From Shigella phage Sf20: a DNA stretch of 64,000 nucleotides. Location of the stretch: the sequence record MF327006; one strand, 5' to 3'. The notes below the pieces were generated by a model. That model ran no database searches. It worked only from the letters and a program-made list of their open reading frames with translations, and was not told the origin of the DNA. The position numbers and the translations under genes are program-made. Positions 1-64,000 of this stretch are shown here, one piece after another; within the stretch, counting starts at the first letter, position 1; each line of letters begins with the position of its first letter.

Positions 1-1
1 A

Positions 2-142
2 CCAATGAATGAAATGAGCGTTCATGTTGATATTGGGTCGGATAGATTTGGTAGATATACAGATCTGGTGTATGCCGACCTTGTTATGACATTCCAGCGT
101 GACGCTAGCAGTAATTTTTGGTTTTGGTACGCTGTTCCCTGA
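2..142 (+). CDS. 3' end of an ORF entering from upstream of the window (partial, identity unresolved)
   Basis: Open frame from window edge to TGA at 140-142; no recognisable motif. Confidence 0.25.
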   Translation, partial: PMNEMSVHVDIGSDRFGRYTDLVYADLVMTFQRDASSNFWFWYAVP

Positions 143-174
143 ATTAACCCAAAATTCTCCATAAGGAGGAATGC

Positions 175-327
175 ATGAGTAAGAAAGAAAACAGCTATGT
201 TATGACTCGTAAGGAATACAACGAATTGATGTTAGCATTAGCTTATGCCATTATTCGTTCTGATCATGCAATTAATCTGGTAAACAAAGTTAACCGTAGC
301 GTTGATAATGTTTCTAGGAAGAAGTAA
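175..327 (+). CDS. small hypothetical protein (50 aa)
   Basis: ATG preceded by GGAGG Shine-Dalgarno; followed by hairpin terminator; not in ORF track (<60 aa). Confidence 0.4.
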   Translation: MSKKENSYVMTRKEYNELMLALAYAIIRSDHAINLVNKVNRSVDNVSRKK

Positions 328-336
328 GTTTATTTT

Positions 337-358
337 GGAATCCTTCGGATTCCTTTTT
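337..358 (+). terminator. rho-independent terminator hairpin
   Basis: GGAATCC-TTCG-GGATTCC stem-loop followed by T-run. Confidence 0.5.
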
Positions 359-365
359 CTTTTTG

Positions 366-373
366 TATAAATA
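366..373 (+). promoter_or_regulatory. T4-type late promoter (TATAAATA) for gene 24
   Basis: Exact TATAAATA ~40 nt upstream of the gp24 start; T4 late promoter consensus. Confidence 0.6.
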
Positions 374-410
374 TGATATATCCATTAAGGCAAATACAGG
401 ATTCATAAAC

Positions 411-1652
411 ATGACTCATATTTTTACTGAACTGTTGCGGGAATCTACTTCCTCAGTAGCTAACCAGACAGCGCGACCGCAACTATTATCATTAACTCGC
501 GCGGTAAACAACCTGATTTTCTCTGACCTGGTAGCAATCCAGCCAACGGATCAACCAGTATCTGCATTGTACGGACTACGTTATCTTAATCGTGATGGTC
601 AGATGACTTTCCGAACTGCTGCGACCTACGGTGGCGCGGCTGGTGATCGCACAGAGATTGAAGAGTTTTCAAAAGAAAAATCTTATGACGAAGGCGCACT
701 GTTCAAATCAGGCGATGTTGTATACGAAGTTGTGACCGCTGGTACAGTCGGTGAAGATGCCGAAACTCCAGAATCTGCAATCTTTAAAGGCGTAATGACA
801 AACAAAATTCGTTTCTATAGCGATTGTGCATCGGTAGAATACTTTGAAGATAAAAACACCGAAATTTCGTCTACCTCTATGCAGTTTGACAAGTGGCAAG
901 TTAATGTAGGTTCTCGTAAACTGAAAACCTCGTTCACGACCGAATTGATGCAGGATCTTGAGGCAAGCCAAATCAACTCTGAAAACTCTGTAATTGATCT
1001 TCTGGCTACTGTTGCTTCCGAAGAGATCAACAAAGATATTATTCAGAAGTTGATCACTGTATCATCTCGCTATAAAATTAAAGGGATCACTCCTGATGGC
1101 GTACTTTCTCTCGTTAGCGTTCAGGATGCACCAACACAAGCGCGTGAACTTTACCGCTATGCTTGCGAAATGAGCAATCAAATGTTGCGGACTTCCTCCT
1201 TTGCTGGTACATACGTTTTGGCGTCTTCTCGCGTGGTTGGCCTCCTGCAATCTTCCGGTTGGATGGAAGAAACCGACAATGCTCTAAGCGAAGGTCGTCT
1301 ACGTTGCGGTCTGGAAGTGTACGCAGACACGACAACACCTTTCGATTATATGCTCGTTGGTTGTAAGCACATGATCGGTGATATGGAGAGTGTAGGTTCT
1401 CTGTTCTACTCCCCATATACAGAAGCCGACGGCGCTGGCGCGTATAAGAGCGTAATTGACCCTAATAGCTTCCAGCATCATGTAGCTATTATGAATCGTT
1501 ATTCACTCTCTGTCAACCCATACACATCAAAAGTTGATCAGGAAGAACACCAGGTCATCAAGGGTGACGATTGGGGTAAAATGGCTGGACGTTCAGAAAT
1601 GTCCTACATTTTAGGAATCGAACTGCCACCGCTTGAGATTGACAACGCTTAA
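411..1652 (+). CDS. 24: head vertex protein gp24
   Basis: Strong similarity to T4 gp24 along its length (ELLRESTS..., RYACEMS..., C-terminal MAGRSEMSYILGIELP); ORF-track start at 363 lies inside the late promoter, so the ATG at 411 (MTHIF) is preferred. Confidence 0.9.
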   Translation: MTHIFTELLRESTSSVANQTARPQLLSLTRAVNNLIFSDLVAIQPTDQPVSALYGLRYLNRDGQMTFRTAATYGGAAGDRTEIEEFSKEKSYDEGALFKSGDVVYEVVTAGTVGEDAETPESAIFKGVMTNKIRFYSDCASVEYFEDKNTEISSTSMQFDKWQVNVGSRKLKTSFTTELMQDLEASQINSENSVIDLLATVASEEINKDIIQKLITVSSRYKIKGITPDGVLSLVSVQDAPTQARELYRYACEMSNQMLRTSSFAGTYVLASSRVVGLLQSSGWMEETDNALSEGRLRCGLEVYADTTTPFDYMLVGCKHMIGDMESVGSLFYSPYTEADGAGAYKSVIDPNSFQHHVAIMNRYSLSVNPYTSKVDQEEHQVIKGDDWGKMAGRSEMSYILGIELPPLEIDNA

Positions 1653-2240
1653 CTAAATATCTAACCAAGACAAGTCAGATCCGCCCAAGATTTTTTCGAC
1701 GGCGGATCTATTTTCTTGATGATATAAGTTAAAACATGGTATCCCATGTCTACGGGCAACATAAACAGCAATTCGAGTTCCTCCCGAAACGATTCCATTA
1801 ACTTCTTTCGCCCAAAATATCACACAATCTACAGGGTCATCAAGTGTCTCACCTAAGACTTGAGCAACATTTCTGGAAAACAGATTTTGCATGTATAGCG
1901 GTATAGAACGAGGATTATCATAAACGTGTTCTAATTCATCCATCGCCAGATTCTTTTGTTCTAAGGTTTGCCATGCAATAACATCATGACCGTTATGCTT
2001 GTGGTCATAAAACTTCCAATTTGGAATGAAAATTTTTCTATAATCTGGATCGTAATACTTCATGAAAGCATTGTCCATACCGTAAGCCCCTCCAGAATGC
2101 GCTACAACGCGATTTTCTGACAATACCCTCCCAATGGTACTAGCCATTATCAAAATGTCGCTAGGCGCTTTTCTAGAGCCGATTAAAGCACATCTACGAA
2201 GTGGTTTTACTCCAAATAGATCTTGTAACTGGTCAAACAT
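1653..2240 (-). CDS. Rossmann-fold DprA/SLOG-like protein (hypothetical)
   Basis: GSRKAPSDIL...HSGGAYGMDNAF resembles DprA/SLOG nucleotide-binding cores; GGAGG RBS upstream. Confidence 0.4.
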   Translation of the reverse strand: MFDQLQDLFGVKPLRRCALIGSRKAPSDILIMASTIGRVLSENRVVAHSGGAYGMDNAFMKYYDPDYRKIFIPNWKFYDHKHNGHDVIAWQTLEQKNLAMDELEHVYDNPRSIPLYMQNLFSRNVAQVLGETLDDPVDCVIFWAKEVNGIVSGGTRIAVYVARRHGIPCFNLYHQENRSAVEKILGGSDLSWLDI

Positions 2241-2392
2241 AATATTTCCTCCATAGAAAGCAATATCATACTACAAGTTAATAACAAATACAAGTATCCG
2301 CGTAGCGGAAGCGAGCACAGCGAGCAATAAAACACTTCCAGTAATTGACTAATAAATGTTCGAAACAAATTTTTATTATTCTATAAGATAAG

Positions 2393-2418
2393 TCTTCGTT
2401 TTGATCATAATTTAATCA
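2393..2418. repeat. 26-nt direct repeat copy 1 (TCTTCGTTTTGATCATAATTTAATCA)
   Basis: Identical 26-mer recurs at 2542-2567 in a ~410-bp non-coding region. Confidence 0.7.
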
Positions 2419-2541
2419 TACATGTAAAAACTACACAAAAGGATATCGCTTCGCGAACTCCTACGGAGTATAACATTTGTGTTACAATATGTAGTGATTA
2501 ATAATTAACCAAAGATACATTTTCTATGTTCTAAAGATCTT

Positions 2542-2567
2542 TCTTCGTTTTGATCATAATTTAATCA
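2542..2567. repeat. 26-nt direct repeat copy 2
   Basis: Identical to 2393-2418. Confidence 0.7.
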
Positions 2568-2620
2568 AACAGTATTAATATTGTGCACATGTAAACTAAA
2601 ATTATGTTAATAACAGATAC

Positions 2621-2645
2621 AAAAAAGCCGCCCCGAAGGACGGCT
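2621..2645 (-). terminator. rho-independent terminator hairpin (AGCCG...CGGCT) flanked by A/T runs
   Basis: Stem-loop with A-run on + strand (T-run on - strand), directly downstream of the - strand ORF ending at 2654. Confidence 0.5.
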
Positions 2646-2653
2646 AATGTTAA

Positions 2654-3091
2654 TTATTTGTTGATAACGATCTGATTTCGGCGAATGGTAACATTACTCT
2701 TAGAGATGATCAGATCATCCGGCACTACGTTAGTTTTGTATGGCTGGAAGCGAACAAGCATCTGATTGCGTTTAGACCCTTCCTTAATCTTGATTTCCAT
2801 CTGGATATTGTTGCCTACGTGAGCAACCGCAATTTCACCTTTATTCTCATAGACCCACTTGCTGGTAACGTCTCCTGCAAAAGCCTTAATAACTTGCAAT
2901 GCTTCGTCGTATGCGGTAGAGCTGTGAACTTTCAGAAGGCCAGCCGTAGCAAGACGGGAGCAGGTGATCGCCGGAGATTGCCAAACATCAACATTAATTT
3001 GCTCAATCAGAGTAACACCGCCCGGATCAACTGCTTTGAATGCTTCGAACATTGCCTTTTTCATTGCTACGTGGTTTTTACGGAATTTCAT
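2654..3091 (-). CDS. hypothetical protein (145 aa)
   Basis: ORF with AGAGGTGA RBS upstream, terminator downstream. Confidence 0.5.
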   Translation of the reverse strand: MKFRKNHVAMKKAMFEAFKAVDPGGVTLIEQINVDVWQSPAITCSRLATAGLLKVHSSTAYDEALQVIKAFAGDVTSKWVYENKGEIAVAHVGNNIQMEIKIKEGSKRNQMLVRFQPYKTNVVPDDLIISKSNVTIRRNQIVINK

Positions 3092-3137
3092 AATTAGTCA
3101 CCTCTATTGATTAGTTATTCAGAATATTAATTACAAA

Positions 3138-3413
3138 TCAGGACATTGCCCGTTTGAATGCGTCCATTATAACAGTGTTATTTGGCTTGTCAACACGTTT
3201 TTGAACTTTATTTTTAAATTTTTTGTTGATGTGGTGTTTACGATAAACAACCTTTTCACGGTTGGCGTAAGCCTCGCGTGCGTCTTTTACCATCAACCAT
3301 GCCTTAGCCGCATCTTGTCCGCTGATCCCGCCAATCTTCTTAGCAATATCAACAAAATTAAGACCGTGGTCTTCGCGTAGCATGTAAACCATTAACGCTG
3401 TTTTCTTGTCCAT
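3138..3413 (-). CDS. hypothetical protein with possible helix-turn-helix (91 aa from internal Met)
   Basis: Start MDKKTAL overlaps the upstream stop by 1 nt (TGATG coupling); NFVDIAKKIGGISGQDAAKAW resembles an HTH. Confidence 0.4.
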   Translation of the reverse strand: MDKKTALMVYMLREDHGLNFVDIAKKIGGISGQDAAKAWLMVKDAREAYANREKVVYRKHHINKKFKNKVQKRVDKPNNTVIMDAFKRAMS

Positions 3414-3610
3414 CACTTCGCCCCATTGACGATTAACAGGATAGTGATCAGTACCGGAAACTGGATCATGACAGTGCCAAAAAACCGGATAAACGCATTT
3501 TCTGATTTCCATACATGACATGCGACTAGCTGATAGACCATTGTTGCAACCAAAGCCAGAAAATACATCTCGATTGGTGTTTCTTTGATCAATCGTACAA
3601 TCTCATTCAT
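3413..3610 (-). CDS. small membrane protein (65 aa)
   Basis: Hydrophobic segments; GAGGTGA RBS. Confidence 0.5.
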   Translation of the reverse strand: MNEIVRLIKETPIEMYFLALVATMVYQLVACHVWKSENAFIRFFGTVMIQFPVLITILLIVNGAK

Positions 3611-3737
3611 ACTTCACCTCATACATTCATAAACACAACAACGAATAATACAGTAACAGTTATCAACGCCATTTTCAACCCCATATTCATAATATTTTCT
3701 TCGCCTCACTATGGACAGTAGCATGTCGATGCGTGCC

Positions 3738-3765
3738 ATTATAGGCATCTAAATCGCTCTGTCAA
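3738..3765 (-). promoter_or_regulatory. sigma70-type early promoter (TTGACA-16 nt-TATAAT on - strand)
   Basis: Perfect consensus hexamers read on the - strand, upstream of the 3413..3610 operon. Confidence 0.5.
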
Positions 3766-3769
3766 GCAC

Positions 3770-3801
3770 TAAAAACAAAAAAGCCACCCCGAAGGATGGC
3801 T
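3770..3801 (-). terminator. rho-independent terminator after hoc
   Basis: AGCCACCCCGAAGGATGGCT hairpin with flanking A/T run, just downstream of the hoc stop. Confidence 0.5.
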
Positions 3802-3812
3802 GATAGATTTAA

Positions 3813-5039
3813 TTAAGCAGGATGCGTTTCACGAATGCATAGAACTCGCTCTAACGTATCTCGGTCCAGTTTATGTAAATCTTTGGAATGATACATGAAA
3901 CCATTGCGAGATTCCATGCAAGTGCAATCACTATATTTTTCTTCCGCTGCCGCGATTGTCTCCAGATCTTTGGCGTACTTGCTGGTAGAATAAACTTCTC
4001 GGTCACGCCACTCTAACCCAGCCTCATTGAATTTAACAATCTCGTCAAATACCCACCATCCAATGTAGATAAATGAAGTTTTGCGCCACGGGATCGGGTG
4101 TACGTAACGAAACATTTTATGAAGAGATTCAACAACTTCCATTGAACATTTTCTGCTTGTACTTGATGCAACTTCTACTGTTTCCTCTTCGATCTGTTGA
4201 TATAGTTTAGCAACACACCAGAATTTGGCTGTGTCATCGTAAGTAGCACTCTCTTTGAACAGATGACCGTCTGGCATGATAGAAAATCCTTCCTGTGCTT
4301 CGCCGACCTCACTACCGATCAGAGTCGGTGAGAGTTGCCCCTCGCGCTGCAAATACCAGTTATATTTGATCGTCAAATTAGGCATACCGCTAGAATCGCC
4401 TACAATGTCCTCTGACACAACATAATTAAGTAAAATCTCATTACCTAGTGCCACGGTCTTTGATTCCGCCACATCCTGATCTACGTTCATTGTTGCCAGC
4501 ATGATTTTAGTCGATGCGCTATCGGCTGAATCTTCCGACTCACCCCACACTTTTACAGTATACACGCCGTTTTTATCTGCTGTAAATTCTTTGATTGTAA
4601 TATTCTGTTTTGTGTCTATAACTTCTTCGCCCTTACTCCAACTATAATGTAGTTCATAGTTGTCTGCTGGAGTCTTCCCACCCGAAAATTTTACTGTTGC
4701 ATGTAATTCTACGTCTTTTTGTGATGATACGTAGAAATGCGGCGGTTCGGTGATATTTACGATTAATTCAGCTTCTTCCATGAGGAAAACGTCAGATTCT
4801 ACTGATGTCGTCGTATCGGTATCTTGTACCGTTACTTTATAGCTACCCGCATTTTCACTTGTTGCGTCTGCTACAGTTAGCGTAGCTGTGCTATTTTCAT
4901 GCGGTTGGTCGTCTTTTGTCCATGTATATGTCAAATTGCTGGGTAATGGTTCGTCACCCGTTACAGTCGCCGTTAAGGTGAAACCATCGCCAGCAAGAAA
5001 ACATCTTTTGTCAGATTTAATTGATACTGTGAAAGCCAT
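3813..5039 (-). CDS. hoc: Hoc-like head outer capsid decoration protein (Ig-like repeats plus capsid-binding C-terminus)
   Basis: C-terminal YVHPIPWRKTSFIYIGWWVFDEIVKF...ESRNGF matches the T4 Hoc capsid-binding region; N-terminal repeated Ig-like modules (TYTW, YSWSKGE). Confidence 0.8.
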   Translation of the reverse strand: MAFTVSIKSDKRCFLAGDGFTLTATVTGDEPLPSNLTYTWTKDDQPHENSTATLTVADATSENAGSYKVTVQDTDTTTSVESDVFLMEEAELIVNITEPPHFYVSSQKDVELHATVKFSGGKTPADNYELHYSWSKGEEVIDTKQNITIKEFTADKNGVYTVKVWGESEDSADSASTKIMLATMNVDQDVAESKTVALGNEILLNYVVSEDIVGDSSGMPNLTIKYNWYLQREGQLSPTLIGSEVGEAQEGFSIMPDGHLFKESATYDDTAKFWCVAKLYQQIEEETVEVASSTSRKCSMEVVESLHKMFRYVHPIPWRKTSFIYIGWWVFDEIVKFNEAGLEWRDREVYSTSKYAKDLETIAAAEEKYSDCTCMESRNGFMYHSKDLHKLDRDTLERVLCIRETHPA

Positions 5040-5208
5040 ATAAAGCCACTCCCATAGAAAATCCGAATTTAATTAATTGAAATAGTTGATTGCCATCAAC
5101 CAGATAACCATTGCGAGATTCCAATACATGAGTATTAGAATAGTGATGCAACGAGGCCGAAATAGTATCGATCTCGTCTGGGTATTTGTTCTGTTTGATG
5201 TAATACAT
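5017..5208 (-). CDS. small ORF with Hoc C-terminus-like ESRNGY motif (possible remnant)
   Basis: YYIKQNKYPDE...ESRNGYL echoes the Hoc/neighbour C-termini; no clear RBS. Confidence 0.25.
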   Translation of the reverse strand: MYYIKQNKYPDEIDTISASLHHYSNTHVLESRNGYLVDGNQLFQLIKFGFSMGVALYGFHSIN

Positions 5209-5304
5209 TGATTTTGTTAGACATGTAGTATCCTCTTTTTAATTGCATAACGGAACTACAATTAAAATTATAACAAATATTTCACAACTTTTATCACCCA
5301 AAAA

Positions 5305-6030
5305 TTACTTGAGTGTGTGGAATTGGCTATGTTTAGTCTCTCGCACCTTGACAGACCCATCGCGTTTGATATAATAGATCAGTGACTTGAGGGTGTCGTG
5401 TACATACGCGTGCGGGAAACGCTCTGGATACTTCTTCCAATCTGGAGTATTAACGATCCAGTCGAAAATCCACCACGGGCAGGAGTAGTAACCACGACCG
5501 CCACCGATCAAGCAAATGGTCGGACGGAAGCCAGTAAGATCGCAAAATGAATCAGTGTCATGTGCTGGGGAACGATGCTCTGCTTCGTTAGAGAAAATGT
5601 TGGCTACCGGAGATTCCACTTTAACTTCCGGTGCTTCTTCAACATCTGACTTAACTTCTTCGACCACTGGTTCAACTGCTGGAGATTCTTCTTTTGTTTC
5701 TTCAATGGCGATCTCAGGTTCTTTCATTGCTTCAACCAGAGACGGATCAACTTCGTCGAATACCACTTTATCATCTGCGGTGTCTGCTGCCAGAATAAGA
5801 TCGTTAATACTGGTTCCTTCTGCCGGAGTTTCTTCTTCCATTTCGGAAGCCAGTTTAGTTAATTCGGTTTCTACGAACTCGATCATGTTCTCTAGTGATA
5901 AAGTCTTTTTGACCTTAATATCAAATTGTTTTGCGTAGTCAGCTAATTCTGTTTTAGCTGTTTTCTGTGCTTCTTTGTCGTCGGACGCCGCAATAGCGCG
6001 GAGTTCTTCGAAATATTCTTTATCAAACAT
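5305..6030 (-). CDS. acidic head-associated protein with Hoc-like C-terminal module (Inh-like by position)
   Basis: Acidic low-complexity middle; C-terminal GYYSCPWWIFDWIVNTPDW resembles Hoc IGWWVFDEIVKF; sits between hoc and uvsW as inh does in T4. Confidence 0.45.
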   Translation of the reverse strand: MFDKEYFEELRAIAASDDKEAQKTAKTELADYAKQFDIKVKKTLSLENMIEFVETELTKLASEMEEETPAEGTSINDLILAADTADDKVVFDEVDPSLVEAMKEPEIAIEETKEESPAVEPVVEEVKSDVEEAPEVKVESPVANIFSNEAEHRSPAHDTDSFCDLTGFRPTICLIGGGRGYYSCPWWIFDWIVNTPDWKKYPERFPHAYVHDTLKSLIYYIKRDGSVKVRETKHSQFHTLK

Positions 6031-6056
6031 GTTATTCTCCTGATTGGGGGTGTTTG

Positions 6057-6064
6057 TATAAATA
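6057..6064 (+). promoter_or_regulatory. T4-type late promoter (TATAAATA) for uvsW
   Basis: Exact TATAAATA ~37 nt upstream of the uvsW ATG. Confidence 0.55.
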
Positions 6065-6100
6065 TTTGTATACTGTATTTATTGAGTGAGGCTATTCGCT

Positions 6101-7603
6101 ATGCAAGATATTAAAATTCACTTTCTGAACTACTCCCATGTTCAAATTGAATGTAGCGATTCAATTTTATTAGAAATGCGAGATTATTTTAGTTTTGAAG
6201 TCGAGGGAGCGCGGTTTCAAAAAAGATTTAAGTATGGTGGATGGGATGGGCGTATTCGTCTTTTAGATTACAACGGAAAGCTGCCAATCGGCCTAACTAA
6301 AACCGTGGGAATCTTCGCTAAAAATATGGGCTATAGCGTATGGGTAGATCCTCGCTTATTCGAAAAAGAACAAGTTACAGAAGAAGAAATTACAAAATGG
6401 TGTAATGACTTAGAATTATATTCCGGTGCTAACAGGATCACCCCGCATTGGTATCAATCAAAGGCTGTCTTTGAAGGTATCCATCATAAACGCCGTATGT
6501 TAGTTTTGCCTACGTCCGCTGGTAAATCTGCGATTGCTTGTATGTTGTCTCGCTGGTACTTAGAGAACTACGAAGGGAAAGTGCTGATCATCGTTCCTAC
6601 CACGTCGCTAGTGCTGCAAATGCGTGATGATTTTGTTGATTATCGCCAGTTTCCGTATGAAGCAATTCATACTATCATGAGCGGTACTAGTAAACACGTA
6701 GGTGATCGCCTGATCGTTGTTAGTACGTGGCAATCAGCATGTAAACAGCCTCGTGAGTGGTTCCAACAATTTGGGATGGTAATTGTTGATGAATGTCACA
6801 AAGCCACTGCTAAAAACCTGCTAAACATCGTTACTGATATGGCTCATTGCCAATTTAAGATCGGCATGACTGGTTCCCCTCGTGACGGGAAAGCTAACAT
6901 GATGCAGTATGTCGGGCTTTTCGGTGATATTTCCAAGATCGTGAGTATTGACCGCCTGATGGAAGAAGGGCAGGTGACAAAACTGAAAATTAACTGTCTT
7001 TTCCTTCGTTATACCGATGAGGAATGTAGCGCGGTTAAGGGGCGAGAATATGCGGAAGAGATCAAGTATATTACGTCTAACCCACGACGAAATAAGTTTG
7101 CTTGTAATTTGGCGCTAAAACTCGCTAAGAAGGGCGAAAACGTATTCCTTATGTTCCGCAATACTAAGCACGGAAAACTTATGTATGACGCGTTACAGAA
7201 GGTACACGACAAGGTTTATTATATTGACGGTGGAGTTAAGACAGAAGAACGTGATGAATTTAAGAAAATGGCGGAGGGTGACACCGGGATCATTTGTGTT
7301 GCGTCTTATGGTGTATTCTCTACTGGTGTTTCAATTAAGAATTTGCATCATGTTATTTTCGGTCATCCAGTGAAGGAATCAACTATCGTTCGTCAGAGTA
7401 TCGGTCGTGCATTGCGTAAACATGGTTCGAAAGACATTGCAACGGTCTGGGATCTTATAGATCATCTGGCGGTGAAGACAAAGAGCAAGAATGCTAAGAA
7501 ACAGTTTAGCCACCTTAATTATGCTCTTAAACATGCGCTTGAAAGAATAAAAATTTATAACACCGATCGATTCGAATATGTCACGAAAACAATCGAGATT
7601 TAA
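6101..7603 (+). CDS. uvsW: UvsW RNA-DNA/DNA-DNA helicase (SF2)
   Basis: Near-colinear with T4 UvsW (MQDIKIHF..., PTSAGKS Walker A, DECH box, GKANMMQYVG); ORF-track start at 6086 is a GTG, ATG at 6101 matches the T4 N-terminus. Confidence 0.9.
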   Translation: MQDIKIHFLNYSHVQIECSDSILLEMRDYFSFEVEGARFQKRFKYGGWDGRIRLLDYNGKLPIGLTKTVGIFAKNMGYSVWVDPRLFEKEQVTEEEITKWCNDLELYSGANRITPHWYQSKAVFEGIHHKRRMLVLPTSAGKSAIACMLSRWYLENYEGKVLIIVPTTSLVLQMRDDFVDYRQFPYEAIHTIMSGTSKHVGDRLIVVSTWQSACKQPREWFQQFGMVIVDECHKATAKNLLNIVTDMAHCQFKIGMTGSPRDGKANMMQYVGLFGDISKIVSIDRLMEEGQVTKLKINCLFLRYTDEECSAVKGREYAEEIKYITSNPRRNKFACNLALKLAKKGENVFLMFRNTKHGKLMYDALQKVHDKVYYIDGGVKTEERDEFKKMAEGDTGIICVASYGVFSTGVSIKNLHHVIFGHPVKESTIVRQSIGRALRKHGSKDIATVWDLIDHLAVKTKSKNAKKQFSHLNYALKHALERIKIYNTDRFEYVTKTIEI

Positions 7604-7646
7604 TAAATAGGGGCTTTAATGCCCCTTTATTCTACGGAGATTAAAA

Positions 7647-7883
7647 ATGATTAGCTTTAAACGTTTTTTGGTTGAGGCCGCTATTGACGGTTTCATGCGT
7701 AAGATTTATTCTTGTAATACTATCGAGGGATTAAATGAACTTGAGGCATATTATGAGAAGCGCAAGAAAGAAACAGAATTGAAACCTGCTGATGATATTT
7801 CGATCCGTGATGCCATCGCCGGACGCCGTAAGCAATTGGAAGCGGACAACGAGCCAGAAGATGAGCCGGAAGAGGATTTTTAA
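7647..7883 (+). CDS. uvsW.1: UvsW.1-like small protein
   Basis: 78-aa ORF immediately after uvsW, GGAGA RBS; acidic C-terminus. Confidence 0.6.
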   Translation: MISFKRFLVEAAIDGFMRKIYSCNTIEGLNELEAYYEKRKKETELKPADDISIRDAIAGRRKQLEADNEPEDEPEEDF

Positions 7884-7896
7884 GATATAAAAAAGC

Positions 7897-7915
7897 CCCA
7901 TCATTGATGGGGCAA
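7897..7915. terminator. bidirectional terminator hairpin (GCCCCATCA/TTGATGGGGC)
   Basis: Perfect 9-bp stem flanked by A-run and T/A-rich sequence between convergent genes. Confidence 0.5.
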
Positions 7916-7946
7916 AATAAACCAATTAAAATCGGTTATCAACAAA

Positions 7947-8123
7947 TTACATTAACAGCATTGTTTGCTCTACGAGTTGTTCTTGTTCTTCGCCGTTCGC
8001 ATCTTCACTAATCGAACGTTCTGTTACTAGCTGTAAGCAGTAGCCAGTGTGAACAACGCCGTTTTCTGTCTGGACGGATAACGCATCCTCGACAGGTTGT
8101 TTACAACAAATACAGATTTTCAT
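7947..8123 (-). CDS. small Cys-rich protein (58 aa), downstream of uvsY
   Basis: AGGAGG RBS; MKICICCKQP...YC cysteine cluster; not in ORF track (<60 aa). Confidence 0.4.
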   Translation of the reverse strand: MKICICCKQPVEDALSVQTENGVVHTGYCLQLVTERSISEDANGEEQEQLVEQTMLLM

Positions 8124-8144
8124 AAAAATTCCTCCTGCATGTAT

Positions 8145-8552
8145 TTAGCGTCCAGATTCCAGCATACGCAATTCTATAGCATTCTTGATCGCAAATCCAC
8201 GAGATTTAACGATATCAAGTGCGCGACCAGCAAAATCCATTACCATCTGGTAATATGCAATTTTCGTATCAAGCGGTAAGATCTCGTCGTCTGCTGCCAT
8301 GACAACTTTCAATTCTGATTTCTCATATTCAGCGCGACACCAGTCATCACTGCGGTTAGTGTAAAAATCAAGACGATTTTTCATAGCCTTTTTCTTTTTA
8401 GCCTCAAGTGCAATCGTCTCTCTTTTCGCCTCGCTGTAAATCCTTAACCACTTTGAGTATACTACCGGATTATTCAGCGCCTCCCATTGCAACTTAGTCG
8501 CATCGATCTTCATGTCAGCTTCTAATTGTTCTTTCAAATCGTTTAGGTCCAT
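8145..8552 (-). CDS. uvsY: UvsY recombination mediator
   Basis: Similarity to T4 UvsY (KLQWEALNN, LDFYTNRSD, KSRGFAIK). Confidence 0.85.
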   Translation of the reverse strand: MDLNDLKEQLEADMKIDATKLQWEALNNPVVYSKWLRIYSEAKRETIALEAKKKKAMKNRLDFYTNRSDDWCRAEYEKSELKVVMAADDEILPLDTKIAYYQMVMDFAGRALDIVKSRGFAIKNAIELRMLESGR

Positions 8553-8599
8553 AATATCCCCTTATTCACACTAAGACCTATATCATATCACACACAAAA

Positions 8600-8998
8600 T
8601 CACTTTGCAAGTCTTATGCGTAGTTGTTCAAGATCATCTGGGTTGTCTATTACTGAAAAGTAGATTGATACTATGATTGAGTTATCGTCGTACTGCGGAG
8701 TTACTTCTACTGTCAGGTTTCGGACCCGTGGTTCATAGTTTCGGATCGCCTCATTGATGTTTTTTGATAAGGTATCCACTGTCAGTGGGTTCATGTTCTC
8801 AAACAGTGATTTATTGAGATCGCATCCAAACAGTGGATCAAATGGACGAGATCCCTTGCGAGTAGTCACGATCAGTAGAATAGAATCCTTAACCGCTTTA
8901 ATCCCTATGTTCTTTTTAACGTCGTTATTCCACGATCTGGATATATTGAGATCCAAATCAGTATACATCTGATTAATAGTTGCCATGTTATACCTCAA
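8600..8998 (-). CDS. 25: baseplate wedge protein gp25
   Basis: TTRKGSRPFDPLFGCDL and FSVIDNPDDLEQ match T4 gp25; same length (132 aa). Confidence 0.9.
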   Translation of the reverse strand: MRYNMATINQMYTDLDLNISRSWNNDVKKNIGIKAVKDSILLIVTTRKGSRPFDPLFGCDLNKSLFENMNPLTVDTLSKNINEAIRNYEPRVRNLTVEVTPQYDDNSIIVSIYFSVIDNPDDLEQLRIRLAK

Positions 8999-9624
8999 AG
9001 AATTTTAAGGAAACTGGATAGACCTGATAATGAATATACACCAGATTCCCCGCATTCGCACTTGATCGGTACTGCCAGCGTGATTTGATTTCTTGTTAGC
9101 TCGTCGATCACTTCTTCCACTTTATCCGTGGTAAGCATATCCAGCACGCGGTCAAAGTCCTGTGCGTTCAGGTCGTCTATATTGAATTGCTGATCTCCGA
9201 TCACGATATATTCGATACATGCAATTACCATCTGCATAATATCAACATCTTCTGTAAACTTAGGTTGACGAAATTTGATTTTTACTTGCCCTAAGTCCAG
9301 AATATACGGTTCAACTTCTGGTATCTGTGTGCGTGAAACATCAAGAGAGTATACTTTCTCTTTATTGCATACACCACACACCCAAGTAGCATCAAATTTC
9401 ATCTTATTGAGGCTGTGACACCATAAGAGAAGAAAAATATATTCTGCTTCGCATTTCTCTAGCTCTAATGCATTGATCCCCGTACATTCATGTATGGTCT
9501 CTATAACAACCTCTGACAGCTTGCCAGTCTCTTTTGCTGCTACCAGTTTTTGAAATTCGCCGAAGGTGAAAGCACGGGCGTGTATCAACTTTTCGCCTAA
9601 TTGGATCTTGAACAAGTATTGCAT
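8995..9624 (-). CDS. 26: baseplate hub protein gp26
   Basis: Position and size (209 aa); CxxC motifs; overlaps the gp25 start by 4 nt. Confidence 0.75.
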   Translation of the reverse strand: MQYLFKIQLGEKLIHARAFTFGEFQKLVAAKETGKLSEVVIETIHECTGINALELEKCEAEYIFLLLWCHSLNKMKFDATWVCGVCNKEKVYSLDVSRTQIPEVEPYILDLGQVKIKFRQPKFTEDVDIMQMVIACIEYIVIGDQQFNIDDLNAQDFDRVLDMLTTDKVEEVIDELTRNQITLAVPIKCECGESGVYSLSGLSSFLKIL

Positions 9625-9666
9625 AATAAAACACCCTTTATAAACACATAGAATTATTTAGTATTT

Positions 9667-9674
9667 TATAAATA
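9667..9674 (+). promoter_or_regulatory. T4-type late promoter (TATAAATA) for gene 51
   Basis: Exact TATAAATA ~20 nt upstream of gene 51 in the divergent 26/51 intergenic region. Confidence 0.55.
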
Positions 9675-9694
9675 CCCGAAAGGGGGATTATACC

Positions 9695-10465
9695 ATGAAT
9701 ATTATCCGAATAAAACTACCGGAAGGTGTGCAGAGATTTAAACCATTCACGGTAAAAGATTATAGAGATTTCCTTCTGGTGTCAACTGAAATTAAGATGA
9801 ATCCAGAAGAAGAACAAACGATTCTTGATGAGCTATTAGAAGAAATATATCCAGACGTAGATCCGGCATTTCGTGAATATATTTTCCTGAATGTCTTTAC
9901 TAGTTCAATTGGTAAAACTAAGATACCGCTTTGTTTTACTTGCCCGACTTGCAACAAAGAAAGAAGAATGTTGCTTAACTTACAGGTTGAAGCCCTAAAA
10001 CCAATCGTTCTAGAGGCCGCAGGGCTTAAAATAACTTTCCGGTATGTTAAACCATCAACCGACTATGCAAAAACGTTTCTGGATGCGATAGAGCGTGTAT
10101 CTGATGGTATTAATGATTATCTATGGACTGAATTACCGGAAGAAGTTAGAGAACAGGTTATCGATTCAATCTCATTTGCTGAATTTGAAGAAGTTGTCAA
10201 GCAGATGCACACAATCAAGATCGAACAAAAGATATCTTGTTGTGAAAGTCATGACCTGAAATACATAGGTCTTCTTCCATTATTCAAATTGTTGTTGAAT
10301 CCAGATGAGTTATTCATCTTTTATCGAATAAACCATCTATTGGCAAAATCAAATTATTCTATCAGTGATCTTATGGATATGTTACCCGTCGAGAGAAACA
10401 TTGCACTGACACTGGTCGAGAAAGACGTAAAAGAGGCAAATAATGCAAAGAACGGGGTTTCCTAA
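9695..10465 (+). CDS. 51: baseplate hub assembly protein gp51
   Basis: Position between 26 and 27; CxxC...CxxC motif paralogous to gp26. Confidence 0.7.
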   Translation: MNIIRIKLPEGVQRFKPFTVKDYRDFLLVSTEIKMNPEEEQTILDELLEEIYPDVDPAFREYIFLNVFTSSIGKTKIPLCFTCPTCNKERRMLLNLQVEALKPIVLEAAGLKITFRYVKPSTDYAKTFLDAIERVSDGINDYLWTELPEEVREQVIDSISFAEFEEVVKQMHTIKIEQKISCCESHDLKYIGLLPLFKLLLNPDELFIFYRINHLLAKSNYSISDLMDMLPVERNIALTLVEKDVKEANNAKNGVS

Positions 10466-11552
10466 TGTCTCAATAAAACTTTATCAGGATTATGAGGCAT
10501 TTCTAAATCATCGCTTTATAGAATTGGGCGCTACCTTTGTTACAATGACTCTGCGTGATTCGATTCGTGGGGTGAACGAAGGATTGTTGCAATTCTATGA
10601 TAATAAGGCGATGCATACAAAATTAAACGGGAGAGAGATCATTCAGATTTCGCTATCCACTGCTAATACAGATGAAGTGTTTAACCGAATCTATGGGATC
10701 TCTCATAGTAATGTAACAATTGACCAAAAATCCGACAACATTTTAACATTCCAGTTAAAGAGCTATCACGAATCATTAAACCTTAAATTTTCTCGCTCAT
10801 TGACAAATAACGCGGTTAATAACGTAACTAGCATGATTGATGCCATCTATAAGGAAGTTCCTTTATGGAAACCTACTATAAAGGGTGATAACGTTGTTAT
10901 TCCTCGTTGTCCGTGGGTTAGTACCATAAATGACTATATGGATTTTGTGAGGGCATACGGGCAAAGCGTAGAAACCGAGTCTTTCGTGTATTGCTGGGAA
11001 GATTTTGATGGTATAACGATCGCTGGACACGATACAATATTAAAAAATGAGCCAATACCAGCTATAATCTGTGAGCCTAGACTCATGGGGCAGTTTATTG
11101 ATATGTCGCCTAATCTGATGGTTTTTAATTTCGAGTGGCAGACTAAGAGCAATGCTAAAGTTAAAAATTCATTTAGCAATGTGACATACACAACTATTGA
11201 TTTTGTTACTAAGCAGTATAATAAAATTATTGTTGGTAATGGGGATAATATTGCACACTTTGCTCATGGTGGCGCTTATGGCGATTTAACTTATAAGAAT
11301 GCGTTTTTGGAAGGTTCTAAACTTGCCACAATAGAACAATATGATTCATATGCTACCGCCGTGTGTCACGGTAATTTTTCGTTGCGCCCCGGCATGGTTA
11401 TTCGATTCTTTGATGAGAAGCAACAAGCACGCAATGATTTTATTGTTGACGAAGTGGTGCATGAAATTAGCCGAGAGCAATCATTAACTCACCTGTATAT
11501 GATCGGTAATAGCGAAGAATTACAGGAAGTCAAATTTGAAGGTAAGATATAA
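10443..11552 (+). CDS. 27: baseplate hub protein gp27
   Basis: N-terminus MQRTGFPNVSIKLYQDYEAF...TMTLRDSIRGVNEGLLQFYD matches T4 gp27. Confidence 0.9.
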   Translation: MQRTGFPNVSIKLYQDYEAFLNHRFIELGATFVTMTLRDSIRGVNEGLLQFYDNKAMHTKLNGREIIQISLSTANTDEVFNRIYGISHSNVTIDQKSDNILTFQLKSYHESLNLKFSRSLTNNAVNNVTSMIDAIYKEVPLWKPTIKGDNVVIPRCPWVSTINDYMDFVRAYGQSVETESFVYCWEDFDGITIAGHDTILKNEPIPAIICEPRLMGQFIDMSPNLMVFNFEWQTKSNAKVKNSFSNVTYTTIDFVTKQYNKIIVGNGDNIAHFAHGGAYGDLTYKNAFLEGSKLATIEQYDSYATAVCHGNFSLRPGMVIRFFDEKQQARNDFIVDEVVHEISREQSLTHLYMIGNSEELQEVKFEGKI

Positions 11553-12070
11553 TGACAGAAACTAAACCTATGTTAAAATTTGTTGTTCCTGTAAAAAAAT
11601 TAGAGATAAACGGGAAACATATCAAGATCCCAAAAATGGGGATTAAGCAACATCGATTATTAAAAGATGTTCGTAGCTGTGATGAAACATTAAAGATTCT
11701 TCTTGATTCAATCTGTCCTGGGTTAAACGCTGCCGAGTCTGAATTGGTTATGCTTAACCTTTGTGCGTTTAATGGTAAGTGTCTGGAAGAAAAAGATGGT
11801 CTTAAGCTGTCTGATGTGTATATTTGTACAGAGACTGAATTTACTTTAAATGGTAAAGTCTTTAAATTTAAAAATCCAATGTATACTTCTGACCCCATTA
11901 TCGATGACGCTGATTTCTTGAGTCATCATTATCACGATCCTAGCGTAGACTTCCATGATTTCCCAGCTTTTATTATGGATTGGGCTACAGGATTAAGAAA
12001 AACTATTGCACTGGATACACCGGAAGGTACTATCTATGGTGGAATTAACATATTGGATCGCCTATCATGA
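11552..12070 (+). CDS. 28: baseplate hub distal subunit gp28
   Basis: Size and synteny (27-28-29); translationally coupled. Confidence 0.7.
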   Translation: MTETKPMLKFVVPVKKLEINGKHIKIPKMGIKQHRLLKDVRSCDETLKILLDSICPGLNAAESELVMLNLCAFNGKCLEEKDGLKLSDVYICTETEFTLNGKVFKFKNPMYTSDPIIDDADFLSHHYHDPSVDFHDFPAFIMDWATGLRKTIALDTPEGTIYGGINILDRLS

Positions 12071-13800
12071 ATGACGCATTAACATCATTTCGCGGGATGC
12101 GCAAGGAAGCGGAAGAAAACCCGATTGATAAACTTAACAAATTAGATAAACTTGATTCTATTGATAATTTGCAAGCCGCTACCGAATTGGTGGCTGAGAC
12201 AGTGGAACAAAAATCTAATGAAGTTGTTGGTGCGGTAGAGGATAACACCGCAGCCAATGAATTGACGGCAGAAAATACACAATCTACCGCTGGCAATACC
12301 CAAAAAACTTATGAAGAATTGCAAAAACTCAATAATTTCTCTTCTCAGATGAATGAGAAATTACGTGGTTTTGGTGTTATGATGGAACGTAGATTTGGTG
12401 TTGTCAGTAAAATGGCTAGCGGTATTGGTGCGATTGAAGAAGCATTGAAAAAACCGGAACAACCGCAAACAATGCCATCACCTCAGCCAGTTTTGCCTAC
12501 TGTGCCGGAACAGCCTAATAATGACAACTATCAAGGTCTTCCAAAGAAAAAACCAGATGTTGAGGAACGGAAGAAAAAGAACGCCACAGATAAGCGTAAT
12601 GCAGATTCTATGGAAAATCTTCTTAAAGTTGTTCGTGGAGGATTTAAAGAAACCATAGGTATCTCTAATAAGGTCTTAGGGATGTTATTTAAGATCACTT
12701 TGACCGCTATGGCAGAAGCCGCAAAATGGGGTGCTATTTTGATGGGTATTGTTTTTGTCATTGATACCCTGATGGTTCATTTCAGATATTGGAGCGATTT
12801 ATTCGAGACAAAGTTCAGTGAATTTATGGATAAGGCCGGAGAATGGGCTGGTCCTATTAGCGATATTTTAACTACTGTTCGTCAGGTTCGAGATTATTGG
12901 TCTAAAGGCGAATATGGGGAGTTAATTAAATCTCTTGTTATGGGTATTGGTGATGCATTCTATAAAACCTTTATCCAACTTGATCGAATTATCACTACTG
13001 GTATTGCTAAAATTCTTCGCATGATCCCTGGTATGGGTGATTATGCCGATAAGTTAGAATATGGTGCTTTAAAATCTGCTGTCGCTCAAGGCTATACGCC
13101 AAATGAAAGAGAACTCGAATTAATGGATAAGATCGAGTCTGAACACGAAGAAGACAAATATGGAGAGCGCACAGGATGGACAGGAAAAGCCCGTGATATT
13201 GGCGAAGCTATTGGGGATTCTATTAAGGATAAAGTTAACGAAGGTCTTGTTAGTCTGGGCTGGAGAGATCAAAAGGATGTTGACGCAGAGAAACGACAAG
13301 AAGAATTAAAACGCGGGGAATATAAGTCTGTTTCTGCTGAACAACGATCTGCTAGTCGTAAACTTAGAATTAAAAGCGAGGGCGCGATCAATAATATTAA
13401 TGAAGTTATGGAGAATTTGAGCGGTGACTATGACAAAGAAAGAATGGGAGAGTTGAAAAAGGATATTGATGTTTACCGTGAGCAAGTTCAAGATCCTACA
13501 TTAGTTGAAAGTGATCGTTCTCAGTTAGAGCGTCTTATTGAAAAATTTGATGAGATGTATGCTGATAAAACTAAGGGTGTGGTTCCAACTAATCCTGTTC
13601 CTGCAACTGAAACGGAAACAGCAAAACAAGCGGAACGTACTGAACAAATGCAGAAACAAGCTGCAATCCAGCAACAAACGACAAATCAGACCTCAAACGT
13701 AAATAATACACAAATTGTAACAAACAATAGAACTATTAAACAGGGTGCACCAACAACTAGAATTGATGCTCCCGGTACAATTAATATGGGGAACTTTTAA
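12067..13800 (+). CDS. 29: baseplate hub / tail length determinator gp29
   Basis: Size (577 aa), synteny, coiled-coil rich. Confidence 0.8.
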   Translation: MNDALTSFRGMRKEAEENPIDKLNKLDKLDSIDNLQAATELVAETVEQKSNEVVGAVEDNTAANELTAENTQSTAGNTQKTYEELQKLNNFSSQMNEKLRGFGVMMERRFGVVSKMASGIGAIEEALKKPEQPQTMPSPQPVLPTVPEQPNNDNYQGLPKKKPDVEERKKKNATDKRNADSMENLLKVVRGGFKETIGISNKVLGMLFKITLTAMAEAAKWGAILMGIVFVIDTLMVHFRYWSDLFETKFSEFMDKAGEWAGPISDILTTVRQVRDYWSKGEYGELIKSLVMGIGDAFYKTFIQLDRIITTGIAKILRMIPGMGDYADKLEYGALKSAVAQGYTPNERELELMDKIESEHEEDKYGERTGWTGKARDIGEAIGDSIKDKVNEGLVSLGWRDQKDVDAEKRQEELKRGEYKSVSAEQRSASRKLRIKSEGAINNINEVMENLSGDYDKERMGELKKDIDVYREQVQDPTLVESDRSQLERLIEKFDEMYADKTKGVVPTNPVPATETETAKQAERTEQMQKQAAIQQQTTNQTSNVNNTQIVTNNRTIKQGAPTTRIDAPGTINMGNF

Positions 13801-14858
13801 TGAAAATTAGTGTTATCAATGATGCCGTTGATAGCTTTAAAGCGGGGGTTAAAACCTCCGCTGGTTTTACCTCAAAAAATAAAGGGAAAACATTAACCGC
13901 TCAATTCCCCGCTGAACGTGCTAGCGGTAATGATGCTAGCGGTTATTATATCAACGACTTATATAATAATGGTCTGTTATTCACTGCATACGATTATACA
14001 TCTCGTACTACTGGTTCGTTGCGTGATTTCAGGAAAAAGAAAAATGTTGCTAGCGGTTTTGGCGGTAGCGTTAATATCGCTGGTTTTGATTTAAATTTGG
14101 GTGGGAGAAATGCTGCATTTGACCGAGAGGCAATTGCTAATATTCTTCTTCCTCGTAGTCAATCTGACGTTGACGCTGCCAGCCATAAGTTTAATGATGT
14201 TGGTGAATCTGTTATTTCTCGCGGCGGTGGTACTTTAGGCGGTGCTCTTTCTAATATGGCATCTACTGCCGTTTTTGGTGGTATCGAAAGTATTACTGGT
14301 GGATACCTTGCCGATCACGGTGAACAGATTTATAATACTGCGCGAAGCATGTATGCGGGTGCTGACGCACGAACGAAAAACTACGTATGGCATCTAACCC
14401 CACGTAGTATTGAAGACCTTCGCAATATTCTGATCATATACGAAACGTTTTTAGAATTGTCTTATGGTTCTAGTGGTATTTCCAGCACCGCAAAAGAATT
14501 AAAAGCGGAAGTTGATGCGTGGTATAAAAATACACTATTGAGAAAATCCACTCCAGAGGAAGCGAAGAGAAATGATACTATGTTTGAAGGGATCACCGAT
14601 TTTCTATCAAACGTAATTACTGTATCTAACCCGACAATATGGATGATCTCTAACTTCGGCAAGCGTACATCGTTTGAAGGGCGTAGCGATGCATTTGGTC
14701 CCGCTCAGATCTCAAGTGTACGTCTGGACAAGTCGCCTGATGGTAAGTTTAATGGCCTTGCTATTTCTCCTAACTTGCCGAGTACCTTTGTTCTGGAAGT
14801 AACATTTAGAGAGATCTTGACACTTTCCCGTGGTACTATATTTGGGAGTGCGGCATAA
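13800..14858 (+). CDS. 48: baseplate tail tube cap gp48
   Basis: Size and synteny 29-48-54. Confidence 0.8.
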   Translation: MKISVINDAVDSFKAGVKTSAGFTSKNKGKTLTAQFPAERASGNDASGYYINDLYNNGLLFTAYDYTSRTTGSLRDFRKKKNVASGFGGSVNIAGFDLNLGGRNAAFDREAIANILLPRSQSDVDAASHKFNDVGESVISRGGGTLGGALSNMASTAVFGGIESITGGYLADHGEQIYNTARSMYAGADARTKNYVWHLTPRSIEDLRNILIIYETFLELSYGSSGISSTAKELKAEVDAWYKNTLLRKSTPEEAKRNDTMFEGITDFLSNVITVSNPTIWMISNFGKRTSFEGRSDAFGPAQISSVRLDKSPDGKFNGLAISPNLPSTFVLEVTFREILTLSRGTIFGSAA

Positions 14859-15790
14859 TGTTTGATTTAAATGACTTTAACGAACAAGCCGCTAACCTTG
14901 ACTTTCAGCGATCTAACTTATTCAGCGTGGCATTTGCCACCACTCCAAGTAATAAGACACAAGCGATCCTAGAAAGTATGGGTGGTGCGGTATATGATAT
15001 TATACCAAATGCATTAAATGACTATTTCGGGATTACTCGTGGTGATTATACTGACGCATTAACAAATCTTGCTGTACAGGGTGTTAGGCGTGCTGTTGAT
15101 TCATCTGGTGTCAAAAAGTATCTTTTAGGTGCAATGTCATCCCGCGTAGTTCAATCTCTTCTGGGGCAATTTGATGTTGGTACGTATGCTCTTGACTGGT
15201 TCAATATGGCATATAAGACAAGCGGTCTTCTGGTGTATGCTGTTAAGGTTCCAGAAAACAGATTGAATTATGAAATGGACCGTAACCACAATGCGCCAAA
15301 CATTCGAATTACCGGACGTGATTTTGATCCGCTTGTATTGAGCTTTAGAATGGACTCTAGCGCATCAAACTATAGAGCAATGCAGGATTGGGTTAACTCA
15401 GTAGAAGACCCCGTTACAGGGCTTCGTGCGCTTCCTGTTGACGTTGAAGCAGATATTCAGGTCAACTTACATAACCGAATGGGAGTTCCTCACACGATCA
15501 TGATGTTTAATGGTTGTGTTCCTGTTGGTGTGAGTGCACCGGAATTAAACTATGAAAACAACAACGAAATCACAACATTCGATGTTACTTTCGCATATCG
15601 TTCTATGCAAACTGGTGCTGTAGGAGAGCAAGCCGCGCGAGAATGGATTGAGGATAAGGCAATAAACGCAATAACAAACACTTTCGGCAATAATTTACTT
15701 GATAGTGGGTTATCTGCTGCTGGTAATGCTTTATCGCGTCTAAATGGCGTTGGTGGGCGTGTGGTGAATACTGTCACTAACTGGTTCTGA
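14858..15790 (+). CDS. 54: baseplate tail tube initiator gp54
   Basis: Size and synteny. Confidence 0.8.
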   Translation: MFDLNDFNEQAANLDFQRSNLFSVAFATTPSNKTQAILESMGGAVYDIIPNALNDYFGITRGDYTDALTNLAVQGVRRAVDSSGVKKYLLGAMSSRVVQSLLGQFDVGTYALDWFNMAYKTSGLLVYAVKVPENRLNYEMDRNHNAPNIRITGRDFDPLVLSFRMDSSASNYRAMQDWVNSVEDPVTGLRALPVDVEADIQVNLHNRMGVPHTIMMFNGCVPVGVSAPELNYENNNEITTFDVTFAYRSMQTGAVGEQAAREWIEDKAINAITNTFGNNLLDSGLSAAGNALSRLNGVGGRVVNTVTNWF

Positions 15791-15798
15791 TAAGCGAA

Positions 15799-15826
15799 AG
15801 GCGGGGATTATCCCCCGCCTTTTTAT
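15799..15826. terminator. bidirectional rho-independent terminator (GGCGGGGATTATCCCCCGCC + T-run)
   Basis: GC-rich hairpin between convergent gene 54 and the - strand lipoprotein gene. Confidence 0.6.
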
Positions 15827-16308
15827 TTTGCTAAATCATTGCAATATTTTAGTGCCTTAGTTTGAAATTCTGCGCTGTTAAGTTCTTCATAACGGTCATA
15901 ATCACCGTTTAATGCTGCCTTTCTTGCTTCTTGCTCTATCTGCATGTCAGACATGATAATACAGCGATCCCGTGCTTTCATCTTCTCAAGTTGTATAGAC
16001 TCTTCTTTCTGCTTGCGCAATTCTTCTTGACGCTTCTTTTCTTCTTGTGCTTTCTCTTCCCGCGCTTCTTTGATTGCATCCTTGAACATCTGCGTTTGTG
16101 GTGCTAAACCAACTTTAACGCGATCCACGTCTCGACGTTCCATTTTAGAAATAAAGCACGATTCGATCTGATCATCACTTGCATATGCTGCTTTACATTC
16201 ACGAAGCAAGAAAACCGGATCTGATTTAGCATTCATCATAGCTTCCATGTTGGCACAACCAGTAAGCATGAATGCAGCCGCAAGACCAATCAGTTTAATC
16301 ATTTTCAT
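15823..16308 (-). CDS. putative lipoprotein
   Basis: Signal peptide with lipobox LTGC near N-terminus; lysine/glutamate-rich coiled region. Confidence 0.55.
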   Translation of the reverse strand: MKMIKLIGLAAAFMLTGCANMEAMMNAKSDPVFLLRECKAAYASDDQIESCFISKMERRDVDRVKVGLAPQTQMFKDAIKEAREEKAQEEKKRQEELRKQKEESIQLEKMKARDRCIIMSDMQIEQEARKAALNGDYDRYEELNSAEFQTKALKYCNDLAK

Positions 16309-17129
16309 TTAGTCACCTCACCGAAAATTGTAAATTGTCTACGATTCTCATCGCCGAAAGATTCTACTACGTCGTTTACCTTGACGCAAGTCCCGCGCGG
16401 TAAAATTACTTCACATTCGCAAGGGTTCCATGCAATTGACCCAACAACAAAACCTTTATGATCTTTTACGTCAATTACCCATGATACATTACAAGAATGT
16501 TGCATCTTTCCGGTCATTGATTCATATCGATTCTCACAATAAAGGCTAGTGCTGTTTGATAGCCATCCTCCAAAGATGATCGGTGTCATGCTGGTCGATA
16601 CAAAGTTTTTAAAGGTAAACTCCTTATCTTCAATGATGCGCTCTATTGTCTGAATGTCAAGATGTTGACCGCGATAAAGAGTACCGTTTAACTTTTCGGT
16701 TTTATCCATGACACAATCCATCAAATCAACAATCTCTGATATCTCATCGGTCATGTCTTCTTCCCCTAAGAGAGCACCATTTACCCATTCGTATTGCTCA
16801 GACACATAATCACATATTGCATTATATTCTGCTGGGGTTATGTTGTTATGTTTGTAATGTTTGAATACATTATCTCCAAAGTCTTCGGAGTGTACTTCAT
16901 ACATCACATTAATGATTTTCTTGACAAATCCATAATCTTGTGTCTCACGCTCAAGGAAGCGGATAACCTTCACATAATCATCAAAGTTAATCTGATCGCT
17001 GATCATCTCAGTGATCATGTAACCATTAATCCCCTCAATGTCATATGTTTCGATGTAATTATCCATACGTTCCATCATTGATTCGCGTGATTCTTCTGAA
17101 AGACGAAAATCCTGTAATTTCTTGAACAT
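16305..17129 (-). CDS. ADP-ribosyltransferase (Alt/Mod family paralog)
   Basis: R-S-E triad context: LYRGQHLD, FVSTS, ECEVILPRG; closely mirrors the C-terminal catalytic region of the adjacent alt gene. Confidence 0.65.
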   Translation of the reverse strand: MFKKLQDFRLSEESRESMMERMDNYIETYDIEGINGYMITEMISDQINFDDYVKVIRFLERETQDYGFVKKIINVMYEVHSEDFGDNVFKHYKHNNITPAEYNAICDYVSEQYEWVNGALLGEEDMTDEISEIVDLMDCVMDKTEKLNGTLYRGQHLDIQTIERIIEDKEFTFKNFVSTSMTPIIFGGWLSNSTSLYCENRYESMTGKMQHSCNVSWVIDVKDHKGFVVGSIAWNPCECEVILPRGTCVKVNDVVESFGDENRRQFTIFGEVTK

Positions 17130-17152
17130 TTTAAGCCTCCCATATAACAGAA

Positions 17153-17181
17153 AACGGGGCTAGTATAAAACTAGTCCCCGT
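17153..17181 (-). terminator. terminator hairpin downstream of alt
   Basis: ACGGGGCTAGT...ACTAGTCCCCGT stem-loop with T-run on the - strand. Confidence 0.5.
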
Positions 17182-17207
17182 TTGAGTCAACCATTATTTC
17201 TTAAAAA

Positions 17208-19333
17208 TTACATTTTAAATTTATCTGGCATTGCGTCTACAGATACCAGGTCAGCGATAAGCTGACGTAGAGTTGCCTTATCTGCTTTCTTACGTTCGGT
17301 TTTAGCTTCGCTAATGAAGCTGGAGAAAGACAGGTCAGAAGCAGGTTTAACAACACCTTCACGGATGAATGCATCACCGTCCGCGATCATCTCGCCAGAT
17401 TCTTGTAATGCTGCCAGTTCATTTTTGTTCATAATATGTGCCTCAATGTAATAAGTTTCTTGTGAATCCGTCGATGCCGTAGCACGAGTTACCGTATCAA
17501 AGGATAACACAACACCGCGAGGAAGTAAAATCTCGCATTCTTTGTAAGCAAATGCTTTGTTACCTACTGGCAAGACAGGGATGTTTTCCGCGCCAGCAAT
17601 GGAGAAAGCAACATTAGCGCCACCTTCACCGCGAGAGCCAGCCATAGAATCAACACCAGCAACGGCACTAGCCACGTTTGCATTCCAGCCGCCAAAAATT
17701 CACCGCGAGAGCCAGCCATAGAATCAACACCAGCAACGGCACTAGCCACGTTTGCATTCCAGCCGCCAAAAATGTTAGGTGCAAGGGAAGTGCTCACATA
17801 GTTTTTAAAGTAAAACGCTTTTTGCTTACGTGCAGTTTCCCACATTTGCGACCGGAAGTCCATACCACGATACAGAATAGTACCCGGATCAAGTTTAACA
17901 CCATAGTTAGAGAAGGCATTATCCAGTGCATCGCACATCTTGACCAATTCTTCTGGATCTGCGATTCCCTCAAACTCTTCCAGCTTACGATCAGTTAGGA
18001 AGTTGTTCATATTGATGTATGCTGCATCGGCATATTCGCTCAACACAAAACCTTCCGCGCCTGGCAGATCAAGATCAATATCTGCCATCATTTCACCCAT
18101 GTTGCTAGCAATTGCTTCAAACATACCGGAGGCAACATTACGTAGGGCATCGGTTTTAATCTGGGTGATATGACTACGCAGCATTTCAGCTTTTACATCT
18201 GCTGGCATAGACTGGTCTACTCGATCCATTGCCAAGGCGGTGATCTTGTTTTCGAATACTTCCTCGCTCATGATTTCTTTTAAGCGTTTGACCGAGGCTG
18301 CGATAACTTCCGCAGACAATGGGTCATATTGATCCTGAACTTTTACCAGTTCGCTTACTGCGTATTTTGCATCGGCTTCGCTTTCAAAAATAGTACGCAT
18401 GAAACCATAGCGAGTGATAATATCACTTGTCCAGTCATTCAGAGAACGGGCGGTTGAACGTTCTAAGGCTTGACGGTCAATCAGAGTATTAAACTGTTTC
18501 TTAGGTTCTGCTTCGGTGATATCTTCTTCCGGTTTAAGATTAATTTTTTCTGGATGATTCACATAGTCGCTGTTATAGGTCGCTTGAGTTTTCAGCATTT
18601 CTTCTTTAGTCAAACGAGATTTAGCCGCTACGCGTTGTTCTGCTTCCGCGTTTCGTTCTTCTTCTGACACAAGACTAGCCGCATACGCCTCATCTTTAGT
18701 CAGAGATTCACCAGTAGCCTTAGATACCCAGCGATCACCTAAATCACTTTCTACTTTAGTGAACAAGGATTCATCAAGTTTAATCCCTTTAATCTTATCA
18801 ATCGCCATCCCGCGACGCTTGACAACAACTAAAGCGATCTTTTTGCTGGTCATTACTTCCTGCTGGAATACTTCAAACTTCGGTGTACGACGCACCAAAC
18901 GCTCTATAACGCGCTTAACCAGTTCGGTCTTACCTTTCATGCGGGATACGTTAAAACGGAACATAACAGCGTCTAATTGAGCTTTACGGGCTGTTTCCAT
19001 AACCACATCAAAAGCACTTGCCATAACTGCAATCGGGTTATCGCCTAGACCATTTTTAAGCTGTATAATACGACCGCTTTTGTTCATTTCGCACAGTACA
19101 ACATGTGCGGTCTTGTCACCCATACGAATGATTTTAGGTGTTTTGTTGGTGAAGTTGCAAAGACGGACAATCACATCTTTATCGCGTGTCTGTACTGCAA
19201 AAAGCTGTTTAGGATTCTGCTTAGGCTTTAAGCACTGTACAGGAGCAATACTGCCAAAGTTTTCTTCCTCTTCCGTCAACAGCCATTTCTCGAAAGATTC
19301 AATCATTAGATCGTCGATTTCTAAGTTAAACAT
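17208..19333 (-). pseudogene. alt: alt ADP-ribosyltransferase, reading frame split by a 74-bp tandem duplication (ORFs 17564..19333 and 17208..17675)
   Basis: Upstream ORF ends ...FKNYVSTSLAPNIFGG...VAGVDSMAGSRGE then garbage; downstream ORF begins ASAVAGVDSMAGSRGE... and carries ECEILLPRG; removing one repeat copy gives a 684-aa protein (T4 Alt is 682 aa). Confidence 0.75.
17625..17772. repeat. perfect tandem duplication, 2 x 74 bp (17625-17698 and 17699-17772)
   Basis: Unit TTCACCGCGAGAGCCAGCCATAGAATCAACACCAGCAACGGCACTAGCCACGTTTGCATTCCAGCCGCCAAAAA repeated head-to-tail; 74 is not a multiple of 3. Confidence 0.9.
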
Positions 19334-19379
19334 TTTATATCCTCTAGTTGATAACCTATAAACCTATATTTATGAAAAC

Positions 19380-19400
19380 GGGGCTTAACGCCCCCTTTTT
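19380..19400. terminator. bidirectional terminator hairpin (GGGGCTTAACGCCCC + T-run)
   Basis: GC stem with A-run before and T-run after. Confidence 0.5.
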
Positions 19401-19401
19401 A

Positions 19402-19614
19402 TTATAATGCACCATCAAGCAATTGCTCTAAGGTGTATCCTGAATAGTCTTTTTCAATCAGGATATATTTTCCTACTCGTTTAATACAACCACGCATTTC
19501 AACGTATTCTGCGTAGTTGATGGTACGAGTTGTTCCATCTTCCAGTAATGCAGTACCGATTTCGTTAATGCGGTCATAAGTTACGTCGGTAATGATGATT
19601 TCGATGTTAGCCAT
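19402..19614 (-). CDS. hypothetical protein (70 aa)
   Basis: Internal ATG with AGGAG RBS directly downstream of a palindromic-spacer promoter; the ORF-track start lies inside that promoter. Confidence 0.5.
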   Translation of the reverse strand: MANIEIIITDVTYDRINEIGTALLEDGTTRTINYAEYVEMRGCIKRVGKYILIEKDYSGYTLEQLLDGAL

Positions 19615-19650
19615 TTGATACTCCTTAGTAGTTCGTTTCGGTATGTGTGC

Positions 19651-19679
19651 ATTATAGGGGATCACCGATCCCCTGTCAA
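19651..19679 (-). promoter_or_regulatory. early sigma70-type promoter with palindromic spacer (stem-loop type)
   Basis: On - strand: TTGACA, 17-nt spacer GGGGATCGGTGATCCCC (perfect palindrome), TATAAT; A-rich UP-like tract upstream. Confidence 0.55.
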
Positions 19680-19686
19680 CAACTTT

Positions 19687-20241
19687 TTAGTTATTTTTTA
19701 ATTGTTCATCTTGCAATAATGCAATCACATGCTGGCGATGTTCTTCCGATTGAGGTACACCGAAAAAGTTTGTTTTGTAGAAATACTCTAATCGGTCTTC
19801 TCGTGTGCTCTCTTCCATCATGATCGCGGGTAGTCCGAGATTTCGGAAACGTCGCTTTTCTGCTGGCGTAAAATCACTGTAATACAACATAGAATCATCA
19901 TTACAAGCAATGCTAAACTCATCCTTCATAAAGGAGAATATTGCGTTTAAACGCTGTTTACCGTCCACGATTTCGATCTCATAGCGAGAGCCATCATCAA
20001 TCTTAGCCATTGCGATAGCACCAACCGGAAAATCATTAATCAGGTTTTCAATAAACATACGTTTGTTTTCGGTGTCCCATACTAAAGGACGCTGATAATC
20101 TGGGTTCATGTTGATATAGCCATCTTCTAACCATGCTTCGTAAACAGAGATAACAAAGTTTTTAGTATTGGTATAGTAGCGGCGTTTAGGCGTTAAACGG
20201 TTCATGTTATAGTCTCCTGAATGGGTCATCACGTAAATCAA
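19687..20241 (-). CDS. DUF262 (ParB-like nuclease superfamily) domain protein
   Basis: DYQRPLVWD and IVDGKQRL motifs resemble the DUF262/GmrS N-terminal domain signature (DGQQR). Confidence 0.55.
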   Translation of the reverse strand: MIYVMTHSGDYNMNRLTPKRRYYTNTKNFVISVYEAWLEDGYINMNPDYQRPLVWDTENKRMFIENLINDFPVGAIAMAKIDDGSRYEIEIVDGKQRLNAIFSFMKDEFSIACNDDSMLYYSDFTPAEKRRFRNLGLPAIMMEESTREDRLEYFYKTNFFGVPQSEEHRQHVIALLQDEQLKNN

Positions 20242-20536
20242 TATCTTTTAAGAACTCATCCCATGAATGGCGGATATTGTTCTTAATTCTCCAGATGAGC
20301 GCAGGGATTGAACGCTCTCCCATCTGGAAGTATGGATCATATGATCCGTATGCCCAATATGCTACTACAATTCCACAATCAGAGCAATAGTATTCTATTT
20401 CACTTGCTGGCGACCAAAGTCCATCAATATGATCGGTGATCTTGCTTTCGATGTTATGGCTATGACAATCAGGGCAACGGATGCAATGACCTTGTTTATC
20501 GTAATTTGACGTTAGCGAATACTTAAACAATCTCAT
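20207..20536 (-). CDS. zinc-ribbon protein (two CxxC pairs)
   Basis: CIRCPDC...CSDCG; overlaps the downstream gene start, operon-like. Confidence 0.45.
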   Translation of the reverse strand: MRLFKYSLTSNYDKQGHCIRCPDCHSHNIESKITDHIDGLWSPASEIEYYCSDCGIVVAYWAYGSYDPYFQMGERSIPALIWRIKNNIRHSWDEFLKDIDLRDDPFRRL

Positions 20537-21252
20537 TATAGATCCTTATTTGCTTCAAATACTGCCTTTGCGAATCCTCGCGGGGTAAGTGACCTTATAG
20601 TCTTTGTTTTCGTTCCTTTCCCGCCTAGCTTAGAATGCTGTTTACTGTACCCTTTATTAATCTGCAACGGTTTCTTTTCTGGCATTATAAAGCCTTGTCC
20701 GGTCCATAAGCAAGTCTTTTTTGGGTACATATCACGGGCGGCAATATACTCAGGAAACGTAGGATGCTTATCATCTTCCGGCAAATAACCGCCATATTCC
20801 CACGGATGGAACATATAATCAGGCTTACGCCACATGCTAGAGATAACGCTTACAGGATTCTCTATCATGTAGGGAACTCCTAGCCATTCACCCAAATAAG
20901 CGGTTATTTTAGCTGCCCGTACATCATGAACTTGAATCAATGGTCCTTGTTCTCGTTTCTTTCGTTCAAAGTGCGCAGCGCCACTAACAGCTAAATTGGT
21001 GCACGGTGGGAATGCAAAGATAATATCCGGTTTCCCCCATTCAAGGTCCATTGCTCTTTCCAGCCAGTTCAAATCAATCCATGTGTTTACATAGGTAATG
21101 TTTGGATGTTCAAATCTGGTATTATACTTTTTGTATGTGCCGTGGTCGCCATCATCAGCATTAAAGCAGATCACCTTATGACCTGCTTTAGCCCATTCTA
21201 GCCCCATTATCCCCGATCCGTCAAAGTTACAGAATATTAATTTTTGTTTCAT
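20536..21252 (-). CDS. DNA cytosine-5 methyltransferase-like protein (catalytic core only)
   Basis: Motif I-like FDGSG, motif IV-like PPC (catalytic Cys), motif VI-like ENP, with spacing typical of C5-MTases; no large target recognition domain. Confidence 0.45.
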   Translation of the reverse strand: MKQKLIFCNFDGSGIMGLEWAKAGHKVICFNADDGDHGTYKKYNTRFEHPNITYVNTWIDLNWLERAMDLEWGKPDIIFAFPPCTNLAVSGAAHFERKKREQGPLIQVHDVRAAKITAYLGEWLGVPYMIENPVSVISSMWRKPDYMFHPWEYGGYLPEDDKHPTFPEYIAARDMYPKKTCLWTGQGFIMPEKKPLQINKGYSKQHSKLGGKGTKTKTIRSLTPRGFAKAVFEANKDL

Positions 21253-21494
21253 ATACGCCCCTTTAATCCAACACAGATTTTAGAAGGTTCTTTGCCGTGC
21301 CACATTAAGTAAAGTCCGTTAATGCGGCCTTGTTTTGTATATGATTCTTTTCTGATCTTCTTATAGTGTCGTGTTTCCTCAGCCGATTGTTTAGAATACC
21401 AATCATAAAGGAAGATGAACAAAGGCCACCCATTAGCGGCCTTAATGCAGTTATTCAAAAATTCCTTATTGCGTTTAATTAATTTTCTTTTCAC
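21249..21494 (-). CDS. hypothetical protein (81 aa)
   Basis: ORF translationally coupled to the MTase-like gene. Confidence 0.4.
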   Translation of the reverse strand: MKRKLIKRNKEFLNNCIKAANGWPLFIFLYDWYSKQSAEETRHYKKIRKESYTKQGRINGLYLMWHGKEPSKICVGLKGRI

Positions 21495-21742
21495 GCTGCC
21501 CCCATTGGTTTGATAGTAACAGAATCTAAAAGACCTTTGTTAGCCAGTTCGCGGCAAGTTTTCAGATCCGCAACTTCCCAACCAGCCGCAATCAGGTTAT
21601 CAATCAGGCTGTTAGCAACTTCTTCGCTCATGAAAGAGCACTGTTTGCCGATGGTGTAGCGTACACGCTGTAATTTCAGTTTACGGAAGCCTTTAACGTT
21701 CAGGTCTTTAGCGATTTTCTTTGCGGTTTCGATGTTAGCCAT
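21491..21742 (-). CDS. hypothetical protein (83 aa)
   Basis: ORF with GGAGAATCAAAC RBS and promoter upstream. Confidence 0.45.
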   Translation of the reverse strand: MANIETAKKIAKDLNVKGFRKLKLQRVRYTIGKQCSFMSEEVANSLIDNLIAAGWEVADLKTCRELANKGLLDSVTIKPMGAA

Positions 21743-21782
21743 TGTTTGATTCTCCTAAGTGGTATCTCGTCTTGATGGTTGT

Positions 21783-21811
21783 ATTGTAGGGGAGTTATCC
21801 TCCCCTGTCAA
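21783..21811 (-). promoter_or_regulatory. early promoter with stem-loop spacer
   Basis: - strand: TTGACA, spacer GGGGAGGATAACTCCCC, TACAAT. Confidence 0.5.
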
Positions 21812-21825
21812 CACTTTTTATAAAA

Positions 21826-21993
21826 TTATTTGTTAATTTCTGGTGCGTTGCTAGGATAGTAACCTTCTTTAACACCCAGATATTTTGCAACCATCCCTAC
21901 AATCTTCTGTGCTACTACAATGTCAAATTTCAGATAATCTTCGCCGTGGGTTTCAATGATATATGCTTCACATGCTGCTTTAGTCTCGAACAT
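21826..21993 (-). CDS. small hypothetical protein (55 aa), paralog of 25593..25760
   Basis: MFETKAACEAYIIETHGEDYLKFDIVVAQK... ~85% identical to the 25593 copy; GGAGAATCAAA RBS; below the ORF-track cutoff. Confidence 0.5.
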   Translation of the reverse strand: MFETKAACEAYIIETHGEDYLKFDIVVAQKIVGMVAKYLGVKEGYYPSNAPEINK

Positions 21994-22026
21994 TTTGATT
22001 CTCCTATTTCGTTTCGTTATGTGTGT

Positions 22027-22055
22027 ATTATAGGGGATCTCCCGATCCCCGTCAA
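22027..22055 (-). promoter_or_regulatory. early promoter with stem-loop spacer
   Basis: - strand: TTGACG, spacer GGGATCGGGAGATCCCC, TATAAT. Confidence 0.5.
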
Positions 22056-22069
22056 CAACTTTTTTAAAA

Positions 22070-22351
22070 TTATTCGTGATTAGTTTCGATGTTGTGCATT
22101 TTGCACCAGTTCAGCCAATCACCCAGATCCTGATAGTTAATGCTTTTATCTGCTGCCATCGTTTTTGTCTTGATACCCATATGTGCGTTATGAGTAAGCA
22201 TTTTTACAGTGAACTCAATTTTATCACCTTTAGCTTTAACATCAACCAGTTTGGTCCACTGGCTACCAGCGCCGCGAATGTTCATACCAACGATGTTTCC
22301 GATGTATGCTTCTTTGTTTTTCAGGATTTCGGTTGCTTTGATGAATTTCAT
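22070..22351 (-). CDS. hypothetical protein (93 aa)
   Basis: ORF behind its own promoter and RBS. Confidence 0.45.
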   Translation of the reverse strand: MKFIKATEILKNKEAYIGNIVGMNIRGAGSQWTKLVDVKAKGDKIEFTVKMLTHNAHMGIKTKTMAADKSINYQDLGDWLNWCKMHNIETNHE

Positions 22352-22372
22352 TTTTGATTCTCCAGTTCGTTT

Positions 22373-22401
22373 CGGTATGTGTGTATTATGCTATGTTCTT
22401 A
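22373..22401 (-). promoter_or_regulatory. early sigma70-type promoter
   Basis: - strand: TTGACA, 17 nt, CATAAT, A-tract upstream. Confidence 0.45.
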
Positions 22402-22421
22402 CTTTGGTGTCAACAACTTTT

Positions 22422-22691
22422 TTAGATATTTTCAGAAATAAATTTTAAAACTTGACGTAAATGTTTCTCATCTTTGATAGTCGCCGGAAGTTCTTCTTTT
22501 ACTTCCTGTGCAAGATAGATATTTCCGTTCCAAGTGAAAGATCCGTCTTCGTTTACGCGATAGCTGAACATCCACTCGCAATCATTTTCGATTTCATATA
22601 CACACAGAAGGGTGTAATCGTTAAAGCTATTGATTTCAAGGTCGAAGCCGTGACGTTTTGCAAAGTTGGTAGTGGTTTTAGTCAGAGCCAT
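22422..22691 (-). CDS. hypothetical protein (89 aa)
   Basis: ORF with AGGAGAATCAAACA RBS. Confidence 0.45.
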   Translation of the reverse strand: MALTKTTTNFAKRHGFDLEINSFNDYTLLCVYEIENDCEWMFSYRVNEDGSFTWNGNIYLAQEVKEELPATIKDEKHLRQVLKFISENI

Positions 22692-22728
22692 TGTTTGATT
22701 CTCCTAAATGGTATCTCGTTTCGATGGG

Positions 22729-22757
22729 TGTATTATGCTATAGGCCGGATCTGGTGT
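22729..22757 (-). promoter_or_regulatory. early sigma70-type promoter
   Basis: - strand: TTGACA, 17 nt, CATAAT; conserved leader CATCGAAACGAGATAC. Confidence 0.5.
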
Positions 22758-22767
22758 CAATGCCTTT

Positions 22768-22797
22768 TTTAAAAAAGCCGACACTAAGGTCGGCACA
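22768..22797. terminator. terminator hairpin GCCGACACTAAGGTCGGC (same hairpin recurs near 23270)
   Basis: Perfect 6-bp GC stem flanked by A-run and T-run. Confidence 0.5.
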
Positions 22798-22799
22798 TT

Positions 22800-23111
22800 T
22801 TAAAAATTCTTGCTATATATGCAAGCCTCATAATCTAGAGGATGACCGCCAATCCTACCCGGCTTAATATTCCAACCGCATCGATATTTGCTGACCATGC
22901 TAACAGTTTCGGTTCTTAGAGCATTTCTTTGCAAATCATACCCCCTAAATTCTTGTCTATAAGGACAGTCCGCTTTGCAAGTTGGCGGTTCTACGTCATT
23001 TAGAGGGTCGGAAGCAGTTGGCTTTATTATCAATTCTTTGTTTGCAATAATCATAAGCACATCCCATTGAAGACAATTTAACATCTTCGCAATAAGTGTT
23101 GAATCCGTCAA
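22800..23111 (-). CDS. hypothetical Cys-containing protein (start uncertain)
   Basis: ORF overlaps the upstream gene by >100 nt; true start probably internal. Confidence 0.3.
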   Translation of the reverse strand: MTDSTLIAKMLNCLQWDVLMIIANKELIIKPTASDPLNDVEPPTCKADCPYRQEFRGYDLQRNALRTETVSMVSKYRCGWNIKPGRIGGHPLDYEACIYSKNF

Positions 23112-23187
23112 ACACGATCACTTCGTATTTGACTCCATCAGCGATAGCTTTTACTTTATACCATCCATGCTTGTATAAAATCTTCAT
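22996..23187 (-). CDS. hypothetical protein (63 aa)
   Basis: GAGGA RBS; promoter upstream. Confidence 0.45.
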   Translation of the reverse strand: MKILYKHGWYKVKAIADGVKYEVIVFDGFNTYCEDVKLSSMGCAYDYCKQRIDNKANCFRPSK

Positions 23188-23304
23188 CTTTATTTCCTCG
23201 ATCTCGTTTCGATGGGTGTATTATGCTATAGGCTAGACCAGGTTGTCAACAACTTTTTTAATTTTTTGGAAATAAAAAGCCGACACTAAGGTCGGCTAAT
23301 AAAA

Positions 23305-23613
23305 TCATTTAGACAAGTAATCATTCTGTGCAATACGGTCGGCGTATGCTGGTGTTATGTCAATCGCCAGCACTTTAACGCGTGCTTTCTTGCGACCTGG
23401 GTTTTCTCGTAACCAGTGCTCATGACCGTGAACATTTTTATACTTTGATGCTTCTTCAAATGTACGGATCGGACCTGGGTAATCAGCGTAAAGGATCTCT
23501 AGGTCTTCGGTGATGTAAAAATATACATCGTAATTACTGTTCTCTAGTTTAAGCAGAGAGTTGCGAAATTGTGGTAAATTCTCGCGGGTAAATTCAACTA
23601 CAAGATTTTTCAT
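23305..23613 (-). CDS. HxHW-motif family protein, copy 1
   Basis: HGHEHW...VKVLAIDI shared with five neighbouring paralogs. Confidence 0.5.
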   Translation of the reverse strand: MKNLVVEFTRENLPQFRNSLLKLENSNYDVYFYITEDLEILYADYPGPIRTFEEASKYKNVHGHEHWLRENPGRKKARVKVLAIDITPAYADRIAQNDYLSK

Positions 23614-23663
23614 AGTGATATCCTCATTCAGATAGATTAAAAGGGGGCTTAACGCCCCGTATA

Positions 23664-23951
23664 TTAAAACAGTCCTTCCTGTACACCGTAGTAGAGTTCA
23701 TCGCTGATAATTTCATTAATGCGACGGTGTGCATATTCCTGATTTGCGAAGTTATCAGCAAGTTCTACTTTAGTTTCGCCGTCATGAGTCCATTTAGTGA
23801 TAACTTTACCATCTGCAAATTTGAAGTTGAACTCTTTAGCTACTGCATCGCGTACCAGACGTGCGAACTTGTTGTTACGGATTGCATTATCGGTTTCGTG
23901 TGCAGCGTGAGCGAATTTGTTAACTTTCAGAGTGATAGTAATGTATGCCAT
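23664..23951 (-). CDS. hypothetical protein (95 aa), AKEFN-motif family
   Basis: LVRDAVAKEFNFKF resembles LIREVRKALAKEFNTKI of 26978..27289. Confidence 0.45.
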   Translation of the reverse strand: MAYITITLKVNKFAHAAHETDNAIRNNKFARLVRDAVAKEFNFKFADGKVITKWTHDGETKVELADNFANQEYAHRRINEIISDELYYGVQEGLF

Positions 23952-24032
23952 AATTTGATTCTCCTAGTTAGAAAGTGTATCTCGTTTCGATGGGGATATT
24001 ATGCTATATCCCCGATCCGGTGTCAACACTTT

Positions 24033-24311
24033 TTATAAAATAATTTTTTGATATTTTTCTATGATGTTCGTGTAAGTCACATCAACCGCTAGCACCGTTG
24101 CTTCGAATCCACCGTTTAGCCAATGGCTATGATCATGATCGTGAAAGAAACCTAGACCAGTACGAAGACCTTCTTTATATTCTGCGCGTACATTCAGTTT
24201 GTCGTCGATAAACAGATAAAACCATGAATTTTTACTAGGATTGATGATACAACCTTTCAGATTAGGGAGAATATCACGACTAAGAATAAACTTATCACCT
24301 ACTTTGAGCAT
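24033..24311 (-). CDS. HxHW-motif family protein, copy 2
   Basis: Internal start MLKVG with GAGGAAA RBS; HDHDHSHW...TVLAVDV. Confidence 0.5.
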   Translation of the reverse strand: MLKVGDKFILSRDILPNLKGCIINPSKNSWFYLFIDDKLNVRAEYKEGLRTGLGFFHDHDHSHWLNGGFEATVLAVDVTYTNIIEKYQKIIL

Positions 24312-24325
24312 AATATTTTCCTCAC

Positions 24326-24634
24326 TTATAAAGTTTGACCGTTGTTTTTCGCGTAATGCTGAATGCGTGCTTGATCTGCTTCCGCTGGTGATAGATTCCA
24401 TGCGATCACTACAACTTCTGACGCATCATGATCATTATCACTTACCCAATGATTATGATTCATACAATTGTTTGCTATCGCGTGAGCAAATGATCTCATT
24501 ACCGGAGACGTATAATCATAGTAACGGATTTTCAGATTTTCATCAACGTACAAGTAGATCGTATACGGCTTATATTCAGTAACCAGTAACAGACAGTTAC
24601 GCAATTCTGGGAAAATCTTTTTAGTTAATTTCAT
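24326..24634 (-). CDS. HxHW-motif family protein, copy 3
   Basis: Internal start MKLTKK with GAGGA RBS; NHNHW...VVVIAWN. Confidence 0.45.
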   Translation of the reverse strand: MKLTKKIFPELRNCLLLVTEYKPYTIYLYVDENLKIRYYDYTSPVMRSFAHAIANNCMNHNHWVSDNDHDASEVVVIAWNLSPAEADQARIQHYAKNNGQTL

Positions 24635-24635
24635 T

Positions 24636-24854
24636 TTATAATCCTCGGTCGCGGCTATAGTAAACGGTACGCCATACAATTTCATGTTTCGTGTCGCTCC
24701 AGCACACGATCTCATTTACTCTTAAATCTTTGTTATCAACAAAAGATGAACATTGTGACGCTTCTTTCATCATTTTATCTGCTGTTTTCTCATCAAATAC
24801 AGCACAGATTTCTTTATACACTCGATAATCTTTGAATTGACTCTGAATACCCAT
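24636..24854 (-). CDS. hypothetical protein, KMMKEAS family copy 1
   Basis: Paralogous to 24814..25077 (SQFKDYRVYKEI...KMMKEASQC); start uncertain. Confidence 0.4.
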   Translation of the reverse strand: MGIQSQFKDYRVYKEICAVFDEKTADKMMKEASQCSSFVDNKDLRVNEIVCWSDTKHEIVWRTVYYSRDRGL

Positions 24855-25077
24855 AATTAACACCATTCCAACCAATTGTTTTTGAGAAAACGTTTATCCA
24901 CTGTTGAGTGTAACATGTTTCTTTCCATGATACAATACGAGTAGAATAATGGTTTTTGTTTCCAGAAAAGGACGGGCATTTTGATGCATCTTCCATCATC
25001 TTTTCGGCGAACTCTGGTGCGTATACTCGCAGGATCTGTTGATATGCTTTGTATTCTTTAAATTTGCTCATAATCAT
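24814..25077 (-). CDS. hypothetical protein, KMMKEAS family copy 2
   Basis: SKFKEYKAYQQI...KMMEDASKC. Confidence 0.4.
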   Translation of the reverse strand: MIMSKFKEYKAYQQILRVYAPEFAEKMMEDASKCPSFSGNKNHYSTRIVSWKETCYTQQWINVFSKTIGWNGVNYGYSESIQRLSSV

Positions 25078-25336
25078 TCACTACCTTATCAGCTTCTTTT
25101 GTTGTTTTTACATCAACTGCGATAACTCGTAAAGGTTCGTCATGGTTCCACCAGTGGTCATGAATATCAGCTTGTGATTTATCACCAAAGGAATCACGAA
25201 TATCATTTTTACATTTATAGCTAATGTGACCTTCATAGTCAACATAAAGGTAATTATCGAAAATCGGCGTTTTTAAGATCATACCGAAAAATCTTTCTTT
25301 GTGTGTCTTATCCAGCGTTGCAGTAATTCGCATCAT
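25058..25336 (-). CDS. HxHW-motif family protein, copy 4
   Basis: IHDHWW...RVIAVDV. Confidence 0.5.
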   Translation of the reverse strand: MMRITATLDKTHKERFFGMILKTPIFDNYLYVDYEGHISYKCKNDIRDSFGDKSQADIHDHWWNHDEPLRVIAVDVKTTKEADKVVNDYEQI

Positions 25337-25592
25337 AATATATTCCTCTTAGAAAGGGATGGTCATTTCTTGAGCTTGTACGTTCTCGTTAGGATTAAAC
25401 TTCATCCAGCCGATATTGTCTACCAGCATATGCACATTTTTATCATATCCTACGTGGGTAGTCAATACTGTATGTGCTTTACCTTCAATGATGAGTTCCA
25501 TGTACTTCTGAACTTCGATAGCTTTCATTTTGATTCTCCGTTTGTTGTCTTGATGGGAGTATCTTACTACTCCCTTTAATCATTGTCAACTA

Positions 25593-25760
25593 TTATTTGT
25601 TAATTTCTGGTGCGTTGCTCGGATAGTAACCTTCTTTAACACCAAGATATTTTGCAACCATTCCGGTGATCTTCTGTGCTACTACGATATCGAATTTCAG
25701 GTAGTCTTCACCGTGGTTTGCTACAATGTACGCTTCGCATTCTGCTTTAGTCTGGAACAT
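25593..25760 (-). CDS. small hypothetical protein (55 aa), paralog of 21826..21993
   Basis: MFQTKAECEAYIVANHGEDYLKFDIVVAQK...; internal start directly downstream of a palindromic-spacer promoter. Confidence 0.5.
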   Translation of the reverse strand: MFQTKAECEAYIVANHGEDYLKFDIVVAQKITGMVAKYLGVKEGYYPSNAPEINK

Positions 25761-25804
25761 TTTTGATTCTCCTATATCTCGTTGGTATGTGTGCATTATA
25801 GGGG

Positions 25805-25833
25805 ATCGGTGATCCCCTGTCAACAACTTTATA
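25805..25833 (-). promoter_or_regulatory. early promoter with palindromic spacer
   Basis: - strand: TTGACA, GGGGATCACCGATCCCC, TATAAT. Confidence 0.55.
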
Positions 25834-26122
25834 ATGCTTTATATGCGTATTTCATAAATTTGTCTGCCACTTCATTGGCATGTTCAGATTCTACGCCTGA
25901 TTCGAGAACAATAGCTAGGTCGGTTTCGTCATTCCCGCCGTACCAATGATTTGATGTTCGATTTTTTTCAATTGGAAAGTGGTCACTTTTATCTGTGCGA
26001 CAAAATACATCTAAATGCTCGTCGATGTAAAAGATCCAATCTTCATAAAGAATAACGGTATTAGCAAGATTTTTATTGCCTTCAACGAAAGGTTCGGCTA
26101 CAAACAAATTAGTATGTTCCAT
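25829..26122 (-). CDS. HxHW-motif family protein, copy 5
   Basis: Internal start MEHTNLF with GAGGAAAA RBS; TSNHW...LAIVLESG. Confidence 0.45.
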   Translation of the reverse strand: MEHTNLFVAEPFVEGNKNLANTVILYEDWIFYIDEHLDVFCRTDKSDHFPIEKNRTSNHWYGGNDETDLAIVLESGVESEHANEVADKFMKYAYKAL

Positions 26123-26138
26123 AGTATTTTCCTCAAAA

Positions 26139-26330
26139 TTATACAGCTTCGTAAACTTCCCAATGTCCAACACCAGCACGCTTAACGAAAAGGTTTTCTT
26201 TGATGTTATTCATAAACGTCTGGATGGATTTAATGCGGTTTGAAGGTTTCCATTCTTCGTTGGCATTGCGTCGATACATCATAACATTACCAGTTCGCTT
26301 ATATTCAGCAACCATTTTAAGACCACACAT
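26139..26330 (-). CDS. hypothetical protein (63 aa)
   Basis: ORF in operon-like spacing. Confidence 0.35.
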   Translation of the reverse strand: MCGLKMVAEYKRTGNVMMYRRNANEEWKPSNRIKSIQTFMNNIKENLFVKRAGVGHWEVYEAV

Positions 26331-26387
26331 AATATTATCCTCAATTTGTGGGAGAGTATTACCCCTCCCAATGATTGTTATGTTATA

Positions 26388-26708
26388 TCACACAAAATGG
26401 CGTGTCAATGCTTCTTTTGCGGTTCCGCTAAGACTTTCGATCTCGCCTGGCATAACATCAACCGCCAGAACTTCTACAACATCCTCGGACCCTAACCAGT
26501 GAGTATGACCTTTGTAGAACTTGATAACCAGACTACCTTCCTCGTCCCATTTAACGCTATCGCTAGCCCACCACACATCACAGTCGATAAAGTTGATGTA
26601 AAGCACACTACGCCACATTGAATTAATTACTTTCAATATTGCGCCTTTCATCTCTTCCACGGTATGGTCTTCCATTTTGAAGACCTCACCTACCTGAACT
26701 TTTGCCAT
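26388..26708 (-). CDS. HxHW-motif family protein, copy 6
   Basis: GHTHWLGSEDVVEVLAVDV. Confidence 0.5.
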   Translation of the reverse strand: MAKVQVGEVFKMEDHTVEEMKGAILKVINSMWRSVLYINFIDCDVWWASDSVKWDEEGSLVIKFYKGHTHWLGSEDVVEVLAVDVMPGEIESLSGTAKEALTRHFV

Positions 26709-26725
26709 TTAGTCACCTCTCTTTA

Positions 26726-26905
26726 TTACATAACAATCACGCCAGCCGTTGAAAGTTGATGTTTCAACTGAGCATTTTCTGCTACCGTCAAATCAATGAT
26801 TTCTTGTGACGCTGCAATCATATAGCCATTGGTGATATTGTTTTGCATCAGTTCAATGGTTTCTTCGTTGTAGCGGATTTTAGCGATGATTTCGTTGAAG
26901 TTCAT
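26726..26905 (-). CDS. small hypothetical protein (59 aa)
   Basis: ATG with AGGAGAATCAATT RBS; promoter upstream. Confidence 0.4.
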   Translation of the reverse strand: MNFNEIIAKIRYNEETIELMQNNITNGYMIAASQEIIDLTVAENAQLKHQLSTAGVIVM

Positions 26906-26939
26906 AATTGATTCTCCTAGTTCGTTTCGGTATGTGTGT

Positions 26940-26969
26940 AGTATAGGGGAGTTTAACCTCCCCTGTCAA
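26940..26969 (-). promoter_or_regulatory. early promoter with stem-loop spacer
   Basis: - strand: TTGACA, GGGGAGGTTAAACTCCCC, TATACT. Confidence 0.5.
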
Positions 26970-26977
26970 CAACTTTT

Positions 26978-27289
26978 TTAAAGTTTTTCCATGATAACGG
27001 TCATAATTACATCTTCTGCGCGAGCGGTCAGATTATCAGCGTCAGCATGTGGGCGGTTGGTTGTTACAGAGATAACACCGTTGCGCACTGGTTTGATATT
27101 GATATCAAGATGATCCGCGAAACGTTCGCCAGTTACAGAATGAATTTTGGTGTTAAATTCTTTTGCCAGTGCCTTGCGAACTTCACGAATCAGGATAGCG
27201 TTTTTCAGTTGGTTCTCCGCGCTCATGGTCTTCTGGGTGTTCATGGTTCCGTCGAAGTCAATCATTGGCAGCGTTACGATGTATTTCAT
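26978..27289 (-). CDS. hypothetical protein (103 aa), AKEFN-motif family
   Basis: Paralogous motif with 23664..23951. Confidence 0.45.
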   Translation of the reverse strand: MKYIVTLPMIDFDGTMNTQKTMSAENQLKNAILIREVRKALAKEFNTKIHSVTGERFADHLDINIKPVRNGVISVTTNRPHADADNLTARAEDVIMTVIMEKL

Positions 27290-27334
27290 TTTTGATTCTC
27301 CGTTTAAGAAAGTGTGTTTCGTTTTGATGTGTGT

Positions 27335-27363
27335 AGTATAGGGGATACGTGATCCCCTGTCAA
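27335..27363 (-). promoter_or_regulatory. early promoter with palindromic spacer
   Basis: - strand: TTGACA, GGGGATCACGTATCCCC, TATACT. Confidence 0.5.
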
Positions 27364-27376
27364 CAACTTTTTTGAA

Positions 27377-27721
27377 TTATTTTTTCATGAGCTTAATGGC
27401 TTCTTCCATAGCCAGCACATTTCGATAGTTAGGGTATCGTGTTAGATCGTCATACATTCGCTTAAGGGTGGAAACTTCCTCAAACTCTGGGTTTTCTAGA
27501 TACAGTTGAACAAATTGTTTCTCTACCATCTCTGCTTTTAGCTTGTCTGCTTGTTCCTGTTCATATGATTTCGTTGGACCCAACACCAACAAAATGATAA
27601 AGGTGATCAACGGGCTAATGATCAATGATAGGATAACATAACCGATAACGCTACGGTTTAAACGGCTTGCATACATGCCTACCAGGAAAACAAAAAGGAT
27701 ATAGATAAACAGAAAGAACAT
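27377..27721 (-). CDS. membrane protein (two N-terminal TM helices)
   Basis: Hydrophobic N-terminal 50 aa followed by a charged coiled region. Confidence 0.5.
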   Translation of the reverse strand: MFFLFIYILFVFLVGMYASRLNRSVIGYVILSLIISPLITFIILLVLGPTKSYEQEQADKLKAEMVEKQFVQLYLENPEFEEVSTLKRMYDDLTRYPNYRNVLAMEEAIKLMKK

Positions 27722-27728
27722 ATAATGG

Positions 27729-28202
27729 TTACTCCTTATTTTCGCGCTCGTACTTTTCGAAATAAAATTCTACTGGCTGGTCATTAATTGACAGCAATCC
27801 AAAGCGTTTAGCCGCTCGCAATCCCATATTGCGCTGAATGTACTTCTGGAAGTTCTCGCGTATACACTTACGCCAGTATTCTAAGCCCATACAGCTTTTA
27901 TAAAGATTGCATTGCACACACGCCGGATTCATGTTATCAAGTATATCATGTTCCGGTTTATGCATTCCTACAACCTTATACTTCCACGATCCATCATCAT
28001 TACGGGCAATTCGTCCATTTTCATCATAGACTACCTTTGAGCGTCGCAATACTGGTTTGATGTGGTCTGCGTGCCAGCGATCCCCTAGTTCCTCGCCACA
28101 ATAGGCACAACGTCCACCATATTTCATTTTCAGGATCTGTCGTTGCTCTTTCTTTGACAATTTTTTAGGTTTAGGGGCTTTCGCCCCTTCATTATCACAC
28201 AT
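27729..28202 (-). CDS. HNH endonuclease (freestanding homing-endonuclease-like)
   Basis: CAYCGEELGDRWHADHIKP...CVQCN: HNH/zinc-finger signature. Confidence 0.7.
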   Translation of the reverse strand: MCDNEGAKAPKPKKLSKKEQRQILKMKYGGRCAYCGEELGDRWHADHIKPVLRRSKVVYDENGRIARNDDGSWKYKVVGMHKPEHDILDNMNPACVQCNLYKSCMGLEYWRKCIRENFQKYIQRNMGLRAAKRFGLLSINDQPVEFYFEKYERENKE

Positions 28203-29697
28203 CGAATACCTCTTTTACTGTATTTGCAGTGGTCTTGTCGTAGCGAATACGTTTGATGATTGGGAGAAATAAAGAGAACTCCGGTTCATCTTCTTTACGT
28301 GATTTGCTGCGAATGTACCCGTTGCATGTCATCTCAATGACTTTTCCAATCAGGTTATGACGGTCAGCCCATAACATTTCTCGGTCGAGTTCATTTCGAC
28401 GATCGAACGGAATTACACGTTCAGTACCATCATCACCTTTTTCGGTTGTAGTGTCGGTTAATCCCGATCCGGTGTTAGTCATCATTCGTCCGCACGCACT
28501 ACGGACAGTAAAACCGCCTACCTTATTGGGGTCTTTACTATGCGGATATACATCAACAATTTCCGCGTCGAAGTCAATCACTTCTTTAAATTTAACCTGA
28601 TCTTTACTACGGCGATCTTCAAATACACCATGTAAATTTTTAAGGATAATACCTTCTAAGCCCATGTTTACATAGCGATGATATACTTCGCGAGCTTCAT
28701 CTATATTGTTAACTACAGTGTTTTCGATTATCTGAACACGAGGATCGTTAAGTTCTTCAACAATCTGTTTTAGTTCTTCGAATCGATCTTTATATTGCTT
28801 CGTTGCTTTCTCGTTTCCGTAATACACATCACGGTCGATAACATCCCAGACAGTGTAAACAATACATTGGGCTTCTTCTTTTGGAATAGTTCCTTTCAGT
28901 GATTTGTTGAGGATACCATTTCCGGTCTGACGATCTGCAACAACGGATTCTTTTACTGCTTCCGCTACTGGCGTTAATGGCATTTCCTCTTCTTCAAATA
29001 TCCATGACAGAGTACCATCATAAACGCTTTCAACGAAGTTCTGCGCTGGTGTTTGCGAAAGGGTAGGCATATATACCAATTCCCCATCTAGAACAATTCC
29101 ACGGCCTCGTAGACGCTCTAGAACAGCAAACAAATCATCAAGTCCCTGATAGGTATTACCTGAACGGGTATAGATTGCTAATGTTTCCCCGTCAATATCA
29201 GCCATCCCACGAGCGCCATCGCTTTTAAGTTGTGCATACGCCGGATACTTGATATTAGCAATAGTCTTATCAGAACATGACGATGCAAGGTGGCACGGTT
29301 GCTGAGGGATCAGTTTCTTCCATACCTTGTTTGCAGTGGTAGCGGAACAACCACATTCCAGATCACGATTCAGGACCATCATTGCAACTTTAGCATCATC
29401 CTCTGACAAGCAAGTCAGAGTATCGGTAACTAGCTGTAATGCTGCATTACCAGTTACTTGACGCGTGGCAAGTTTATTTTTAAAGACCTGTAATGCACCG
29501 GATAAAGACAATACAGACGAATAGCGAGATGGTTTATCGTATTTCTTTACGCCAAACGTAACCTGTTTGCAATATGCCAGATAAAAGCATTCTTTCAGCG
29601 TTTCATTGCTTGCTGATTCTTTCAGAATCTTTTCTTTCAGCGATGTTTTGTCTGTTGCTGCAAGCTGATTAATGATATTAAGAATTGACATTTTCAC
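28195..29697 (-). CDS. 30: ATP-dependent DNA ligase gp30
   Basis: Adenylation motif KSDGARG (KxDGxR), size 500 aa, synteny alt-30-31. Confidence 0.85.
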   Translation of the reverse strand: MKMSILNIINQLAATDKTSLKEKILKESASNETLKECFYLAYCKQVTFGVKKYDKPSRYSSVLSLSGALQVFKNKLATRQVTGNAALQLVTDTLTCLSEDDAKVAMMVLNRDLECGCSATTANKVWKKLIPQQPCHLASSCSDKTIANIKYPAYAQLKSDGARGMADIDGETLAIYTRSGNTYQGLDDLFAVLERLRGRGIVLDGELVYMPTLSQTPAQNFVESVYDGTLSWIFEEEEMPLTPVAEAVKESVVADRQTGNGILNKSLKGTIPKEEAQCIVYTVWDVIDRDVYYGNEKATKQYKDRFEELKQIVEELNDPRVQIIENTVVNNIDEAREVYHRYVNMGLEGIILKNLHGVFEDRRSKDQVKFKEVIDFDAEIVDVYPHSKDPNKVGGFTVRSACGRMMTNTGSGLTDTTTEKGDDGTERVIPFDRRNELDREMLWADRHNLIGKVIEMTCNGYIRSKSRKEDEPEFSLFLPIIKRIRYDKTTANTVKEVFDV

Positions 29698-30157
29698 CTC
29701 GTTTTGTTAAACGTTCACGAATATCATTGAGGATACTACAAAATTCCGATTCAGTCAATATAGTCTTTAACGGATCAGTTCCACCTATACTATGACGTAA
29801 TTTCTTATTTCCGGTAGAGAGTAATGCTTTACAAAATTCTGGGTTATTCCGTGCCATCGTAACAAATGCCAGATGTACCAGTCTGTAATAATGCTCACTC
29901 ATTCGATGAATAGGGCGACCCTGAAAATATAACATGTGATTCTCAATCTTTTCAGTTCTTCCGGTTCTTTTTGCTTTGCCACCGTGCATCAAAAAGATTT
30001 CTCTTTGTCTCTGAGGGTTCTTAAATCTTAGCCCCTGTAAAAATCCTTCTGTGCTGTTAATATCGCAACCAAATAGACGGAATGGTCTTTTATTGAAATT
30101 ACTCAATTCACCCGATGGATAAGGTCCACCCGCATAGATATCAATTTCAGAAGTCAT
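29678..30157 (-). CDS. NADAR/YbiA-like (DUF1768) protein
   Basis: LSNFNKRPF...EGFLQGLRF and ALLSTGNKKL match the YbiA/NADAR family signature. Confidence 0.65.
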   Translation of the reverse strand: MTSEIDIYAGGPYPSGELSNFNKRPFRLFGCDINSTEGFLQGLRFKNPQRQREIFLMHGGKAKRTGRTEKIENHMLYFQGRPIHRMSEHYYRLVHLAFVTMARNNPEFCKALLSTGNKKLRHSIGGTDPLKTILTESEFCSILNDIRERLTKRGENVNS

Positions 30158-30393
30158 TGAAACTAATCTCGCTAATCAGAGAGAACGGATCATAATCGTC
30201 ATTAGGAATATCGATAGTAATCGAATGAGGATTTACCCATACACCAAACTGGTCTTCTTCGGTGAATACTTCGGTATGGATTTCGTGGATGTTTACATTC
30301 ATAGTTTTCATAATAAAATTCCTTAATAATCAATAACTTACAAAATCATATAGCCAAAATATAGGCGGGATTATTTCCCGCCGTTTAAAATCA

Positions 30394-30717
30394 TTAACCG
30401 TAAACTACCACAATATTCTGTTTGTGCGTTACAGTCCATTTCAGGTCGATCTCTTCTTCCTTCTTAACGCCGTTAATAACGTCTGGATGAGGAACTTTAT
30501 TCATCTTGCCATGTGGCAGTAGAACAGTTTTACCCAGCAATTCTTTATCTACCGTCTCGCCAATATCAATAATCTTACCTACCAGCGGAATCTCGCCCAT
30601 AGTGCGCTTTTGCTCAATAATGATTCCCATAGAGCTTTTTACTTCGGTCCCTGCGCTTTCTGCTTTAGCTTCGATAATTACATAATCACCAAGTGCTTTA
30701 GGAGTTTTAACGGTCAT
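30394..30717 (-). CDS. 31: gp31 head assembly co-chaperonin (GroES-like)
   Basis: ALGDYVIIE, GIIIEQKRTMGEIP, KVPHPDV align with T4 gp31; size 107 aa. Confidence 0.7.
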   Translation of the reverse strand: MTVKTPKALGDYVIIEAKAESAGTEVKSSMGIIIEQKRTMGEIPLVGKIIDIGETVDKELLGKTVLLPHGKMNKVPHPDVINGVKKEEEIDLKWTVTHKQNIVVVYG

Positions 30718-30758
30718 AATTTTATTACCTCTTCAAATCAATACAGTTTAATGATGAA

Positions 30759-31079
30759 TTATTTATAAATTTCGACGATCTGCGCTGGAGTCAGCCCGTC
30801 TACATTAATCAGACTATCAAGCCCAAAACTACGGAAACCTTCAACTGCAATTTCATATACTGGCAAAGATGTTTCTGATTCTTTACGCGGTTTTTCAACA
30901 TTAGGAACTAACCACTTTTCGTATGTTTCAAACGGCATCAGTGCCGGATCTCGCGTGGCGATCATCTCACGGACAGTACCATCTTTCTTAGTAAACTGCA
31001 AAGAGTGAGTACCGACCGAAAACATTTTCTTTAGTGCTTCACGAAGTGCGATATTATCAACTTGTTCAGTCATTATCAA
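30759..31079 (-). CDS. hypothetical protein (106 aa)
   Basis: ORF between gene 31 and cd. Confidence 0.45.
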   Translation of the reverse strand: MIMTEQVDNIALREALKKMFSVGTHSLQFTKKDGTVREMIATRDPALMPFETYEKWLVPNVEKPRKESETSLPVYEIAVEGFRSFGLDSLINVDGLTPAQIVEIYK

Positions 31080-31572
31080 TACCCTTCAAATCAGTCAATA
31101 ATGCTTTTGGAATACGCGTGATCGTAATATCTGCATTATTCAGAATATCAGCCCAATCACGCCCACCATTTCGGTCATATGTGTCGCAATAGTATAAATG
31201 TTTAATTCCACTGTTTGCAATTGCTTTAGCGCAATCTGGACACGGTGAAGCAGTACACCACATACTAGCGCCTTCAATCGATACCCCGCTACGGGCAGCA
31301 AACAAAATAGCATTTAATTCAGCGTGGATCTCGTTTTTCTGTGACCATGCACTATGCTCTGGTCGTTTTTCTGGGATCATTTTGCCGTCATCATCCAGCC
31401 AACCGTTTTTATGTGCATGACAGCTACAATTTACTTGCCCTGCTGGAGTTCCGTTAAATCCAGTAGAAATGATTCGCCCGTCTTTTTCGATCAGTGCGCC
31501 TACCTTCCACGAAACACATTTAGAGTTCTTTGCGATCAGATAGGCGATCTGCATGTAAGTTTGTGACAACAT
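31066..31572 (-). CDS. cd: dCMP deaminase
   Basis: Zinc-binding deaminase motifs HAELNAI and PCPDC. Confidence 0.85.
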   Translation of the reverse strand: MLSQTYMQIAYLIAKNSKCVSWKVGALIEKDGRIISTGFNGTPAGQVNCSCHAHKNGWLDDDGKMIPEKRPEHSAWSQKNEIHAELNAILFAARSGVSIEGASMWCTASPCPDCAKAIANSGIKHLYYCDTYDRNGGRDWADILNNADITITRIPKALLTDLKGIDND

Positions 31573-31593
31573 AATATAATCCTCACATAGTAA

Positions 31594-31797
31594 TTAACCG
31601 TATACGCGAAAGTATTCTACTGATCCGTCGCTATACTGTTTTACATTGAATGTATTCACACCATGATTATTTCTCATGATGACATATACACTGCGACGTT
31701 CATCGCTAAACGGCATAACTGGCGCTGGTTCAATATCAACACTAAAACCACGTTTAGCAAGTGCTTCGCCTAATTGCTTGAGTTTATCGGTAAACAT
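31594..31797 (-). CDS. hypothetical protein (67 aa)
   Basis: ORF coupled to pseT. Confidence 0.4.
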   Translation of the reverse strand: MFTDKLKQLGEALAKRGFSVDIEPAPVMPFSDERRSVYVIMRNNHGVNTFNVKQYSDGSVEYFRVYG

Positions 31798-32675
31798 TAA
31801 AAGTCTCCGTAGTTAACCTGAAAACATTCTACACCAATTGAGCGGTACATGTCAACCACTTGATCACGGTCATCTACTGCCAAAACAACATGATAACGCG
31901 GTGCAATTTCAGAGAAGAAAATCTCTTTCTTTACTTCATGATCAGGACGACGATCATTAGTTTCACGCTGGAAGTGATCGCTAGGTTCAATACCCTGTTC
32001 ACGCAGCCATTGCAGAGTATCTTCTTCGCAAACATCCTCACGCCCTGAGCATGTAATGATACGATAACCATTATCACGATACAGTTTAAGCATTTCGATC
32101 ACTTGCGGACGCGGTTTATCTTCTTTGACCTTTGTCCAGTCAAACGGATGACGACCGCCCTTATCCGCTAATGTCCCATCAATATCAAAGATCACCGCTT
32201 TCGGTAGCATGGTATTCGGTTTGTATACTTCTTGACCCATATATTCCTGCATCAGATAAAATTGGTTACGCAAATGAGAAAGTGGAATTGCTTTCTCGCC
32301 GCGATAGAAATTACGTTTCTTTAGTGTCTCAAACGGTTCATTGAACACTTGTTCAGTATACACCGCGTTAAATTCTTTTGCAAGTTCTTTGTAGAATACA
32401 CGATGTTTTTCTTTCAGGTTGGTATCAGAGATAATGAGACTCAATCCGCGTGATAGAGTCTCACGAGCAATCATTCTCTGAATAGACTCTACCAGCTTTT
32501 CTTTTTCCTTAGTATACTTGTATTTCAAAAGTGAGTCAACACCAAACAACATAAGACGAAGATCATCACGATTCACATTACGATAATTACTAAACCGTTT
32601 ACATGTTTCCATAGCCCATGTAGTTTTACCGGACCCAGAACAACCAACGGTTAAAATCACTTCACATTTCGGCAT
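31797..32675 (-). CDS. pseT: polynucleotide 5'-kinase/3'-phosphatase
   Basis: P-loop GCSGSGKTTWA, HAD motif IFDIDGTLA, C-terminal LAVDDRDQVVDMYRSIGVECFQV as in T4 Pnk; start MPKCEV with AGGAG RBS. Confidence 0.9.
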   Translation of the reverse strand: MPKCEVILTVGCSGSGKTTWAMETCKRFSNYRNVNRDDLRLMLFGVDSLLKYKYTKEKEKLVESIQRMIARETLSRGLSLIISDTNLKEKHRVFYKELAKEFNAVYTEQVFNEPFETLKKRNFYRGEKAIPLSHLRNQFYLMQEYMGQEVYKPNTMLPKAVIFDIDGTLADKGGRHPFDWTKVKEDKPRPQVIEMLKLYRDNGYRIITCSGREDVCEEDTLQWLREQGIEPSDHFQRETNDRRPDHEVKKEIFFSEIAPRYHVVLAVDDRDQVVDMYRSIGVECFQVNYGDF

Positions 32676-33127
32676 TATTTCTCCTTCGGTTTGCACCGTT
32701 CCTCATTAAGTTCTTTGCGATAATAACACATGATCAACTTACTTTCAAGTGTATATCTCTTGATATCCGCAAGCCAGACTCTGAATTTTTGGGAGTCCTC
32801 CCACGACATAGAAACTCTAGGTTTACCGTCTATTGTATCCACTTTCAGGTCAATGTCAACTTTTTCTATTGGTGCTGGTAGTGGTGGATGTAATTTCGGT
32901 TCCTGTGAATAATGGTCCATTGTACACGAAGAAAGAGCAAATACAATAGGCACAGCGAAGACATGGATTATGGCGGTCTGAAAATTCTTATGTGCTTTCT
33001 TAAACAACCAGTGTATCACGAAAATTGAAAACACCATAAGGATAATAATGCTTGCACCTATCCCCAGATAATCAACCAGATTAAAATTGCTTATCTGCTC
33101 TTGCGTAGGCAATATTTCTATGCTCAT
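32675..33127 (-). CDS. putative outer-membrane spanin / lipoprotein
   Basis: Hydrophobic N-terminus then lipobox-like LSSC and a Pro-rich segment; adjacent to i-spanin-like gene, as pseT.2/pseT.3 are in T4. Confidence 0.35.
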   Translation of the reverse strand: MSIEILPTQEQISNFNLVDYLGIGASIIILMVFSIFVIHWLFKKAHKNFQTAIIHVFAVPIVFALSSCTMDHYSQEPKLHPPLPAPIEKVDIDLKVDTIDGKPRVSMSWEDSQKFRVWLADIKRYTLESKLIMCYYRKELNEERCKPKEK

Positions 33128-33447
33128 TTAGTAGCCTCCTTTAATTCTTCGGTAAACTCCTTAAATGAATCATTAAGCTGTTTCTCTACCAACTTGGGTT
33201 TTTGTGCTACTACATATCCTCGTGTAGCGTCTTTCATTGCTTTGTTTTGTTCTTCTGCAAACTTAGTTCTTATTCCGTACATCTCCTTTTGTAGTGAGTC
33301 TACAACCTTCATCTTTTCATCTGTCTTTTTCTTATACTCTGTAAATTCCTGATTCAGTCGATCTACCTCCTTTTTATTTTCCCACCACATATTGCCACCT
33401 ACCCCCAGCAACACAGATATGATAACAATGTATATCAGCTTTGACAT
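33124..33447 (-). CDS. putative inner-membrane spanin (N-terminal TM plus coiled coil)
   Basis: Start MSKLIYIVIISVLLGV (TM) then charged coiled coil; position next to pseT. Confidence 0.4.
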   Translation of the reverse strand: MSKLIYIVIISVLLGVGGNMWWENKKEVDRLNQEFTEYKKKTDEKMKVVDSLQKEMYGIRTKFAEEQNKAMKDATRGYVVAQKPKLVEKQLNDSFKEFTEELKEATK

Positions 33448-33491
33448 ATTACCCCCAACGACAAAAGGCGGGGAACTAGCCCCGCTTATTA

Positions 33492-34661
33492 TTACCAATC
33501 AATCTTATCAGCCGGAATCAGTTTCTTATAATTCCGTAGATAGTAAGTTTTCATTGAAGCCAGAATACGGTCATAATCAAGACCATCAAATGCAATCATC
33601 AGACACATGAAAATATATGCTTGTGCATCACCGTGTTTACGTGATTCGATAGTCGCATTTGATGCATATGTCTTTCTGTCTTCTCCCGCGTGTGCGTTAT
33701 AAAATTCTGTTGCTGTCGTGAAGGCATTGCGAAGAATAGACCTGAATGCTTCCTCGAATAGCTCGATTCGTTCCAGTGCTTCCGGTTCGCCTTCATATGC
33801 AGCACGCAAATCATCGGTTTCGCTTTCTACGACATAGTAGATCAGGTTATTAGGAAACATCGATGTGTTTTTAATGTTATGCACACCAATATACCATTCA
33901 CTCTTCACTTTGAACAGTTGACCGTCTTTAGTGCGTGCAACAATTCCTTCGATACCTTCTGCGGTCCGAACTTCATCAAGAATATTGCTAAAACGCGCTG
34001 AATCAACCTGTAGCGCATTTACCAGATGAGGACGTAGGATTGCGTCAGCAAATAGCATTTGATGCGGTACGTACTCTCCTGTGACGTTATGGCGTACATT
34101 CAGAAGTGTTAGCGACGGTTCAGAATATTCTACAACAATTCGGTTGCTGGGTGCTGTATATTCAAAGTTGAAAGTATAATCAGACCCAATATCAGCAATC
34201 TTAGCGCGTAGATCCGCATACTTCTCTGAATACAGAAGACCGTTTGCTCTCTCTGCCTGGCTTGAGTACAAGGCCGCTTTAGACTTCAACTGAACATAGC
34301 CGTTATCAATGTATGTGCTTACTAGACTACCGTCCATTTTGTCCATGACCATTTCCACATCTTCCGGCTTAAAGCGAGCGCGATCATTCTCACCCAAATT
34401 AAAAAACTTCTCCATAGGACGAGATGCGATGCGGACCGGACGACCTTTATCGTCAATTTCAAACATGATCCCGCGACACTCTAACGCATCTGGTTTATTC
34501 CACATTTCAGGTTTGCTCAAGTACAGATAGCTAAAAATGCGCATACGGGTTTGCATCGCCGTAATTTCATCTTTGTAATAGAACGTATCAGATCCGTCAC
34601 ATAGTGCCATCAGATTTTTGAACAATGCTAAAACTTTTTTGTTGTTTTCTTTTGTTGACAT
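33492..34661 (-). CDS. rnlA: RNA ligase 1
   Basis: Nucleotidyltransferase lysine motif KMDGSL; size 389 aa; synteny. Confidence 0.8.
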   Translation of the reverse strand: MSTKENNKKVLALFKNLMALCDGSDTFYYKDEITAMQTRMRIFSYLYLSKPEMWNKPDALECRGIMFEIDDKGRPVRIASRPMEKFFNLGENDRARFKPEDVEMVMDKMDGSLVSTYIDNGYVQLKSKAALYSSQAERANGLLYSEKYADLRAKIADIGSDYTFNFEYTAPSNRIVVEYSEPSLTLLNVRHNVTGEYVPHQMLFADAILRPHLVNALQVDSARFSNILDEVRTAEGIEGIVARTKDGQLFKVKSEWYIGVHNIKNTSMFPNNLIYYVVESETDDLRAAYEGEPEALERIELFEEAFRSILRNAFTTATEFYNAHAGEDRKTYASNATIESRKHGDAQAYIFMCLMIAFDGLDYDRILASMKTYYLRNYKKLIPADKIDW

Positions 34662-35058
34662 AATTTGTGTTCCATTCTGGTTTAAATTTGGTGATCAAAA
34701 CAGGTTCTTCGATATCGGCAGTGCTTATAATATCTTTACCCGTTGGATTCTCAATATATAACTCAAAGCACTGGCGGTAATAGAATGTTACTGTCTTACC
34801 TTCCTCTAGCGCCTTATGAATATTCTTACTCTTGCGAGTATCCGCTGTTGGTGTTTGTCTGTTAATGCTAGTCCGGTAATAATTGATCCGCTTTCTGAGA
34901 TTGACAGTCTGACCAATATATACCAGTTCATCATCAACAACAATAGCGTAAAGAACATTTAAACGGTTCTTCTGAGGCGGCAGAATCACATCACCATCTT
35001 TACACTCTAAACATGAATATTTAACGAATCCATAGTTTTCTATTAGCTCATTAATCAT
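34597..35058 (-). CDS. denA: endonuclease II (GIY-YIG family)
   Basis: NVLYAIVVDDELVYIGQTVNLRKRINYYRT closely matches T4 EndoII. Confidence 0.8.
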   Translation of the reverse strand: MINELIENYGFVKYSCLECKDGDVILPPQKNRLNVLYAIVVDDELVYIGQTVNLRKRINYYRTSINRQTPTADTRKSKNIHKALEEGKTVTFYYRQCFELYIENPTGKDIISTADIEEPVLITKFKPEWNTNYVNKRKQQKSFSIVQKSDGTM

Positions 35059-35108
35059 TATCCTTTCCTCACGTCACAACAAAGGCGGGATTTCTCCCGC
35101 CCACCTTA

Positions 35109-35507
35109 TTAACTTTCCAGAATATCGCGAGCTTCGTTACGATCCTTGATGATTTTCAAGACAAATTCCAGTTTTTCTTTGTTCAGCGTTCCATTTTCCA
35201 TTGCTTCTTTGACGGTAAACACTCCGCCACCTTGCCCGTATACAGTGACAGTGATTTCACCTAACATCGTGGTATGAAAACCGCCAATTTTCGGTGATTC
35301 GAAAGAAACAATTACCTCGCGAACAGTATTACCGTCGTTGATTTCTGAGAGGGTAATGTCGTTTTTGTAGGCGGTTGCTTTAACCATACGGATCAGCATA
35401 GTCTGATCTGGGGAGATGGTCATTTTGTCCATTGCATGTTGCAATGCAGCGTAACCGAAAACTTTAACGAAGTCCAGAACGTCTTTGCGAGTTTGAAATT
35501 TAATCAT
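35109..35507 (-). CDS. hypothetical protein (132 aa)
   Basis: ORF behind promoter-like element at ~35541-35569. Confidence 0.45.
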   Translation of the reverse strand: MIKFQTRKDVLDFVKVFGYAALQHAMDKMTISPDQTMLIRMVKATAYKNDITLSEINDGNTVREVIVSFESPKIGGFHTTMLGEITVTVYGQGGGVFTVKEAMENGTLNKEKLEFVLKIIKDRNEARDILES

Positions 35508-35540
35508 CTTGATACTCCTTAGTTGTTTTGGTATGGGAGT

Positions 35541-35569
35541 ATCTTACTACTCCCGTGATATGCTGTCAA
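35541..35569 (-). promoter_or_regulatory. early promoter overlapping stem-loop GGGAGTAGTAAGATACTCCC
   Basis: TTGACA on - strand with hairpin in the spacer/-10 region; same hairpin recurs at ~25541 and ~62470. Confidence 0.4.
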
Positions 35570-35794
35570 CTGCTTTTTTATGCAACCGCAAACATCAACA
35601 TTTGAACATTCTTGGCTGTCTGGCTTTCAAAGTTCTGACATTCTTTGATAATGTCCTCTACTTTCTCGCCGGAGATCTCCGCGTAAGTTTCGATTGCCAT
35701 TTTCAGTACCGCGTCAAAGTTGTTCATTTGATTCTCCTTAAAGTGTATTTCGTTTCGATGGGGGTATATTACTACCCCCGTTTCATGCTGTCAA

Positions 35795-36013
35795 CTACTT
35801 TTTAATGACAAGTTCGAATTTTGCTACCTTGCGTCCTCGTTTATTGAAAGCAACCCACGGACGGTTTTCAATGTAGAACAATTCTTCACCAATAATGAAT
35901 ACTGGCTGATTGTAAAGGCGACCCATCAGGTCACGCTGGCGAATGGTAGTAGATTCGTATACTTCGCCTACTACAAAGTGCTTGCTGATAGAGTCGGTGC
36001 AAGTAAATTTCAT
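35795..36013 (-). CDS. hypothetical protein (72 aa)
   Basis: ORF with promoter cassette upstream. Confidence 0.4.
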   Translation of the reverse strand: MKFTCTDSISKHFVVGEVYESTTIRQRDLMGRLYNQPVFIIGEELFYIENRPWVAFNKRGRKVAKFELVIKK

Positions 36014-36082
36014 TTTGATTCTCCTTTGTTTCGTTTCGATGGGGGTATATTACTACCCCCGTTATTCAGTGTCAACTACTTT

Positions 36083-36301
36083 TTACTTGTTGTATTCATT
36101 CCACCATTGGGTTAGCTTATCAATTATTTTTGTGTTTCTATCCAACTTCTCCCACCGTTTTCTAGGGTTTATCAACCGGAATAGGTAAGGTGTACTTGTT
36201 AAGTGAACTCGGTCAATGTAGTGATTGATGTACTGCTTTTCGATTCTAAGTTTCATCTTTTTACGATGAAAATATGCAATGACTTGTTCTTCTGTTTCCA
36301 T
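36083..36301 (-). CDS. hypothetical protein (72 aa)
   Basis: ORF with promoter cassette upstream. Confidence 0.4.
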   Translation of the reverse strand: METEEQVIAYFHRKKMKLRIEKQYINHYIDRVHLTSTPYLFRLINPRKRWEKLDRNTKIIDKLTQWWNEYNK

Positions 36302-36402
36302 ATGTTCCTCCGTTTCGATGTGCGTATTATGCTATGGTAAGATCAGATTGTCAACACCCAATAACAAAAAAAGTCGCCACTATGGGCGACTTTGAACAAA
36401 CA

Positions 36403-36879
36403 TTAATCATGACCGTGATTTGCAATATCCGCTCGCGTCTTATCTTTGTGATTTCCTACGTCAAAGACACGATAACCATTTTCACGCAAAACTTTAATCA
36501 CTTCTGGGTTATCCTCAAAGACTCCGACAACTTCATCTTTATCAAAGGATTTAATTACCTCTAATTTGATGTGATAGTCTTTACGGGAATCGGTACGGCC
36601 TCTCATAAAGATTTTATCAAAACACACCCCGTTAGAAATCAACCAATCAATTGTTTCCATGTAAGCATGTGAACTTCGTCCGGTGAGGATGTAAATCAAA
36701 TGCCCGTTGTCGGAAAGAGCATTAATAACACGAATTACATCGTAAATGGGGGAATCTCCCCCACATGCCTTGTTATATTCGATCCATGACTCGACTTTAT
36801 CAAGATTTTCGGTTGGCATCTTTGCTAGTCGATGTGTTGGATCTGTGATTGTAAAATCTAAATCGACAAAATATATCAT
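36403..36879 (-). CDS. HAD-superfamily phosphatase-like protein
   Basis: N-terminal DxDxT motif (VDLDFTIT) and ILTGRS motif II. Confidence 0.55.
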   Translation of the reverse strand: MIYFVDLDFTITDPTHRLAKMPTENLDKVESWIEYNKACGGDSPIYDVIRVINALSDNGHLIYILTGRSSHAYMETIDWLISNGVCFDKIFMRGRTDSRKDYHIKLEVIKSFDKDEVVGVFEDNPEVIKVLRENGYRVFDVGNHKDKTRADIANHGHD

Positions 36880-38036
36880 AGATATTTCCCGAATCGGTTG
36901 TAGTCATCGTCTGTTAAATCGGTATTAACCTGAGATACCAGATACATAATCTCTACTTCCTGCGCTGCATTCTGTACTTCGTCAGAGTTCAACCATTTAC
37001 GCATCCACGGTAACGGATGACGACGAACACTAAACGGGCTTTTCAGTCCGGCAGCACGCATACGGGAATCTGCCAGGTATTCTACATAGGTTTTCAGAAT
37101 TTCCGGTGACAGGTTAGGAATTGCCCCCATTGCGAATAGGTGGTCTACCCATTCTTTTTCTTGCTCGACAACATCCAGAAAGATTTTCGTTGCTTCGCCT
37201 TCAAGTTCTTCCGCAATCTGTTTCCACTCATCACCATCAACCCCCGTTTGCCATTGACGAATAATGTATTGTGTGCCTTTTAAGTGAAGTTGTTCATCAC
37301 GCGCAATAAATTTCATGATCTTCGCGTTACCTTCCAGTAAACCACGTTCGGCAAAGCTGAAAGTACATGCAAAGGACACATAAAAACGAATTGCTTCCAG
37401 TGCATTGACGCAGTGTGCACACAGATAAATCGAAGCCATCAGATCTCGTTTTGTATCTTCAAAAAATCTTCTTGCATCATCTAATGCTGTCTGGTCGTCT
37501 CGTTCTTCCCAATAGCGGAGATCTTCTTTTGCATTCTCATACTTACGAATCCAATAAAGAACATCATCATAATATTTCCCGATAGATTCCGCTCGCTTCA
37601 TGATAGCAGGGTTATCGATGATCTGGTCGAACTCACTAGCCGGATCAATGAAACAGTTACGCATAATGTGTGTATAGCTTCGGCTATGAATCGTTTCGCT
37701 GAATGTCCATGTTTGCAACCATGTATCGAGAGTTGGATCAGATACAATTGGACCAAATGCTGCGGACGGTGCGCGACCTTGAATAGAATCAAGTAATGTC
37801 TGATACTTCAAGTTTTCAGTAAAGAAACGCTTTTCAACGTCACCCATATTAAGATATTGAATGCGGTCGGTTGCAAGTGAAATTTCTTCTGGACGCCAGA
37901 AAAATGACAATTGCTTTTCGATCAGTTCTTCAAATACTTGATGACGCTGAATATCATAGCGAGCGATACCCAACCCACTACCCAGAAACATTGGTTCGTT
38001 CATAATATCAACATGTTCGCGGTTAAATACGCTCAT
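36876..38036 (-). CDS. nrdB: ribonucleotide reductase small subunit
   Basis: Di-iron/tyrosyl radical protein architecture, size 386 aa, synteny with nrdA. Confidence 0.85.
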   Translation of the reverse strand: MSVFNREHVDIMNEPMFLGSGLGIARYDIQRHQVFEELIEKQLSFFWRPEEISLATDRIQYLNMGDVEKRFFTENLKYQTLLDSIQGRAPSAAFGPIVSDPTLDTWLQTWTFSETIHSRSYTHIMRNCFIDPASEFDQIIDNPAIMKRAESIGKYYDDVLYWIRKYENAKEDLRYWEERDDQTALDDARRFFEDTKRDLMASIYLCAHCVNALEAIRFYVSFACTFSFAERGLLEGNAKIMKFIARDEQLHLKGTQYIIRQWQTGVDGDEWKQIAEELEGEATKIFLDVVEQEKEWVDHLFAMGAIPNLSPEILKTYVEYLADSRMRAAGLKSPFSVRRHPLPWMRKWLNSDEVQNAAQEVEIMYLVSQVNTDLTDDDYNRFGKYL

Positions 38037-38050
38037 TAATTCACCTCACT

Positions 38051-38218
38051 ATCACTTTTTAACACAAAAGAACTTAGTATTTCTGTTTATTTCGTTATCC
38101 TGTTGCAATTCCTGCACGGCTTCAAAACAGCTTTGATGTGATGAAAACTCCACGCTGGTAACAGTTCCTTTATTATATGATCCTACGCTAACGGAAAGCA
38201 ATAACCATAATGTAGCCA
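38051..38218 (-). CDS. small protein MATLWLL... (55 aa), tandem paralog A
   Basis: Hydrophobic N-terminus; paralogous to 38218..38391; TAATG coupling. Confidence 0.4.
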
Positions 38219-38391
38219 TTAGTTCACCTTTTGTTTTTCAACGCAATATAGATTCATAAAGCGTTTATTGTCTTCGCGGATAATCTCGCGAGCTTTAACG
38301 CAATCCTGCTTTGTTGCAAACTCAATGATTGACATATTTCCGTAATTATACATTGAATTGCTTATTGCAATCAATAACCATACAGTAGCCA
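38218..38391 (-). CDS. small protein MATVWLL... (57 aa), tandem paralog B
   Basis: Same architecture as 38051..38218 (MATxWLL, EF, C...C). Confidence 0.4.
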
Positions 38392-38559
38392 TTATCCTAC
38401 AACCTCAAAACATTTATCATCGGGAAGAATAACCCATTCTACGCCGTATTCATCCTCAACGTAGTAGCAAGTCCCATCATATCGAGCCTCATATACATTA
38501 CCGACAACAAAGCTATCAGCTAGCTCAAAATCTACAGCAACACATTTTAATTTGGTCAT
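38392..38559 (-). CDS. small hypothetical protein (55 aa)
   Basis: Internal start MTKLK with GAGGA RBS downstream of a promoter cassette. Confidence 0.4.
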   Translation of the reverse strand: MTKLKCVAVDFELADSFVVGNVYEARYDGTCYYVEDEYGVEWVILPDDKCFEVVG

Positions 38560-38627
38560 AATAAAATCCTCACTTGTTTTTGATGGTTGTATTATAGCGG
38601 GGATTTCTCCCCGCGTCAACACTTATT

Positions 38628-40871
38628 TTACAGCTTGCAAGATGAGCACTCGCTAGCGTCTTCCGTACCATCTGCACCGTCGCGAACGTTCGCATAATAC
38701 AGGGTTTTCAGACCGTAATATTGAGCAAACAACATATCATCTAACACATCAGCAATATCGACTTTACCAGTCTTATAAGTGCTTGGATCGTATGATGTAT
38801 TGGAACTAATCGCCTGATCCACAAACTTCTGCATGATCGCTGCCAGTGTCAGATAGGGCTTGTTACCTTTCTTGATCAGTGTCCAAAGCAGGTCAATAAC
38901 ATCAGCATTATTCTCTACGTTCGGAATAACCTGATTAAATTGCCCTTCTTTCGATCCTTTAACCGATACAATCCCGCGAGGCGGTTCAATACCGTTTGTG
39001 CTGTTAGATACCTGAGAAGACGACTCACAAGGCATCAGAGCCGAAAGCGTACTATTACGAATGCCATATTTTTTCAGGTCTTCGCGCAGTTCTTCCCAAT
39101 CCATCTCATACACAGGATCAACCAGTTCATCTACTGTCTTTTTGTACCAGTCGATAGGCAGTTCACCGCGTCCATAACGTGTTTCGTGCATCAGTTCGCA
39201 AGCACCCTTCTCTTTAGCCAGTTGCACACTAGCCTTAATCAGAGCATATTGCAAGCGTTCAAACGTTTTATGCGTAAACTCGTTAGCGTCTTCATATGTG
39301 AAGAAATTATCCGCTAGATATGACGCAAAGTTAGTCACACCAACACCCAGAGAGCGACGTTTTTTGGCTGTCAGAGCTTGTTCTACAGGATAATCCTGAT
39401 AATCTAACAGGTTGTCAAGTGCACGCACCATAACCATAGCAATGCGTTCTACTTCTTCCATGTTTTCGATATCGAAATTACCTAAAACATATGCTGCCAA
39501 AGTACATAGGCTAATTTCTGAATCATCACGACCCATCGGTTTTGTAGGCAGAGCAATTTCACAACACAGGTTAGATTGTTTAATCGGTGCTACATTACGA
39601 ATAAACGCCCCGTGATTGTTCATGTTGTCTGTGAACGTTGGGTAGATTCGACCAGTGTTAAAACGTTCAATTGCCACCGCTAAAAACAGGTCTTCGGCTT
39701 TAACACGAGTTTTACGAACACTCGGATCTTTTTCCAGTTTTTCGTAAAGCTGGCGGAAACCTTCCTCATCTCGGAAGTATAGATCCCACAACAAGCCACC
39801 TGCAATATCTGGACTAAACAGAGTAATGTAATCCCGTTTAAGGAATCGCTCTACCATCAGGTTATTAATCTGTACGCCGTAGTCAAGATGGCGAATGCGG
39901 TTATCTTCCACGCCCTTATTGTTCTTTAACACAATCAGACTTTCAAACTCTAAATGCCACATTGGGTAATAGAGTGTCGCTGCCCCGCCACGAATACCGC
40001 CTTGTGAGCATGACTTAACGGCAGTCTGAAAATGTTTCCAGAATGGGATAACGCCAGTATGACGAACTTCACCATGCCCGATCTTAGATCCTTCCGCGCG
40101 AATCATGCCAGCGTTGATACCGATACCAGCACGCTTGCTAATATACTTAATGATTGCATTTGCGGTTTCATTAATACCCTGCAATGAGTCATCACTTTCA
40201 ATCACCACACACGAACTAAATTGGCGTGTTGGAGTACGCACACCCGCCATAATCGGAGTAGGCAGAGAGATTTGCTTATTCGCAACAGCATTATAAAAAT
40301 CAATCACATGTTCAAGTCGATTTTCTGTCTCTTCTTGATGCAAGCACATACCGATCAGCATATACGCAAATTGCGGTGTTTCAATGATTTTCTTAGTGCT
40401 GCGATCCTGAACAAGATATTTCTCTTTTAACTGCATCGCACCAGCATAGGTCATTTTAAAATCAAGTTTATGGTCGATGAATTTCTCCAGATATTCCACT
40501 TCTTCACGGGAATACTTTTGCAGAATTTCGCGATCATATTTTCCGGTTGCAATATTACGCTCAATATGGCTGTAAAAATCAATCGGTTGGAATTGACCGT
40601 ATACTGATTTGCGAAGCGCGAACATTGCAAGGTTACTTGCTACATATTGATAATCGGGTGTTTCTACAGTGATGTTATCTGCGGCGACCTTAATCAATAC
40701 TTTCTGGATATCATTGGTAGACATACCTTCTGTCAGAAGTGGTTCAACCATATCAAACAATTCATATGGATCAACGTTATGACCTTCGGCTGCCGCTTCC
40801 AGAATTTTCATCACTTTTTCTTTTTCAAACGGAACAGTCAGACCGGAAGACTTAACAACATTTTTAATCAT
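38628..40871 (-). CDS. nrdA: ribonucleotide reductase large subunit
   Basis: 747 aa; N-terminal ATP-cone, catalytic NLCCEI and C-terminal Cys pair CSSC. Confidence 0.9.
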   Translation of the reverse strand: MIKNVVKSSGLTVPFEKEKVMKILEAAAEGHNVDPYELFDMVEPLLTEGMSTNDIQKVLIKVAADNITVETPDYQYVASNLAMFALRKSVYGQFQPIDFYSHIERNIATGKYDREILQKYSREEVEYLEKFIDHKLDFKMTYAGAMQLKEKYLVQDRSTKKIIETPQFAYMLIGMCLHQEETENRLEHVIDFYNAVANKQISLPTPIMAGVRTPTRQFSSCVVIESDDSLQGINETANAIIKYISKRAGIGINAGMIRAEGSKIGHGEVRHTGVIPFWKHFQTAVKSCSQGGIRGGAATLYYPMWHLEFESLIVLKNNKGVEDNRIRHLDYGVQINNLMVERFLKRDYITLFSPDIAGGLLWDLYFRDEEGFRQLYEKLEKDPSVRKTRVKAEDLFLAVAIERFNTGRIYPTFTDNMNNHGAFIRNVAPIKQSNLCCEIALPTKPMGRDDSEISLCTLAAYVLGNFDIENMEEVERIAMVMVRALDNLLDYQDYPVEQALTAKKRRSLGVGVTNFASYLADNFFTYEDANEFTHKTFERLQYALIKASVQLAKEKGACELMHETRYGRGELPIDWYKKTVDELVDPVYEMDWEELREDLKKYGIRNSTLSALMPCESSSQVSNSTNGIEPPRGIVSVKGSKEGQFNQVIPNVENNADVIDLLWTLIKKGNKPYLTLAAIMQKFVDQAISSNTSYDPSTYKTGKVDIADVLDDMLFAQYYGLKTLYYANVRDGADGTEDASECSSCKL

Positions 40872-40940
40872 ATTACCTCACTTCATATTTTAGCAGGAAC
40901 AAGTTTATCCTCCATATTGGGGGCTTTCGCCCCCCTTTGT

Positions 40941-42173
40941 TTATACTGCCATTTGAGCGGTGATTGCTGGATGGCTTTGATAGTTGTGAATTTTAAAGTC
41001 TTTCGGAGTCTTTGTCAATACCTCATCTAAAGATTTAAATTCCGGCAACTCAATTGTTGGTTTATCAAACGGAACACGGCTTAACTGTTCCATAACTTGA
41101 TCAAAGTGGTTTTTGTAAATGTGAGTATCTCCACCAGAGAAAATCAGTTCTCCTACCTCAAGATCACACATTTTCGCTATGATGTGAGTTAACAGCGCAT
41201 AGCTGGCGACGTTAAAGGGCAAGCCCAAAAAGCTATCTACGCTTCTCTGAAACCACATGCAAGATAGTTTACCTTCATTGACATAGAATTGCACGAAAGG
41301 ATGACATACACCTAATACAGCATTATGTGTTCCTTGTACGTTCCATGAGTCAATGATGATACGTCGATCCGTTGGATTGTTTTTAATTTGTTCAATCACG
41401 TTTTGTAACTGGTCTTCCCAAATCTTCGGGCGATAGACATATTCTTCATCGTCTTTAGTGCTCGATGTGTCTACGTCCATACTAGCAAAGATCGTGGTAT
41501 CTGGTGCTAAAATATCCCCACCCAGATAATCACTATCAAGCAGATAACCGAAATAACCATCATCTACCCATTCCTGGAATCCCCACAAGCAATATGCATC
41601 ATTAACAAAATTAGATTGAGTCTTCCAGTGATCGGCTACTAAGAATTGATTATATTCAGAATCAAACTCTTCATAACGCATACCACGCCAGATAGCACAT
41701 AAACGGTCTTCTGTGTCATTGGTTGGCGTAAAGTCTTCTACCCACGGGTGTTTAAATGTATGTGTATATTTGCTCTTAACGCGCTTAATTTTGATTTCAC
41801 CATGTGGATGAATCGGTTTGCGTCGCCACGCCATACCATACATATTGCCGACATTATAACCATTGAATCGCAAAGGATTCTTTTCTTTCATATCAAGACA
41901 GTTGCCGCGCCAAATGTCGAAGGCTTCTTCGTCAAACTTGCCGCGTGTAATTTCTTGTAAGCGACGGCGATCAAGTGATCCCTCCATAAACCATAGCAAC
42001 TCGCCAATTACAGAGGCTGTAGCCATCTTTTTAGTGGTCAGTAAGGGGAAACCCTTGCTTAAGTCAATTCGCATTTCTGCACCGAATTTAGAGAGCGTAC
42101 CTACCCCCGTGCGGTCTTCACGAGGCCAGCCATTATCAAGAACATCACGCAACAGTTTCAAATATTCTTTCAT
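40941..42173 (-). CDS. td: thymidylate synthase with ~100-aa internal insertion
   Basis: DRTGVGTLS, DRRIIIDSWNV, CHPFVQFYV, LPFNVASYALL; extra ~100 aa between WRR and DQLQNVIEQ. Confidence 0.85.
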   Translation of the reverse strand: MKEYLKLLRDVLDNGWPREDRTGVGTLSKFGAEMRIDLSKGFPLLTTKKMATASVIGELLWFMEGSLDRRRLQEITRGKFDEEAFDIWRGNCLDMKEKNPLRFNGYNVGNMYGMAWRRKPIHPHGEIKIKRVKSKYTHTFKHPWVEDFTPTNDTEDRLCAIWRGMRYEEFDSEYNQFLVADHWKTQSNFVNDAYCLWGFQEWVDDGYFGYLLDSDYLGGDILAPDTTIFASMDVDTSSTKDDEEYVYRPKIWEDQLQNVIEQIKNNPTDRRIIIDSWNVQGTHNAVLGVCHPFVQFYVNEGKLSCMWFQRSVDSFLGLPFNVASYALLTHIIAKMCDLEVGELIFSGGDTHIYKNHFDQVMEQLSRVPFDKPTIELPEFKSLDEVLTKTPKDFKIHNYQSHPAITAQMAV

Positions 42174-42408
42174 CCCACTTCCCCTTTTTCTTTGCTTTCT
42201 TACGCAGTTTTGCTACTGTCTCGCTAATGTTAATAAAAATATCGTCTGGACCGAATACAGTAACAGGTCTTGATATATCGCTATTTTCTTGTACAGGAAA
42301 CCATGACGCTTTCGATTCATCATAGAGATATTGCAACCCGTAAAGATCTTCTGCTACTGCGTAGTTTTCATGGGTTGCCGACCATAATCGAATAATATTG
42401 ATTTTCAT
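42145..42408 (-). CDS. hypothetical protein (87 aa)
   Basis: ORF between frd and td. Confidence 0.4.
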   Translation of the reverse strand: MKINIIRLWSATHENYAVAEDLYGLQYLYDESKASWFPVQENSDISRPVTVFGPDDIFINISETVAKLRKKAKKKGKWDERIFETVA

Positions 42409-42501
42409 TATTGTTCCCGTCCGCAGTGTAAACACCGACTACCAGCAAACATCAAAGATTCACCACAATGTTTGCACTCATAATCTGTCAGAATTTTCAT
42501 G

Positions 42502-43071
42502 TTACGCCTTCTTACGTTCTAAAATTTGTTCGCTGATCAGGTAATCATCAAGGAAGTAATTATGTTCTTCTTTTGTTGCAAAGTCAAAATATAATTCCTG
42601 AATCATTTCCTTAGAGATACCAACATCATATTCGAACGGATCATTAATTCCTGCTCGTTGAACATACGTTAACACAATACGGTCCGCAAAGTCAACCGCT
42701 TTTTCAATCAGGGAAGGTCCGCCGATAACACTTACCAAACCTTGCGTTTTCTCTAGGGCTTTTAACAGATCCTTCAATTCAATTCCAGTATACACATCAG
42801 GTTGGTCGCCGTTTTTAGCTTTCGGTTCTGGCTTGTTGGTATCGGTGCTAACAACCACATTCAAACGTCCCCAAAGTGCTTTAGGCAGACTTTCAAAGGT
42901 ATTGCGTCCCATTACTACCGCAGAAAAATCAACCTCGCCAATAGTGCGCATTTTAAAGTTTTCCATGTCCTTTTTGATTGGACGCCCCCACGGTAAACCG
43001 CCTTTAAAACCAAAAGCCCAATTTTCATCTGACATTTTAGTGTCACCAATCGCAAATACACATTGAATCAT
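42502..43071 (-). CDS. frd: dihydrofolate reductase
   Basis: GGLPWGRP motif and size 189 aa; synteny frd-td. Confidence 0.85.
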   Translation of the reverse strand: MIQCVFAIGDTKMSDENWAFGFKGGLPWGRPIKKDMENFKMRTIGEVDFSAVVMGRNTFESLPKALWGRLNVVVSTDTNKPEPKAKNGDQPDVYTGIELKDLLKALEKTQGLVSVIGGPSLIEKAVDFADRIVLTYVQRAGINDPFEYDVGISKEMIQELYFDFATKEEHNYFLDDYLISEQILERKKA

Positions 43072-43086
43072 AATATAAATCTCCCA

Positions 43087-43449
43087 TCAAATCAGTTTGA
43101 AATAGTTTTCGTTTACATTTTCTTCTGTGATTGCTGTCTTAAATTCTTGACCGTTATCCGGTGTGATGAAATAACGGTCAGAATAATCACGAAAACGTTT
43201 TAAGTGAGATACCCCAACATTAACACCATTTTCCCAAAAACGAAAGGTAATCATTTTTGGTTCATATCGATAGTCGCTGGTTAACACAGTACCATCACCG
43301 CGACGGGCTTCATAAACCGTAATACATTCACGATTAGCGGCTTTAAGACATTCTTCAATAGTGCCGCACGAGATAATACTTAATTTTTCATCTACGATTT
43401 GTTCTACAGTCCACATAATATAATCCTCTCTTTGTTTCGATATGTGCAT
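43087..43449 (-). CDS. hypothetical protein (120 aa)
   Basis: ORF. Confidence 0.45.
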   Translation of the reverse strand: MHISKQREDYIMWTVEQIVDEKLSIISCGTIEECLKAANRECITVYEARRGDGTVLTSDYRYEPKMITFRFWENGVNVGVSHLKRFRDYSDRYFITPDNGQEFKTAITEENVNENYFKLI

Positions 43450-43463
43450 TATACACTATTGCG

Positions 43464-44309
43464 TTACGCTGTCAACTCTTTTTCAAAAGATTTTACGATA
43501 TACATTAAATTTCTAATTTCGGACGGTGGGATTGTCTCTGTCCACCCGTCCGGCATAACTTTTTGCGATACGTGGCGTGTTTTATTACTAAGTTTTTGTC
43601 GAACAATACCCTCTAATTTTAGGGGTATGTTTCCATCTTTAGTTGTTAACGTATGGAATATAAAGTGACGAACGGAAGACACGCTGGATTGCTGTTTCAT
43701 CCTTTCCTCGGCTTTTTTGTTAGTGATTCCGAACTTATACCCGACAATACAACCCCAATTATCAACCAGTTTTTGTATATAAAAGGTTCCTGGTTTTCTT
43801 TTATCATAACCTCCTTTTTGAGTGGGACATTTCGGACACTGCATATCATCTAAAGATGCGACATATTTGCCATGAACGCAGCAATCCATACTTAGATTCT
43901 TTTCTCTTGCATTAATATACCCATTAATAAATCCATTGGATTTTACTTTTTCATTATGAGAACAAAATTCATCAATTCGTATATTTGCTGATATAACATT
44001 TTTTCTTCTCATTCGTTCCATCCAACATTCTTGACAACCACCTCCCCCATTTTTAAGTATATCGATAGTGGTTAATTTTTGCTTGTGGTTTGGATTTAAT
44101 CCACAAGCAATTTTAATTTTAGATCGTACACCAGACCACTCATAGAATCCCAAATATATCATATCTCCGCTTTTTATTTTTGGCGAATTTAATGCTTCAT
44201 TTTCAATCTCAATTGGAGATTTTGAATTATAGTAATGGATATATTCTATATCTTTAGCAAATCTGGTGTTCATTTTGTCCTCCGTTGTTTCTATGCTTGC
44301 ATTATACAT
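43464..44309 (-). CDS. T5orf172/GIY-YIG-like domain protein with Cys-rich N-terminal region
   Basis: C-terminal GTFYIQKL...VGYKFGITNKKAEERMK...GWTETIPP resembles T5orf172 (MUG113) domain; N-terminal CQEC and CPKC pairs. Confidence 0.45.
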   Translation of the reverse strand: MYNASIETTEDKMNTRFAKDIEYIHYYNSKSPIEIENEALNSPKIKSGDMIYLGFYEWSGVRSKIKIACGLNPNHKQKLTTIDILKNGGGGCQECWMERMRRKNVISANIRIDEFCSHNEKVKSNGFINGYINAREKNLSMDCCVHGKYVASLDDMQCPKCPTQKGGYDKRKPGTFYIQKLVDNWGCIVGYKFGITNKKAEERMKQQSSVSSVRHFIFHTLTTKDGNIPLKLEGIVRQKLSNKTRHVSQKVMPDGWTETIPPSEIRNLMYIVKSFEKELTA

Positions 44310-44328
44310 TATCTCGGATCAGTGTCAA
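44301..44328 (-). promoter_or_regulatory. early sigma70-type promoter
   Basis: - strand TTGACA, 16 nt, TATAAT upstream of 43464..44309. Confidence 0.45.
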
Positions 44329-44354
44329 CACCTTTTTCATAAAAATTTAGGCAA

Positions 44355-44381
44355 TAAAAAAGCCTCCCCTTCGGGGAGGCT
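44355..44381 (-). terminator. terminator hairpin after gene 32 (AGCCTCCCC-TTCG-GGGGAGGCT)
   Basis: Perfect GC stem followed by T-run on - strand. Confidence 0.6.
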
Positions 44382-44391
44382 ATAAAATTCA

Positions 44392-45366
44392 TCACATCGC
44401 TAACAGAGAGTCCAGGTCATCCAGATCAGAAGCGGAGGAAGTACCGCCACCCAGGTCCAGAGATGCCATCAGGTCATCAGCGGAAGAATCTAACGCCGTG
44501 CTAGCTGCATTAATACCAACTACAGTGCTAGCTGCGGTCATACCAGAATCGAATGCATTCATCTGTGCGTCAAAATCGTCAAGCTGGCTGTTAATCGCTG
44601 CCGCAGCACTGGAAGCCGCAGCACCAGCTACCATAGAAACGCCCATAGTTTTCTTAAATTTGGTTTCCAGTTCATCGAACGGTTTAAACTGGCTAGGCGC
44701 TACAATCTCACTCAGATCAACCATGTTTTCCATCAGATATTTCTGATATGCTTCGTCTTCAATTTTCGGAAGCTGTGATTGCTGCATGAAACGAGAATCA
44801 TCATAGTTCTGGTGTTTATCAACCTTCTTAGCTTTCAGGAGGAAGTTAGCACCAGAGAACACACAAGTTACATCGACCGGAACTTCGCCCATATCGGTAT
44901 TCACGTTAACCATTGCAACGATCTTATCATAAATTTTCTGACCGAAGCGGAATTTGAATACCTTACCTTCATTTTCTGGTGCTTGAGGATCTTTCAGTAC
45001 CAGAATATTTGCGTAGTAAGACGCTTTACGCTTAATCAGTTGCCATTCGGTTTTATCGGTATTGTACAGGTCTTTTTCGTTAATATATTTGCACACAGGG
45101 CAAGAATCAAAATCACCGTGGGTGCTGGAGCAGTTTTCCCAATACCATTTACCATTAACTTTGAAGGAATGGTTTACCAGTTTCACAATCGGCAGACCGT
45201 CTTCTGTCTTAGACGGCAGGAAGCGAATCAGTGCTTCACCGTTACCTGCTGCATCAGTCTTAATCTTCCACTCTTTCGGATCTTCTTTGGAGAAACCGTT
45301 GCCACCTTTCAGTGCGGCCAGTTGAGCTTGCAGTTTGGAAGAATCTTGGCGTTTAAACATATTCAC
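44392..45366 (-). CDS. 32: single-stranded DNA-binding protein gp32
   Basis: Extensive identity to T4 gp32 ([47 protein letters not shown]). Confidence 0.95.
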
Positions 45367-45396
45367 TATTCCTTCTTTTGATTGATTTACTAGACT

Positions 45397-45424
45397 ATTA
45401 TACAGATTTAAATTTACTTGTCAA
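45397..45424 (-). promoter_or_regulatory. sigma70-type promoter upstream of gene 32
   Basis: - strand TTGACA, 16 nt, TATAAT. Confidence 0.45.
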
Positions 45425-46101
45425 CTATTTGTTTCGGCTTTTAATTGAGATATTTCTTTACACTCTTTAACTACTTTAACAAATAATGCTCTTGCTTTTG
45501 CGGCGTCAATAACAAGTAGTTTCTTGTACGCCTTCATTTTAACACTATAAGTTTGCCAAATCAAGTCTTTGGCTACCTTATCGTGTTCGTCGATTATATT
45601 TAGAAAGCTATCTAACAACATAAACGACTCAAACGATATAATCCGATTTTGCAGTAGTTTAAAAATACCGCTTGTTTCGGTTGCGGGATTATATGTAATT
45701 AGCTCTTTAAGAGTAACCCCGCGTTTCTCGGAGAAGTATACCAGACTTTTAATGTCATCGTCAAATCGTGTTGCTGCATCGGTTATCTTTCCTATGTATT
45801 CCATATAAAAGCCGTATGCGTCAACATCAGTGATTTCACCTACCCATGCATCGGTATTAGCTACCAGATTGCTTAGGAATAGGAAGTATAATTCTCTTAG
45901 ATTGTACTTTTCCGCTAATTTTGCGAAATAATACTTATCTCTGCGTTTATTGAATGCGGCATCAGACAACCGCATCCTCCAATTGTATTTTACGCAATCA
46001 TAACGCCCGTTCATGTGAGCTTTCATCATGCAATATAACATATACACAGATTTAGCATTAATTCGCATATCTGGATCTGGAGGAAGACGGTTTCTGATCA
46101 T
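45421..46101 (-). CDS. 59: gp59 helicase loader
   Basis: KSVYMLYCMMKAHMNGRYDCVKYNW...RRDKYYF...FLSNLVAN...SFLNIIDEHD match T4 gp59. Confidence 0.9.
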   Translation of the reverse strand: MIRNRLPPDPDMRINAKSVYMLYCMMKAHMNGRYDCVKYNWRMRLSDAAFNKRRDKYYFAKLAEKYNLRELYFLFLSNLVANTDAWVGEITDVDAYGFYMEYIGKITDAATRFDDDIKSLVYFSEKRGVTLKELITYNPATETSGIFKLLQNRIISFESFMLLDSFLNIIDEHDKVAKDLIWQTYSVKMKAYKKLLVIDAAKARALFVKVVKECKEISQLKAETNS

Positions 46102-46110
46102 ACATACCCC

Positions 46111-46365
46111 TTAAATATCGAGAGTGTTGGTCGGTTCGTCGATCACTCCCTTCCTGAGCGTTCTATTTACTATACATTCTTGTGTGATCTTGTCAATAAT
46201 GGACACCGGAATATACTTCTGATAGTGACCATATTCTATAGAGTTTTCCTCTACAAACTGAGTTGTCGCTTCAAGATAAGTCAATCCCTCTTCAACAACC
46301 AGTTTTTCGATTGCAAGACCGTTTGCTGTTTTATTCGCGGCTTTTACCGCATGTTCATTAAGCAT
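46111..46365 (-). CDS. 33: gp33 late transcription co-activator
   Basis: YLEATTQFVEENSI matches T4 gp33; synteny 59-33-dsbA. Confidence 0.65.
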   Translation of the reverse strand: MLNEHAVKAANKTANGLAIEKLVVEEGLTYLEATTQFVEENSIEYGHYQKYIPVSIIDKITQECIVNRTLRKGVIDEPTNTLDI

Positions 46366-46633
46366 TGAACACCCGATCATAGAGTTCTACCGCTTCATCG
46401 CGTTCTGCTTCGAAGGTTTCGCGCTGTTGCTGGTGATACAGTTTAAACAGAATGCCCCACATTTTACCATCTACGCCTAATTCTTCTTTAGCACGCTGTT
46501 TGATCTCTTTGATCTTATCGCCATATGCTTCTTGAATGGTTTTCTGATCGCTGGCTTCTTTAATCAGTTGTGCCAGGGTGTTTCCGTGCACTGCTTCGTC
46601 AAATACTACTTTTTCTTTTTTCTGTTCAGTCAT
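46358..46633 (-). CDS. dsbA: DsbA dsDNA-binding protein
   Basis: VFDEAVHG...IKEASD...AKEELGVDGKM...FEAE...VELYDRVF match T4 DsbA. Confidence 0.8.
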   Translation of the reverse strand: MTEQKKEKVVFDEAVHGNTLAQLIKEASDQKTIQEAYGDKIKEIKQRAKEELGVDGKMWGILFKLYHQQQRETFEAERDEAVELYDRVFNA

Positions 46634-46637
46634 AATA

Positions 46638-47237
46638 TTAACCCTCTTTAGTCATTAATTGAAAACCACGTTCAGCTTTTGATATTTCGCTAGGACTTAA
46701 ATCGTCACCAACATATCCTAGCATCATTTCTCGGATAATGTCAAGTGCTTTTTCATCACCTGATTTTAACTCGAACTCAAGTTCATAATGAGCAGTGTCG
46801 CCCAATCCTTCGCCTACTTTGCCATAATAGAAAGTGTCTTTGCACATTTCCACTATACCACAACCCATATCTAGAGTCAATGACTTGCGATATGTCATTA
46901 CTTGCATTATTGCAGTGATATAGTCGGAGTTTACCCCTAGACAATCAATAAAATGGACGAACTCATCCCAATTTGAAAATGTCATTTCCTCGCGGTTGAA
47001 TAGTCCAGATTCATTATCACCCATTTTGACCATGATCTCTGATTTTCTACAGTCAAGTCGTGCATAAATTCCTTTTTGACGTAGCGCATGATCTTCGGTA
47101 TCATAATAAAATTCGTGTTTTAATATGTTATCTCGGTCTAATAGATTGTACCCGTCATACATTGCCACCCACAAATCACAGATTGTTTCTACACCATCCT
47201 GTGAATGGGCATAGTATTTTAATTCAAGTTCTTTCAT
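46638..47237 (-). CDS. CYTH-like (triphosphate tunnel metalloenzyme) domain protein
   Basis: N-terminal ExExK-like KELELKYY and a later acidic strand ELEFELK; ~200 aa. Confidence 0.45.
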   Translation of the reverse strand: MKELELKYYAHSQDGVETICDLWVAMYDGYNLLDRDNILKHEFYYDTEDHALRQKGIYARLDCRKSEIMVKMGDNESGLFNREEMTFSNWDEFVHFIDCLGVNSDYITAIMQVMTYRKSLTLDMGCGIVEMCKDTFYYGKVGEGLGDTAHYELEFELKSGDEKALDIIREMMLGYVGDDLSPSEISKAERGFQLMTKEG

Positions 47238-47247
47238 ATGTCAACCC

Positions 47248-48195
47248 TTAGAACTCACCAATTTTCTGCAACATTTTAACTAACGCATTTGTTACAAAAT
47301 AGTTATAAATTTTACCGCGTGGTGCTGGTTTAGATTTCTCCCATGCTAACAAAATTTCATATTCGATGTTATCAGGAATAAATTCAAAATCAATAAGTTC
47401 GCGGTTTTCGTCAAAGCGTCGTGCTTCTTCCTCTGTCATCAAAGACTTTGGATCTTCGGCATCGAAAATTTGCTCTAACCATTTGGTTGCAATTGGTTTA
47501 GCTCTTTCTCCTTCCAGTCGTGAGATAATGAAATCACTACGGCACTTGATCGAAGCCACACCGTCTTTTGCGTCACCCTTAACACATTTTACCATAAGGT
47601 CTTTGTAAGGGCTACCATATTTGCATTTCTTCCATGCTTTCTGTACTGGTGCCCACTGTTTCACATTTTTGTATTTGTGTAACTGTGTGTAGTCACCATC
47701 GCCGGAGTTGATTAGCACCTGGCGACCTTCTACAGAAAACTTTTTAGTTAACACAGCGATTATATCATCCGCTTCAACTTTGTCAACCTTAATAACGTGA
47801 TAAGGCATGTTCTCTTTAAACTCTTCGGTGATCTTATTGATCGCAGCAAAGATCATCTCCCAATCACGCGGATCTGCGTCTCGTTTTTCCTTACGGTTGC
47901 GTTTATAGTAAGGTGCGATATCACGTCGCCAGTAACCTTTGCTTGAATCAAAGGCAAGTACCGTAATTGGGTATTGCTCTTTGAATTTTGTCATATTATA
48001 ACGCATGGTGTCAAGGATAAGATGACGAATCATGCCTTCATTAATAGGATCTTCCGGTTTAAAGGTATGCGAGATAGTAGCAATCATAAGCTGCGACATA
48101 TCAATCAAATGCACACCTTCCGGCAGTTTATCTTCTGGATCATCAAAAAAATCATTAAGTGTAGCGGTAGTTTTTGTAAACGGGTTATACGTCAT
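47248..48195 (-). CDS. rnh: RNase H (5'-3' exonuclease, FEN family)
   Basis: GYWRRD, YYKRNR, VDKVEADDIIAV, SGDGDYTQLHKY, PPRGKIYNYF match T4 RNase H. Confidence 0.9.
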   Translation of the reverse strand: MTYNPFTKTTATLNDFFDDPEDKLPEGVHLIDMSQLMIATISHTFKPEDPINEGMIRHLILDTMRYNMTKFKEQYPITVLAFDSSKGYWRRDIAPYYKRNRKEKRDADPRDWEMIFAAINKITEEFKENMPYHVIKVDKVEADDIIAVLTKKFSVEGRQVLINSGDGDYTQLHKYKNVKQWAPVQKAWKKCKYGSPYKDLMVKCVKGDAKDGVASIKCRSDFIISRLEGERAKPIATKWLEQIFDAEDPKSLMTEEEARRFDENRELIDFEFIPDNIEYEILLAWEKSKPAPRGKIYNYFVTNALVKMLQKIGEF

Positions 48196-48197
48196 AA

Positions 48198-48383
48198 TTA
48201 AGTTCTCTCCACTCTCACAACAACATATTCGCCAAACGAGTTAGATACTTCACGATCATACCCGTATTTCTCCATAACTCGCAGAATTGCATTGTTTAAT
48301 TCGGCACGGAAATAATTATAATCCTTATCAGGGATTCTGTCAACTACCCATTTTGCACCTTCTGACAAATCAACTTTAACCAT
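48198..48383 (-). CDS. hypothetical protein (61 aa)
   Basis: ORF coupled to rnh. Confidence 0.35.
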   Translation of the reverse strand: MVKVDLSEGAKWVVDRIPDKDYNYFRAELNNAILRVMEKYGYDREVSNSFGEYVVVRVERT

Positions 48384-48421
48384 AATATATCATCCTCTTT
48401 TGTTTCTATCAAGCCTCATTT

Positions 48422-48429
48422 TATAAATA
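48422..48429 (+). promoter_or_regulatory. T4-type late promoter (TATAAATA) for gene 34
   Basis: Exact TATAAATA ~30 nt upstream of the gene 34 ATG; AAGGAGA RBS follows. Confidence 0.6.
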
Positions 48430-48457
48430 TGAACATACTATAAAAGGAGACCCAATA

Positions 48458-51400
48458 ATGGCAGATTTTTCTCAACATTTCAAGGCCACATTTGGCTTTG
48501 ACGCTGGTAATGAAAAGGTCGTCAATGTAGCATTGGCTGATAAGAATGTCAACACCGATGCGGTCAACGTTGAATTTTTCAATTACCATAATGGTATTAC
48601 TCAGTATGACACAACTCGCGGTTATGATCAATACGGAACTACAATCTATCAAAACCGTCCGTATTATGCAAAAGAAGATATCACAAAGCCAGCAGGTGAT
48701 TTTGACCCGACTAAATGGCAAGCACTGCGCACGGACCCACGTTGGGATTATATTGCAGCAACTTCCGGTGATACTCCTTTAAAGTCTGGTGATTATATCG
48801 CAGCAGATGGTCAATTTGCAAACTTGACTTTCTCTATGCCAACTAAACCAGCAGAGGGAGACACTATAACAGTAAAAGATATCGGTGGCAAGTGTGGTGT
48901 TAACGAATTATCGTTCTTGAGTTCAGGACATGAGTTTTACCATAACGGTAATGTGTATAACCGAAAATGGTATTGCACTACCCCGTATGCAATGAACTAT
49001 TTCATCTTTGTTCGTAATCGTTGGCATGTTTATCAGACGGGAACAGAGCCGCGCGGTGTGTACGCACAGCCAGCGATTGATGCTATTCAAATGCAGAATG
49101 GTGATCAGGTATTTCGTCGTAGTTCGTTGGGTAATATTACCTTAGTGCTTCCTAAGTTTGCCAACAATGGCGACATGATCCAGACTACAGACCTTGACGG
49201 ATTAACCGCAACCAACCACGTTACGGTTAAAGTTCATGAGCACGCAGAAGAACAATCAATTGGCACGTCCGGTCTAAAAGAGATTATCGGTAAGCGTAGC
49301 GGTCATGGTGTATTCATCTTTGACAAGACGGAAAACTTATGGCGTTTGTGGGATGGTGATCAGTCTGTTCGTCTTAAACCGATCATCGATGACACTCGCT
49401 TGCAACCTAATAGCTATGTTGCTGTATTTGGTGATCGTGATGTTACTCTGACGCTGCCGACCAATGTCGAGCCGGGTGATCGTATTCAAGTTTCTATGCA
49501 GTATATGCACGGAAACCAGAATTGCCGTATTATCACCGCCACAGAGGATACAAAAATCCTTATGCCGAAAAACATGGTTCAGTTTCCGAAGCGTAGCGAG
49601 TACCCATTCAACGGGACCGACACATGGAAGGAAGTGTCTGAATTGTCGTTCAATGCGGCTAGTGATTATGTACCTTATCTGGAGTTCTCTTATTCAGAAG
49701 GTGATGATGGTAAGAAATACTGGTTGGTGGCACATGCTCACCCGATTGTAGAACGAGTAGATCCGACTCGTAAAGATCGTGTTGGTGTAATTGCACTGGC
49801 TACCCAGGATGAAACAAACAAAAACCATGAAGAGAATCCTAGCGACGAAGTTGCGGTAACACCAAAAATGCTGGCTAATAAAACCGCCAACGAAACTCGA
49901 CGCGGTATTGCTCGCATTGCGACTCAAGCGGAAACGCATCAAGATACTGGTTCCAACTTCCTGGATGATGTTATCGTTACGCCTAAAAAGTTAAATGACT
50001 GTGTTGCTACCGAAGCCCGTCGTGGCGTGATGGAAATTGCAACCCAGCACGAAACCAATGAAGGTTTAGACGATACCCGCGCTATTACTCCTAAGAAATT
50101 AGAAGAACGTCGCGCTTCCGAAGATCTCGCTGGTATTGCTGAAATTGTTCAGGCTGGCGGTAGTGCTGCCGCTCGACGTGGCGAAGCTGGTACAGGGATC
50201 TATAACATCAACGACCATGTTAAAATTGTTACGCCACAAAACATCAACGAAGTCAAGGCGACCGAAACTTCCCGTGGTGTTGGCTATCTGGCAACTGACG
50301 CGGAAGTGCAAGGGGCTACAGAATCAACCCCGCAAGATGCTTTACTAATCACGACTCGCACGCTAACGAAACGTACTGCTACCGAATCGCGCACTGGTAT
50401 CGCTGAAATTGCAACTCAGGAAGAAACAAACTTAGGTCAAAGTGATAGCCATATCATCACGCCTAAAAAGCTGCATACTCGCCGCGCAACGGAAACTTTA
50501 CATGGTTTAGCAGAAATTGCAACTCAACCGGAATTTGACGCAGGTCTTGACGATGCTCGCATTTCTACCCCATTGAAGATTAAAACCTTCTTTGAGAATG
50601 CACAGCGTTTGAAAGTAGATCCGACTCAGGGGCTTAACCTTACTGGTGATTTGTGGCAAGGTATCATGATCAGCGGTCTGGATGCAACCGAAGACACAAA
50701 AGGTGTCGCTAAAGTTGCTACTACTCAGCTTACGGATGCTGGTCAAGATGATACTACAATCATCACGCCTAAAAAGCTGCAAGGCAAAAAGGCAACCGAA
50801 GGTAAAGAAGGTATTATCCGAGTTGGTACTCAAGCCGAAACCGTGGCTGGTGCACTGGCTAATGTAGCAATTTCTCCGAAGAACTTCAAATATGTTGTTC
50901 AGACAGAGGATACATGGAAAGCAACCGAATCGCGTCGTGGCTTCTTGAAAGTTGCTACTCAGGAAAACTGTTTTGTTGGTGATAATCTGCAAGGTTCTAC
51001 TCAAGAACTAGGAAACTACCAGCATGACGGAATTGCTGTTACCCCGAAAGGATTAAACTACGCACTTGCTAATTTCTTACCTAAGATGGCAACCGCTCAG
51101 AATAGTTTGAAATTGGGTAACGTAGAGGCCGCTAAATGGGCGCGTAGAGACATTGACCAGACCATAGAGAGCAATTACACGTTTAATAAAAAAGTTAACG
51201 TGAAGGGCGATTTAGAGTGCTTAAAATCAGGTTCCTTTGAAACTCTGTCTGTGACTAAGAACTCGACCGATGTTCCGAGTAATGGTCATCTGGTGTTGGG
51301 TGAGCGTGGAGTTGACGGTCACACCGGAATTACTCTGCATGGCACAACCGCATCGGAAGGCATGAAAAACTCTTGGTCGATTATCGTTGGTGGTACGGGA

Positions 51401-52530
51401 ACAGCGCAAGTTGTTGATAGTGATGCTATCGCTTTCGGTAAAATCAATGATGGTGGAGTCGTTGAGCATTACGCCTTTGCTATGAAACACAATGGCGACG
51501 CGACAGCATATAGAGACTTTATTGCAGGTCGTAACCTGTATGCGAAACAAGGCGGTTTATACATTGTTGACCAGTCTAATCCGGCAATGACTCGTTCCCC
51601 AGATGGTATGCTGAATATCGGTCACGGTGGAAGTGTTAACATCAAGGCAGGTCATCAAACGTTAACTACAGAGATCGCCGGACAGAAATATCAGATCGTA
51701 CACGCAGGAAACGCTGACGAAGTTCTTAACCGTCAGTTTGTTAAGAATGCTGGCGATACAATGGTCGGTAAGCTGACTATGGATAATGCGCCTATTGTTT
51801 CTGTTAAGCATGAAGCTAGCGCGGCAACCGCTCCGGCAATCGGTAACATCGGTTTCTGGAATATGCGAGTTACTACCCAGAACATCAAAGAAACTTATCC
51901 AGAGAAGAAAAACGGTACTCTGATGCAATGGGGTACTGACGCGGACGGGCTTACCCAGCTTTGGTCCCCTGATGGTACTCATAAACATTATATCCGTTCC
52001 GGTACTGGCGGGGACAGAAATATCAGATCGTACACGCAGGAAACGCTGACGAAGTTCTTAACCGTCAGTTTGTTAAGAATGCTGGCGATACAATGGTCGG
52101 TAAGCTGACTATGGATAATGCGCCTATTGTTTCTGTTAAGCATGAAGCTAGCGCGGCAACCGCTCCGGCAATCGGTAACATCGGTTTCTGGAATATGCGA
52201 GTTACTACCCAGAACATCAAAGAAACTTATCCAGAGAAGAAAAACGGTACTCTGATGCAATGGGGTACTGACGCGGACGGGCTTACCCAGCTTTGGTCCC
52301 CTGATGGTACTCATAAACATTATATCCGTTCCGGTACTGGCGGTCAATGGACCGCATGGGGTGAAATTTACACCAAACAGAACAAACCTACCGCTCAGGA
52401 AATCGGGGCAGTAGTTGCAGAAGGTGGTTTAATGAACTCTATGACGGTTCGTGATTGGATCAAAGTTGGTAATGTTAAAATCATCGCCAATAATCTGACT
52501 CGTACCGTAGACTTTATCTGGGAAGACTAA
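48458..52530 (+). pseudogene. 34: long tail fiber proximal subunit gp34, reading frame interrupted by a 332-bp tandem duplication (ORFs 48458..52108 and 52093..52530)
   Basis: 1216-aa ORF ends ...GTHKHYIRSGTGG + out-of-frame tail; next ORF repeats MVGKLTMDNAP...HYIRSGTGG then continues; deleting one repeat copy restores ~1246 aa (T4 gp34 is 1289 aa). Confidence 0.75.
51680..52343. repeat. perfect tandem duplication, 2 x 332 bp (51680-52011 and 52012-52343)
   Basis: Both copies read identically by eye from GGACAGAAATATCAGATCG... to ...CCGTTCCGGTACTGGCGG; 332 is not a multiple of 3. Confidence 0.85.
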
Positions 52531-52563
52531 TTAAAGGGGGCGAAAGCCCCCTATGGGGTTATT

Positions 52564-53703
52564 ATGACACAAGATATAGAATTACGCAACACTGGAATTA
52601 GGTTTGCGCATTTCGACGAAGACTCTGCGACATTTACCAGCATTTCAGAAAATAACTCTGTGATGTATAAGCTGGAAGTGCGCGGATCTAATGCGGATTC
52701 TACCAAACCAGCAAGGATTAGATTTAATGGAGTGGAGATCGTTGGCGCTGGCTATGAAAATGGCCTAAATTTGAAAGTTCTTACTCCAACTGGACAACTA
52801 CACGAAGAAAAGGTATTCTATGGTCGCGGTGCTGTTTTGGCAATGCGTGATTATCTTTCTTTGCTGAAAGGTGATTATATCATTGCGATGGCAACTCATG
52901 GAGAATTGTTTGCAGATCCGATAAGTGATGTTGTATTTTCTAAGATGGGATCTGTATCATTCCCGAATCACATTTTGTTACAGCAAATGCCTCGTGTATC
53001 ATATGCAGCAATTTATTCTACTAAAATGGGTAAAATTGTGTGCGAAGGGATGCAAGCGACCCACGGGGAAGGACAAGATTCATCTATACAAATTGAGAAG
53101 GTTTATGATACTATAGATGATCTTGCTATAACAGGAACACCACAACGATTTTTAGATTATCCGGTTGAGTATGTTAGCGAAGATGCCGAACATTTCGAGC
53201 TAATACAATGGCCTCATGATGAGATCAGCGCACCACTTGAATATTTTAACATAAAGGCAGGTGACAAACTATCATTATCATTTGAATTGTTCCGTGATAG
53301 TGCCGCAGCCGCAGCCAACGTAACAGCGCGTTTCTATCACAACTATTTTACTGATGGACAATACAAAACTGGCGTTCGATACAATGCCAGCAAAAAAGAT
53401 CAATGGGAAAAGTTTGAAGCCGTCTATACCGTGCCGGAAGGTGTCGATAGTGTAGTAACTGGTTGTATCAGATATCCAACCAACTCAAATGAAGGTATTG
53501 TTAAAATTAGAAACATACTAATAACGCCGATCAGTGGAGTCGTCAAAACTACTGGTCCTACTTCATTTGGTGTTAATGGTGTTAGAACAACTCATATTCA
53601 GGATAACGGTGATTTTACTAACCCTGTAATGAGTCTTCTTAAGCTGCCTAGAGACAATAAACATATCACATCCAACAACTTTAAAGAGTTCGATGTTGAT
53701 TAA
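52564..53703 (+). CDS. 35: long tail fiber hinge connector gp35
   Basis: Size (379 aa) and synteny 34-35-36-37. Confidence 0.65.
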   Translation: MTQDIELRNTGIRFAHFDEDSATFTSISENNSVMYKLEVRGSNADSTKPARIRFNGVEIVGAGYENGLNLKVLTPTGQLHEEKVFYGRGAVLAMRDYLSLLKGDYIIAMATHGELFADPISDVVFSKMGSVSFPNHILLQQMPRVSYAAIYSTKMGKIVCEGMQATHGEGQDSSIQIEKVYDTIDDLAITGTPQRFLDYPVEYVSEDAEHFELIQWPHDEISAPLEYFNIKAGDKLSLSFELFRDSAAAAANVTARFYHNYFTDGQYKTGVRYNASKKDQWEKFEAVYTVPEGVDSVVTGCIRYPTNSNEGIVKIRNILITPISGVVKTTGPTSFGVNGVRTTHIQDNGDFTNPVMSLLKLPRDNKHITSNNFKEFDVD

Positions 53704-53713
53704 CATTTTTAAC

Positions 53714-53745
53714 AAGCCGATCCATGTGGTCGGCTTTATTTTTAT
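53714..53745 (+). terminator. terminator hairpin after gene 35 (AAGCCGATC...GGTCGGCTT + T-run)
   Basis: Stem-loop followed by TTTATTTTTAT. Confidence 0.5.
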
Positions 53746-53864
53746 ACAGTTGGTTAAATTGTAACCAAAACGAAGAAAGATCTTTAGAATATAGAAAAGT
53801 TTGTTTCGGTTAAAAATTAGTCAGTGCCGTAGGCACGTCGCGAAGCGATATTTTGTTAACATTC

Positions 53865-53872
53865 TATAAATA
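53865..53872 (+). promoter_or_regulatory. T4-type late promoter (TATAAATA) for gene 36
   Basis: Exact TATAAATA ~35 nt upstream of the gene 36 ATG. Confidence 0.55.
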
Positions 53873-53905
53873 CTCGGAACTATAACTAATTTTTGAGGTT
53901 ACTTT

Positions 53906-55396
53906 ATGGCAGATTTGAAACATGGATCTACTGTAGGCGGATCTCCCATTTGGACGCAAGGAAACTTGACGATCCAGCCAGCGGGGGATCAGCTTTTCTA
54001 CAAAGGTCATAAAATCTATACCGCTTTTGATAGACCTTCGGCTACCGATTTTGATGCTGTTAGTGCATCCGAAGGTGGCACATTTCAAAAGCAAGTTCAT
54101 TTCGAGGAAGGTTTAAGCGTAGGTAGCGCATCGGCTGGAGAAACCAAAAAGAATGGTATCTTTAAAGGTCAGAGCGACGCTGCTAATTTTGACGGCGTAA
54201 GCTGGGGTTTGCATTCATGGAAGTCAATCGGCTTTGTTAATGCCCGTGATGGCGTTATCATGGCGTATATTGACACCACAACGGGCGAATTTAAGTCTAA
54301 AGGGACTATCGAAGGGACAACCATTAAAGACACAGGTCAACGCGTCTATAGCCCTGTTAATAAACCAACGAATAATGATTTAGATTTGGTGTCTCGTCGC
54401 GGTGATACCCTAACAGGAACATATAATTTAAACACTGTCACTGTTAAACTATCGGTTGATTCGAAATTAATTGCAAGGGAACGTGATTTAATTAATTTTG
54501 ATGCGACTAAGATCTATTATGGTAACGTTCTTGATACGTTGGTCTTCCGAAGTAAAGATGAGCCTACCATTTTTGTTAATGGCAGAGAAGGTCGTTTTTA
54601 TCACACCAACAATAAACCAACTAAAGCCGATGTTGGGCTAGGCAATGTCACCAATGATGCACAGGTTAAACGTGCTGGTGATATTATGGAAGGTAACTTG
54701 CAAGCGCCTAGAATGTTGGCGACAAACGATCCTGCTGGTCCTAATGAATTGGTTCGTTTGAGCTACTTTGAGAGAAAATCAATGGTAGCAAATCCAACCA
54801 TCATTGGAAACGTTGATTGGAACACTCTTATTAATCGCGGTATCTATCGTGTGGAAAATGCTGGGTCGGGTACTAATAAACCGTCTGATAGCTATTATAA
54901 TGGCGTTTTGATGGTATATCGCCCAGAAGATGCGGTCGGTACTCGTCGAATTGTTCAGGTGTATTATCCTGAATCTATTGACCATCCGATGTGCTGGCGT
55001 TCGTGTTCTAATGAATCCTGGACTGCATGGAACTATGTAGATCACCGTAAATTAGCCGATATTCGCTATGTTAACGTAACTGGCGATACCATGACAGGAC
55101 CGTTAACTGTTCCGGCTGCAAATGGCGTTAGAACAGCTAAAACTAACTATAACGGGGATAACTGTTATGCGGCGTTAAGCGGTGCTGATGGCACTGCGAT
55201 GATTCACCGCATTAGTGATATTAAAGGGACCGAAAAGCTGGGGATCACCCACGACTCAAAGGTCGTGTTTTTCCGTTCTAGAAACAATACTCAAACCGTG
55301 GACCGCTATCAGCTTTATCATGAAGGTAATAAACCTACTCCGGCTGATGTTGGAGCGGTTCCACTTAATGCGGTGATTGATTTTGGTACTTTCTAA
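53906..55396 (+). CDS. 36: long tail fiber distal subunit gp36 (extended, 496 aa)
   Basis: N-terminus MADLKHGSTVGGSPIWTQGN matches T4 gp36 MADLKVGSTTGGSVIWHQGN. Confidence 0.8.
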   Translation: MADLKHGSTVGGSPIWTQGNLTIQPAGDQLFYKGHKIYTAFDRPSATDFDAVSASEGGTFQKQVHFEEGLSVGSASAGETKKNGIFKGQSDAANFDGVSWGLHSWKSIGFVNARDGVIMAYIDTTTGEFKSKGTIEGTTIKDTGQRVYSPVNKPTNNDLDLVSRRGDTLTGTYNLNTVTVKLSVDSKLIARERDLINFDATKIYYGNVLDTLVFRSKDEPTIFVNGREGRFYHTNNKPTKADVGLGNVTNDAQVKRAGDIMEGNLQAPRMLATNDPAGPNELVRLSYFERKSMVANPTIIGNVDWNTLINRGIYRVENAGSGTNKPSDSYYNGVLMVYRPEDAVGTRRIVQVYYPESIDHPMCWRSCSNESWTAWNYVDHRKLADIRYVNVTGDTMTGPLTVPAANGVRTAKTNYNGDNCYAALSGADGTAMIHRISDIKGTEKLGITHDSKVVFFRSRNNTQTVDRYQLYHEGNKPTPADVGAVPLNAVIDFGTF

Positions 55397-55401
55397 TTTT
55401 A

Positions 55402-55427
55402 GCGGGGATTATCTCCCCGCTTTTCTA
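55402..55427 (+). terminator. hairpin AGCGGGGATTATCTCCCCGCT + T-run
   Basis: GC-rich stem-loop between genes 36 and 37. Confidence 0.45.
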
Positions 55428-55466
55428 AATAATGTTATTCTAATAACCGTTTAAGGATTTTATAAA

Positions 55467-58406
55467 ATGGCAGATTTAAGCAGAATCCAATTTAAACGTA
55501 CTAGCACTAAAGGCCGTCGACCTGATGCTGGTACGATGAATCCGGGGGAATTGGCAATCAACCTTGCGGATCAATATCTTCTTACTAAAAATGATTCCGG
55601 TGCTATTATCAATTTAAGTTGTCCTCCGGTTTATGACCGCGATGTTACAATGGCAGGTAAGGTTAAAGGTAATAATTATATCTTAAGTAAAACCGCCAAC
55701 TATCTGGAAGATCAGACAGCGAGAGACCTTAACTACTTTGGTGCTTTCCGTACCAATGGTCTTGACGGTTTTCTCGAACTCACGCTAAACGTTCCTCATT
55801 CTTCTGGTGTTCAGCATGGTCGAGGATTTACTTTCCAGTATGGACACACAGGAAACCGTGTAGAAACTTATGGTTATAATAAAGAAGGACAAAAAGCATT
55901 TAGCTATAAAATGTATCATGAAGGTGATAAACCTACCCCATCGGAATTGAACGTTTATAGCAAACAAGAAGTTGACCGTATGTTTGTTAAAACCGTTAAA
56001 CTTGCTACAGTTCCTGTTGATATCGTTGACGGTTATTTTAAATTAGCAACTGCAATGATTCCGCAAAACGGTCGTAGTGTATTTTTCCGTATTCATGGTG
56101 GTAACGGATATAACGTTACCGCATACGATCAAGTTGATATTGTAGAAATTGTTATTCGCAGTGGAAATAATCGTCCTAAAGGTGTTAACGTTATTGCATA
56201 CCGACGAAATACAAACAAATCATTTGATGTTTTGGCTGTTAATACTTCTGGTGATAACTATGATATCTACGTGAAATATCAGCGTTACACTGATAACGTT
56301 ATTGTTGAATTTGGTAAAAGTGTTGATGTTGATCTGGTAGTCCATGACGTTCCCGACTTTGTTGTTGATCGTCCTGCTGGCGATAATGTTATTGGCGGTC
56401 GCGCGGTAACTCTTTTCAACACAGAAAATAAACGTGGTGTGTTGAGTTTTGACGATAACACACAAAATAGTTATGATATTGTTCACTTGAGTAATGATAA
56501 AGGTACTGGTCGGAAATATATTCGTAAATTCCGCAGTAACTATAATGAAATGATCTGGCATGAGACGGTTCAAGGTTCTACCTATCGACTCGCCACGGGT
56601 AGTACCGATGCTCAGGAGATTCTAACCGTTGAATCTGTTAGCTCAATTGCTGGAACTCATAAAGGTAATATTATTTCTGGACGTATGCTGTTAAATGGCG
56701 GTAGTAATGTTATTACCTTGCGGCGTCCTGCTGGTCAATCCAACCATATTGCGTTTCAAGATAATCGTACTGGAGATATTACCCGTCAAGGATGGATCGG
56801 TTATGCCAATGCTGATACTAACATTTTTGAATGGTATAGTGATGTAGGTGGCAGTTCTATTCGTCAACATATTGACGGACAGATCGAACTTGCAACCGGT
56901 AACACAAAACGCGTTTATACTAACGCTCAATTCATCTCAATGAATAGCGACGCCTACCGCATGCTCTACGGTAATTATGGTGCATTCTGGCGTAATGACG
57001 GCGTTAAAGTTTATCTTCTTTCTACTGCCGAAAATGATAAATTGGGCGGGTGGAATGCCTATCGTCCATTCATTTATGATTTAACTTCCGGTAACGTTCA
57101 ATTAGGCGGTGATGGTAACGAAGAAGCATTAACGTTAGAACGTGCTTCTCGTGCCGCTCGATTTAGTAATGACGTTTACATTAAGAAAGGGCTTTTGACT
57201 TTCGACGCTGGTCGTGCTGGATCTCGCGATTATATTCGATTTAATCATTGGGGTGATAGCAATAATGCTCGTGATAACGTTTTGTACATAGAAGATAGTC
57301 AAGGCCGACATTTTAGTACAGAACGTGCGATGGGTACTGGTGCTCTTAAAGCATACTTCTTAGGCGATCTTGAAGTCGGTGGTAAGTTTACTTGGGGTAA
57401 AAATACAGCTACATCTAGCTTTAATATCCGTGCATGGGGTGCTGATGCTCGTAAACAGGTATTAGAATGTGCTGATGAAAGCGGTTGGCATTGGTATACC
57501 CAACGACCGGGCGGTCCTGGTACTGATGCAATTGAATTTTCTATTAACGGTACGGTTAAGCCTAAAGCAATTCATACTGGCGGCAATATCACTATCAACG
57601 GTGCTGATATTGAGTTTAAACGCGCTGGCAATAAGCATTTATGGTTTAGAGATCCAAACGGATTAGAATTGGGTTTGATTTATTGTGATGATGCTGGTGT
57701 TATTCGTGTCCGTGGTGAGAAGTCGACCGAAGTGTGGAAATTCTCGGCAAAACAGATTCATTTAGAAACGGGTACTGCTGGTAACGGTGTTGGTTTAATC
57801 CGTGGTGCAGTTGGTGGTGGTGCGTGGACTCAATGGAGAGACCGTGGTACTGGCTTACAGGTTGACTGCCAACAATCAGAAAACTCAGCACACAACATAT
57901 GGCGAGCGACTCATCAAGGTAAGTACCATCTTGCAGCAATGGGTGTTCATGCATCTGGTGGTAGTGTTGCTAATACCGTTGTTCGCTTACATGTTCATGA
58001 CTCAAACTATGATTTCACTGCTGTTGGTGACTTCACCGCAGGTCGTAACGGTTCGTTTAACGATGTGTACATTCGTTCTGATGCTCGCCTTAAAATCAAC
58101 AAGGAAGAGTATAAAGAGAATGCCACCGATAAAGTTAATCGCTTAACTGTATACACCTATGACAAGGTTAAATCTTTAACCGACCGTACTGTCATTGCTC
58201 ATGAAGTTGGCATTATCGCACAGGATCTTGAGAAAGAATTGCCGGAAGCAGTAACAACCTCGAAGATCGGAGACGGTGATACACCAGAAGAGATCTTAAC
58301 AATTTCTAACTCTGCTGTCAACGCTCTTTTAATTAAGGCGTTTCAGGAAATGAGCGAAGAATTGAAAGCCGTTAAAGCTGAACTAGCGGAACTTAAAAAG
58401 AATTAA
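55467..58406 (+). CDS. 37: long tail fiber distal subunit / receptor-binding protein gp37 with C-terminal intramolecular-chaperone-like domain
   Basis: N-terminus MADLSRIQFKRTSTKGRRPDAG...GELAINL matches T4 gp37; C-terminal ~110 aa begins SDARLK and ends in a coiled coil, resembling peptidase S74 chaperone domains. Confidence 0.8.
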   Translation: MADLSRIQFKRTSTKGRRPDAGTMNPGELAINLADQYLLTKNDSGAIINLSCPPVYDRDVTMAGKVKGNNYILSKTANYLEDQTARDLNYFGAFRTNGLDGFLELTLNVPHSSGVQHGRGFTFQYGHTGNRVETYGYNKEGQKAFSYKMYHEGDKPTPSELNVYSKQEVDRMFVKTVKLATVPVDIVDGYFKLATAMIPQNGRSVFFRIHGGNGYNVTAYDQVDIVEIVIRSGNNRPKGVNVIAYRRNTNKSFDVLAVNTSGDNYDIYVKYQRYTDNVIVEFGKSVDVDLVVHDVPDFVVDRPAGDNVIGGRAVTLFNTENKRGVLSFDDNTQNSYDIVHLSNDKGTGRKYIRKFRSNYNEMIWHETVQGSTYRLATGSTDAQEILTVESVSSIAGTHKGNIISGRMLLNGGSNVITLRRPAGQSNHIAFQDNRTGDITRQGWIGYANADTNIFEWYSDVGGSSIRQHIDGQIELATGNTKRVYTNAQFISMNSDAYRMLYGNYGAFWRNDGVKVYLLSTAENDKLGGWNAYRPFIYDLTSGNVQLGGDGNEEALTLERASRAARFSNDVYIKKGLLTFDAGRAGSRDYIRFNHWGDSNNARDNVLYIEDSQGRHFSTERAMGTGALKAYFLGDLEVGGKFTWGKNTATSSFNIRAWGADARKQVLECADESGWHWYTQRPGGPGTDAIEFSINGTVKPKAIHTGGNITINGADIEFKRAGNKHLWFRDPNGLELGLIYCDDAGVIRVRGEKSTEVWKFSAKQIHLETGTAGNGVGLIRGAVGGGAWTQWRDRGTGLQVDCQQSENSAHNIWRATHQGKYHLAAMGVHASGGSVANTVVRLHVHDSNYDFTAVGDFTAGRNGSFNDVYIRSDARLKINKEEYKENATDKVNRLTVYTYDKVKSLTDRTVIAHEVGIIAQDLEKELPEAVTTSKIGDGDTPEEILTISNSAVNALLIKAFQEMSEELKAVKAELAELKKN

Positions 58407-58448
58407 GGAAAACTCCCAGGGAAGGGAAACTACTAAGGAGAAACGGCT

Positions 58449-58688
58449 ATGGTCTATAATATCGTCATTGGTGCTTTGTCTAGTTTCGGAATGAAACTAT
58501 TGTCAAAGTTAATTAGTGAAAAGATGCTCACTAAAATTTTCTTCTATTGCGCTCGTCGTCTTGCGGCCTATACCAATACGCCAATTGATGATCGTTTTGT
58601 GGAAGAACTTTATAAGGAGTTTAATAAAGATCAGTCAGAAGATAGTAACGAGCAAGATAAACCTAGTGATAGTCAACTACCTAAATAA
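58449..58688 (+). CDS. hypothetical small protein (79 aa) in the position of gene 38
   Basis: GGAG RBS; hydrophobic N-terminus, acidic C-terminus. Confidence 0.4.
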   Translation: MVYNIVIGALSSFGMKLLSKLISEKMLTKIFFYCARRLAAYTNTPIDDRFVEELYKEFNKDQSEDSNEQDKPSDSQLPK

Positions 58689-58721
58689 GAGTACACTGTC
58701 ATAGTTATCTTAGGGCATTAT

Positions 58722-59378
58722 ATGCAAGTTTCTGAAAAAGGGAAAGACTTTGCTATCTCAAATGTCCTGCGCGCTATTTTCACAACTAAAAGCACGGAGT
58801 TGCTCGTACTTCGTGTTTTTGCTGCCGTCGTGTTGTCCATATTGGCATTTGTCGTTTATAGTAAAAACGAGTTATTTGCGCTTTATAAAGAGACTCGTTA
58901 TGAGACTTATGCTCACATTCTCCAGGTAGAGAAAGACCGCAATTTTGATAATGCAGCACAGGAGCAGTTACAGATAGTTCATGTGTCGGCTGATGCCGAT
59001 TTTTCTGCTGTTTTTAGTTTTCGTCCGAAAAACCTAAACTATTTTGTTGATTTGGTGGCATATGAAGGAAAGCTACCGCATACAATCGATGAAAAGAATT
59101 TAGGCGGATTCCCTATCAATAAAACGAGTGAAGAATATCGTAGACATCTTTTAGGTAAATCATATTTTACCGATAAAGATTTCCAGTATATTCCATCAAG
59201 AGAAAAGAAATTAGAGAATATCGATATAGGTTTCATGTATTCTTGTCCTATATTCAATCTCGATAATGTCTATTCTGGTAGTATCGCCATTTCATGGAAG
59301 AATAAACCGGATATTGACATTGAGAATTTAGATACTCTTTGCAATCAATCTGCCAGAATCCTCGGAAGGATTAGATAA
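58722..59378 (+). CDS. t: holin T
   Basis: 218 aa, same length as T4 T; KNELFALYKETRYETYAHILQVEKDR...QLQIVHVSADADFSAVFSFRPKNLNYFVDLVAYEGKLP...YSCPIFNLDN...ARILGR match T4 holin. Confidence 0.9.
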   Translation: MQVSEKGKDFAISNVLRAIFTTKSTELLVLRVFAAVVLSILAFVVYSKNELFALYKETRYETYAHILQVEKDRNFDNAAQEQLQIVHVSADADFSAVFSFRPKNLNYFVDLVAYEGKLPHTIDEKNLGGFPINKTSEEYRRHLLGKSYFTDKDFQYIPSREKKLENIDIGFMYSCPIFNLDNVYSGSIAISWKNKPDIDIENLDTLCNQSARILGRIR

Positions 59379-59384
59379 CTTAAA

Positions 59385-59415
59385 GGGGAAGCCTTTCGGC
59401 CTCCCCTTCTTTTTA
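59385..59415 (+). terminator. rho-independent terminator after t
   Basis: GGGGAAGCC-TTTC-GGCCTCCCC hairpin followed by TTCTTTTTATT. Confidence 0.55.
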
Positions 59416-59661
59416 TTGGCGCATAGAAGCCCCTGAATCACATTTTGACGCTGTATGATGAAAACATGTAGCGTACCAGTCATCGGCTTGTTTGTCTTCG
59501 TCAGAAAACGCGTAATTGCGTTGTATGCCGTTTTCTACTTTGACCAGTGCAATAGCTGTTTCTGGAAGATCAATCAATCGGACAAAATCACCGTCTTCCC
59601 ACTCCACACGGGCAATATCATAGCCCATCTCAAAGTATACAATCGCTTGTTCTAATTTCAT
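59413..59661 (-). CDS. hypothetical protein (82 aa)
   Basis: ORF. Confidence 0.4.
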   Translation of the reverse strand: MKLEQAIVYFEMGYDIARVEWEDGDFVRLIDLPETAIALVKVENGIQRNYAFSDEDKQADDWYATCFHHTASKCDSGASMRQ

Positions 59662-59987
59662 TCTGGAAACTTCCCGTAAACATTCTCTGCCAGCTTACGT
59701 GCATCTTTTACAATATCTTTCATATAATGACTATAATTTTTAGCTAGATCAATGATGCAATCAACAAAGAAGTAATAGCGTCGCAGTGCTACCAGCTCAA
59801 CATCTTCAAGATGACCATTTTCTCCAATCGCTGAAATATGTTTAAATTCCTTTCGGATCGCGTCCATCGCTACATTAACTTCTTTTATAATATCTTTCGT
59901 ATTATATGCACCTCGACTAATCAAAATTTTGGTTAGGTCTTCTGCTTTTTCGTGAAAGTTGTCAATTTCAAACTCGATCATAATCAC
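59658..59987 (-). CDS. hypothetical protein, ENxxGKF family copy 1
   Basis: Paralogous to 60096..60428 (C-terminal AENVYGKFPE vs TENIFGKF). Confidence 0.45.
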   Translation of the reverse strand: MIMIEFEIDNFHEKAEDLTKILISRGAYNTKDIIKEVNVAMDAIRKEFKHISAIGENGHLEDVELVALRRYYFFVDCIIDLAKNYSHYMKDIVKDARKLAENVYGKFPE

Positions 59988-60095
59988 CTCTCATAATTTC
60001 ACGCTGTTGTTTCAACATTTTTTCGTGGTTTGCTAATTCTATACCTTGTAATAGCATAACCAGTGCAATTTTCAATGATTCATCATCTTTCATAA

Positions 60096-60428
60096 TCAAA
60101 ATTTACCGAAAATATTCTCTGTCATAATTCTTGCTTCGTCGATTATTTTCGTCATGTTCATGGTGTAGTTATGATCATTTAGTGCTTTAATAACAACGAG
60201 CAAGGAATCTAAAAACACTCGATACCGGGTATATTCTACGCTATTTGTGAATACCGATGTTTTCTCTACTTTATCGATCAGATAGCCTAAAGCCGATAGC
60301 GCCTCGTTTACTTCCCTTGTTACTTTATCGGCGCTAAACAACACCGGATAAAGACGCGGTGTGATTAACCGCGCTGCCTCTTTCAATTCGGTCGCTTTCC
60401 ATGATTCATATTTGTCATAGTTAAACAT
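60096..60428 (-). CDS. hypothetical protein, ENxxGKF family copy 2
   Basis: Paralog of 59658..59987. Confidence 0.45.
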   Translation of the reverse strand: MFNYDKYESWKATELKEAARLITPRLYPVLFSADKVTREVNEALSALGYLIDKVEKTSVFTNSVEYTRYRVFLDSLLVVIKALNDHNYTMNMTKIIDEARIMTENIFGKF

Positions 60429-60440
60429 TGTATAATCTCC

Positions 60441-60773
60441 TTACAGATGAAAACCTGTTACGATCACCGCATCGATCATACCGTTAGGAATAAACGGTTC
60501 GCCATCTTTTATTTCAACTTTGAATTGATGCCATTTCGCTAATACTTCTTCCGGTACACCCAGCGATTCAGCGTCTGCTTTAGTTTCATCCATAATCCAA
60601 CTAGGCTGCATGAGAGCATAGTTTACATAGTCCATTTCTGGGGTCATGTCATCAATGTTAATATATTTGCAGTTGACGCGTTTCAGAATTTCAAATTCTT
60701 TATTGTCAACCTGTACCATGTATAATTCAGTAGTTTCTGGAATCAGTTCCCACACAATCAGTACATTTTTCAT
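60441..60773 (-). CDS. hypothetical protein (110 aa)
   Basis: ORF. Confidence 0.45.
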   Translation of the reverse strand: MKNVLIVWELIPETTELYMVQVDNKEFEILKRVNCKYINIDDMTPEMDYVNYALMQPSWIMDETKADAESLGVPEEVLAKWHQFKVEIKDGEPFIPNGMIDAVIVTGFHL

Positions 60774-60781
60774 AGTTCACC

Positions 60782-61150
60782 TCACTTAACAAAGATTTTC
60801 TTTAATGCTTTCAGGATCGTTGCTTCCGGCGCTTCTTCCGGTGGAGGAAGCAATTCTACCACTTCCTCTTCCAACTCGATATAGTCTACCAGATATTCTA
60901 CATAGAATGCAAGTGCTTCCATGAAATTAGATGCTACATCCGATTCACCACACGCGCCTACATGCATTGTATAAACATCACTGCGATCAAGTTTGTGGAT
61001 GCTTCCCAGATAGTTTCGGTTATACCAGACTTCCCACACTTTCAACTTTCCGGTTTTTGTTGATGTTTTATAATCGGTTTCGTAATGATGTAATTGACGT
61101 TGCAGATCATTGATAATAACACATTTTTCGTAATTGTTTTGAATTTCCAT
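60782..61150 (-). CDS. hypothetical protein (122 aa)
   Basis: ORF. Confidence 0.45.
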   Translation of the reverse strand: MEIQNNYEKCVIINDLQRQLHHYETDYKTSTKTGKLKVWEVWYNRNYLGSIHKLDRSDVYTMHVGACGESDVASNFMEALAFYVEYLVDYIELEEEVVELLPPPEEAPEATILKALKKIFVK

Positions 61151-61160
61151 GATGCAATCC

Positions 61161-61352
61161 TCACTTATCGTTCAGAAGTTCTAAAACTTTCTGTCGTACT
61201 TTGTCAATATTAGTTGATTCAAAAACTGTACGGTATCCCCAGCTTTGACCGTATGAGCGGTTGCAATCTCCATATCCCCATTGTTCAACCTGATAGTATT
61301 CAAGGAATGGGTGCTGCCGAACTATGATACCATCGCGATTAAAAATTACCAT
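61161..61352 (-). CDS. hypothetical protein (63 aa)
   Basis: ORF. Confidence 0.35.
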   Translation of the reverse strand: MVIFNRDGIIVRQHPFLEYYQVEQWGYGDCNRSYGQSWGYRTVFESTNIDKVRQKVLELLNDK

Positions 61353-61375
61353 AATATAATCCTCACGTCAACAAC

Positions 61376-61663
61376 TTATTTTCGGTTGTGGTCACGATAT
61401 GTTTTAAAATATCCCTCGTACCACGGTAAAATATCTGGATTTTTACCACTATACAGACCTTTAACCATCATGTCAATAAGGCCATCTGGTGTTTGATAGT
61501 TTCCCGCTTTTATAAGCTCTCTGATTAAAATCTCTCTGTATATGTCTTTCGGATCTTCGTAATCAACTTGTATTGTGGTTGTGGTCTCATTCAATTTGGT
61601 TTCTGGAGTATCTCGGATCGCATCCCACCAATCTTTTGTGATCTTCATGTTATTGAATTGCAT
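61376..61663 (-). CDS. hypothetical protein (95 aa)
   Basis: ORF. Confidence 0.4.
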   Translation of the reverse strand: MQFNNMKITKDWWDAIRDTPETKLNETTTTIQVDYEDPKDIYREILIRELIKAGNYQTPDGLIDMMVKGLYSGKNPDILPWYEGYFKTYRDHNRK

Positions 61664-61674
61664 AATTTAACCTC

Positions 61675-62433
61675 TTACTTGCAAACGTATTGATCTACAT
61701 CAATTGCGCCACCGAATGTAGGATGACGTTTTTCGAATCGAATAGTTCCGTCGTTTGGTTCGAAAACGGAGTATTCATATAGATCTTTCTTGCCAACATT
61801 CTTATAAAACCCGCCTTTAGTCATAACGGTTTCTTGTACGTTTGCTTTGTGTACGTTGTATTCATCAATGTATACAAAATCAACCATCTTCCCATTTTTA
61901 ATGGTTACTTTAAGATCTCCTGGTTGGTTTCCATATTTTGCATACAGTGGGGCTTCTTTAATTTTGGTGGAAATTCCATCTTTCATACTCCACTCATAAC
62001 GAACGGTGCATTGATAGGTAAAAGTTTCGACCTTCGGTTCTTCTACCACTTTTGCTTCCTGTTTCGGTTGTTCTTCTTCAACCTTCGCAGAAGTCTCTGA
62101 ATAGCTTTCTGACGCGGTTTCTTCTTTAGGTAATACATTCATCAAGTTTTGGATTTGAGCGTTATATACAGCCTCCAGTGGCTGAATCTGCCCGATATTG
62201 ATCATTGTATCACGAACAGTTTTATTCCAGTTGCGTTGCTCTTGTTTAAGAGACGGATCAATCTTAACAGCCTTAACATACACCTCATGAAGTTTAGAGT
62301 CCAGTGCGGAGATAGACTCATTAGCACAAATAAACTTCTCTGATTTGGTAGTAGCTTTAGCGCAATCAAAGGACGCAGCGTTAGCACCGAAAGCAGTAGC
62401 AGAAAGAACGATAGCAGCGATAATGTTTTTCAT
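61675..62433 (-). CDS. secreted protein with DUF1311 (LprI-like) N-terminal domain
   Basis: Signal peptide MKNIIAAIVLSATAFGANA; FDCAKATTKSEKFICANESISALDSKLHEVY resembles the DUF1311 C...C...L.Y signature. Confidence 0.5.
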   Translation of the reverse strand: MKNIIAAIVLSATAFGANAASFDCAKATTKSEKFICANESISALDSKLHEVYVKAVKIDPSLKQEQRNWNKTVRDTMINIGQIQPLEAVYNAQIQNLMNVLPKEETASESYSETSAKVEEEQPKQEAKVVEEPKVETFTYQCTVRYEWSMKDGISTKIKEAPLYAKYGNQPGDLKVTIKNGKMVDFVYIDEYNVHKANVQETVMTKGGFYKNVGKKDLYEYSVFEPNDGTIRFEKRHPTFGGAIDVDQYVCK

Positions 62434-62507
62434 AATATATTCCTCAGTGTTTTGTCTTGATGGGAGTATCTTACTACTCCCTTAATCCGGTGTCAACTAC
62501 TTTTAAA

Positions 62508-62768
62508 TTATTTTCGCCATTCACCGGAAACAATAAAGTTTGTAAAGTGAACGTGGTCCGTGATAACGTCATTAAGTACCATATGCGGATATGCTTTAGT
62601 GTAATCACGTTTACGATCAGTCATCCAACCAACGAAAGTCGGTGCAAAGTACGGCACACCGTCAGATGATGCCATATTAAACCATTTATCAGCCATAAAT
62701 GCAGCCGCCCTAAGATTTTTAATTGAAGTAGTGCGACTAATTTCAAAAACTTTATCGGTAAAATTCAT
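62508..62768 (-). CDS. hypothetical protein (86 aa)
   Basis: ORF behind promoter cassette at ~62470-62500. Confidence 0.4.
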   Translation of the reverse strand: MNFTDKVFEISRTTSIKNLRAAAFMADKWFNMASSDGVPYFAPTFVGWMTDRKRDYTKAYPHMVLNDVITDHVHFTNFIVSGEWRK

Positions 62769-63028
62769 TTTAAGCCCCCCGCTCGTGCATTAATACGCAT
62801 TTTCTGCATAGCCATGATCTGGTTTACTGCTTCTTCTTTACGTTCTTGCGTGATAACGTGACCAGATTCCGTAAACTCTCCCGCAACTTCTTCTACGATC
62901 TCGCGAACTTGAGAACGTCCAAAGATGCGGTTTCCTTCGTAGCTCATAAATTCAGTCACTACTTGCTCGATAGATTTCATGTGATTCTCCTTCTTTCGTT
63001 TGGTATGGGAGTATAATACTACTCCCAT
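62765..63028 (-). CDS. hypothetical protein (87 aa)
   Basis: ORF behind promoter cassette at ~63015-63045. Confidence 0.4.
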   Translation of the reverse strand: MGVVLYSHTKRKKENHMKSIEQVVTEFMSYEGNRIFGRSQVREIVEEVAGEFTESGHVITQERKEEAVNQIMAMQKMRINARAGGLK

Positions 63029-63044
63029 TTCTTTACGTCAACAA

Positions 63045-63206
63045 CTATTTTAAATTATTTTCGACCTTCACCCATTCCGCGTATTCTTGCGCGGCTACTT
63101 TCGGATTTAGTCCGTCTTCGTACATTGCATCAAGTAATTCTTTGTCGGTGGGCTTATACCCTAGATAAGCCTCCACCTGATTTTTCCAAATTTTATACCA
63201 GTTCAT
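63045..63206 (-). CDS. hypothetical protein (53 aa from internal Met)
   Basis: Start chosen to abut the upstream gene stop; the ORF-track start has no RBS. Confidence 0.3.
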   Translation of the reverse strand: MNWYKIWKNQVEAYLGYKPTDKELLDAMYEDGLNPKVAAQEYAEWVKVENNLK

Positions 63207-63210
63207 ATTA

Positions 63211-63483
63211 TCACCAGTCAAGAGCGCGTGTCTCTGCGTCTTCCCATGCTTGATCCATAACAGCCTTGAAAACATATTCTAAAGTATCATCTTTAGAGAA
63301 TCCGAAGATTTTAGACGGAATATCTTCAATTGCTACTCCCGCAACTTCTGCATTACGCGCTTGACAATAATGCAACTCTAAGTTATCGAGATAGCGACCG
63401 CCTAATTTCTCCATATCATCCCAGCATTTCCAGTAACCTACTTTATTTGCAATTGCTAACACTTTGCTGTTTTCGTTGCTCAT
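63211..63483 (-). CDS. hypothetical protein (90 aa)
   Basis: Start MSNENSKV with AAGGAGA RBS directly downstream of a promoter. Confidence 0.45.
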   Translation of the reverse strand: MSNENSKVLAIANKVGYWKCWDDMEKLGGRYLDNLELHYCQARNAEVAGVAIEDIPSKIFGFSKDDTLEYVFKAVMDQAWEDAETRALDW

Positions 63484-63593
63484 CTTTGATTCTCCTTTTG
63501 TTTGGTATGTGTGTATTATGCGAGGCTGGATTCGTGAAGTCAACAACTTTTTAAAATAAAAAAGCCGACCACAAGGATCGGCTTAATAATCAG

Positions 63594-63989
63594 TTACTTA
63601 CTAAATTTCTTTTTGGCTTCGTCTACCGCATGAGATGCCAGTACCGCAGCCGCATGTGCGCTTTTATCTGTGTTGCAGAGAACGCCCAGATAAACATCAC
63701 GCCAAAGTTTAATCATCTCGTAGATCATATCAATATCATTTTCTTGTTTGTTGGCGATGCTATTCGTCGTTATCTGGTAAGGTAACGGCTTGATCTGTAC
63801 TGGTTCCGCCATCGGGCTAATCGGTTTCGGATCAGTCATAATAGGTGCTGTTGTGGGTGGTGTTTTCCATACATCATTATTCCACGGTTTAATCGTTGTA
63901 TCGTAAAGTTTATAAGGATTTTTGTCTGGATTAACCATCCAGGCATGATGAGTACCCAAACCATTTGAAGTAATGCGTCGTTCAGTCAT
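63594..63989 (-). CDS. hypothetical protein (131 aa)
   Basis: ORF preceded by terminator hairpin GCCGACCACAAGGATCGGC at ~63565-63585. Confidence 0.45.
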   Translation of the reverse strand: MTERRITSNGLGTHHAWMVNPDKNPYKLYDTTIKPWNNDVWKTPPTTAPIMTDPKPISPMAEPVQIKPLPYQITTNSIANKQENDIDMIYEMIKLWRDVYLGVLCNTDKSAHAAAVLASHAVDEAKKKFSK

Positions 63990-64000
63990 ACTTTCCCTCC

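Follow-up and report, generated by a model that had tools for sequence, protein, structure and literature searches.

The question raised by this locus is what kind of gene lies directly behind gene 32 of Shigella phage Sf20, and whether it is a fixed or an optional part of the genome. The window analyzed here, a stretch of 64,000 nucleotides from this phage (sequence record MF327006), is that of a Krischvirus, an RB49-like T4-type phage. An earlier, sequence-only reading had proposed a T5orf172/GIY-YIG-like protein with a Cys-rich N-terminus, encoded by an inserted cassette. In our view, the gene probably belongs to the free-standing homing endonuclease genes of the CapR/T5orf172 family and forms an optional cassette, with gene 32 on one side and a conserved neighbor called frd.x here on the other (Table 1). 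The anatomy of the gene, its family relations, the conservation of its catalytic and zinc-ligand residues, the polymorphism of its slot and its atypical base composition are what the analysis shows.

Table 1. Features of the gene 32-frd region, in positions of the window.
Feature	Position	Strand	Details
frd	42502..43071		separated from the endonuclease gene by frd.x
frd.x (name used here)	43087..43416	minus	110 aa, phrog_16287; conserved downstream neighbor; other edge of the slot
Early promoter of frd.x	43448..43475	minus	lies within the 3' end of the endonuclease gene
Endonuclease coding sequence	43464..44273	minus	269 aa plus stop; stop codon 43464-43466; likely start
T5orf172-like (GIY-YIG superfamily) nuclease domain, predicted	43467..43811	minus	residues 155-269 (115 aa)
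CapR-like zinc-ribbon module 2	43821..43946	minus	residues 110-151; putative Zn ligands C131, H133, C146, C149
CapR-like zinc-ribbon module 1	44019..44165	minus	residues 37-85; putative Zn ligands C57, H63, C80, C83
Shine-Dalgarno GGAGG	44279..44283	minus	5 nt upstream of ATG 44273; read from the sequence
Early sigma-70-type promoter of the endonuclease gene	44301..44328	minus	TTGACA-16-TATAAT, 12/12 matches
Intrinsic terminator of gene 32	44361..44381	minus	9-bp stem, T-run; upstream edge of the variable slot
Gene 32, single-stranded DNA-binding protein (PF08804)	44392..45366	minus	conserved upstream neighbor

First, the limits of the gene have to be considered. The maximal open reading frame runs uninterrupted over 43464..44309 on the minus strand, as the earlier reading had it, and counted from its first ATG it comprises 281 aa. 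This ATG (44309-44307) is located between the -35 (44328..44323) and -10 (44306..44301) hexamers of the gene's own promoter, and it is therefore absent from the transcript of that promoter. For this reason the second ATG, at 44273, was taken as the likely start, which gives a protein of 269 aa. The same 810-nt coding sequence with the same start is annotated in ELT4, gene calls in public assemblies also use this ATG, and the exact 269-aa product is called on nine public contigs, counted as independent. The protein matches phrog_681, 'endonuclease', at E=2.5e-46.

The gene had been credited with a promoter and a terminator of its own, and only the promoter belongs to it. This promoter agrees perfectly with the consensus, and its homologue upstream of gene 32 in RB49 carries the annotation 'early RB49 promoter'. 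The terminator, the only one on the minus strand here, is assigned to gene 32, because it lies upstream of the endonuclease promoter and follows immediately on the stop codon of gene 32; it also adjoins gene 32 in PHB13, a phage whose site is empty. No terminator was found 3' of the endonuclease reading frame, where the promoter of frd.x overlaps the last codons instead. The -35 hexamer TTGACA of the frd.x promoter coincides with codons L267-T268 of the endonuclease, and the record of GEC-3S has a promoter and a -35 signal annotated at the matching position. Base composition of the gene is atypical and AT-rich, with a GC content of 34.2% compared with 40.3% in the window, which places it among the lowest 0.16% of 810-nt windows. 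A bracketing of the cassette by a duplicated promoter was also considered and was not retained: the two promoter/leader segments are 67% identical, and the unrelated early promoter of gene 32 reaches 58-61%, so that a duplication is only suggested.

The C-terminal part had been likened to T5orf172 domains, with the strings GTFYIQKL, YKFGITNKKAEERMK and GWTETIPP, all of which are present in the reading frame. A profile search was the proposed check, and its outcome is divided. In an hmmscan of the 269-aa protein against Pfam, no match to T5orf172 (PF10544), MUG113 (PF13455) or GIY-YIG was obtained at E<=1, and taken literally this blank result would make the claim fail. RB49p240 of phage RB49 and T5.141 of phage T5 likewise miss these three models. 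No relevant NCBIfam model was matched by the window protein, and the sole match in the Pfam and NCBIfam scans, YkyB at E=0.14, was taken as chance. It is through homologues and a profile of the domain that the claim stands. This profile matches 1182 representative clusters, and the domain is C-terminal in nearly all of the 150 of them that were listed. Among 58 homologues, Pfam matches at E<=0.1 were found to MUG113 (25/58), T5orf172 (16/58) and GIY-YIG (6/58). One homologue, P0020, which matches the domain profile at E=8e-16, scores 24.0 bits against T5orf172 (Pfam cut-off 20) over profile positions 1-97 of 101, and 26.6 against MUG113 (cut-off 22.3); P0018 and P0031 are also above the MUG113 cut-off. 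Linked by such intermediate sequences, the domain appears to be homologous to bona fide T5orf172/MUG113 members.

The residues of the domain point in the same direction. The GIY-YIG motif consists of a Tyr in strand 1 ('GIY'), x-[FIY]-G in strand 2 ('YIG'), an Arg in helix 1 and a catalytic Glu, and the apparent counterparts are Y165 in strand 1 (FYIQK), K180-F181-G182 in strand 2 (YKFGIT), R191 and E221. Over 37 diverse family members, K180, G182, R191 (43701-43703), E221 (43611-43613), G243 and E246 (43536-43538) are invariant, and Y165 is kept wherever a member's sequence extends to the first strand. Helix 1 of the domain lacks a conserved His or Tyr, as it does in Odn, the origin-directed nuclease of phage ICP1 (PMC8263062). 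An AF2 model of the domain (pLDDT 96.7, pTM 0.89) has the order beta-beta-alpha-beta-alpha-alpha, where a GIY-YIG fold is expected to show a three-stranded sheet in the order beta-beta-alpha-beta-alpha. It matches BFVD models (TM 0.72-0.84, E 1e-6 to 1e-10) annotated as 'T5 Orf172 DNA-binding domain', 'GIY-YIG domain' and 'Homing endonuclease'. In Foldseek searches of the PDB with the full-length and domain models, the 50 best-ranked matches listed included no structure of the GIY-YIG type, and no match of any kind reached E<=0.001; the top matches, myosins and similar proteins at E>=0.2, were read as no result and not as another fold. When PDB sequences were searched with domain profiles built from 7 and 37 sequences, only chance-level matches (E>0.3) appeared, and hhalign of the domain profile against the single sequences of I-TevI and SegG gave a probability of 0.4%.

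Metal-dependent DNA cleavage by a T5orf172 domain is known by experiment from Odn alone, in which the substitution E180A abolishes cleavage in vitro (PMC8263062). Aligned by hhalign, the domain profile and Odn match at E=9e-4 over 89 columns with a probability of only 23%, and R148 and E180 of Odn are paired with the invariant R191 and E221. R191 and E221 are accordingly the likely catalytic residues. E246, in GWTET, had been a candidate for the catalytic Glu and was replaced by E221 because the alignment sets E180 of Odn opposite the latter; it stays a family-invariant residue.

These residues also bear on the idea that the protein regulates by binding specific DNA sequences and has no nuclease function, like CapR of the PLE satellites, its C-terminal domain serving for DNA binding only. 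CapR-type modules do make up a transcriptional repressor in PLE (PMC8096241), and T5orf172 is still labeled 'DNA-binding domain' in UniProt, after the original prediction. However, the Arg and Glu needed for catalysis by Odn are invariant across the family, and the presence/absence pattern of the gene described below is that of a dispensable selfish gene. Moreover, PLE CapR has been compared solely with the N-terminal modules of ICP1 proteins, and the T5orf172 domain is described for the ICP1 proteins only (PMC8096241). A regulator devoid of nuclease function is thus very improbable in our judgment.

In the N-terminal half of the predicted nuclease, the two Cys pairs noticed earlier are C80-x2-C83 and C146-x2-C149, and conserved Cys/His residues precede each pair (C57/H63 and C131/H133). 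In an alignment of the slot alleles, C57, H63, C80, C83, C131, C146 and C149 are invariant, as are F115 and G118 in module 2, whose fourth zinc ligand is putatively H133. Module 1 matches the N-terminus of RB49p240 (BLASTP E=1e-10), and the module 2 region (residues about 103-152) aligns to residues about 318-369 of RB49p240, a match of Pfam CapR (PF21817). An iterated HMM of our own finds both modules (i-E 4e-11 for module 1 and 2e-14 for module 2) in the window protein, and 2-5 modules in other slot alleles. The Pfam scan of the window protein gave no match to CapR, DUF723 or DUF4379 at E<=1. By these alignments the modules appear homologous to certified CapR modules, with a conserved four-ligand site and putative binding of zinc.

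The place of the gene on the chromosome also fits a selfish cassette. It does lie between frd and gene 32, as had been said, with frd.x intervening between frd and the gene. The companion statement that T4 has no gene here was mistaken, since frd.1, frd.2 and frd.3 are found between frd and 32 of T4; no endonuclease is annotated among them. PHB13, FL20, JSE, KMB43 and LF73P4, relatives of the window's phage, have nothing in the slot that gene 32 and frd.x enclose; in about 14 phages an unrelated 109-aa ORF fills it, and about 30 records hold other alleles of the endonuclease gene there. At least 15 alleles, with 2-5 zinc modules, occur there; their overall identity is below 50%, and five near-identical repeats are present in one of them. 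Flanked by conserved genes, the gene is optional, being present in some close relatives and missing from others, and the insertion proposed earlier is confirmed by the empty-site relatives, the other alleles and the other occupants. A search for a target site or co-conversion over both flanks, in 50-nt windows and with seven relatives, revealed ordinary mosaicism and no clear co-conversion tract; nothing in the flanks of these seven separates cassette-bearing from cassette-less phages, and no cleavage site can be inferred from them. Within the window, no other members of the endonuclease family were found.

The allele of the window is rare. It was found in only 3 of 50,697 phage records, those of ELT4, MIZ4 and MIZ5. 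The MIZ4 copy carries two frameshifting indels; the MIZ5 copy matches the query identically, yet it is counted as frameshifted along with that of MIZ4. The frameshifts indicate that the gene is dispensable. The identical protein appears in three flank configurations, which differ in whether an HNH gene separates 59 from 32 and in whether the 109-aa ORF is present, and the flanks in the window are nearer to those of W115 and MIZ6 than to those of the phages that share the allele.

It may be asked if such an allele is still active. Belonging to the shortest class, with two modules where others have up to five, and having a nuclease domain about 54% identical to those of the other slot alleles, it could be reduced or altered in activity. 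The loop of module 2 is shortened, the C-x5-H spacing of module 1 is atypical, and neither module is still recognized by the Pfam CapR model. Together with the frameshifted copies of MIZ4 and MIZ5 and the promoter in its 3' end, these features would suit a decaying, catalytically weak or inactive remnant, late in the cycle of invasion, degeneration and loss and kept mainly for the frd.x promoter. However, none of the family-invariant nuclease residues and none of the eight putative zinc ligands has been lost, and AlphaFold models both zinc modules and the nuclease domain confidently. The identical protein on the nine independent contigs also argues against decay, and the six synonymous and two non-synonymous changes relative to ELT4 fit purifying selection, with only eight differing sites to go by. 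In addition, the two-module form is not confined to this allele, as a second one is known (P0065, 265 aa). We therefore consider decay to be quite unlikely.

An active nuclease need not be a homing enzyme. It may have been domesticated as a weapon that cuts competitor DNA, that is, the DNA of co-infecting phages, satellites, plasmids or the host. Such a case is Odn, a T5orf172 nuclease that descends from homing endonuclease genes and serves ICP1 in defense against PLE satellites (PMC8263062). A strong early promoter would suit a weapon that acts early, and in T4 the promoters specific to endonuclease genes are middle or late, never early (PMC2988022). An arms race over targets would likewise be in keeping with the many alleles that bring different zinc-module arrays to one slot. 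On the other hand, the gene is absent from many close relatives and is frameshifted in MIZ4 and MIZ5, and no satellite or target is known for Krischviruses. RB49-type phages are not known to have the middle-promoter mode of T4, so that the early timing may tell nothing in particular. The boundary between the two roles is in any case made less sharp by the marker exclusion that homing endonucleases bring about. A weapon seems unlikely to us.

For the homing endonuclease that we prefer, we infer cleavage of DNA, a target site and homing itself in the following manner. The gene would be transcribed early from its own consensus sigma-70 promoter. The 269-aa protein would bind a specific DNA sequence by its two tandem CapR-type zinc-ribbon modules, each with a zinc site of the form Cys/His...CxxC, and the C-terminal T5orf172-type domain would cut in nearby DNA, with R191 and E221 as its likely catalytic residues. 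In a mixed infection with relatives that do not have the allele, a break near the 32/frd.x junction would be repaired by recombination from the cassette-bearing genome, and this repair would copy the cassette, and probably flanking markers too, into the recipient. Clean deletion of the cassette would be discouraged by the frd.x promoter within the last codons of the endonuclease gene. A further proposal, which we make only tentatively and hold to be doubtful, is that the slot hosts a rapidly diversifying, 'programmable' nuclease system, made of a near-constant T5orf172 end and a hypervariable array of 2-5 modules. Gain, loss and shuffling of modules might then re-target the enzyme in an arms race of co-infecting phages, and the allele of the window, with its divergent nuclease domain, might be an independent lineage that took the place of the resident allele, the exchange occurring in the last ~105 nt, which are shared, and in the promoter embedded there.

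The gene is real but ordinary, joining a family known from other phages, and it leaves unchanged the accepted view of how such elements work. Homing endonuclease genes combining CapR, DUF723 or DUF4379 with T5orf172, with repeated and shuffled modules, have already been described (PMC10448857), and the CapR/T5orf172 class has been characterized in ICP1, T5-like, Aeromonas and Vibrio phages. The former report (Barth 2023) stressed that T4 itself has no T5orf172 genes; in the parts of it that were accessible, the names RB49 and Krischvirus did not appear in text or supplements, nor T5 names in the supplements (PMC10448857). What the present comparison brings is that the class is common and highly polymorphic in the RB49 branch of T4-type phages, where it occupies a fixed slot next to gene 32. 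Since the domain of this subfamily escapes the T5orf172, MUG113 and GIY-YIG models of Pfam, automatic annotation often yields 'hypothetical protein'; a dedicated domain model would mend many annotations, given the number of clusters that match the profile. The allelic series, with the same slot, the same gene ends and 2-5 modules, could help to learn how a row of zinc-ribbon modules determines which target a nuclease recognizes, and the two-module protein of the window is its simplest member.

Among known systems, T4 SegG and I-TevI follow the same logic, a modular DNA-binding part joined to a nuclease of the GIY-YIG superfamily. Their nuclease domain is N-terminal, the reverse of the order in the window protein. 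SegG adjoins gene 32 and cuts within it, and gene 32 promoters are located inside segG, promoters embedded in endonuclease genes being a known trait of the free-standing ones of T4 (PMC2988022); the window gene is on the opposite side of gene 32, and its own promoter is early. PLE CapR, the satellite repressor of the ICP1 capsid operon, has the same type of zinc-finger DNA-binding module, whose four conserved cysteines are required for DNA binding (PMC8096241), but it is a repressor, and its similarity to ICP1 proteins is limited to their N-terminal DNA-binding part. Of the close functional analogues, only Odn (ICP1 Gp88) has been shown to cleave DNA (PMC8263062), although its DNA-binding part is RepA_N-like (Pfam DUF6945) and not made of CapR modules, and its role is anti-satellite defense and not homing.

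Closer in architecture are the putative homing endonucleases of ICP1 (Gp121, Gp130 and others), which likewise have N-terminal CapR-type repeats and a C-terminal T5orf172-type domain, are encoded free-standing beside essential genes, and show variation in repeat number and shuffling of modules (PMC8096241, PMC10448857). ORF130 of ICP1 is annotated as 'similar to RB49p240'. They differ in that they belong to another phage lineage and match Pfam T5orf172 directly, Gp121 having CapR and T5orf172 by Pfam; the domain profile reaches Gp121 only weakly (hhalign E=0.011). The best match in size and architecture for the two-module allele is the phage T5 endonuclease T5.141 (250 aa), with two CapR modules and the same C-terminal domain, 36% identical to the window protein over the last ~125 residues (124 columns; tblastn E=1e-13). 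Its record bears the note 'similar to RB49ORF239C'. In contrast to those of the window protein, its modules are recognized by Pfam CapR (2e-24), and it resides in another phage family and another slot, between the tail assembly chaperone and tape-measure genes.

The nearest relatives are RB49p240 (RB49ORF239c) and the Krischvirus allelic series (W115, kaaroe, FL38, GEC-3S, Phi1 and others), which have the same architecture in the same slot, laid out as gene 32 terminator, promoter, gene and embedded frd.x promoter. RB49p240 itself, of 485 aa, has four Pfam CapR domains (9e-19) together with DUF723 and DUF4379 zinc fingers, and its C-terminal domain is common to the window protein (BLASTP 3e-46). 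The final ~85 aa are nearly identical among the other slot alleles. The window allele has a similar N-terminal leader and the same last 13 residues, and its DNA is 81-85% identical over the last ~105 nt with nothing else alignable, but it carries two zinc modules where the series has three to five.

The CapR/T5orf172 kind of endonuclease is already known (PMC8096241; PMC10448857), and relatives of the window protein are already labelled 'endonuclease' in RefSeq and PHROGs. What is new here is that this subfamily can be placed in the T5orf172 group although Pfam models fail, and that in Krischviruses the slot between gene 32 and frd.x (our name for the ORF between frd and the endonuclease gene) holds more than 15 alleles, differing mainly in their zinc-module arrays. 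The window allele is a rare two-module form with a divergent nuclease domain.

The window is from a Krischvirus, an RB49-like T4-type phage, and this region has 96% identity with ELT4, MIZ4 and MIZ5 and 93-95% with RB49, Phi1, GEC-3S and others. On the minus strand the order is 59, 32, endonuclease gene, frd.x (110 aa, phrog_16287), frd, two small ORFs and td. In T4, the corresponding place is taken by frd.1, frd.2 and frd.3, so the sequence-only reading that T4 has no gene here stands only in that none of these is annotated as an endonuclease gene; the T4 GIY-YIG endonuclease SegG is encoded on the opposite flank of gene 32. On that flank, at the 59/32 junction, a second endonuclease slot is also polymorphic: the two genes are only ~55 nt apart in the window, and in its closest relatives (ELT4, MIZ4 and MIZ5) and in contig L013 a 198-aa HNH_3 homing endonuclease is encoded between them, in what is the SegG slot of T4. 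In td (thymidylate synthase), Pfam Thymidylat_synt matches two stretches, the second pairing residues 254-410 with profile positions 110-266, which implies an in-frame insertion of ~125-140 aa, itself without Pfam match. It looks like a lineage feature, because a 1233-nt td is annotated alike in RB49, MIZ4, ELT4 and MIZ6; the intron/I-TevI arrangement of T4 td is not found in the window td.

The slot is highly polymorphic. A 281-nt probe across the uninterrupted junction of PHB13 was used to sort 57 Krischvirus records. The junction is intact in six (PHB13, FL20, two records of JSE, KMB43 and LF73P4), and about 16 records (~14 phages; MIZ6 was the example examined) are interrupted by ~380 nt that encode an unrelated ORF of 109 aa (MFLNATLSQKSDKIELLYV...). 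A larger insert is indicated for most of the rest, in which the probe matches on the gene 32 side only or is split between two places. That of RB49 is RB49p240, a 485-aa 'endonuclease'; W115 has a slot endonuclease of 338 aa, and kaaroe one of 414 aa. Among 50,697 phage records, a full-length alignment of the window allele is possible only with three, ELT4, MIZ4 and MIZ5 (97.5-98.3% identity), and every other Krischvirus has only the last ~105 nt of the allele in common, at 78-85% identity. The identical 269-aa protein occurs in three flank configurations: one with and one lacking the HNH_3 endonuclease gene at the 59/32 junction, and one in which the MIZ6-type 109-aa ORF follows downstream (contig L018 has the order 32, endonuclease, 109-aa ORF, frd.x). 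The window flanks are nearer to W115 and MIZ6, which have other slot contents, than to phages with the same allele. The G+C content of the gene is 34.2% against 40.3% for the window, within the lowest 0.16% of 810-nt windows. Slot polymorphism, flank mosaicism and low G+C, taken together, are what is usually seen in an optional cassette that moves horizontally; an inserted cassette had been proposed from the sequence. The frd region is locally mosaic too, independently of the endonuclease allele: frd has 582 nt in ELT4 and MIZ4 and 570 nt in the window, RB49 and others (a 12-nt indel), and here the window is more like W115 and MIZ6 than it is like ELT4 and MIZ4. The two promoter/leader segments flanking the cassette are 67% identical, with common strings including TGAAAAAG-GTTGACA, TGTATAATGCA and GAAACAA-G-GAGGA; the early promoter of gene 32, taken as control, is 58-61% identical to them, and the single promoter of PHB13 resembles a chimera of both (~75% to each). 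This similarity may be a trace of cassette gain or loss, but is not conclusive.

The strings quoted in the sequence-only reading do lie within the ORF, and its own promoter was confirmed as one of three perfect 12/12 sigma-70 matches (TTGACA-16-TATAAT) on the minus strand of this region. Its supposed own terminator was not: the region has a single minus-strand terminator, which comes directly after the stop of gene 32 and before the promoter of the ORF and thus belongs to gene 32; none was found 3' of the ORF. Since the first ATG adjoins the -10 hexamer from its upstream side, it cannot be on this promoter's transcript. The second ATG, five bases after GGAGG, is used by the ELT4 annotation, by the gene call of the homologue P0001 and on nine public contigs, which encode the exact 269-aa product. 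At the other end, codons L267-T268 of the C-terminal ...ELTA* form the -35 hexamer of the frd.x promoter. In P0001, a 98%-identical variant of 274 aa, the reading frame continues across this promoter to a stop codon within the -10 hexamer (...GAT GAT GTA TAA...); therefore the overlap differs among isolates.

Positions of the features discussed (window coordinates unless a record is named)
Feature	Position	Strand	Remark
Endonuclease ORF	43464..44309	-	281 aa from first ATG
Likely endonuclease CDS	43464..44273	-	269 aa
First ATG	44309-44307	-	
GGAGG	44283..44279	-	
Second ATG	44273	-	
Sigma-70 promoter, 12/12	45424..45397	-	upstream of gene 32
Sigma-70 promoter, 12/12	44328..44301	-	upstream of endonuclease ORF
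Sigma-70 promoter, 12/12	43475..43448	-	upstream of frd.x
Terminator	44381..44361	-	
Promoter/leader segments	43384..43500; 44262..44372	-	
Gene 32/59 junction	45367..45420		
frd region compared	42750..42800		against ELT4/MIZ4 records (L001/L004)
td	40941..42173	-	410 aa
109-aa ORF	L008 1373..1702; L018 1109..1438		L008, MIZ6
P0001 gene, 3' end	L011 950..1011		Logan contig DRR569831_83831
T5.141	L006 1087..1839		
ICP1 ORF130	L010 34754..35001		

The T5orf172/GIY-YIG similarity first read from the sequence was not seen directly, but emerged through relatives. Pfam (nuclease models) and NCBIfam scans of the window protein gave no match, nor did a profile search of PDB sequences with the 115-aa C-terminal domain; Foldseek of two confident models against PDB listed no solved GIY-YIG enzyme among its matches, and hhalign found no similarity of the domain profile to I-TevI and SegG. 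At E<=0.001, a 7-sequence domain profile recovered 1182 representative clusters. Of the 150 among them that were listed, nearly all have the domain C-terminally and most are 250-620 aa long, a few being short, domain-only proteins. Among 58 homologues, Pfam matches at E<=0.1 were to MUG113 (25), T5orf172 (16) and GIY-YIG (6). The homologue P0020 exceeds the curated cut-offs of MUG113 and of T5orf172 (24.0 vs 20 bits, covering positions 1-97 of the 101 in the profile), and P0018, labelled 'GIY-YIG nuclease family protein' by one source, and P0031 exceed that of MUG113. The AlphaFold domain model (pLDDT 96.7, pTM 0.89; beta-beta-alpha-beta-alpha-alpha) matches 101 BFVD models at E<=0.001, including a 'Homing endonuclease' of phage UB (TM 0.84), a 'GIY-YIG domain-containing' protein of K64-1 (TM 0.79) and a 'Bacteriophage T5 Orf172 DNA-binding domain-containing' protein of phage navn (TM 0.72). 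Across 37 diverse members K180, G182, R191, E221, G243 and E246 are invariant, and Y165, I183, T184, T245 and T247 nearly so. Their profile aligns with Odn (ICP1 Gp88) over 89 columns at E=9e-4, with an hhalign probability of just 23%, and in this alignment R191 and E221 fall opposite R148 and E180 of Odn, respectively. Odn itself matches Pfam T5orf172 at 7e-8 and cleaves DNA in vitro, which is abolished by E180A (PMC8263062), and T5orf172 belongs to the GIY-YIG clan (PMC8096241; PMC8263062). From the homologues' Pfam matches, the BFVD folds, the Odn alignment and database notes of others, we conclude that the domain is a divergent branch of the T5orf172/MUG113 group in the GIY-YIG superfamily. 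That the protein only binds DNA, as a regulator, is highly improbable, since the Arg and Glu are invariant.

The N-terminal part is also recognized through RB49p240, which has four Pfam CapR homology domains (PF21817, 9e-19) and DUF723 and DUF4379 treble-clef matches. None of these three models matches the window protein in a Pfam scan; both of its halves align with RB49p240 (E=3e-46 and 1e-10), residues ~103-152 lying opposite the certified CapR module 318-369. G42, F43, W46, C57, H63, C80, C83, F115, G118, C131, C146 and C149 are invariant among slot alleles, and their Cys/His positions give two putative Cys/His...CxxC sites; in the PLE CapR domain, the four cysteines are required for DNA binding (PMC8096241). 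An iterated HMM for the module, built from family sequences, places two copies in the window protein (i-E 4e-11 and 2e-14), 2-5 in other slot alleles and 1-7 across 177 family representatives. Repeated, shuffled CapR, DUF723 or DUF4379 modules are typical of T5orf172 homing endonuclease genes (PMC10448857). In more than 15 alleles (P0058-P0070 come from public assemblies) the final ~85 nuclease-domain residues are almost identical, the N-terminal arrays fall into different 50%-identity clusters, and P0064 has five nearly identical tandem zinc-module repeats, a pattern that suggests that repeats have expanded recently and that recombination has taken place within the gene.

No allele class is shorter than that of the window gene, and Pfam no longer recognizes its modules, as might be expected of a decaying remnant, but every key residue is intact, and decay is quite unlikely. 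Against ELT4, the gene has six synonymous and two non-synonymous changes, which, with the identical protein on nine contigs, argue that the window allele is still under selection. The gene is nevertheless dispensable, because the MIZ4 and MIZ5 copies are given as frameshifted; in MIZ4 the frame is broken by two 1-nt indels, a deletion and an insertion, and the MIZ5 query match is also given as identical. From the anatomy, family relationships, intact putative zinc ligands and catalytic residues, slot polymorphism and atypical composition, we infer that the protein is probably made early, would bind a specific DNA sequence through its two zinc-ribbon modules and would cut nearby DNA with the C-terminal domain. 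Its target is probably the gene 32/frd.x region in relatives that co-infect the cell and lack the window allele; recombinational repair would copy the cassette into them, and the embedded frd.x promoter would penalise clean deletion of the cassette. An Odn-like weapon against competitors, which overlaps with marker exclusion by homing endonucleases, is an unlikely alternative to such homing.

Likenesses to known systems had partly been noted by others. T5.141 has two CapR modules and the same C-terminal domain and is 36% identical to the window protein (E=1e-13); its record notes 'similar to RB49ORF239C', and ICP1 ORF130 is annotated 'similar to RB49p240'. These GenBank notes predate the CapR/T5orf172 papers by years. 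The Pfam T5orf172 model recognizes none of T5.141, RB49p240 and the window protein, which is a systematic coverage gap. Embedding of a downstream promoter in an endonuclease gene was described by Edgell et al. for segG and other T4 endonuclease genes (PMC2988022), and the window gene is alike in this respect. It differs in its own promoter, which is a consensus early one, whereas the T4 endonuclease-specific promoters are middle or late (PMC2988022).

Follow-up and report, generated by a model that had tools for sequence, protein, structure and literature searches.

A perfect 332-bp tandem duplication in tail-fibre gene 34 of the Shigella phage Sf20 record is very probably a sequence-construction error

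The deposited sequence of Shigella phage Sf20 (accession MF327006; PMC12533011) carries a 332-bp tandem duplication within gene 34, which is annotated as encoding the proximal subunit of the long tail fibre. We analyzed a window of 64,000 nucleotides from this record, and the evidence points strongly to an error in the building of the deposited sequence rather than to a property of the phage. The real Sf20 most probably has one copy of the repeated unit and a normal gp34 of 1246 residues. The following features define the gene 34 region.

48458 to 52108, plus strand: gene 34 fragment of 1216 aa, consisting of native residues 1-1185 and a 31-aa out-of-frame tail
51680 to 52011, plus strand: copy 1 of the 332-bp unit, coding for gp34 residues 1075-1185 in the native frame
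52012 to 52343, plus strand: copy 2 of the 332-bp unit, identical to copy 1, with a novel junction between 52011 and 52012
52093 to 52530, plus strand: 145-aa ORF corresponding to native gp34 residues 1102-1246 (the last 145)
52564 to 53703, plus strand: gene 35 (hinge connector), intact and immediately downstream of gene 34

A sequence-only reading had placed two perfectly identical copies at 51680-52343, and two programs and a string comparison bore this out. Tandem Repeats Finder reported one array over this interval with a period of 332, 2.0 copies, 100% matches, 0 indels and a score of 1328, and a second repeat finder agreed on the array. Direct comparison showed that 51680-52011 and 52012-52343 lie head-to-tail and are 100% identical, with none of the base differences between copies that could have overturned the earlier interpretation. 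The run of period-332 identity is exactly 332 nt long, and the unit boundaries are unique and without microhomology. At the left flank CGCC precedes the GGAC of the unit, at the junction GCGG is followed by GGAC, and at the right end GCGG is followed by TCAA. The junction 30-mer, at 52011/52012, consists of TTCCGGTACTGGCGG followed directly by GGACAGAAATATCAG. Within the 64-kb window there are two perfect tandem duplications with a period of 30-1000, whereas 382,478 bases of relatives contain none, and therefore chance cannot produce the gene 34 repeat.

The length of the unit determines its effect on the gene. Division of 332 by 3 leaves a remainder of 2, in agreement with the earlier claim that the duplication splits the reading frame. 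Ribosomes coming from copy 1 read copy 2 one base off the native frame and encounter a stop 31 codons past the junction. ORF analysis recovered both the 1216-aa and the 145-aa frames that the sequence-only reading had described, and deletion of one 332-bp copy yielded a single gp34 ORF of exactly 1246 aa, where that reading had expected about 1246. This is also the length of RB49 gp34, with which the restored protein is colinear over 1246 aa with 10 substitutions. Without restoration, the gene aligns to RB49 gp34 over residues 1-1185 in one frame and over residues 1075-1246 in another. Thus, gp34 as recorded is missing its C-terminal 61 residues and has 31 nonsense residues in their place. This 1216-aa product is deposited as AUV63935.1 (UniRef100_A0A2K9VNJ5), "long tail fiber subunit, proximal [Shigella phage Sf20]", and the 145-aa ORF is absent from the protein collection as a separate product. 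The two forms also differ at the peptide level: the native full-length protein contains SGTGGQWTAWGEIYTK, and the duplication junction would encode SGTGGDR. The surrounding gene order (rnh, p247, 34, 35, 36, 37, t) is the same in the window and in RB49.

The second perfect duplication lies 34 kb from the gene 34 repeat, in alt, and went unmentioned in the earlier finding on gene 34. Its features are as follows.

17625 to 17772, minus strand: perfect tandem duplication of 74 bp in alt, two copies (17625-17698 and 17699-17772), with 1 nt of boundary ambiguity
17564 to 19333, minus strand: truncated Alt (ADP-ribosyltransferase) of 589 aa, consisting of native residues 1-545 and a 44-aa out-of-frame tail
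17208 to 17675, minus strand: 155-aa ORF corresponding to the C-terminal 155 residues of native Alt

This repeat also breaks the frame (74 divided by 3 leaves 2), and its junction reads GCCGCCAAAAA followed by TTCACCGCGAG. The 589-aa product is deposited as AUV63874.1 (UniRef100_A0A2K9VNI9), "ADP ribosyltransferase". Removal of one 74-bp copy restores an Alt of 683 aa, as in RB49 and all relatives. The site spans 727 bp, not 801 bp, in 58 of 58 phage records, and among ten fetched loci the sequence is single-copy and Alt is 683 aa without exception. No other observation argues as strongly as the alt duplication for a systematic error in the construction of the sequence.

Copy number at gene 34 was examined in the same group of phages. 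Sf20 is classified in the genus Krischvirus, species Krischvirus RB49, and a colinear alignment joins the window to RB49 positions 95190-160205, with 94-98% identity. Single-copy relatives were located using gene 35 as the anchor. A 2-kb probe matched 58 Krischvirus records, and the 30 that were listed each span 1669-1673 bp, compared with 2001 bp when the duplication is present. A 120-nt probe centered on the junction found an unbroken match in none of 53 phage records; its halves map to opposite ends of one unit in 47 records, and the other 6 match one half only. The 332-bp unit is present in exactly one copy in all 14 fetched loci, which include isolates and metagenome scaffolds, and the junction 30-mer is absent from loci L001-L016. 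Every locus that holds the complete gene (12/12) encodes a gp34 of 1246 aa.

Assemblies that carry the same allele as Sf20 also have a single copy. Restored Sf20 gp34 agrees in all 1246 residues with gp34 of Logan contig SRR17241506_40518 (L005), which is independent of the Sf20 record. A further Logan contig, SRR17241499_191665, is 100% identical to window positions 51396-55122 when one copy is left out. Identity of 100% also holds for contig SRR17241521_60949 over 46170-51792, and this contig crosses the left unit boundary without the branch that would be expected from the junction in a k = 31 graph. We also compared the unit boundaries with strain SNPs, because the two should coincide if the unit had been shared by two strain-specific contigs. 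Common variants occur at 52009 and 51676-51688, and none falls exactly at the flanking bases.

Searches of other collections returned no copy of the junction. The 40-mer and 24-mer spanning it were unmatched in IMG/VR, as was the 24-mer in JGI metagenome contigs, a result that is uninformative given that a single-copy control was also unmatched in IMG/VR, probably because the pattern includes a rare synonymous variant at 52009. This variant, GGC at 52009 (and 52341), is shared among the covering loci only by Logan contigs L001 and L005; the other 12 differ, and RB49 alignments consequently end 3 nt short of the unit end. The gene 34 region had no match in E. coli genomes and plasmids. A protein homology search with the chimeric gp34 C-terminus found no match despite a 236-member cluster and is not counted as evidence. 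One partial gp34 of 1244 aa, from a 3751-bp contig, is listed under the name "hypothetical protein [Bacillus atrophaeus]" (MCG8398965.1 / WP_239815997.1), and the bacterial assembly behind it was apparently contaminated with Krischvirus DNA.

The rest of the window reads cleanly. Besides gp34 and Alt, approximately 100 RB49 proteins match the window, each in a single frame and nearly all at full length, and therefore poor base quality in general is not the cause of the frame disruptions. The exceptions are two accessory proteins that were unmatched, p240, which aligned over its C-terminal part only, and p200, which lacked its last 8 residues. The unmatched proteins, RB49 p186 and p192, have no counterpart at ~19655 and ~22074, and their absence is ordinary accessory-gene variation. 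The region 43570-44272 has no DNA alignment to RB49, and the 485-aa endonuclease RB49p240 matches there over residues 280-485 at 41% identity. In relatives this slot holds different genes (82+182 aa, 269 aa, a 392-aa CapR-like gene and others); it is a variable homing-endonuclease slot.

Several other features of the window were recorded. The proteins encoded downstream in the fibre cluster are entered as AUV63937.1 (gp36) and AUV63938.1 (gp37). An exact-sequence cluster look-up assigned these products and the 1216-aa form of gp34 to Sf20; in a gene-position index, the 1216-aa and 145-aa ORFs and gp37 had no entry. The distal fibre subunit gp37 (gene 37, 55467-58406) is 73% identical to RB49 gp37 and forms a singleton protein cluster. 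A mosaic patch of 36 SNPs covers the gene 36/37 border (55123-55904) relative to the otherwise identical contig L001. Inverted repeats of 74 nt with 81% complementarity lie 51 kb apart in intergenic DNA, with one arm (2495-2568) downstream of a dprA-like gene and the other (53750-53823) between genes 35 and 36. Direct repeats of 43-79 nt form families between small early genes at 19629-27374, 35501-36092, 38580-38630 and 62428-63552. Each consists of a G+C-rich stem-loop and then GTCAACA...TTTTT, and they resemble the promoter-early stem-loop cassettes known from RB49-type phages. Table 2 of PMC12533011 lists the Sf20 genome at 169,232 bp, the value given for phage Brandy, and the protein collection gives 163,982 bp; the former is probably a table error.

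The sequence-only reading had offered three explanations for the gene 34 repeat, namely an assembly artefact, a mixed population, or an unstable duplication. The single-copy relatives and the alt lesion favor the first, and the other two are much less likely. The properties of a false duplication were found at this site: the copies are identical, with arbitrary boundaries (perfect identity and zero microhomology), neither close relatives nor independently assembled copies of the allele have the repeat, and the record holds a further lesion of the same type (74 bp twice in alt). The properties of an adaptive duplication were not: the unit is not a multiple of 3, its right boundary falls within the conserved C-terminal domain, and the repeat is confined to one isolate with no variation in copy number (one copy per fetched locus). 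Moreover, Sf20 was reportedly plaque-purified on Shigella flexneri (Doore et al. 2018, J Virol), and a plaque-purified isolate must adsorb.

We propose that two overlapping assembly pieces, either contig ends or the ends of a circularly permuted assembly, may have shared 332 bp. If these pieces were joined end to end with the overlap untrimmed, then the shared stretch would be written twice, though the exact joining step is something we infer. The same joining fault with a 74-bp overlap could have produced the alt repeat. Arbitrary piece ends would give perfect copies and boundaries without microhomology. The two unit lengths bear no relation to codons or to domains. An overlap of 332 bp does not correspond to a standard k-mer overlap, and a simple de Bruijn end overlap therefore fails to account for the gene 34 repeat; our proposal assumes an overlap-type assembler or a manual join. 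The value 74 equals k-1 for k = 75, a speculative match that leaves 332 unexplained.

The best-surviving alternative, which we nevertheless consider unlikely, is that the gene 34 duplication is real but defective. T4-like phages form tandem duplications and are highly recombinogenic, and unstable tandem duplications are known from classical genetics. Illegitimate recombination in the course of T4-type replication could have given rise to an unstable duplication present in a fraction of the Sf20 lysate. The duplication would be kept by co-infection and phenotypic mixing with wild-type gp34, would be lost repeatedly through homologous recombination across the 332 bp, and the assembler would simply have happened to write the duplicated path. 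The zero divergence between copies fits a very recent event, and tail-fibre tandem duplications are documented in EfV12-phi1 (PMC6365445) and T4 gene 37 (Tetart 1996, cited there). In addition, a graph-based (de Bruijn) assembler requires junction-supporting reads to write a duplicated path, and such reads could stem from a real minority variant or from chimeric library molecules. Against this, the repeat shifts the frame of a gene on which adsorption depends, so that carriers are not self-propagating and the consensus should not show them. With the alt lesion, two rare, independent events would both have to reach high frequency. Microhomology is missing from the junction, and the duplication does not occur in the 58 relatives or in any fetched assembly. 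Finally, three Logan contigs with the exact allele, which may or may not come from Sf20, cross the unit boundaries unbranched. The broader proposition that both duplications (332 bp in gene 34 and 74 bp in alt) were real molecules abundant in the sequenced Sf20 lysate is more doubtful still. If true, the record would have captured a T4-type phage that often forms tandem duplications independently of homology and whose lethal variants persist through co-infection and phenotypic mixing, and would offer a modestly interesting view of illegitimate duplication in this group.

It is far less credible that the duplication is real, fixed and tolerated, with two fragments jointly supplying gp34 or with recoding that yields a longer fibre containing a 110-residue repeat. 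T4 gene 60 provides a precedent in its translational bypassing, and the 1216-aa and 145-aa ORFs together cover every native residue with an overlap of 84 residues. Yet neither signal that such an arrangement might use was found. The 96 nt from the junction to the stop contain no slippery X XXY YYZ heptamer and no homopolymer run (51990-52108 scanned). The 145-aa ORF has no Shine-Dalgarno sequence, its start being preceded by GCTGGCGATACA directly before the ATG, and such sequences are present at genes 34, 36 and 37 (AGGAG, GAGG and AGGA, respectively). Neither recoding nor a two-piece gp34 has support.

The position of the cut also speaks against a tolerated duplication. The last ~97 residues of gp34 align to T4 gp34 1186-1288 (PDB 4UXE, 5NXF, 9X3R; E = 1e-10), and the right boundary of the duplication lies inside this homologous region, not at a domain border. 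In T4, the gp34 C-terminus is a heavily intertwined trimer that joins the distal half-fibre, and its end contacts gp35 and gp36 at the fibre knee (PMC5537660). The cut in the Sf20 record falls within the conserved C-terminal domain of such a trimer. Further, gp34 length is constant at 1246 aa across the complete loci, and among the other listed members of the gp34 protein cluster (236 members), 13 of 14 are 1246 aa and one is the 1244-aa partial form. The parallel lesion in alt has no comparable rationale.

Equally hard to credit is an alteration made after assembly, through manual editing or rotation of the record or an in-silico change to the window, which from sequence alone would be indistinguishable from an assembly artefact and would suit a pair of exact two-copy duplications, unrelated in length, in a sequence that is clean elsewhere, but the 1216-aa and 589-aa products are already in NCBI and UniProt under Sf20 accessions, and the lesions were therefore present in the deposited record and not added to the window later.

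Given that a construction error is by far the best explanation, gene 34 of Sf20 is almost certainly ordinary and the biological import of the repeat is small. The consequences concern the record. The GenBank entry for Sf20 contains at least two false tandem duplications and needs correction, and the remaining 100 kb of the genome beyond the window may hold more instances. AUV63935.1 and AUV63874.1 are truncated chimeras with nonsense tails, and as corrupted database proteins they could mislead comparisons of tail fibres and host range as well as counts of pseudogenes.

The Sf20 repeats can be compared with three kinds of known duplication. Classical unstable duplications of T4 include those of the rII region and the Hp17 amplifications at short homologies. 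The Sf20 repeats resemble them in occurring in a T4-type phage, in being direct repeats that homologous recombination could remove, and in having undiverged copies. The classical duplications originated at short homologies and were selected, in regions that were non-essential or under selection, whereas the Sf20 repeat has zero junction homology, breaks an essential gene and has no conceivable selection behind it.

Duplications of tail-fibre genes are a second point of reference. EfV12-phi1 has 1.8-kb tail-fibre duplications that keep the frame and are backed by read depth, PCR and long reads (PMC6365445), and His-box duplications in T4 gene 37 are attributed to Tetart et al. 1996, as far as that work is cited in PMC6365445. 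Like these, the Sf20 repeat belongs to a myovirus and doubles, head to tail, a stretch from within a long tail-fibre gene. The T4 gene 37 and EfV12-phi1 duplications are in frame, lie in or near the receptor-binding part, and vary in copy number. In contrast, the Sf20 duplication is out of frame, affects the proximal subunit, cuts a conserved domain and would destroy the protein.

The third kind is the false duplication left by an untrimmed overlap. Phage genomes that are circular or circularly permuted come out of assemblers with repeated ends (CheckV, PMC8116208), phage contigs may over-extend past 100% of genome length, for which a dot-plot check is advised (Phage Annotation Guide, PMC8785237), and wrongly filled gaps give rise to neighbouring false duplications and corrupted gene models (PMC9516828). 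Classic k-mer end repeats differ from those of Sf20 in that they sit at contig termini and are 55, 77, 99 or 127 long; the Sf20 repeats are internal and measure 332 and 74 bp, and for this reason we assume either an assembler of the overlap type or a join or rotation made afterwards. In their other properties the Sf20 repeats are like the untrimmed-overlap false duplications in these reports, with perfect copies, arbitrary boundaries, relatives that lack them, damage to conserved genes and repeated occurrence within one record.

Follow-up and report, generated by a model that had tools for sequence, protein, structure and literature searches.

Distal tail fibre locus of Shigella phage Sf20: a gp37 ending in an S74-type chaperone domain, a gene 38 most likely located elsewhere, and a small ORF of the PM2 gp l family

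How is the tip of a long tail fibre built when gene 37 (g37) is not followed by a gene for gp38? In T4, g37 and g38 lie before the holin gene t. T4 gp37 forms its own receptor-binding needle without an S74 domain, and it depends on the chaperone gp38, which is absent from the virion. The homologous fibre shaft of Shigella phage Sf20 is encoded at the same genome position, but gp37 of this phage carries an S74 domain and no gp38-sized gene comes next. A first-pass annotation of this DNA concluded that the fibre tip probably folds without gp38 and that gp37 itself binds the receptor. The stretch analysed here, called the window, comprises 64,000 nucleotides of sequence record MF327006. Its DNA is 86-97% identical to that of Krischviruses, by which its source is classed as an RB49-like Krischvirus. 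The features of the locus are collected in Table 1.

Table 1. Features of the distal tail fibre locus of Sf20, in window coordinates
Feature	Position	Strand	Description
T4-type late promoter consensus	53865..53872	+	TATAAATA; upstream of gene 36; consensus match only
Gene 37, long tail fibre distal subunit precursor	55467..58406	+	ORF, 979 aa, 108.5 kDa
Predicted mature gp37	55467..58076	+	aa 1-870, 96.4 kDa
DVYIR, last strand before the predicted cut	58062..58076	+	aa 866-870; proposed site at which the gp38 N-terminal domain docks
Peptidase_S74 intramolecular chaperone domain	58077..58403	+	aa 871-979; long helix at the end
Codons of Ser871 and Lys876	58077-58079 and 58092-58094	+	within SDARLK
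ORF79, probable lysis accessory gene	58449..58688	+	79 aa; strong AAGGAG ribosome-binding site; PM2 gp l homologue
Holin t	58722..59378	+	218 aa; Phage_holin_T, E 4.5e-61
Terminator-like hairpin	59385..59417	+	GGGGAAGCC-TTTC-GGCCTCCCC; one A.C mismatch; T-rich run after; read directly from the sequence

The identity of gp37 and of its C-terminal domain is well defined. The product of g37 matches the family of long tail fiber protein distal subunits (PHROG 1699, E 7e-190), and its residues 871-930 match Pfam Peptidase_S74 (PF13884) with an E value of 1.3e-11 and 45 bits, twice the family cut-off of 22 bits. The motif SDARLK begins at residue 871 (nucleotide 58077), which gives a C-terminal piece of 109 residues (12.1 kDa). 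Ser871 and Lys876, the lysine five residues on, constitute the Ser-Lys dyad, and both are invariant among 24 aligned homologues. The motif aligns across SDxRxK with SDRRIK of gp37 from Salmonella phage S16 (6f45_A). The cut position was placed by this alignment and by the published cleavage sites of S16 and the fPS phages (PMC7917993). When residues 751-979 were modelled as a monomer, pLDDT was 84-95 across most of the chaperone domain, with one 10-residue block at 70. A Foldseek search of the PDB returned, at E < 0.05, only chaperone domains, namely those of MyRF ICA (7dc3), an endosialidase (3gw6) and GA-1 (3gud). The first-pass annotation had likened the last ~110 residues to an S74 chaperone, with SDARLK as the Ser-Asp motif, and had proposed a profile search and a structure prediction of the trimer among its checks. 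Its coordinates and quoted residues are accurate, and the profile search and the monomer model both recovered the domain. By profile, catalytic residues and fold, the C-terminus of gp37 is a chaperone domain of the S74 type, and it is predicted to be self-cleaving.

A domain of this kind could in principle have decayed and lost its cleaving activity, in which case full-length gp37 would enter the virion. This is extremely improbable, because the Pfam score is double the cut-off, the Ser, Asp, Lys and other motif residues are invariant, and the chaperone fold is confidently predicted. Furthermore, the domain is kept at 94-96% DNA identity among relatives, even where the sequence upstream of it has been exchanged. 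A search of the literature found no demonstration of gp37 autoproteolysis or gp38 docking for a Krischvirus, and no report in which RB49 gp37 or gp38 was analysed in virions by mass spectrometry.

As to gp38, the first-pass annotation described the surroundings of g37 correctly. Between the stop of g37 (58406) and t there is a single ORF of 79 codons (ORF79), and g38 is not directly downstream. Neither tblastn with two Krischvirus gp38 proteins nor a search of the six-frame translation with a gp38 profile detected gp38 in the 64-kb window. The lack of g38 beside g37, however, does not imply its lack from the genome. In RB49, g38 is displaced ~106 kb from g37 and a small ORF takes its place (Desplats 2002; Trojet 2011). 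An S74-ended g37 without an adjacent g38 is the RB49 arrangement that has already been published. The displaced gene, RB49p079, occupies positions 45367-46143 of the RB49 genome. Since the window spans roughly 96-160 kb of RB49 (at g37, window position 55467 equals RB49 position 151717), it ends short of an RB49-type g38 locus at 45 kb.

The relatives tell where g38 is to be expected. The distant locus is filled in every one of the 41 database records that match the window across the 3′ end of g37 into ORF79. In W115, for example, a gp38 of 261 residues with Gp38_N and GP38 domains is encoded at the same distant locus as in RB49. At least 13 records without the g37/ORF79 junction of the window have an empty distant locus. 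Phage kvi, also a Krischvirus, represents this arrangement. It shares with the window the S74 end, the DVYIR^SD site (cut at the caret), ORF79 and t, but its g38 directly follows g37, giving the order g37(S74)-g38-ORF79-t with an empty distant locus, and its gp37 is only 40% identical to that of the window overall. An S74 domain and an adjacent gp38 are found together in kvi and also in a metagenomic locus, L004. The two classes of junction and locus are not perfectly clean, because KFS-EC mixes them: it possesses the distant g38, yet the 3′ end of its g37 is unmatched to the window at the DNA level. From this pattern among relatives, g38 is most likely present in the remainder of the source genome.

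The fibre locus of RB49, Phi1 and JSE has 83-92% DNA identity to this region of the window. The distal part of gp37 differs from theirs and, because it is 83-89% identical to its best matches, is regarded at the sequence level as a new allele. The structural counterpart is the tip of T2, T6 and S16 (PDB 6F45), in which the gp37 chaperone is cut off and a gp38 adhesin docks. As in S16, gp37 of the window has the motif SD-x-R-[IL]-K and an equivalent predicted cut position, and as in the T2/S16 tip, the gp38 proteins of its relatives combine Gp38_N and GP38 domains. It is unlike S16 in that g38 is not beside g37 and in having DVYIR instead of DLNVS ahead of the cut. The motif DVYIR^SD was described in fPS phages, where it was analysed against the S16 structure and proposed as a docking strand for gp38 (PMC7917993). 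In the window, the DVYIR strand stands directly before the cut site, a placement shared with kvi and the fPS phages. The tip NDVYIR^SD is common to the window and kvi, which has an adjacent gp38, and D866, V867, I869 and R870 are invariant among the 24 aligned homologues.

We are thus highly confident that Sf20 carries a standard RB49-like distal fibre module, in which gp38 from a distant gene caps the cleaved gp37, and that ORF79 is separate from fibre assembly. In this module, gp37 would be made as a precursor of 979 residues, and its last 109 residues would act as the S74-type chaperone that makes the fibre trimerise and fold. The Ser871/Lys876 dyad would then cut the chain between Arg870 and Ser871 and release the chaperone. 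The cut would leave the DVYIR end exposed, on which a single gp38 adhesin may dock via its N-terminal domain. The docked gp38 would bind the receptor, for which RB49 uses OmpA or O antigen.

The opposite reading, that of the first-pass annotation, is a phage without any gp38, whose gp37 tip becomes the receptor-binding site once the chaperone is removed. S74-ended proteins that bind or cleave a receptor directly do exist, as in the L-shaped fibre of T5 and the endosialidase of K1F. Such precedents from other systems, the failure to detect gp38 within the 64-kb window and the distal third of gp37, where relatives vary most, would all agree with a gp37 that recognises the receptor itself. Nevertheless, the window does not extend to the 45-kb locus, the distant g38 is present in all 41 relatives that share the g37/ORF79 junction, and the docking motif DVYIR is kept. 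In RB49, where gp37 has a self-cleaving chaperone and gp38 is the adhesin, the host-range mutants E230K/Y231S map to gp38 (Efimov 2022). Receptor binding by gp37 itself is therefore very unlikely. The accompanying statement that the fibre folds without a gp38 chaperone is fair, as gp38 proteins of this kind serve as adhesins and not as folding chaperones.

The small ORF in the usual position of g38 belongs elsewhere. ORF79 matches phrog_402 (E 5.5e-20), and PF26925 (Phage_PM2_Gpl) is recorded on all 15 of its close homologues. In our local Pfam search, PF26925 was unmatched by ORF79 or its kvi homologue. A purpose-built profile of the ORF79 family matches gp l of the corticovirus PM2, a protein of 51 residues, over residues 4-51 with 35.3 bits. 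On these similarities, ORF79 is a member of the PM2 gp l family (PF26925/phrog_402) and not a gp38 replacement. PM2 gp l (P18) is a lysis factor that disrupts the outer membrane (PMC6356626). Its gene follows gp k and, like ORF79, stands beside a holin gene, although downstream of it, whereas ORF79 is upstream. ORF79 also differs from PM2 gp l by an additional helix at its N-terminus and by its acidic tail, and its phage group has spanins as well. Its predicted structure consists of three soluble-looking helices and the acidic tail, and its maximum 19-residue hydropathy of 1.45 is borderline for a membrane protein.

For small ORFs that follow g37 in other phages, takeover of the gp38 slot by an adhesin or chaperone has been raised (Trojet 2011). 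ORF79 might accordingly be taken for a very small adhesin or for a chaperone specific to the fibre, as it fills the usual g38 position, is predicted to be co-transcribed with g37 and has homologues that come after a fibre or tail-tip gene in T4-like, FelixO1-like and SU10-like phages. We regard this as most unlikely, since kvi and L004 have ORF79 in addition to a full-length gp38 encoded next to g37. Unlike adhesins, it is 95-100% conserved across Krischviruses with differing g37 ends, and it is without glycine-rich or Trp-prong features. Its homologue gp l serves a tailless virus, PM2, and the homologue in Vibrio phage 1.090.B lies just after a lysozyme-like gene in a neighbourhood free of fibre genes.

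The gene neighbourhoods point instead to lysis. Four different fibre ends are followed by a homologue of ORF79 and then directly by holin T, and in Mijalis a homologue lies upstream of a gene that its annotators call a putative holin. Counting against a lysis role, the homologue in an SU10-like podovirus is placed between a tail-needle gene and the gene for the adaptor. In T4-like and FelixO1-like phages the homologue also comes after a fibre gene, so that its ties to the fibre and to the holin are inseparable there. Linkage to holin and lysozyme genes, together with homology, suggests that ORF79 is probably an accessory lysis protein. A more specific role, that of a small helical lysis factor acting as the functional partner of the T-type holin alongside the spanins, is a tentative proposal to which we give slightly less than an even chance. 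The fact that Krischviruses already have the spanins pseT.2/pseT.3 counts against a lysis role for ORF79. The neighbours of its distant homologues are members of phrog_4038, in which a hydrophobic helix at the N-terminus is combined with a coiled coil. They were considered as spanins and rejected, as their Rz-like match is weak (E 0.003-0.005); the putative holin gene of Mijalis occupies the corresponding position.

The late promoter consensus has six matches in the window, as many as chance gives. Two of these belong to the fibre region: one precedes gene 34 (48422) and the other gene 36 (53865). Gene 34 itself shows an apparent duplication of 332 bp at 51680-52343. Since the match at 53865 is the last one before the end of t, genes 36-37-ORF79-t are probably read as one late transcript. 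The hairpin behind t, which a terminator consensus scan did not report, would terminate this unit. On the preferred reading, ORF79 has no part in fibre assembly and is grouped with holin t; its product is probably an accessory protein of lysis, transcribed together with 36-37-t.

For the biology of these phages, a missing neighbour in a 64-kb window does not equal a missing gene. The host range of this phage should be looked for in gp38 and not in the gp37 tip. Within the Krischviruses, g38 occupies one or the other of two loci but not both, a documented case of an adhesin gene that has been relocated. A small ORF long labelled as of unknown function can now be assigned to the lysis-factor family of PM2 gp l. 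If ORF79 indeed acts in lysis, it may, for example, weaken the outer membrane or tune the holin, and the gp l family would be common to Krischviruses, FelixO1-like phages, marine vibriophages and the tailless corticovirus PM2. This would make ORF79 a part of the lysis cassette that has gone unrecognised in well-studied relatives of T4.

The C-terminus of gp37 is an S74-type intramolecular chaperone domain, for which profile, catalytic residues and fold are concordant, and its self-cleavage is predicted. The ORFs neighbouring gene 37 match the gp34, gp35 and gp36 families. The first-pass annotation had read such a domain, with SDARLK as its cleavage motif, from the sequence and had recommended a search for the Peptidase_S74 profile; the Pfam match lies well above the curated cut-off (table below), and SDARLK is indeed present, starting at aa 871 (nt 58077). 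Cleavage before Ser871 is predicted to yield a 96.4-kDa mature gp37 and a 12.1-kDa fragment of 109 aa. When the last 179 aa were searched against PDB sequences, the distal fibre subunit of Salmonella phage S16 (6f45_A) was matched (E 8e-5), with 'vsSDRRIKkd' aligned opposite 'irSDARLKin', and the MyRF autocleavage domain appeared as a weak match. Across an alignment of 24 gp37 homologues, D866, V867, I869, R870, S871, D872, L875, K876 and N878 are invariant, and the sequence upstream of these cut-site residues diverges freely. In an AlphaFold2 model of aa 751-979 (pLDDT mostly 84-95 across the domain, falling to 70 in one 10-residue block), the chaperone domain consists of short strands and, at its end, a helix of 30 residues. 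Every Foldseek match of this model to the PDB with E < 0.05 is a solved intramolecular chaperone domain, namely MyRF ICA (7dc3; E 6e-5, TM 0.67 on target), endosialidase (3gw6) and phage GA-1 (3gud).

Features of the gene 37 to t region (window coordinates)
Feature	Position	Strand	Remarks
gene 37	55467..58406	+	979 aa; PHROG 1699 'long tail fiber protein distal subunit', E 7e-190
Peptidase_S74 ('chaperone of endosialidase')	gp37 aa 871-930		Pfam E 1.3e-11, 45 bits; curated cut-off 22
ORF79	58449..58688	+	79 aa, between gene 37 and t
holin t	58722..59378	+	Phage_holin_T E 4.5e-61
hairpin and T-run after t	59385-59417		read from sequence; unlisted by consensus scan

The 37-t region shares 86-92% identity with phages E26, ECD7, Makalu, Phi1, JSE and RB49, and the 20 kb upstream of it share about 97% with kaaroe, JEP8 and RB49-type genomes. 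These identities place the window in Krischvirus, as an RB49-like relative of T4. For the gp37 tip region, FL37 (89.4%) and W115 (88.9%) are among the best matches. Several relatives (GEC-3S, ELT4, kaaroe, FL38 and MIZ2/3/6) match the window at 94-96% only downstream from about 57986-58056, that is, from 20-90 nt before the predicted cut site. Since their match begins just before the cut, the chaperone domain and ORF79 behave together like one conserved block, and the stretch immediately before it like an exchange point. Around the cut, the window reads ...SFNDVYIR^SDARLKIN and phage kvi ...NFNDVYIR^SDDRLKIN. Comparison with the S16 structure has named DVYIR^SD as the cut site, and the DVYIR strand has been proposed as the docking surface for the tryptophan prongs of gp38 (PMC7917993).

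The adhesin gp38 is not encoded in the window as far as searches reach: gp38 of RB49 and W115 gave no significant tblastn match within the 64 kb, and a four-sequence gp38 profile run against all six-frame segments reached only E 1.3 at best. In the RB49 record, g38 lies at 45367-46143, g37 being at 151.7 kb. Alignment of g37 on g37 makes the window correspond to about 96-160 kb of RB49, so that this distant locus cannot fall inside it. A search with window 57400-58700 (g37 3' end, spacer and ORF79) returned 58 records, in 41 of which the match spans g37 into ORF79 and in 17 of which it covers the ORF79 part alone. A second search with the RB49 g38 locus and its flanks (1501 bp) covered the query, g38 included, in 43 records, including all 41 of the former group and KFS-EC, which has the distant g38 yet a g37 3' end without a match to the window. 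At least 13 records, all from the ORF79-only group, match the flanks only; their two pieces together span about 630 bp and the query 1501 bp, so that this site lacks g38. The phage kvi (MN850615.1, 86087-98392) carries, 3' of gene 36, a 922-aa gp37 (Peptidase_S74, E 1.4e-11), a 259-aa gp38 (Gp38_N, E 6e-20; GP38, E 1.5e-69), an ORF79 homologue and t in this order, and direct reading of its distant locus revealed no g38. Thus, g38 of Krischviruses occupies one of two mutually exclusive places, either directly after g37 as in kvi (at least 13 records) or about 106 kb away as in RB49 (43 records), and the window-type junction is always paired with the distant g38 (41/41 records). One carrier of the distant gene, W115, has an intact gp38 of 261 aa there. 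In RB49, G+C-rich hairpins with T-runs stand on either side of the displaced g38 (within 45330-46180), and no TATAAATA, the T4 late-promoter consensus, is visible in the 60 nt upstream; the locus looks like a self-contained cassette.

What stands in the place of g38 is, as the first-pass annotation stated, a lone 79-aa ORF, preceded by a strong AAGGAG ribosome-binding site after the gene 37 stop. In a consensus scan, TATAAATA was located upstream of gene 34 (48422) and of gene 36 (53865), with no further copy between the latter site and the end of t; the six matches in the window equal chance expectation and thus count as consensus matches only. A single late transcription unit probably comprises genes 36, 37, ORF79 and t.

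We conclude that ORF79 is not a substitute for gp38. It is 95-100% conserved among Krischviruses, even across differing g37 ends, and in T4-like contigs its homologue immediately precedes holin T and itself follows one of four different fibre ends: gp38 (L004), a 524-aa gp37 without S74 (L005), three 100-aa ORFs (L008) and the gp38 of kvi. ORF79 matches phrog_402 (E 5.5e-20), and the precomputed Pfam family PF26925 'Phage_PM2_Gpl' is assigned to 15/15 of its database homologues. ORF79 did not match PF26925 in a local Pfam profile search, and a separate profile was therefore built from 22 family members; it matched PM2 gp l (35.3 bits, residues 4-51) and not gp k, the end of which gp l overlaps. 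gp k and gp l correspond to P17 and P18 of PM2. P18 is described as a lysis factor that disrupts the outer membrane (PMC6356626). The ORF79 model has three helices (2-21, 24-41, 45-69) and a disordered acidic tail. A 196-aa protein (P0054) has a hydrophobic N-terminus and then six repeats of YKYTDTPADKRSVDDLHKR, which match T-x-T-P-x-D, a motif conserved in the family.

For a role of ORF79 in lysis the chances appear evenly balanced. In two distant phage contigs (L009, 4356-4757; L003, 354-725), a protein of 123-133 aa begins within the ORF79 homologue; it belongs to phrog_4038, has a hydrophobic helix at its N-terminus and a long coiled coil, and is weakly similar to Rz-like spanins (E 0.003-0.005). 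A gene annotated as a putative holin takes the equivalent position in the FelixO1-like phage Mijalis, and a lysozyme-like gene precedes the homologue in Vibrio phage 1.090.B; a SU10-like podovirus, with the homologue between tail genes, is the exception. As the spanins pseT.2/pseT.3 are also present in RB49, any such role would be accessory.

Within gene 34, a 332-bp unit is perfectly duplicated in tandem (51680-52343; 300 nt at 100% identity in the repeat search). This length is no multiple of 3, so that the last 31 residues of the gp34 ORF (48458..52108) are out of frame and the genuine C-terminal sequence goes on in ORF 52093..52530 (phrog_972 positions 1077-1246). Either the repeat arose in assembly or it is real and inactivates the proximal fibre. 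A 170-kb metagenomic Krischvirus-like contig (L008, 5047-5950) has a 1014-aa S74-ended gp37 and, behind it, three paralogous ORFs, each about 100 aa long. Their starts, MGYWVGS, MAGWIAG and MGWWVDG, are reminiscent of the gp38 N-terminus with its tryptophans. These ORFs lack Pfam matches as well as homologues in the window, and may be small alternative adhesins. In an E. coli record, a 303-aa protein (P0033) fuses the N-terminal half of a gp38 to a gp37 chaperone domain; it is probably a misassembly or a recombinant.

In the proposed mechanism, gp37 would fold with the aid of its own S74 domain, which would be released at Arg870/Ser871, and gp38, encoded outside the window, would cap the cut gp37 and bind the receptor. 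Efimov et al. found E230K, alone or together with Y231S, in the gp38 of their RB49 host-range mutants. Receptor binding through gp37 itself, as first suggested, is very unlikely. The accompanying idea that the tip folds without a gp38-type chaperone is reasonable, since gp38 of this fibre type is an adhesin; gp38 itself is expected at the distant locus. For RB49, it is already published that gp37 ends in a self-cleaving S74 chaperone and that gp38 is the adhesin (Efimov et al.), and that g38 is displaced, with a small ORF where it would otherwise stand (Trojet et al.). The two exclusive g38 positions in the genus, the membership of ORF79 in the PM2 gp l family with its linkage to lysis genes, and the gene 34 duplication appear to be new.

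Follow-up and report, generated by a model that had tools for sequence, protein, structure and literature searches.

A predicted exported protein of RB49-like coliphages joins a near-invariant LprI module to exchangeable, barrel-like C-terminal domains

RB49-like T4-type coliphages carry an early gene whose product appears to be assembled from parts with very different histories. In the window, by which we mean the whole 64,000-nucleotide stretch of Shigella phage Sf20 DNA analysed here (sequence record MF327006), this gene occupies positions 61675 to 62433. Comparison with its relatives indicates that the first part of the protein, an export signal together with an LprI (formerly DUF1311) helical module, is young or homogenised and circulates between virulent and temperate coliphages. 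The C-terminal domains, by the same comparison, are old lineages, each functionally constrained, that have been recombined repeatedly onto this one export-plus-LprI module; that is, their diversity reflects cassette exchange, not hypermutation. As for function, we propose, with a probability of roughly 0.38, that the protein is a periplasmic binder or inhibitor of incoming peptidoglycan-degrading enzymes, which would serve in exclusion or protection in the manner of Spackle from phage T4.

The gene and the signals upstream of it are these:

61675-62433, minus strand: coding sequence, 252 amino acids plus the stop codon, homologue of RB49 ORF262 (RB49p262, UniProt Q7Y3G7)
62441-62445, minus strand: Shine-Dalgarno sequence GAGGA, 7 nt 5' of the ATG, read from the sequence
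62462-62496, minus strand: PeSL cassette, a sigma-70-like early promoter that overlaps a stem-loop, from a promoter scan and motif match
62496-62491, minus strand: -35 element of the PeSL, TTGACA
62473-62468, minus strand: -10 element of the PeSL, TAAGAT
within 62462-62496, minus strand: stem-loop of the PeSL, GGGAGTA-GTAAGA-TACTCCC, overlapped by the promoter

A first-pass annotation of the window had described an early, phage-encoded protein of 252 amino acids at this place, and both parts of that description stand. The open reading frame is confirmed on the minus strand, and at least 56 phage records contain it in full; because it is conserved in so many records and is under purifying selection, it is no chance reading frame. 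A PHROG scan returned phrog_14799 as a full-length match to the protein (E=6.6e-156). The surrounding region of the window is 96-99% identical at the nucleotide level to RB49-like T4-type coliphages (genus Krischvirus), and the ORF262 homologue sits in the leftward early cluster that extends from the holin gene t to the topoisomerase gene 52. Early expression is supported by this position and by the PeSL at 62462-62496. On such sequence evidence, we regard the gene as a genuine early gene of an RB49-like T4-type coliphage.

PeSLs are strong sigma-70-type early promoter/stem-loop cassettes of RB49 and phi1 (PMC2839356). The copy directly 5' of the gene is an exact match to the motif (TTGACA, 10 nt, and GGGAGTAGTAAGATACTCCC), and its promoter scores 10 of 12 matches in the promoter scan. 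Moreover, the minus strand of the window holds six copies of the motif, compared with 0.02 expected by chance. As in the PeSL-flanked variable regions of RB49-type phages, a PeSL lies directly upstream and the surroundings are variable, the cassettes adjoining the gene being different in RB49, Phi1, JSE, and the window. The neighbours of the gene in the phage are small phage ORFs without an assigned function, and no effector gene is among them.

The encoded protein divides into the following parts:

62377-62433, minus strand: signal peptide, residues 1-19 (MKNIIAAIVLSATAFGANA, followed by A), SPase I type, no lipobox, from a heuristic reading and AlphaFold disorder
62125-62376, minus strand: LprI/DUF1311 helical module, residues 20-103, with invariant Cys24 and Cys36, from Pfam PF07007, AlphaFold helices, and alignments
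62032-62124, minus strand: disordered Glu/Lys/Pro-rich linker, residues 104-134, of low pLDDT, with a recombination breakpoint near its 3' end at about 62056
61678-62031, minus strand: C-terminal all-beta, barrel-like orphan domain, residues 135-252, RB49-class allele, from a domain-only model and the allele matrix

The first-pass annotation had also claimed a cleavable signal peptide, a DUF1311-type module at the N terminus, and a second domain without a recognisable family, and each of these features was recovered. The signal peptide, on a heuristic reading, has Lys2 and a hydrophobic core at residues 4-13 (mean Kyte-Doolittle value of 2.54, versus 2.66 for OmpA), and A-N-A at positions -3 to -1 points to an SPase-I site with cleavage after residue 19, just before a further alanine. 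AlphaFold leaves residues 1-20 disordered, with a pLDDT of about 30, and the lipobox pattern [LVI][ASTVI][GAS]C is absent from the first 40 residues. The product is, by prediction, a Sec-exported, soluble protein that is not a lipoprotein. It most likely contains two disulfide bonds: its four cysteines form two invariant pairs, one pair per domain, as expected for a protein of an oxidising compartment.

The LprI assignment is anchored by the motif CAKATTKSEKFICANESISALDSKLHEVY, cited in the first-pass annotation, which corresponds to residues 24-52. PF07007 aligns to residues 24-76 (E=2.4e-5); its score of 25.1 bits exceeds the curated cut-off of 22, and the alignment spans only positions 1-71 of the 106 in the profile. 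The same cut-off is passed by seven of seven relatives tested, which come from four phage lineages, and 172 proteins are retrieved with a profile built from the N-terminal module; among the matches listed, most have a precomputed PF07007 hit. Neither Cys24 nor Cys36 varies among 16 family members or across the four phage lineages, and conserved cysteines have been remarked on in the LprI/DUF1311 family (PMC7933661). AlphaFold predicts helices at residues 30-37, 39-58, 62-80, and 83-98. This N-terminal part is modelled at a pLDDT of only 70-80, and Foldseek, run with the protein model, recovered no solved DUF1311 structure. Likewise, a search of PDB sequences with the N-terminal profile gave nothing significant, its sole match being 6AR7 at E=0.078. 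The domain call itself is not new: public databases already label the protein and its Escherichia coli relatives LprI-like, and a DUF1311 hint for the RB49 ORF was given in 2006 (E=0.2; PMC1524935).

Residues 104-131 of the linker fall below a pLDDT of 50 in AlphaFold. Beyond it, residues 135-251 (about 115 amino acids) are predicted to form an all-beta meander or barrel, with a pLDDT of about 90 in the full model and with a pLDDT of 88 and a pTM of 0.82 when the C-domain is modelled by itself. Cys142, in the first strand, and Cys251, in the last, are invariant in every C-domain allele, and we infer that they form a disulfide staple. Scans of the C-domain against Pfam, NCBIfam, and PADLOC gave no meaningful match, and phmmer, run against 1.84 billion representative proteins, found only its own family and two repeat-protein artefacts. 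PDB sequence searches with the whole protein and with the C-domain profile gave nothing significant. When Foldseek was used to compare the C-domain with the PDB, every match had E>0.01 and TM<0.5, and the matches amount to a generic small-barrel likeness only (FABP, NHBA, TbpB, fHbp, and Cap15). Among predicted viral structures, the C-domain has as neighbours only its RB49 orthologue (Q7Y3G7) and a handful of small phage proteins that lack characterisation; the small phage beta-domains match at E-values of 1e-4 to 1e-3 and TM scores of 0.59-0.67, and one of the viral neighbours, from Erwinia phage Kwan, is annotated as a lipoprotein. Overall, the exported protein very probably has an LprI helical module joined through a disordered linker, acidic and rich in lysine, to a beta-barrel-like domain.

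An identification of the C-domain as MliC/PliC was considered and rejected, both by sequence, in that neither the whole protein nor nine C-domain alleles matched an MliC HMM at E<=10, and by fold, in that the top 50 Foldseek PDB hits included no MliC or PliC chain.

The two halves of the protein differ strikingly in how they vary. Among 16 homologues, residues 1-103 are 88-100% identical (95-100% with one outlier set aside), and the signal peptide, LprI module, and linker retain 95-100% protein identity across Krischviruses and E. coli prophages. The C-domains of the 16 homologues, in contrast, fall into at least nine classes that share 15-47% identity with one another. The flanking DNA is 95-100% identical in RB49, Phi1, JSE, and a metagenomic Krischvirus. 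Sliding scans of nucleotide identity show a collapse at about 62056, at the end of the linker, and a recovery at about 61392, which delimits one further feature:

61392-62056, no strand assigned: divergent block comprising the end of the linker, the C-domain, and the downstream ORF261 (61376-61663), from sliding nucleotide-identity scans

The upstream part of the gene has a second home in temperate phages. Its first ~380-410 nt occur in 26 of 5426 complete E. coli genomes at 94-96% nucleotide identity, and this similarity begins exactly at the ATG and stops in the linker. Every E. coli copy with its context examined lies at a prophage edge adjoining hicAB, and this single site houses at least three C-domain classes. 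For the N-terminal module, pS between prophages and Krischviruses is 0.06-0.20, no larger than within Krischviruses, and pN is 0.003-0.036. For the C-domain, dN/dS is 0.12-0.26 within classes, and dS has reached saturation between them; these values show no sign of gradual positive selection. It is the combination of low within-class dN/dS, saturated between-class dS, and a near-invariant N-terminal module that leads us to cassette exchange.

Neither the near-invariant N-terminal module, held in common with temperate E. coli prophages, nor the swappable C-domain with its many old alleles had been noticed in the first-pass annotation. The literature that we searched holds no description of the two-domain, phage-specific architecture with an orphan barrel, nor of an N-terminal module common to virulent and temperate coliphages. 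It likewise holds no description of C-domain cassette polymorphism, which, within that literature, appears to be undescribed.

More distant relatives extend this architecture to other phages. Proteins of phrog_4675 share the whole plan of the phage protein (a signal peptide, an LprI module of the form AASFDC..IC, a linker, and a C-domain of ~100 amino acids with two cysteines), and they too are encoded in early or accessory regions. They include gp35 of lambdoid phage ev099, gp026 of Klebsiella phage Marfa, and gp061 of Aeromonas phage CC2, all of which pass the PF07007 threshold. The Marfa protein is also 252 amino acids long and is encoded between genes 61 and 56 of a phage that encodes a Spackle homologue as well, and the ev099 gene adjoins xis/int. 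However, the N-terminal modules of these proteins are only 27-44% identical to that of the phage protein, and none of them has a C-domain related to the RB49-class barrel. Where genomic context was checked, the nearest relatives of the N-terminal module all proved to be carried by phages, in early or accessory settings, for example a lambdoid pL operon (where the gene adjoins kil, cIII, and abc2), an SSU5-like element, the prophage edge at hicB, and the T4-like phages of Klebsiella and Aeromonas. This distribution looks like that of a phage-specific LprI clade placed in early/accessory regions.

Which class of C-domain a phage carries does not follow the genes that were compared with it. There is no covariation with gp5, gp37, the holin gene t, or ORF261, where the comparisons with gp37 and t cover five Krischvirus loci only. 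Nucleotide identity in gp5 is 95.7-100% in 59 of 59 Krischvirus records, whatever the C-domain allele; holin T is 97-100% identical across loci whose C-domains share only 17-38% identity; and, in the five Krischvirus loci, the mosaic tail-fibre tip of gp37 varies independently of C-domain class. With respect to ORF261, locus L014 combines a C-domain of the P0014 class (30% identical to that of RB49) with an RB49-type ORF261 (93% identical). Also, Phi1 and JSE have C-domains that are only 21% identical and ORF261 sequences that are close by nucleotide identity and alignment (nucleotide identity of 0.54-0.87 for Phi1-JSE versus 0.38-0.80 for window-Phi1). ORF261 is absent from the prophage copies of the locus, and a reading of its sequence finds no signal peptide. 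ORF261 was rejected as a cognate partner of the C-domain, given the lack of covariation and its absence from the prophages.

In the functional model that we put forward, the protein would act in the periplasm of the infected cell on peptidoglycan-degrading enzymes arriving from outside. The prime candidate target would be the gp5-type tail-spike lysozyme of superinfecting phages, with lysozyme-like bacteriocins or T6SS effectors as alternative targets, and the cell would thereby exclude superinfecting phages or resist lysis from without. The near-invariant LprI module could be a conserved inhibitor or anchor that acts on a conserved muramidase-type target, and the cassette-like C-domain could be a further, exchangeable binding module, which would lend the protein a second specificity, a variable one. 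What favours such a Spackle-like role is the literature on DUF1311 immunity proteins, the precedent of T4 Spackle, and the gene content of RB49, where gp5 carries a Phage_lysozyme domain, Spackle was not found, and the endolysin is a Peptidase_M15_4 enzyme, not a muramidase. With an endolysin of this kind, an early lysozyme inhibitor need not disturb the lysis programme of the phage itself. The conservation of gp5 in Krischvirus parallels the invariance of the LprI module, which we counted in favour of the inhibitor model. Predicted export, the early promoter, the paired cysteines, and the phage-borne setting of the nearest N-terminal relatives were counted in its favour as well. The presence of many ancient C-domain alleles on one homogenised module, as we read it, would resemble the specificity determinants of conflict systems.

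The statement that Spackle is lacking has a defined scope. No sp or imm gene is annotated in RB49. Over 1-98 kb and 151-164 kb of RB49 and over the window, neither tblastn nor a PHROG scan of the 61-41 region gave a Spackle homologue; the T4 Sp sequence used as the tblastn query is validated only by its N-terminal match to Marfa Sp. The phage protein is no Spackle homologue either: its PHROG scan gives phrog_14799, phrog_4675, and phrog_33858, and not phrog_1586, which Marfa Spackle, as a positive control, matches at E=1.5e-25.

Several observations count against the inhibitor model. The activity of M. tuberculosis LprI has been assigned to an MliC domain, and ScwA, another LprI-domain protein, gives no lysozyme protection; the phage C-domain is not MliC/PliC by HMM or by fold. 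The class of the C-domain shows no covariation with gp5, gp37, the holin, or ORF261. The modest pLDDT of the N-terminal part (70-80), for which neither Foldseek nor the PDB sequence search recovered a solved DUF1311 structure, weighs on the same side. Lambdoid phages also carry family members, and they are not known to have a gp5-type tail lysozyme. Finally, because Marfa encodes both, Spackle and LprI-type proteins are not simple substitutes for one another.

Other explanations would place the target elsewhere. The LprI module may act as an ScwA-like modulator that binds a peptidoglycan-remodelling enzyme of the host (a lytic transglycosylase or another, such as MltD) and stabilises or re-tunes the sacculus; burst, lysis timing, or tolerance of swollen cells would be affected, and foreign enzymes would not be blocked. 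ScwA itself, with its disulfides, raises MltD and confers no lysozyme resistance (PMC7933661), and a conserved host target would explain why the LprI module is so extremely conserved across unrelated phages of one host. We nevertheless hold this explanation to be unlikely: it leaves the many ancient C-domain alleles unexplained, the LprI domain of ScwA is C-terminal in a different architecture, and the Klebsiella and Aeromonas phage relatives have a diverged LprI module. In another explanation, the variable barrel would bind, either from within the periplasm or once released, to an outer-membrane protein, LPS, or a lipoprotein and would block adsorption or DNA entry by competitors, like Llp of T5 or Cor, with LprI as a scaffold. 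Allelic diversity is typical of receptor-related functions, the only structural neighbours of the C-domain are small phage beta-domain proteins, of which the Kwan protein is annotated as a lipoprotein, and there is a weak PDB likeness to surface-lipoprotein barrels (NHBA, TbpB, and fHbp) and calycins. Yet all of the PDB matches have E>0.01 and TM<0.5, the protein is devoid of a lipobox or membrane anchor, and, in five Krischvirus loci, the mosaic gp37 tip varies without regard to C-domain class; masking of a receptor or the envelope seems quite improbable to us.

Partners encoded close to the gene have less to commend them. An antiholin-like lysis-timing factor, which would act like RI by binding holin T at its periplasmic domain, could be expected to be periplasmic and early, as the phage protein is predicted to be, and the gene lies about 2.3 kb from holin gene t (58722-59378). 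However, the holin is 97-100% identical where C-domains share only 17-38%, RB49 has its own rI gene, and no T-type holin gene occurs in the stretches examined around the lambdoid, SSU5-like, and prophage-edge homologues; this role is very improbable. Of the roles that the first-pass annotation had offered as possibilities (superinfection exclusion, lysis timing, and envelope defence), exclusion or envelope defence is favoured over holin-directed lysis timing because the holin is conserved (97-100%) while the C-domain is replaced. A polymorphic toxin/immunity-like pair, in which the C-domain would have the variable downstream ORF261 as its cognate partner, would fit the Krischvirus divergent block, which covers both. 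This idea is hardly credible, contradicted as it is by the data: ORF261 type is independent of C-domain class (L014; Phi1 versus JSE), the prophage copies are without ORF261, and ORF261 is without a signal peptide.

We also considered a bolder reading, in which one homogenised export-plus-LprI module would carry any of many old barrel domains and the protein would be a polymorphic, cassette-swapping determinant of exclusion between phages (or of phages against bacterial weapons), distributed over virulent T4-type and temperate coliphages, with each barrel class neutralising a different periplasm-entering component of a competitor. We rate this form as doubtful. If true, the family would work as a typing system in superinfection exclusion, like polymorphic immunity proteins, and would fill the Imm/Spackle gap of Krischvirus.

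RB49-type phages are widely used as therapy and model phages, and the sequence examined holds no recognisable T4 Imm/Spackle genes. If the proposed periplasmic shield is real, it would be a second, unrelated solution to the problem of blocking incoming tail lysozymes, and it would provide the first phage function for the widespread and biochemically vague DUF1311 domain. Should the protein do no more than tune the wall enzymes of the host, its gene would add modestly to the known accessory genes of phages. A constant N-terminal module combined with ancient, swappable C-domains, in virulent and temperate phages of one host, is a clear natural case of cassette exchange at the level of domains, and the C-domain classes are a ready-made allele series for specificity experiments.

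According to PMC7933661, M. tuberculosis LprI (Rv1541c) is a lipoprotein whose lysozyme inhibition is attributed to MliC (PF09864) and not to DUF1311. This founder of PF07007 is, as predicted for the phage protein, exported to the envelope and has a second domain behind an N-terminal DUF1311/LprI domain; it differs in that it is a lipoprotein and its second domain is MliC, whereas the phage protein has neither lipobox nor MliC. Salmonella ScwA is a periplasmic LprI-domain protein that raises MltD levels and gives no protection from lysozyme (PMC7933661). Like the phage protein by prediction, it is soluble, and disulfides matter for its stability (PMC7933661); unlike the phage protein, it is chromosomally encoded, regulates MltD, and carries LprI at the C terminus of an otherwise helical protein.

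In T4, the gp5 lysozyme is inhibited by Spackle (gp61.3), a helical protein that is made early and located in the periplasm (PMC7677548). By prediction, the phage LprI protein resembles Spackle in its early expression, in its Sec export to the periplasm as a soluble protein, and in having a helical module stabilised by a disulfide, and inhibition of incoming tail lysozyme, the activity of Spackle, is for the LprI protein a proposed role only. Spackle differs in having a single domain and no polymorphic cassette. Single-domain, Sec-exported DUF1311 proteins also adjoin lysozyme or lytic-transglycosylase effectors of T6SSs and are predicted immunity proteins (PMC9796082; PMC8867033; PMC12135965), and one of these DUF1311 proteins, Etsi4, rescues E. 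coli when Etse4 acts as a toxin in the periplasm (PMC12981562). The T6SS proteins (EHEC Etsi4, Salmonella Dublin SED_RS06230, and the orphan immunities of Pantoea) share with the phage protein the Pfam domain, a Sec signal peptide, and a periplasmic location, and they neutralise, or are predicted to neutralise, effectors that target the cell wall. They are, however, single-domain proteins of about 120-180 amino acids that adjoin their effector in T6SS loci, whereas the phage gene has no adjacent cell-wall effector and its product carries an extra variable domain.

The cassette that couples a sigma-70-like early promoter to a stem-loop (PeSL) occurs six times in the window, always on the minus strand, against 0.02 occurrences expected by chance, as counted by matches to the motif TTGAC-N10-GGGAGTAGTAAGATACTCCC or near variants of it. 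These six copies mark regions that Arbiol et al. 2010 described as hyperplastic.

PeSL motif matches and the small-ORF cassette in the window
25555-25589, minus strand, PeSL copy
35535-35569, minus strand, PeSL copy
35760-35794, minus strand, PeSL copy
36041-36075, minus strand, PeSL copy
62462-62496, minus strand, PeSL copy
63007-63041, minus strand, PeSL copy
~62500-62870, small-ORF cassette directly upstream of the LprI gene, with a PeSL on both sides
62508-62768, ORF of 86 aa in that cassette, phrog_19692

The small-ORF cassette varies among the window, RB49, Phi1, and JSE, and its flanking PeSLs are consistent with PeSL-mediated shuffling. On the basis of its 86-aa length, its position, and nucleotide-identity scans, the ORF within it appears to be the counterpart of phi1 ORFan263.1, and ORF263 of RB49 and phi1 appears to be absent from the window.

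Further features of the window
55467-58406, plus strand, gene 37, distal long-tail-fiber gene, strongly mosaic among Krischviruses
59413-59661, minus strand, early Tad2-like ORF of 82 aa adjoining the holin gene, Pfam match
61376-61663, minus strand, ORF261 homologue, phrog_15915, 95 aa, cytoplasmic

The ORF261 homologue, which had no match in Pfam or PADLOC, belongs to a family of at least two diverged types that share about 49% identity and keep the core LIxELIxAGNYQTPxGLIDxMV. Gene 37 combines Phi1-like segments with RB49-like ones (identity of 0.5 to 0.99 per 150 nt); this mosaicism is host-range shuffling and is not tied to the C-domain class of the LprI gene. Within the early cluster of the LprI gene, the 82-aa ORF is a candidate anti-Thoeris gene, with a Pfam Tad2-like (Thoeris anti-defense 2) match that passes the cutoff (E=3.4e-6; 27.9 bits against 25). 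A precomputed Tad2-like match, graded "weak," is also present in two metagenomic Krischvirus loci.

In E. coli chromosomes (L002, 8085-9408; also L003, L007, L008, and L016), a prophage carries an LprI-family gene at its extreme edge, which adjoins the hicAB toxin-antitoxin locus. For some strains, the annotation marks the neighboring hicB as truncated; for others, gene calls give a full-length hicB (116 aa). Therefore, hicB may be the prophage attachment site.

Finally, outside the window, the annotated RB49 endolysin, RB49p102 (RB49 locus L013, 4719-5108), matches Peptidase_M15_4 (E=4.4e-12) and is not a T4-type lysozyme, whereas RB49 gp5 has kept its Phage_lysozyme domain.
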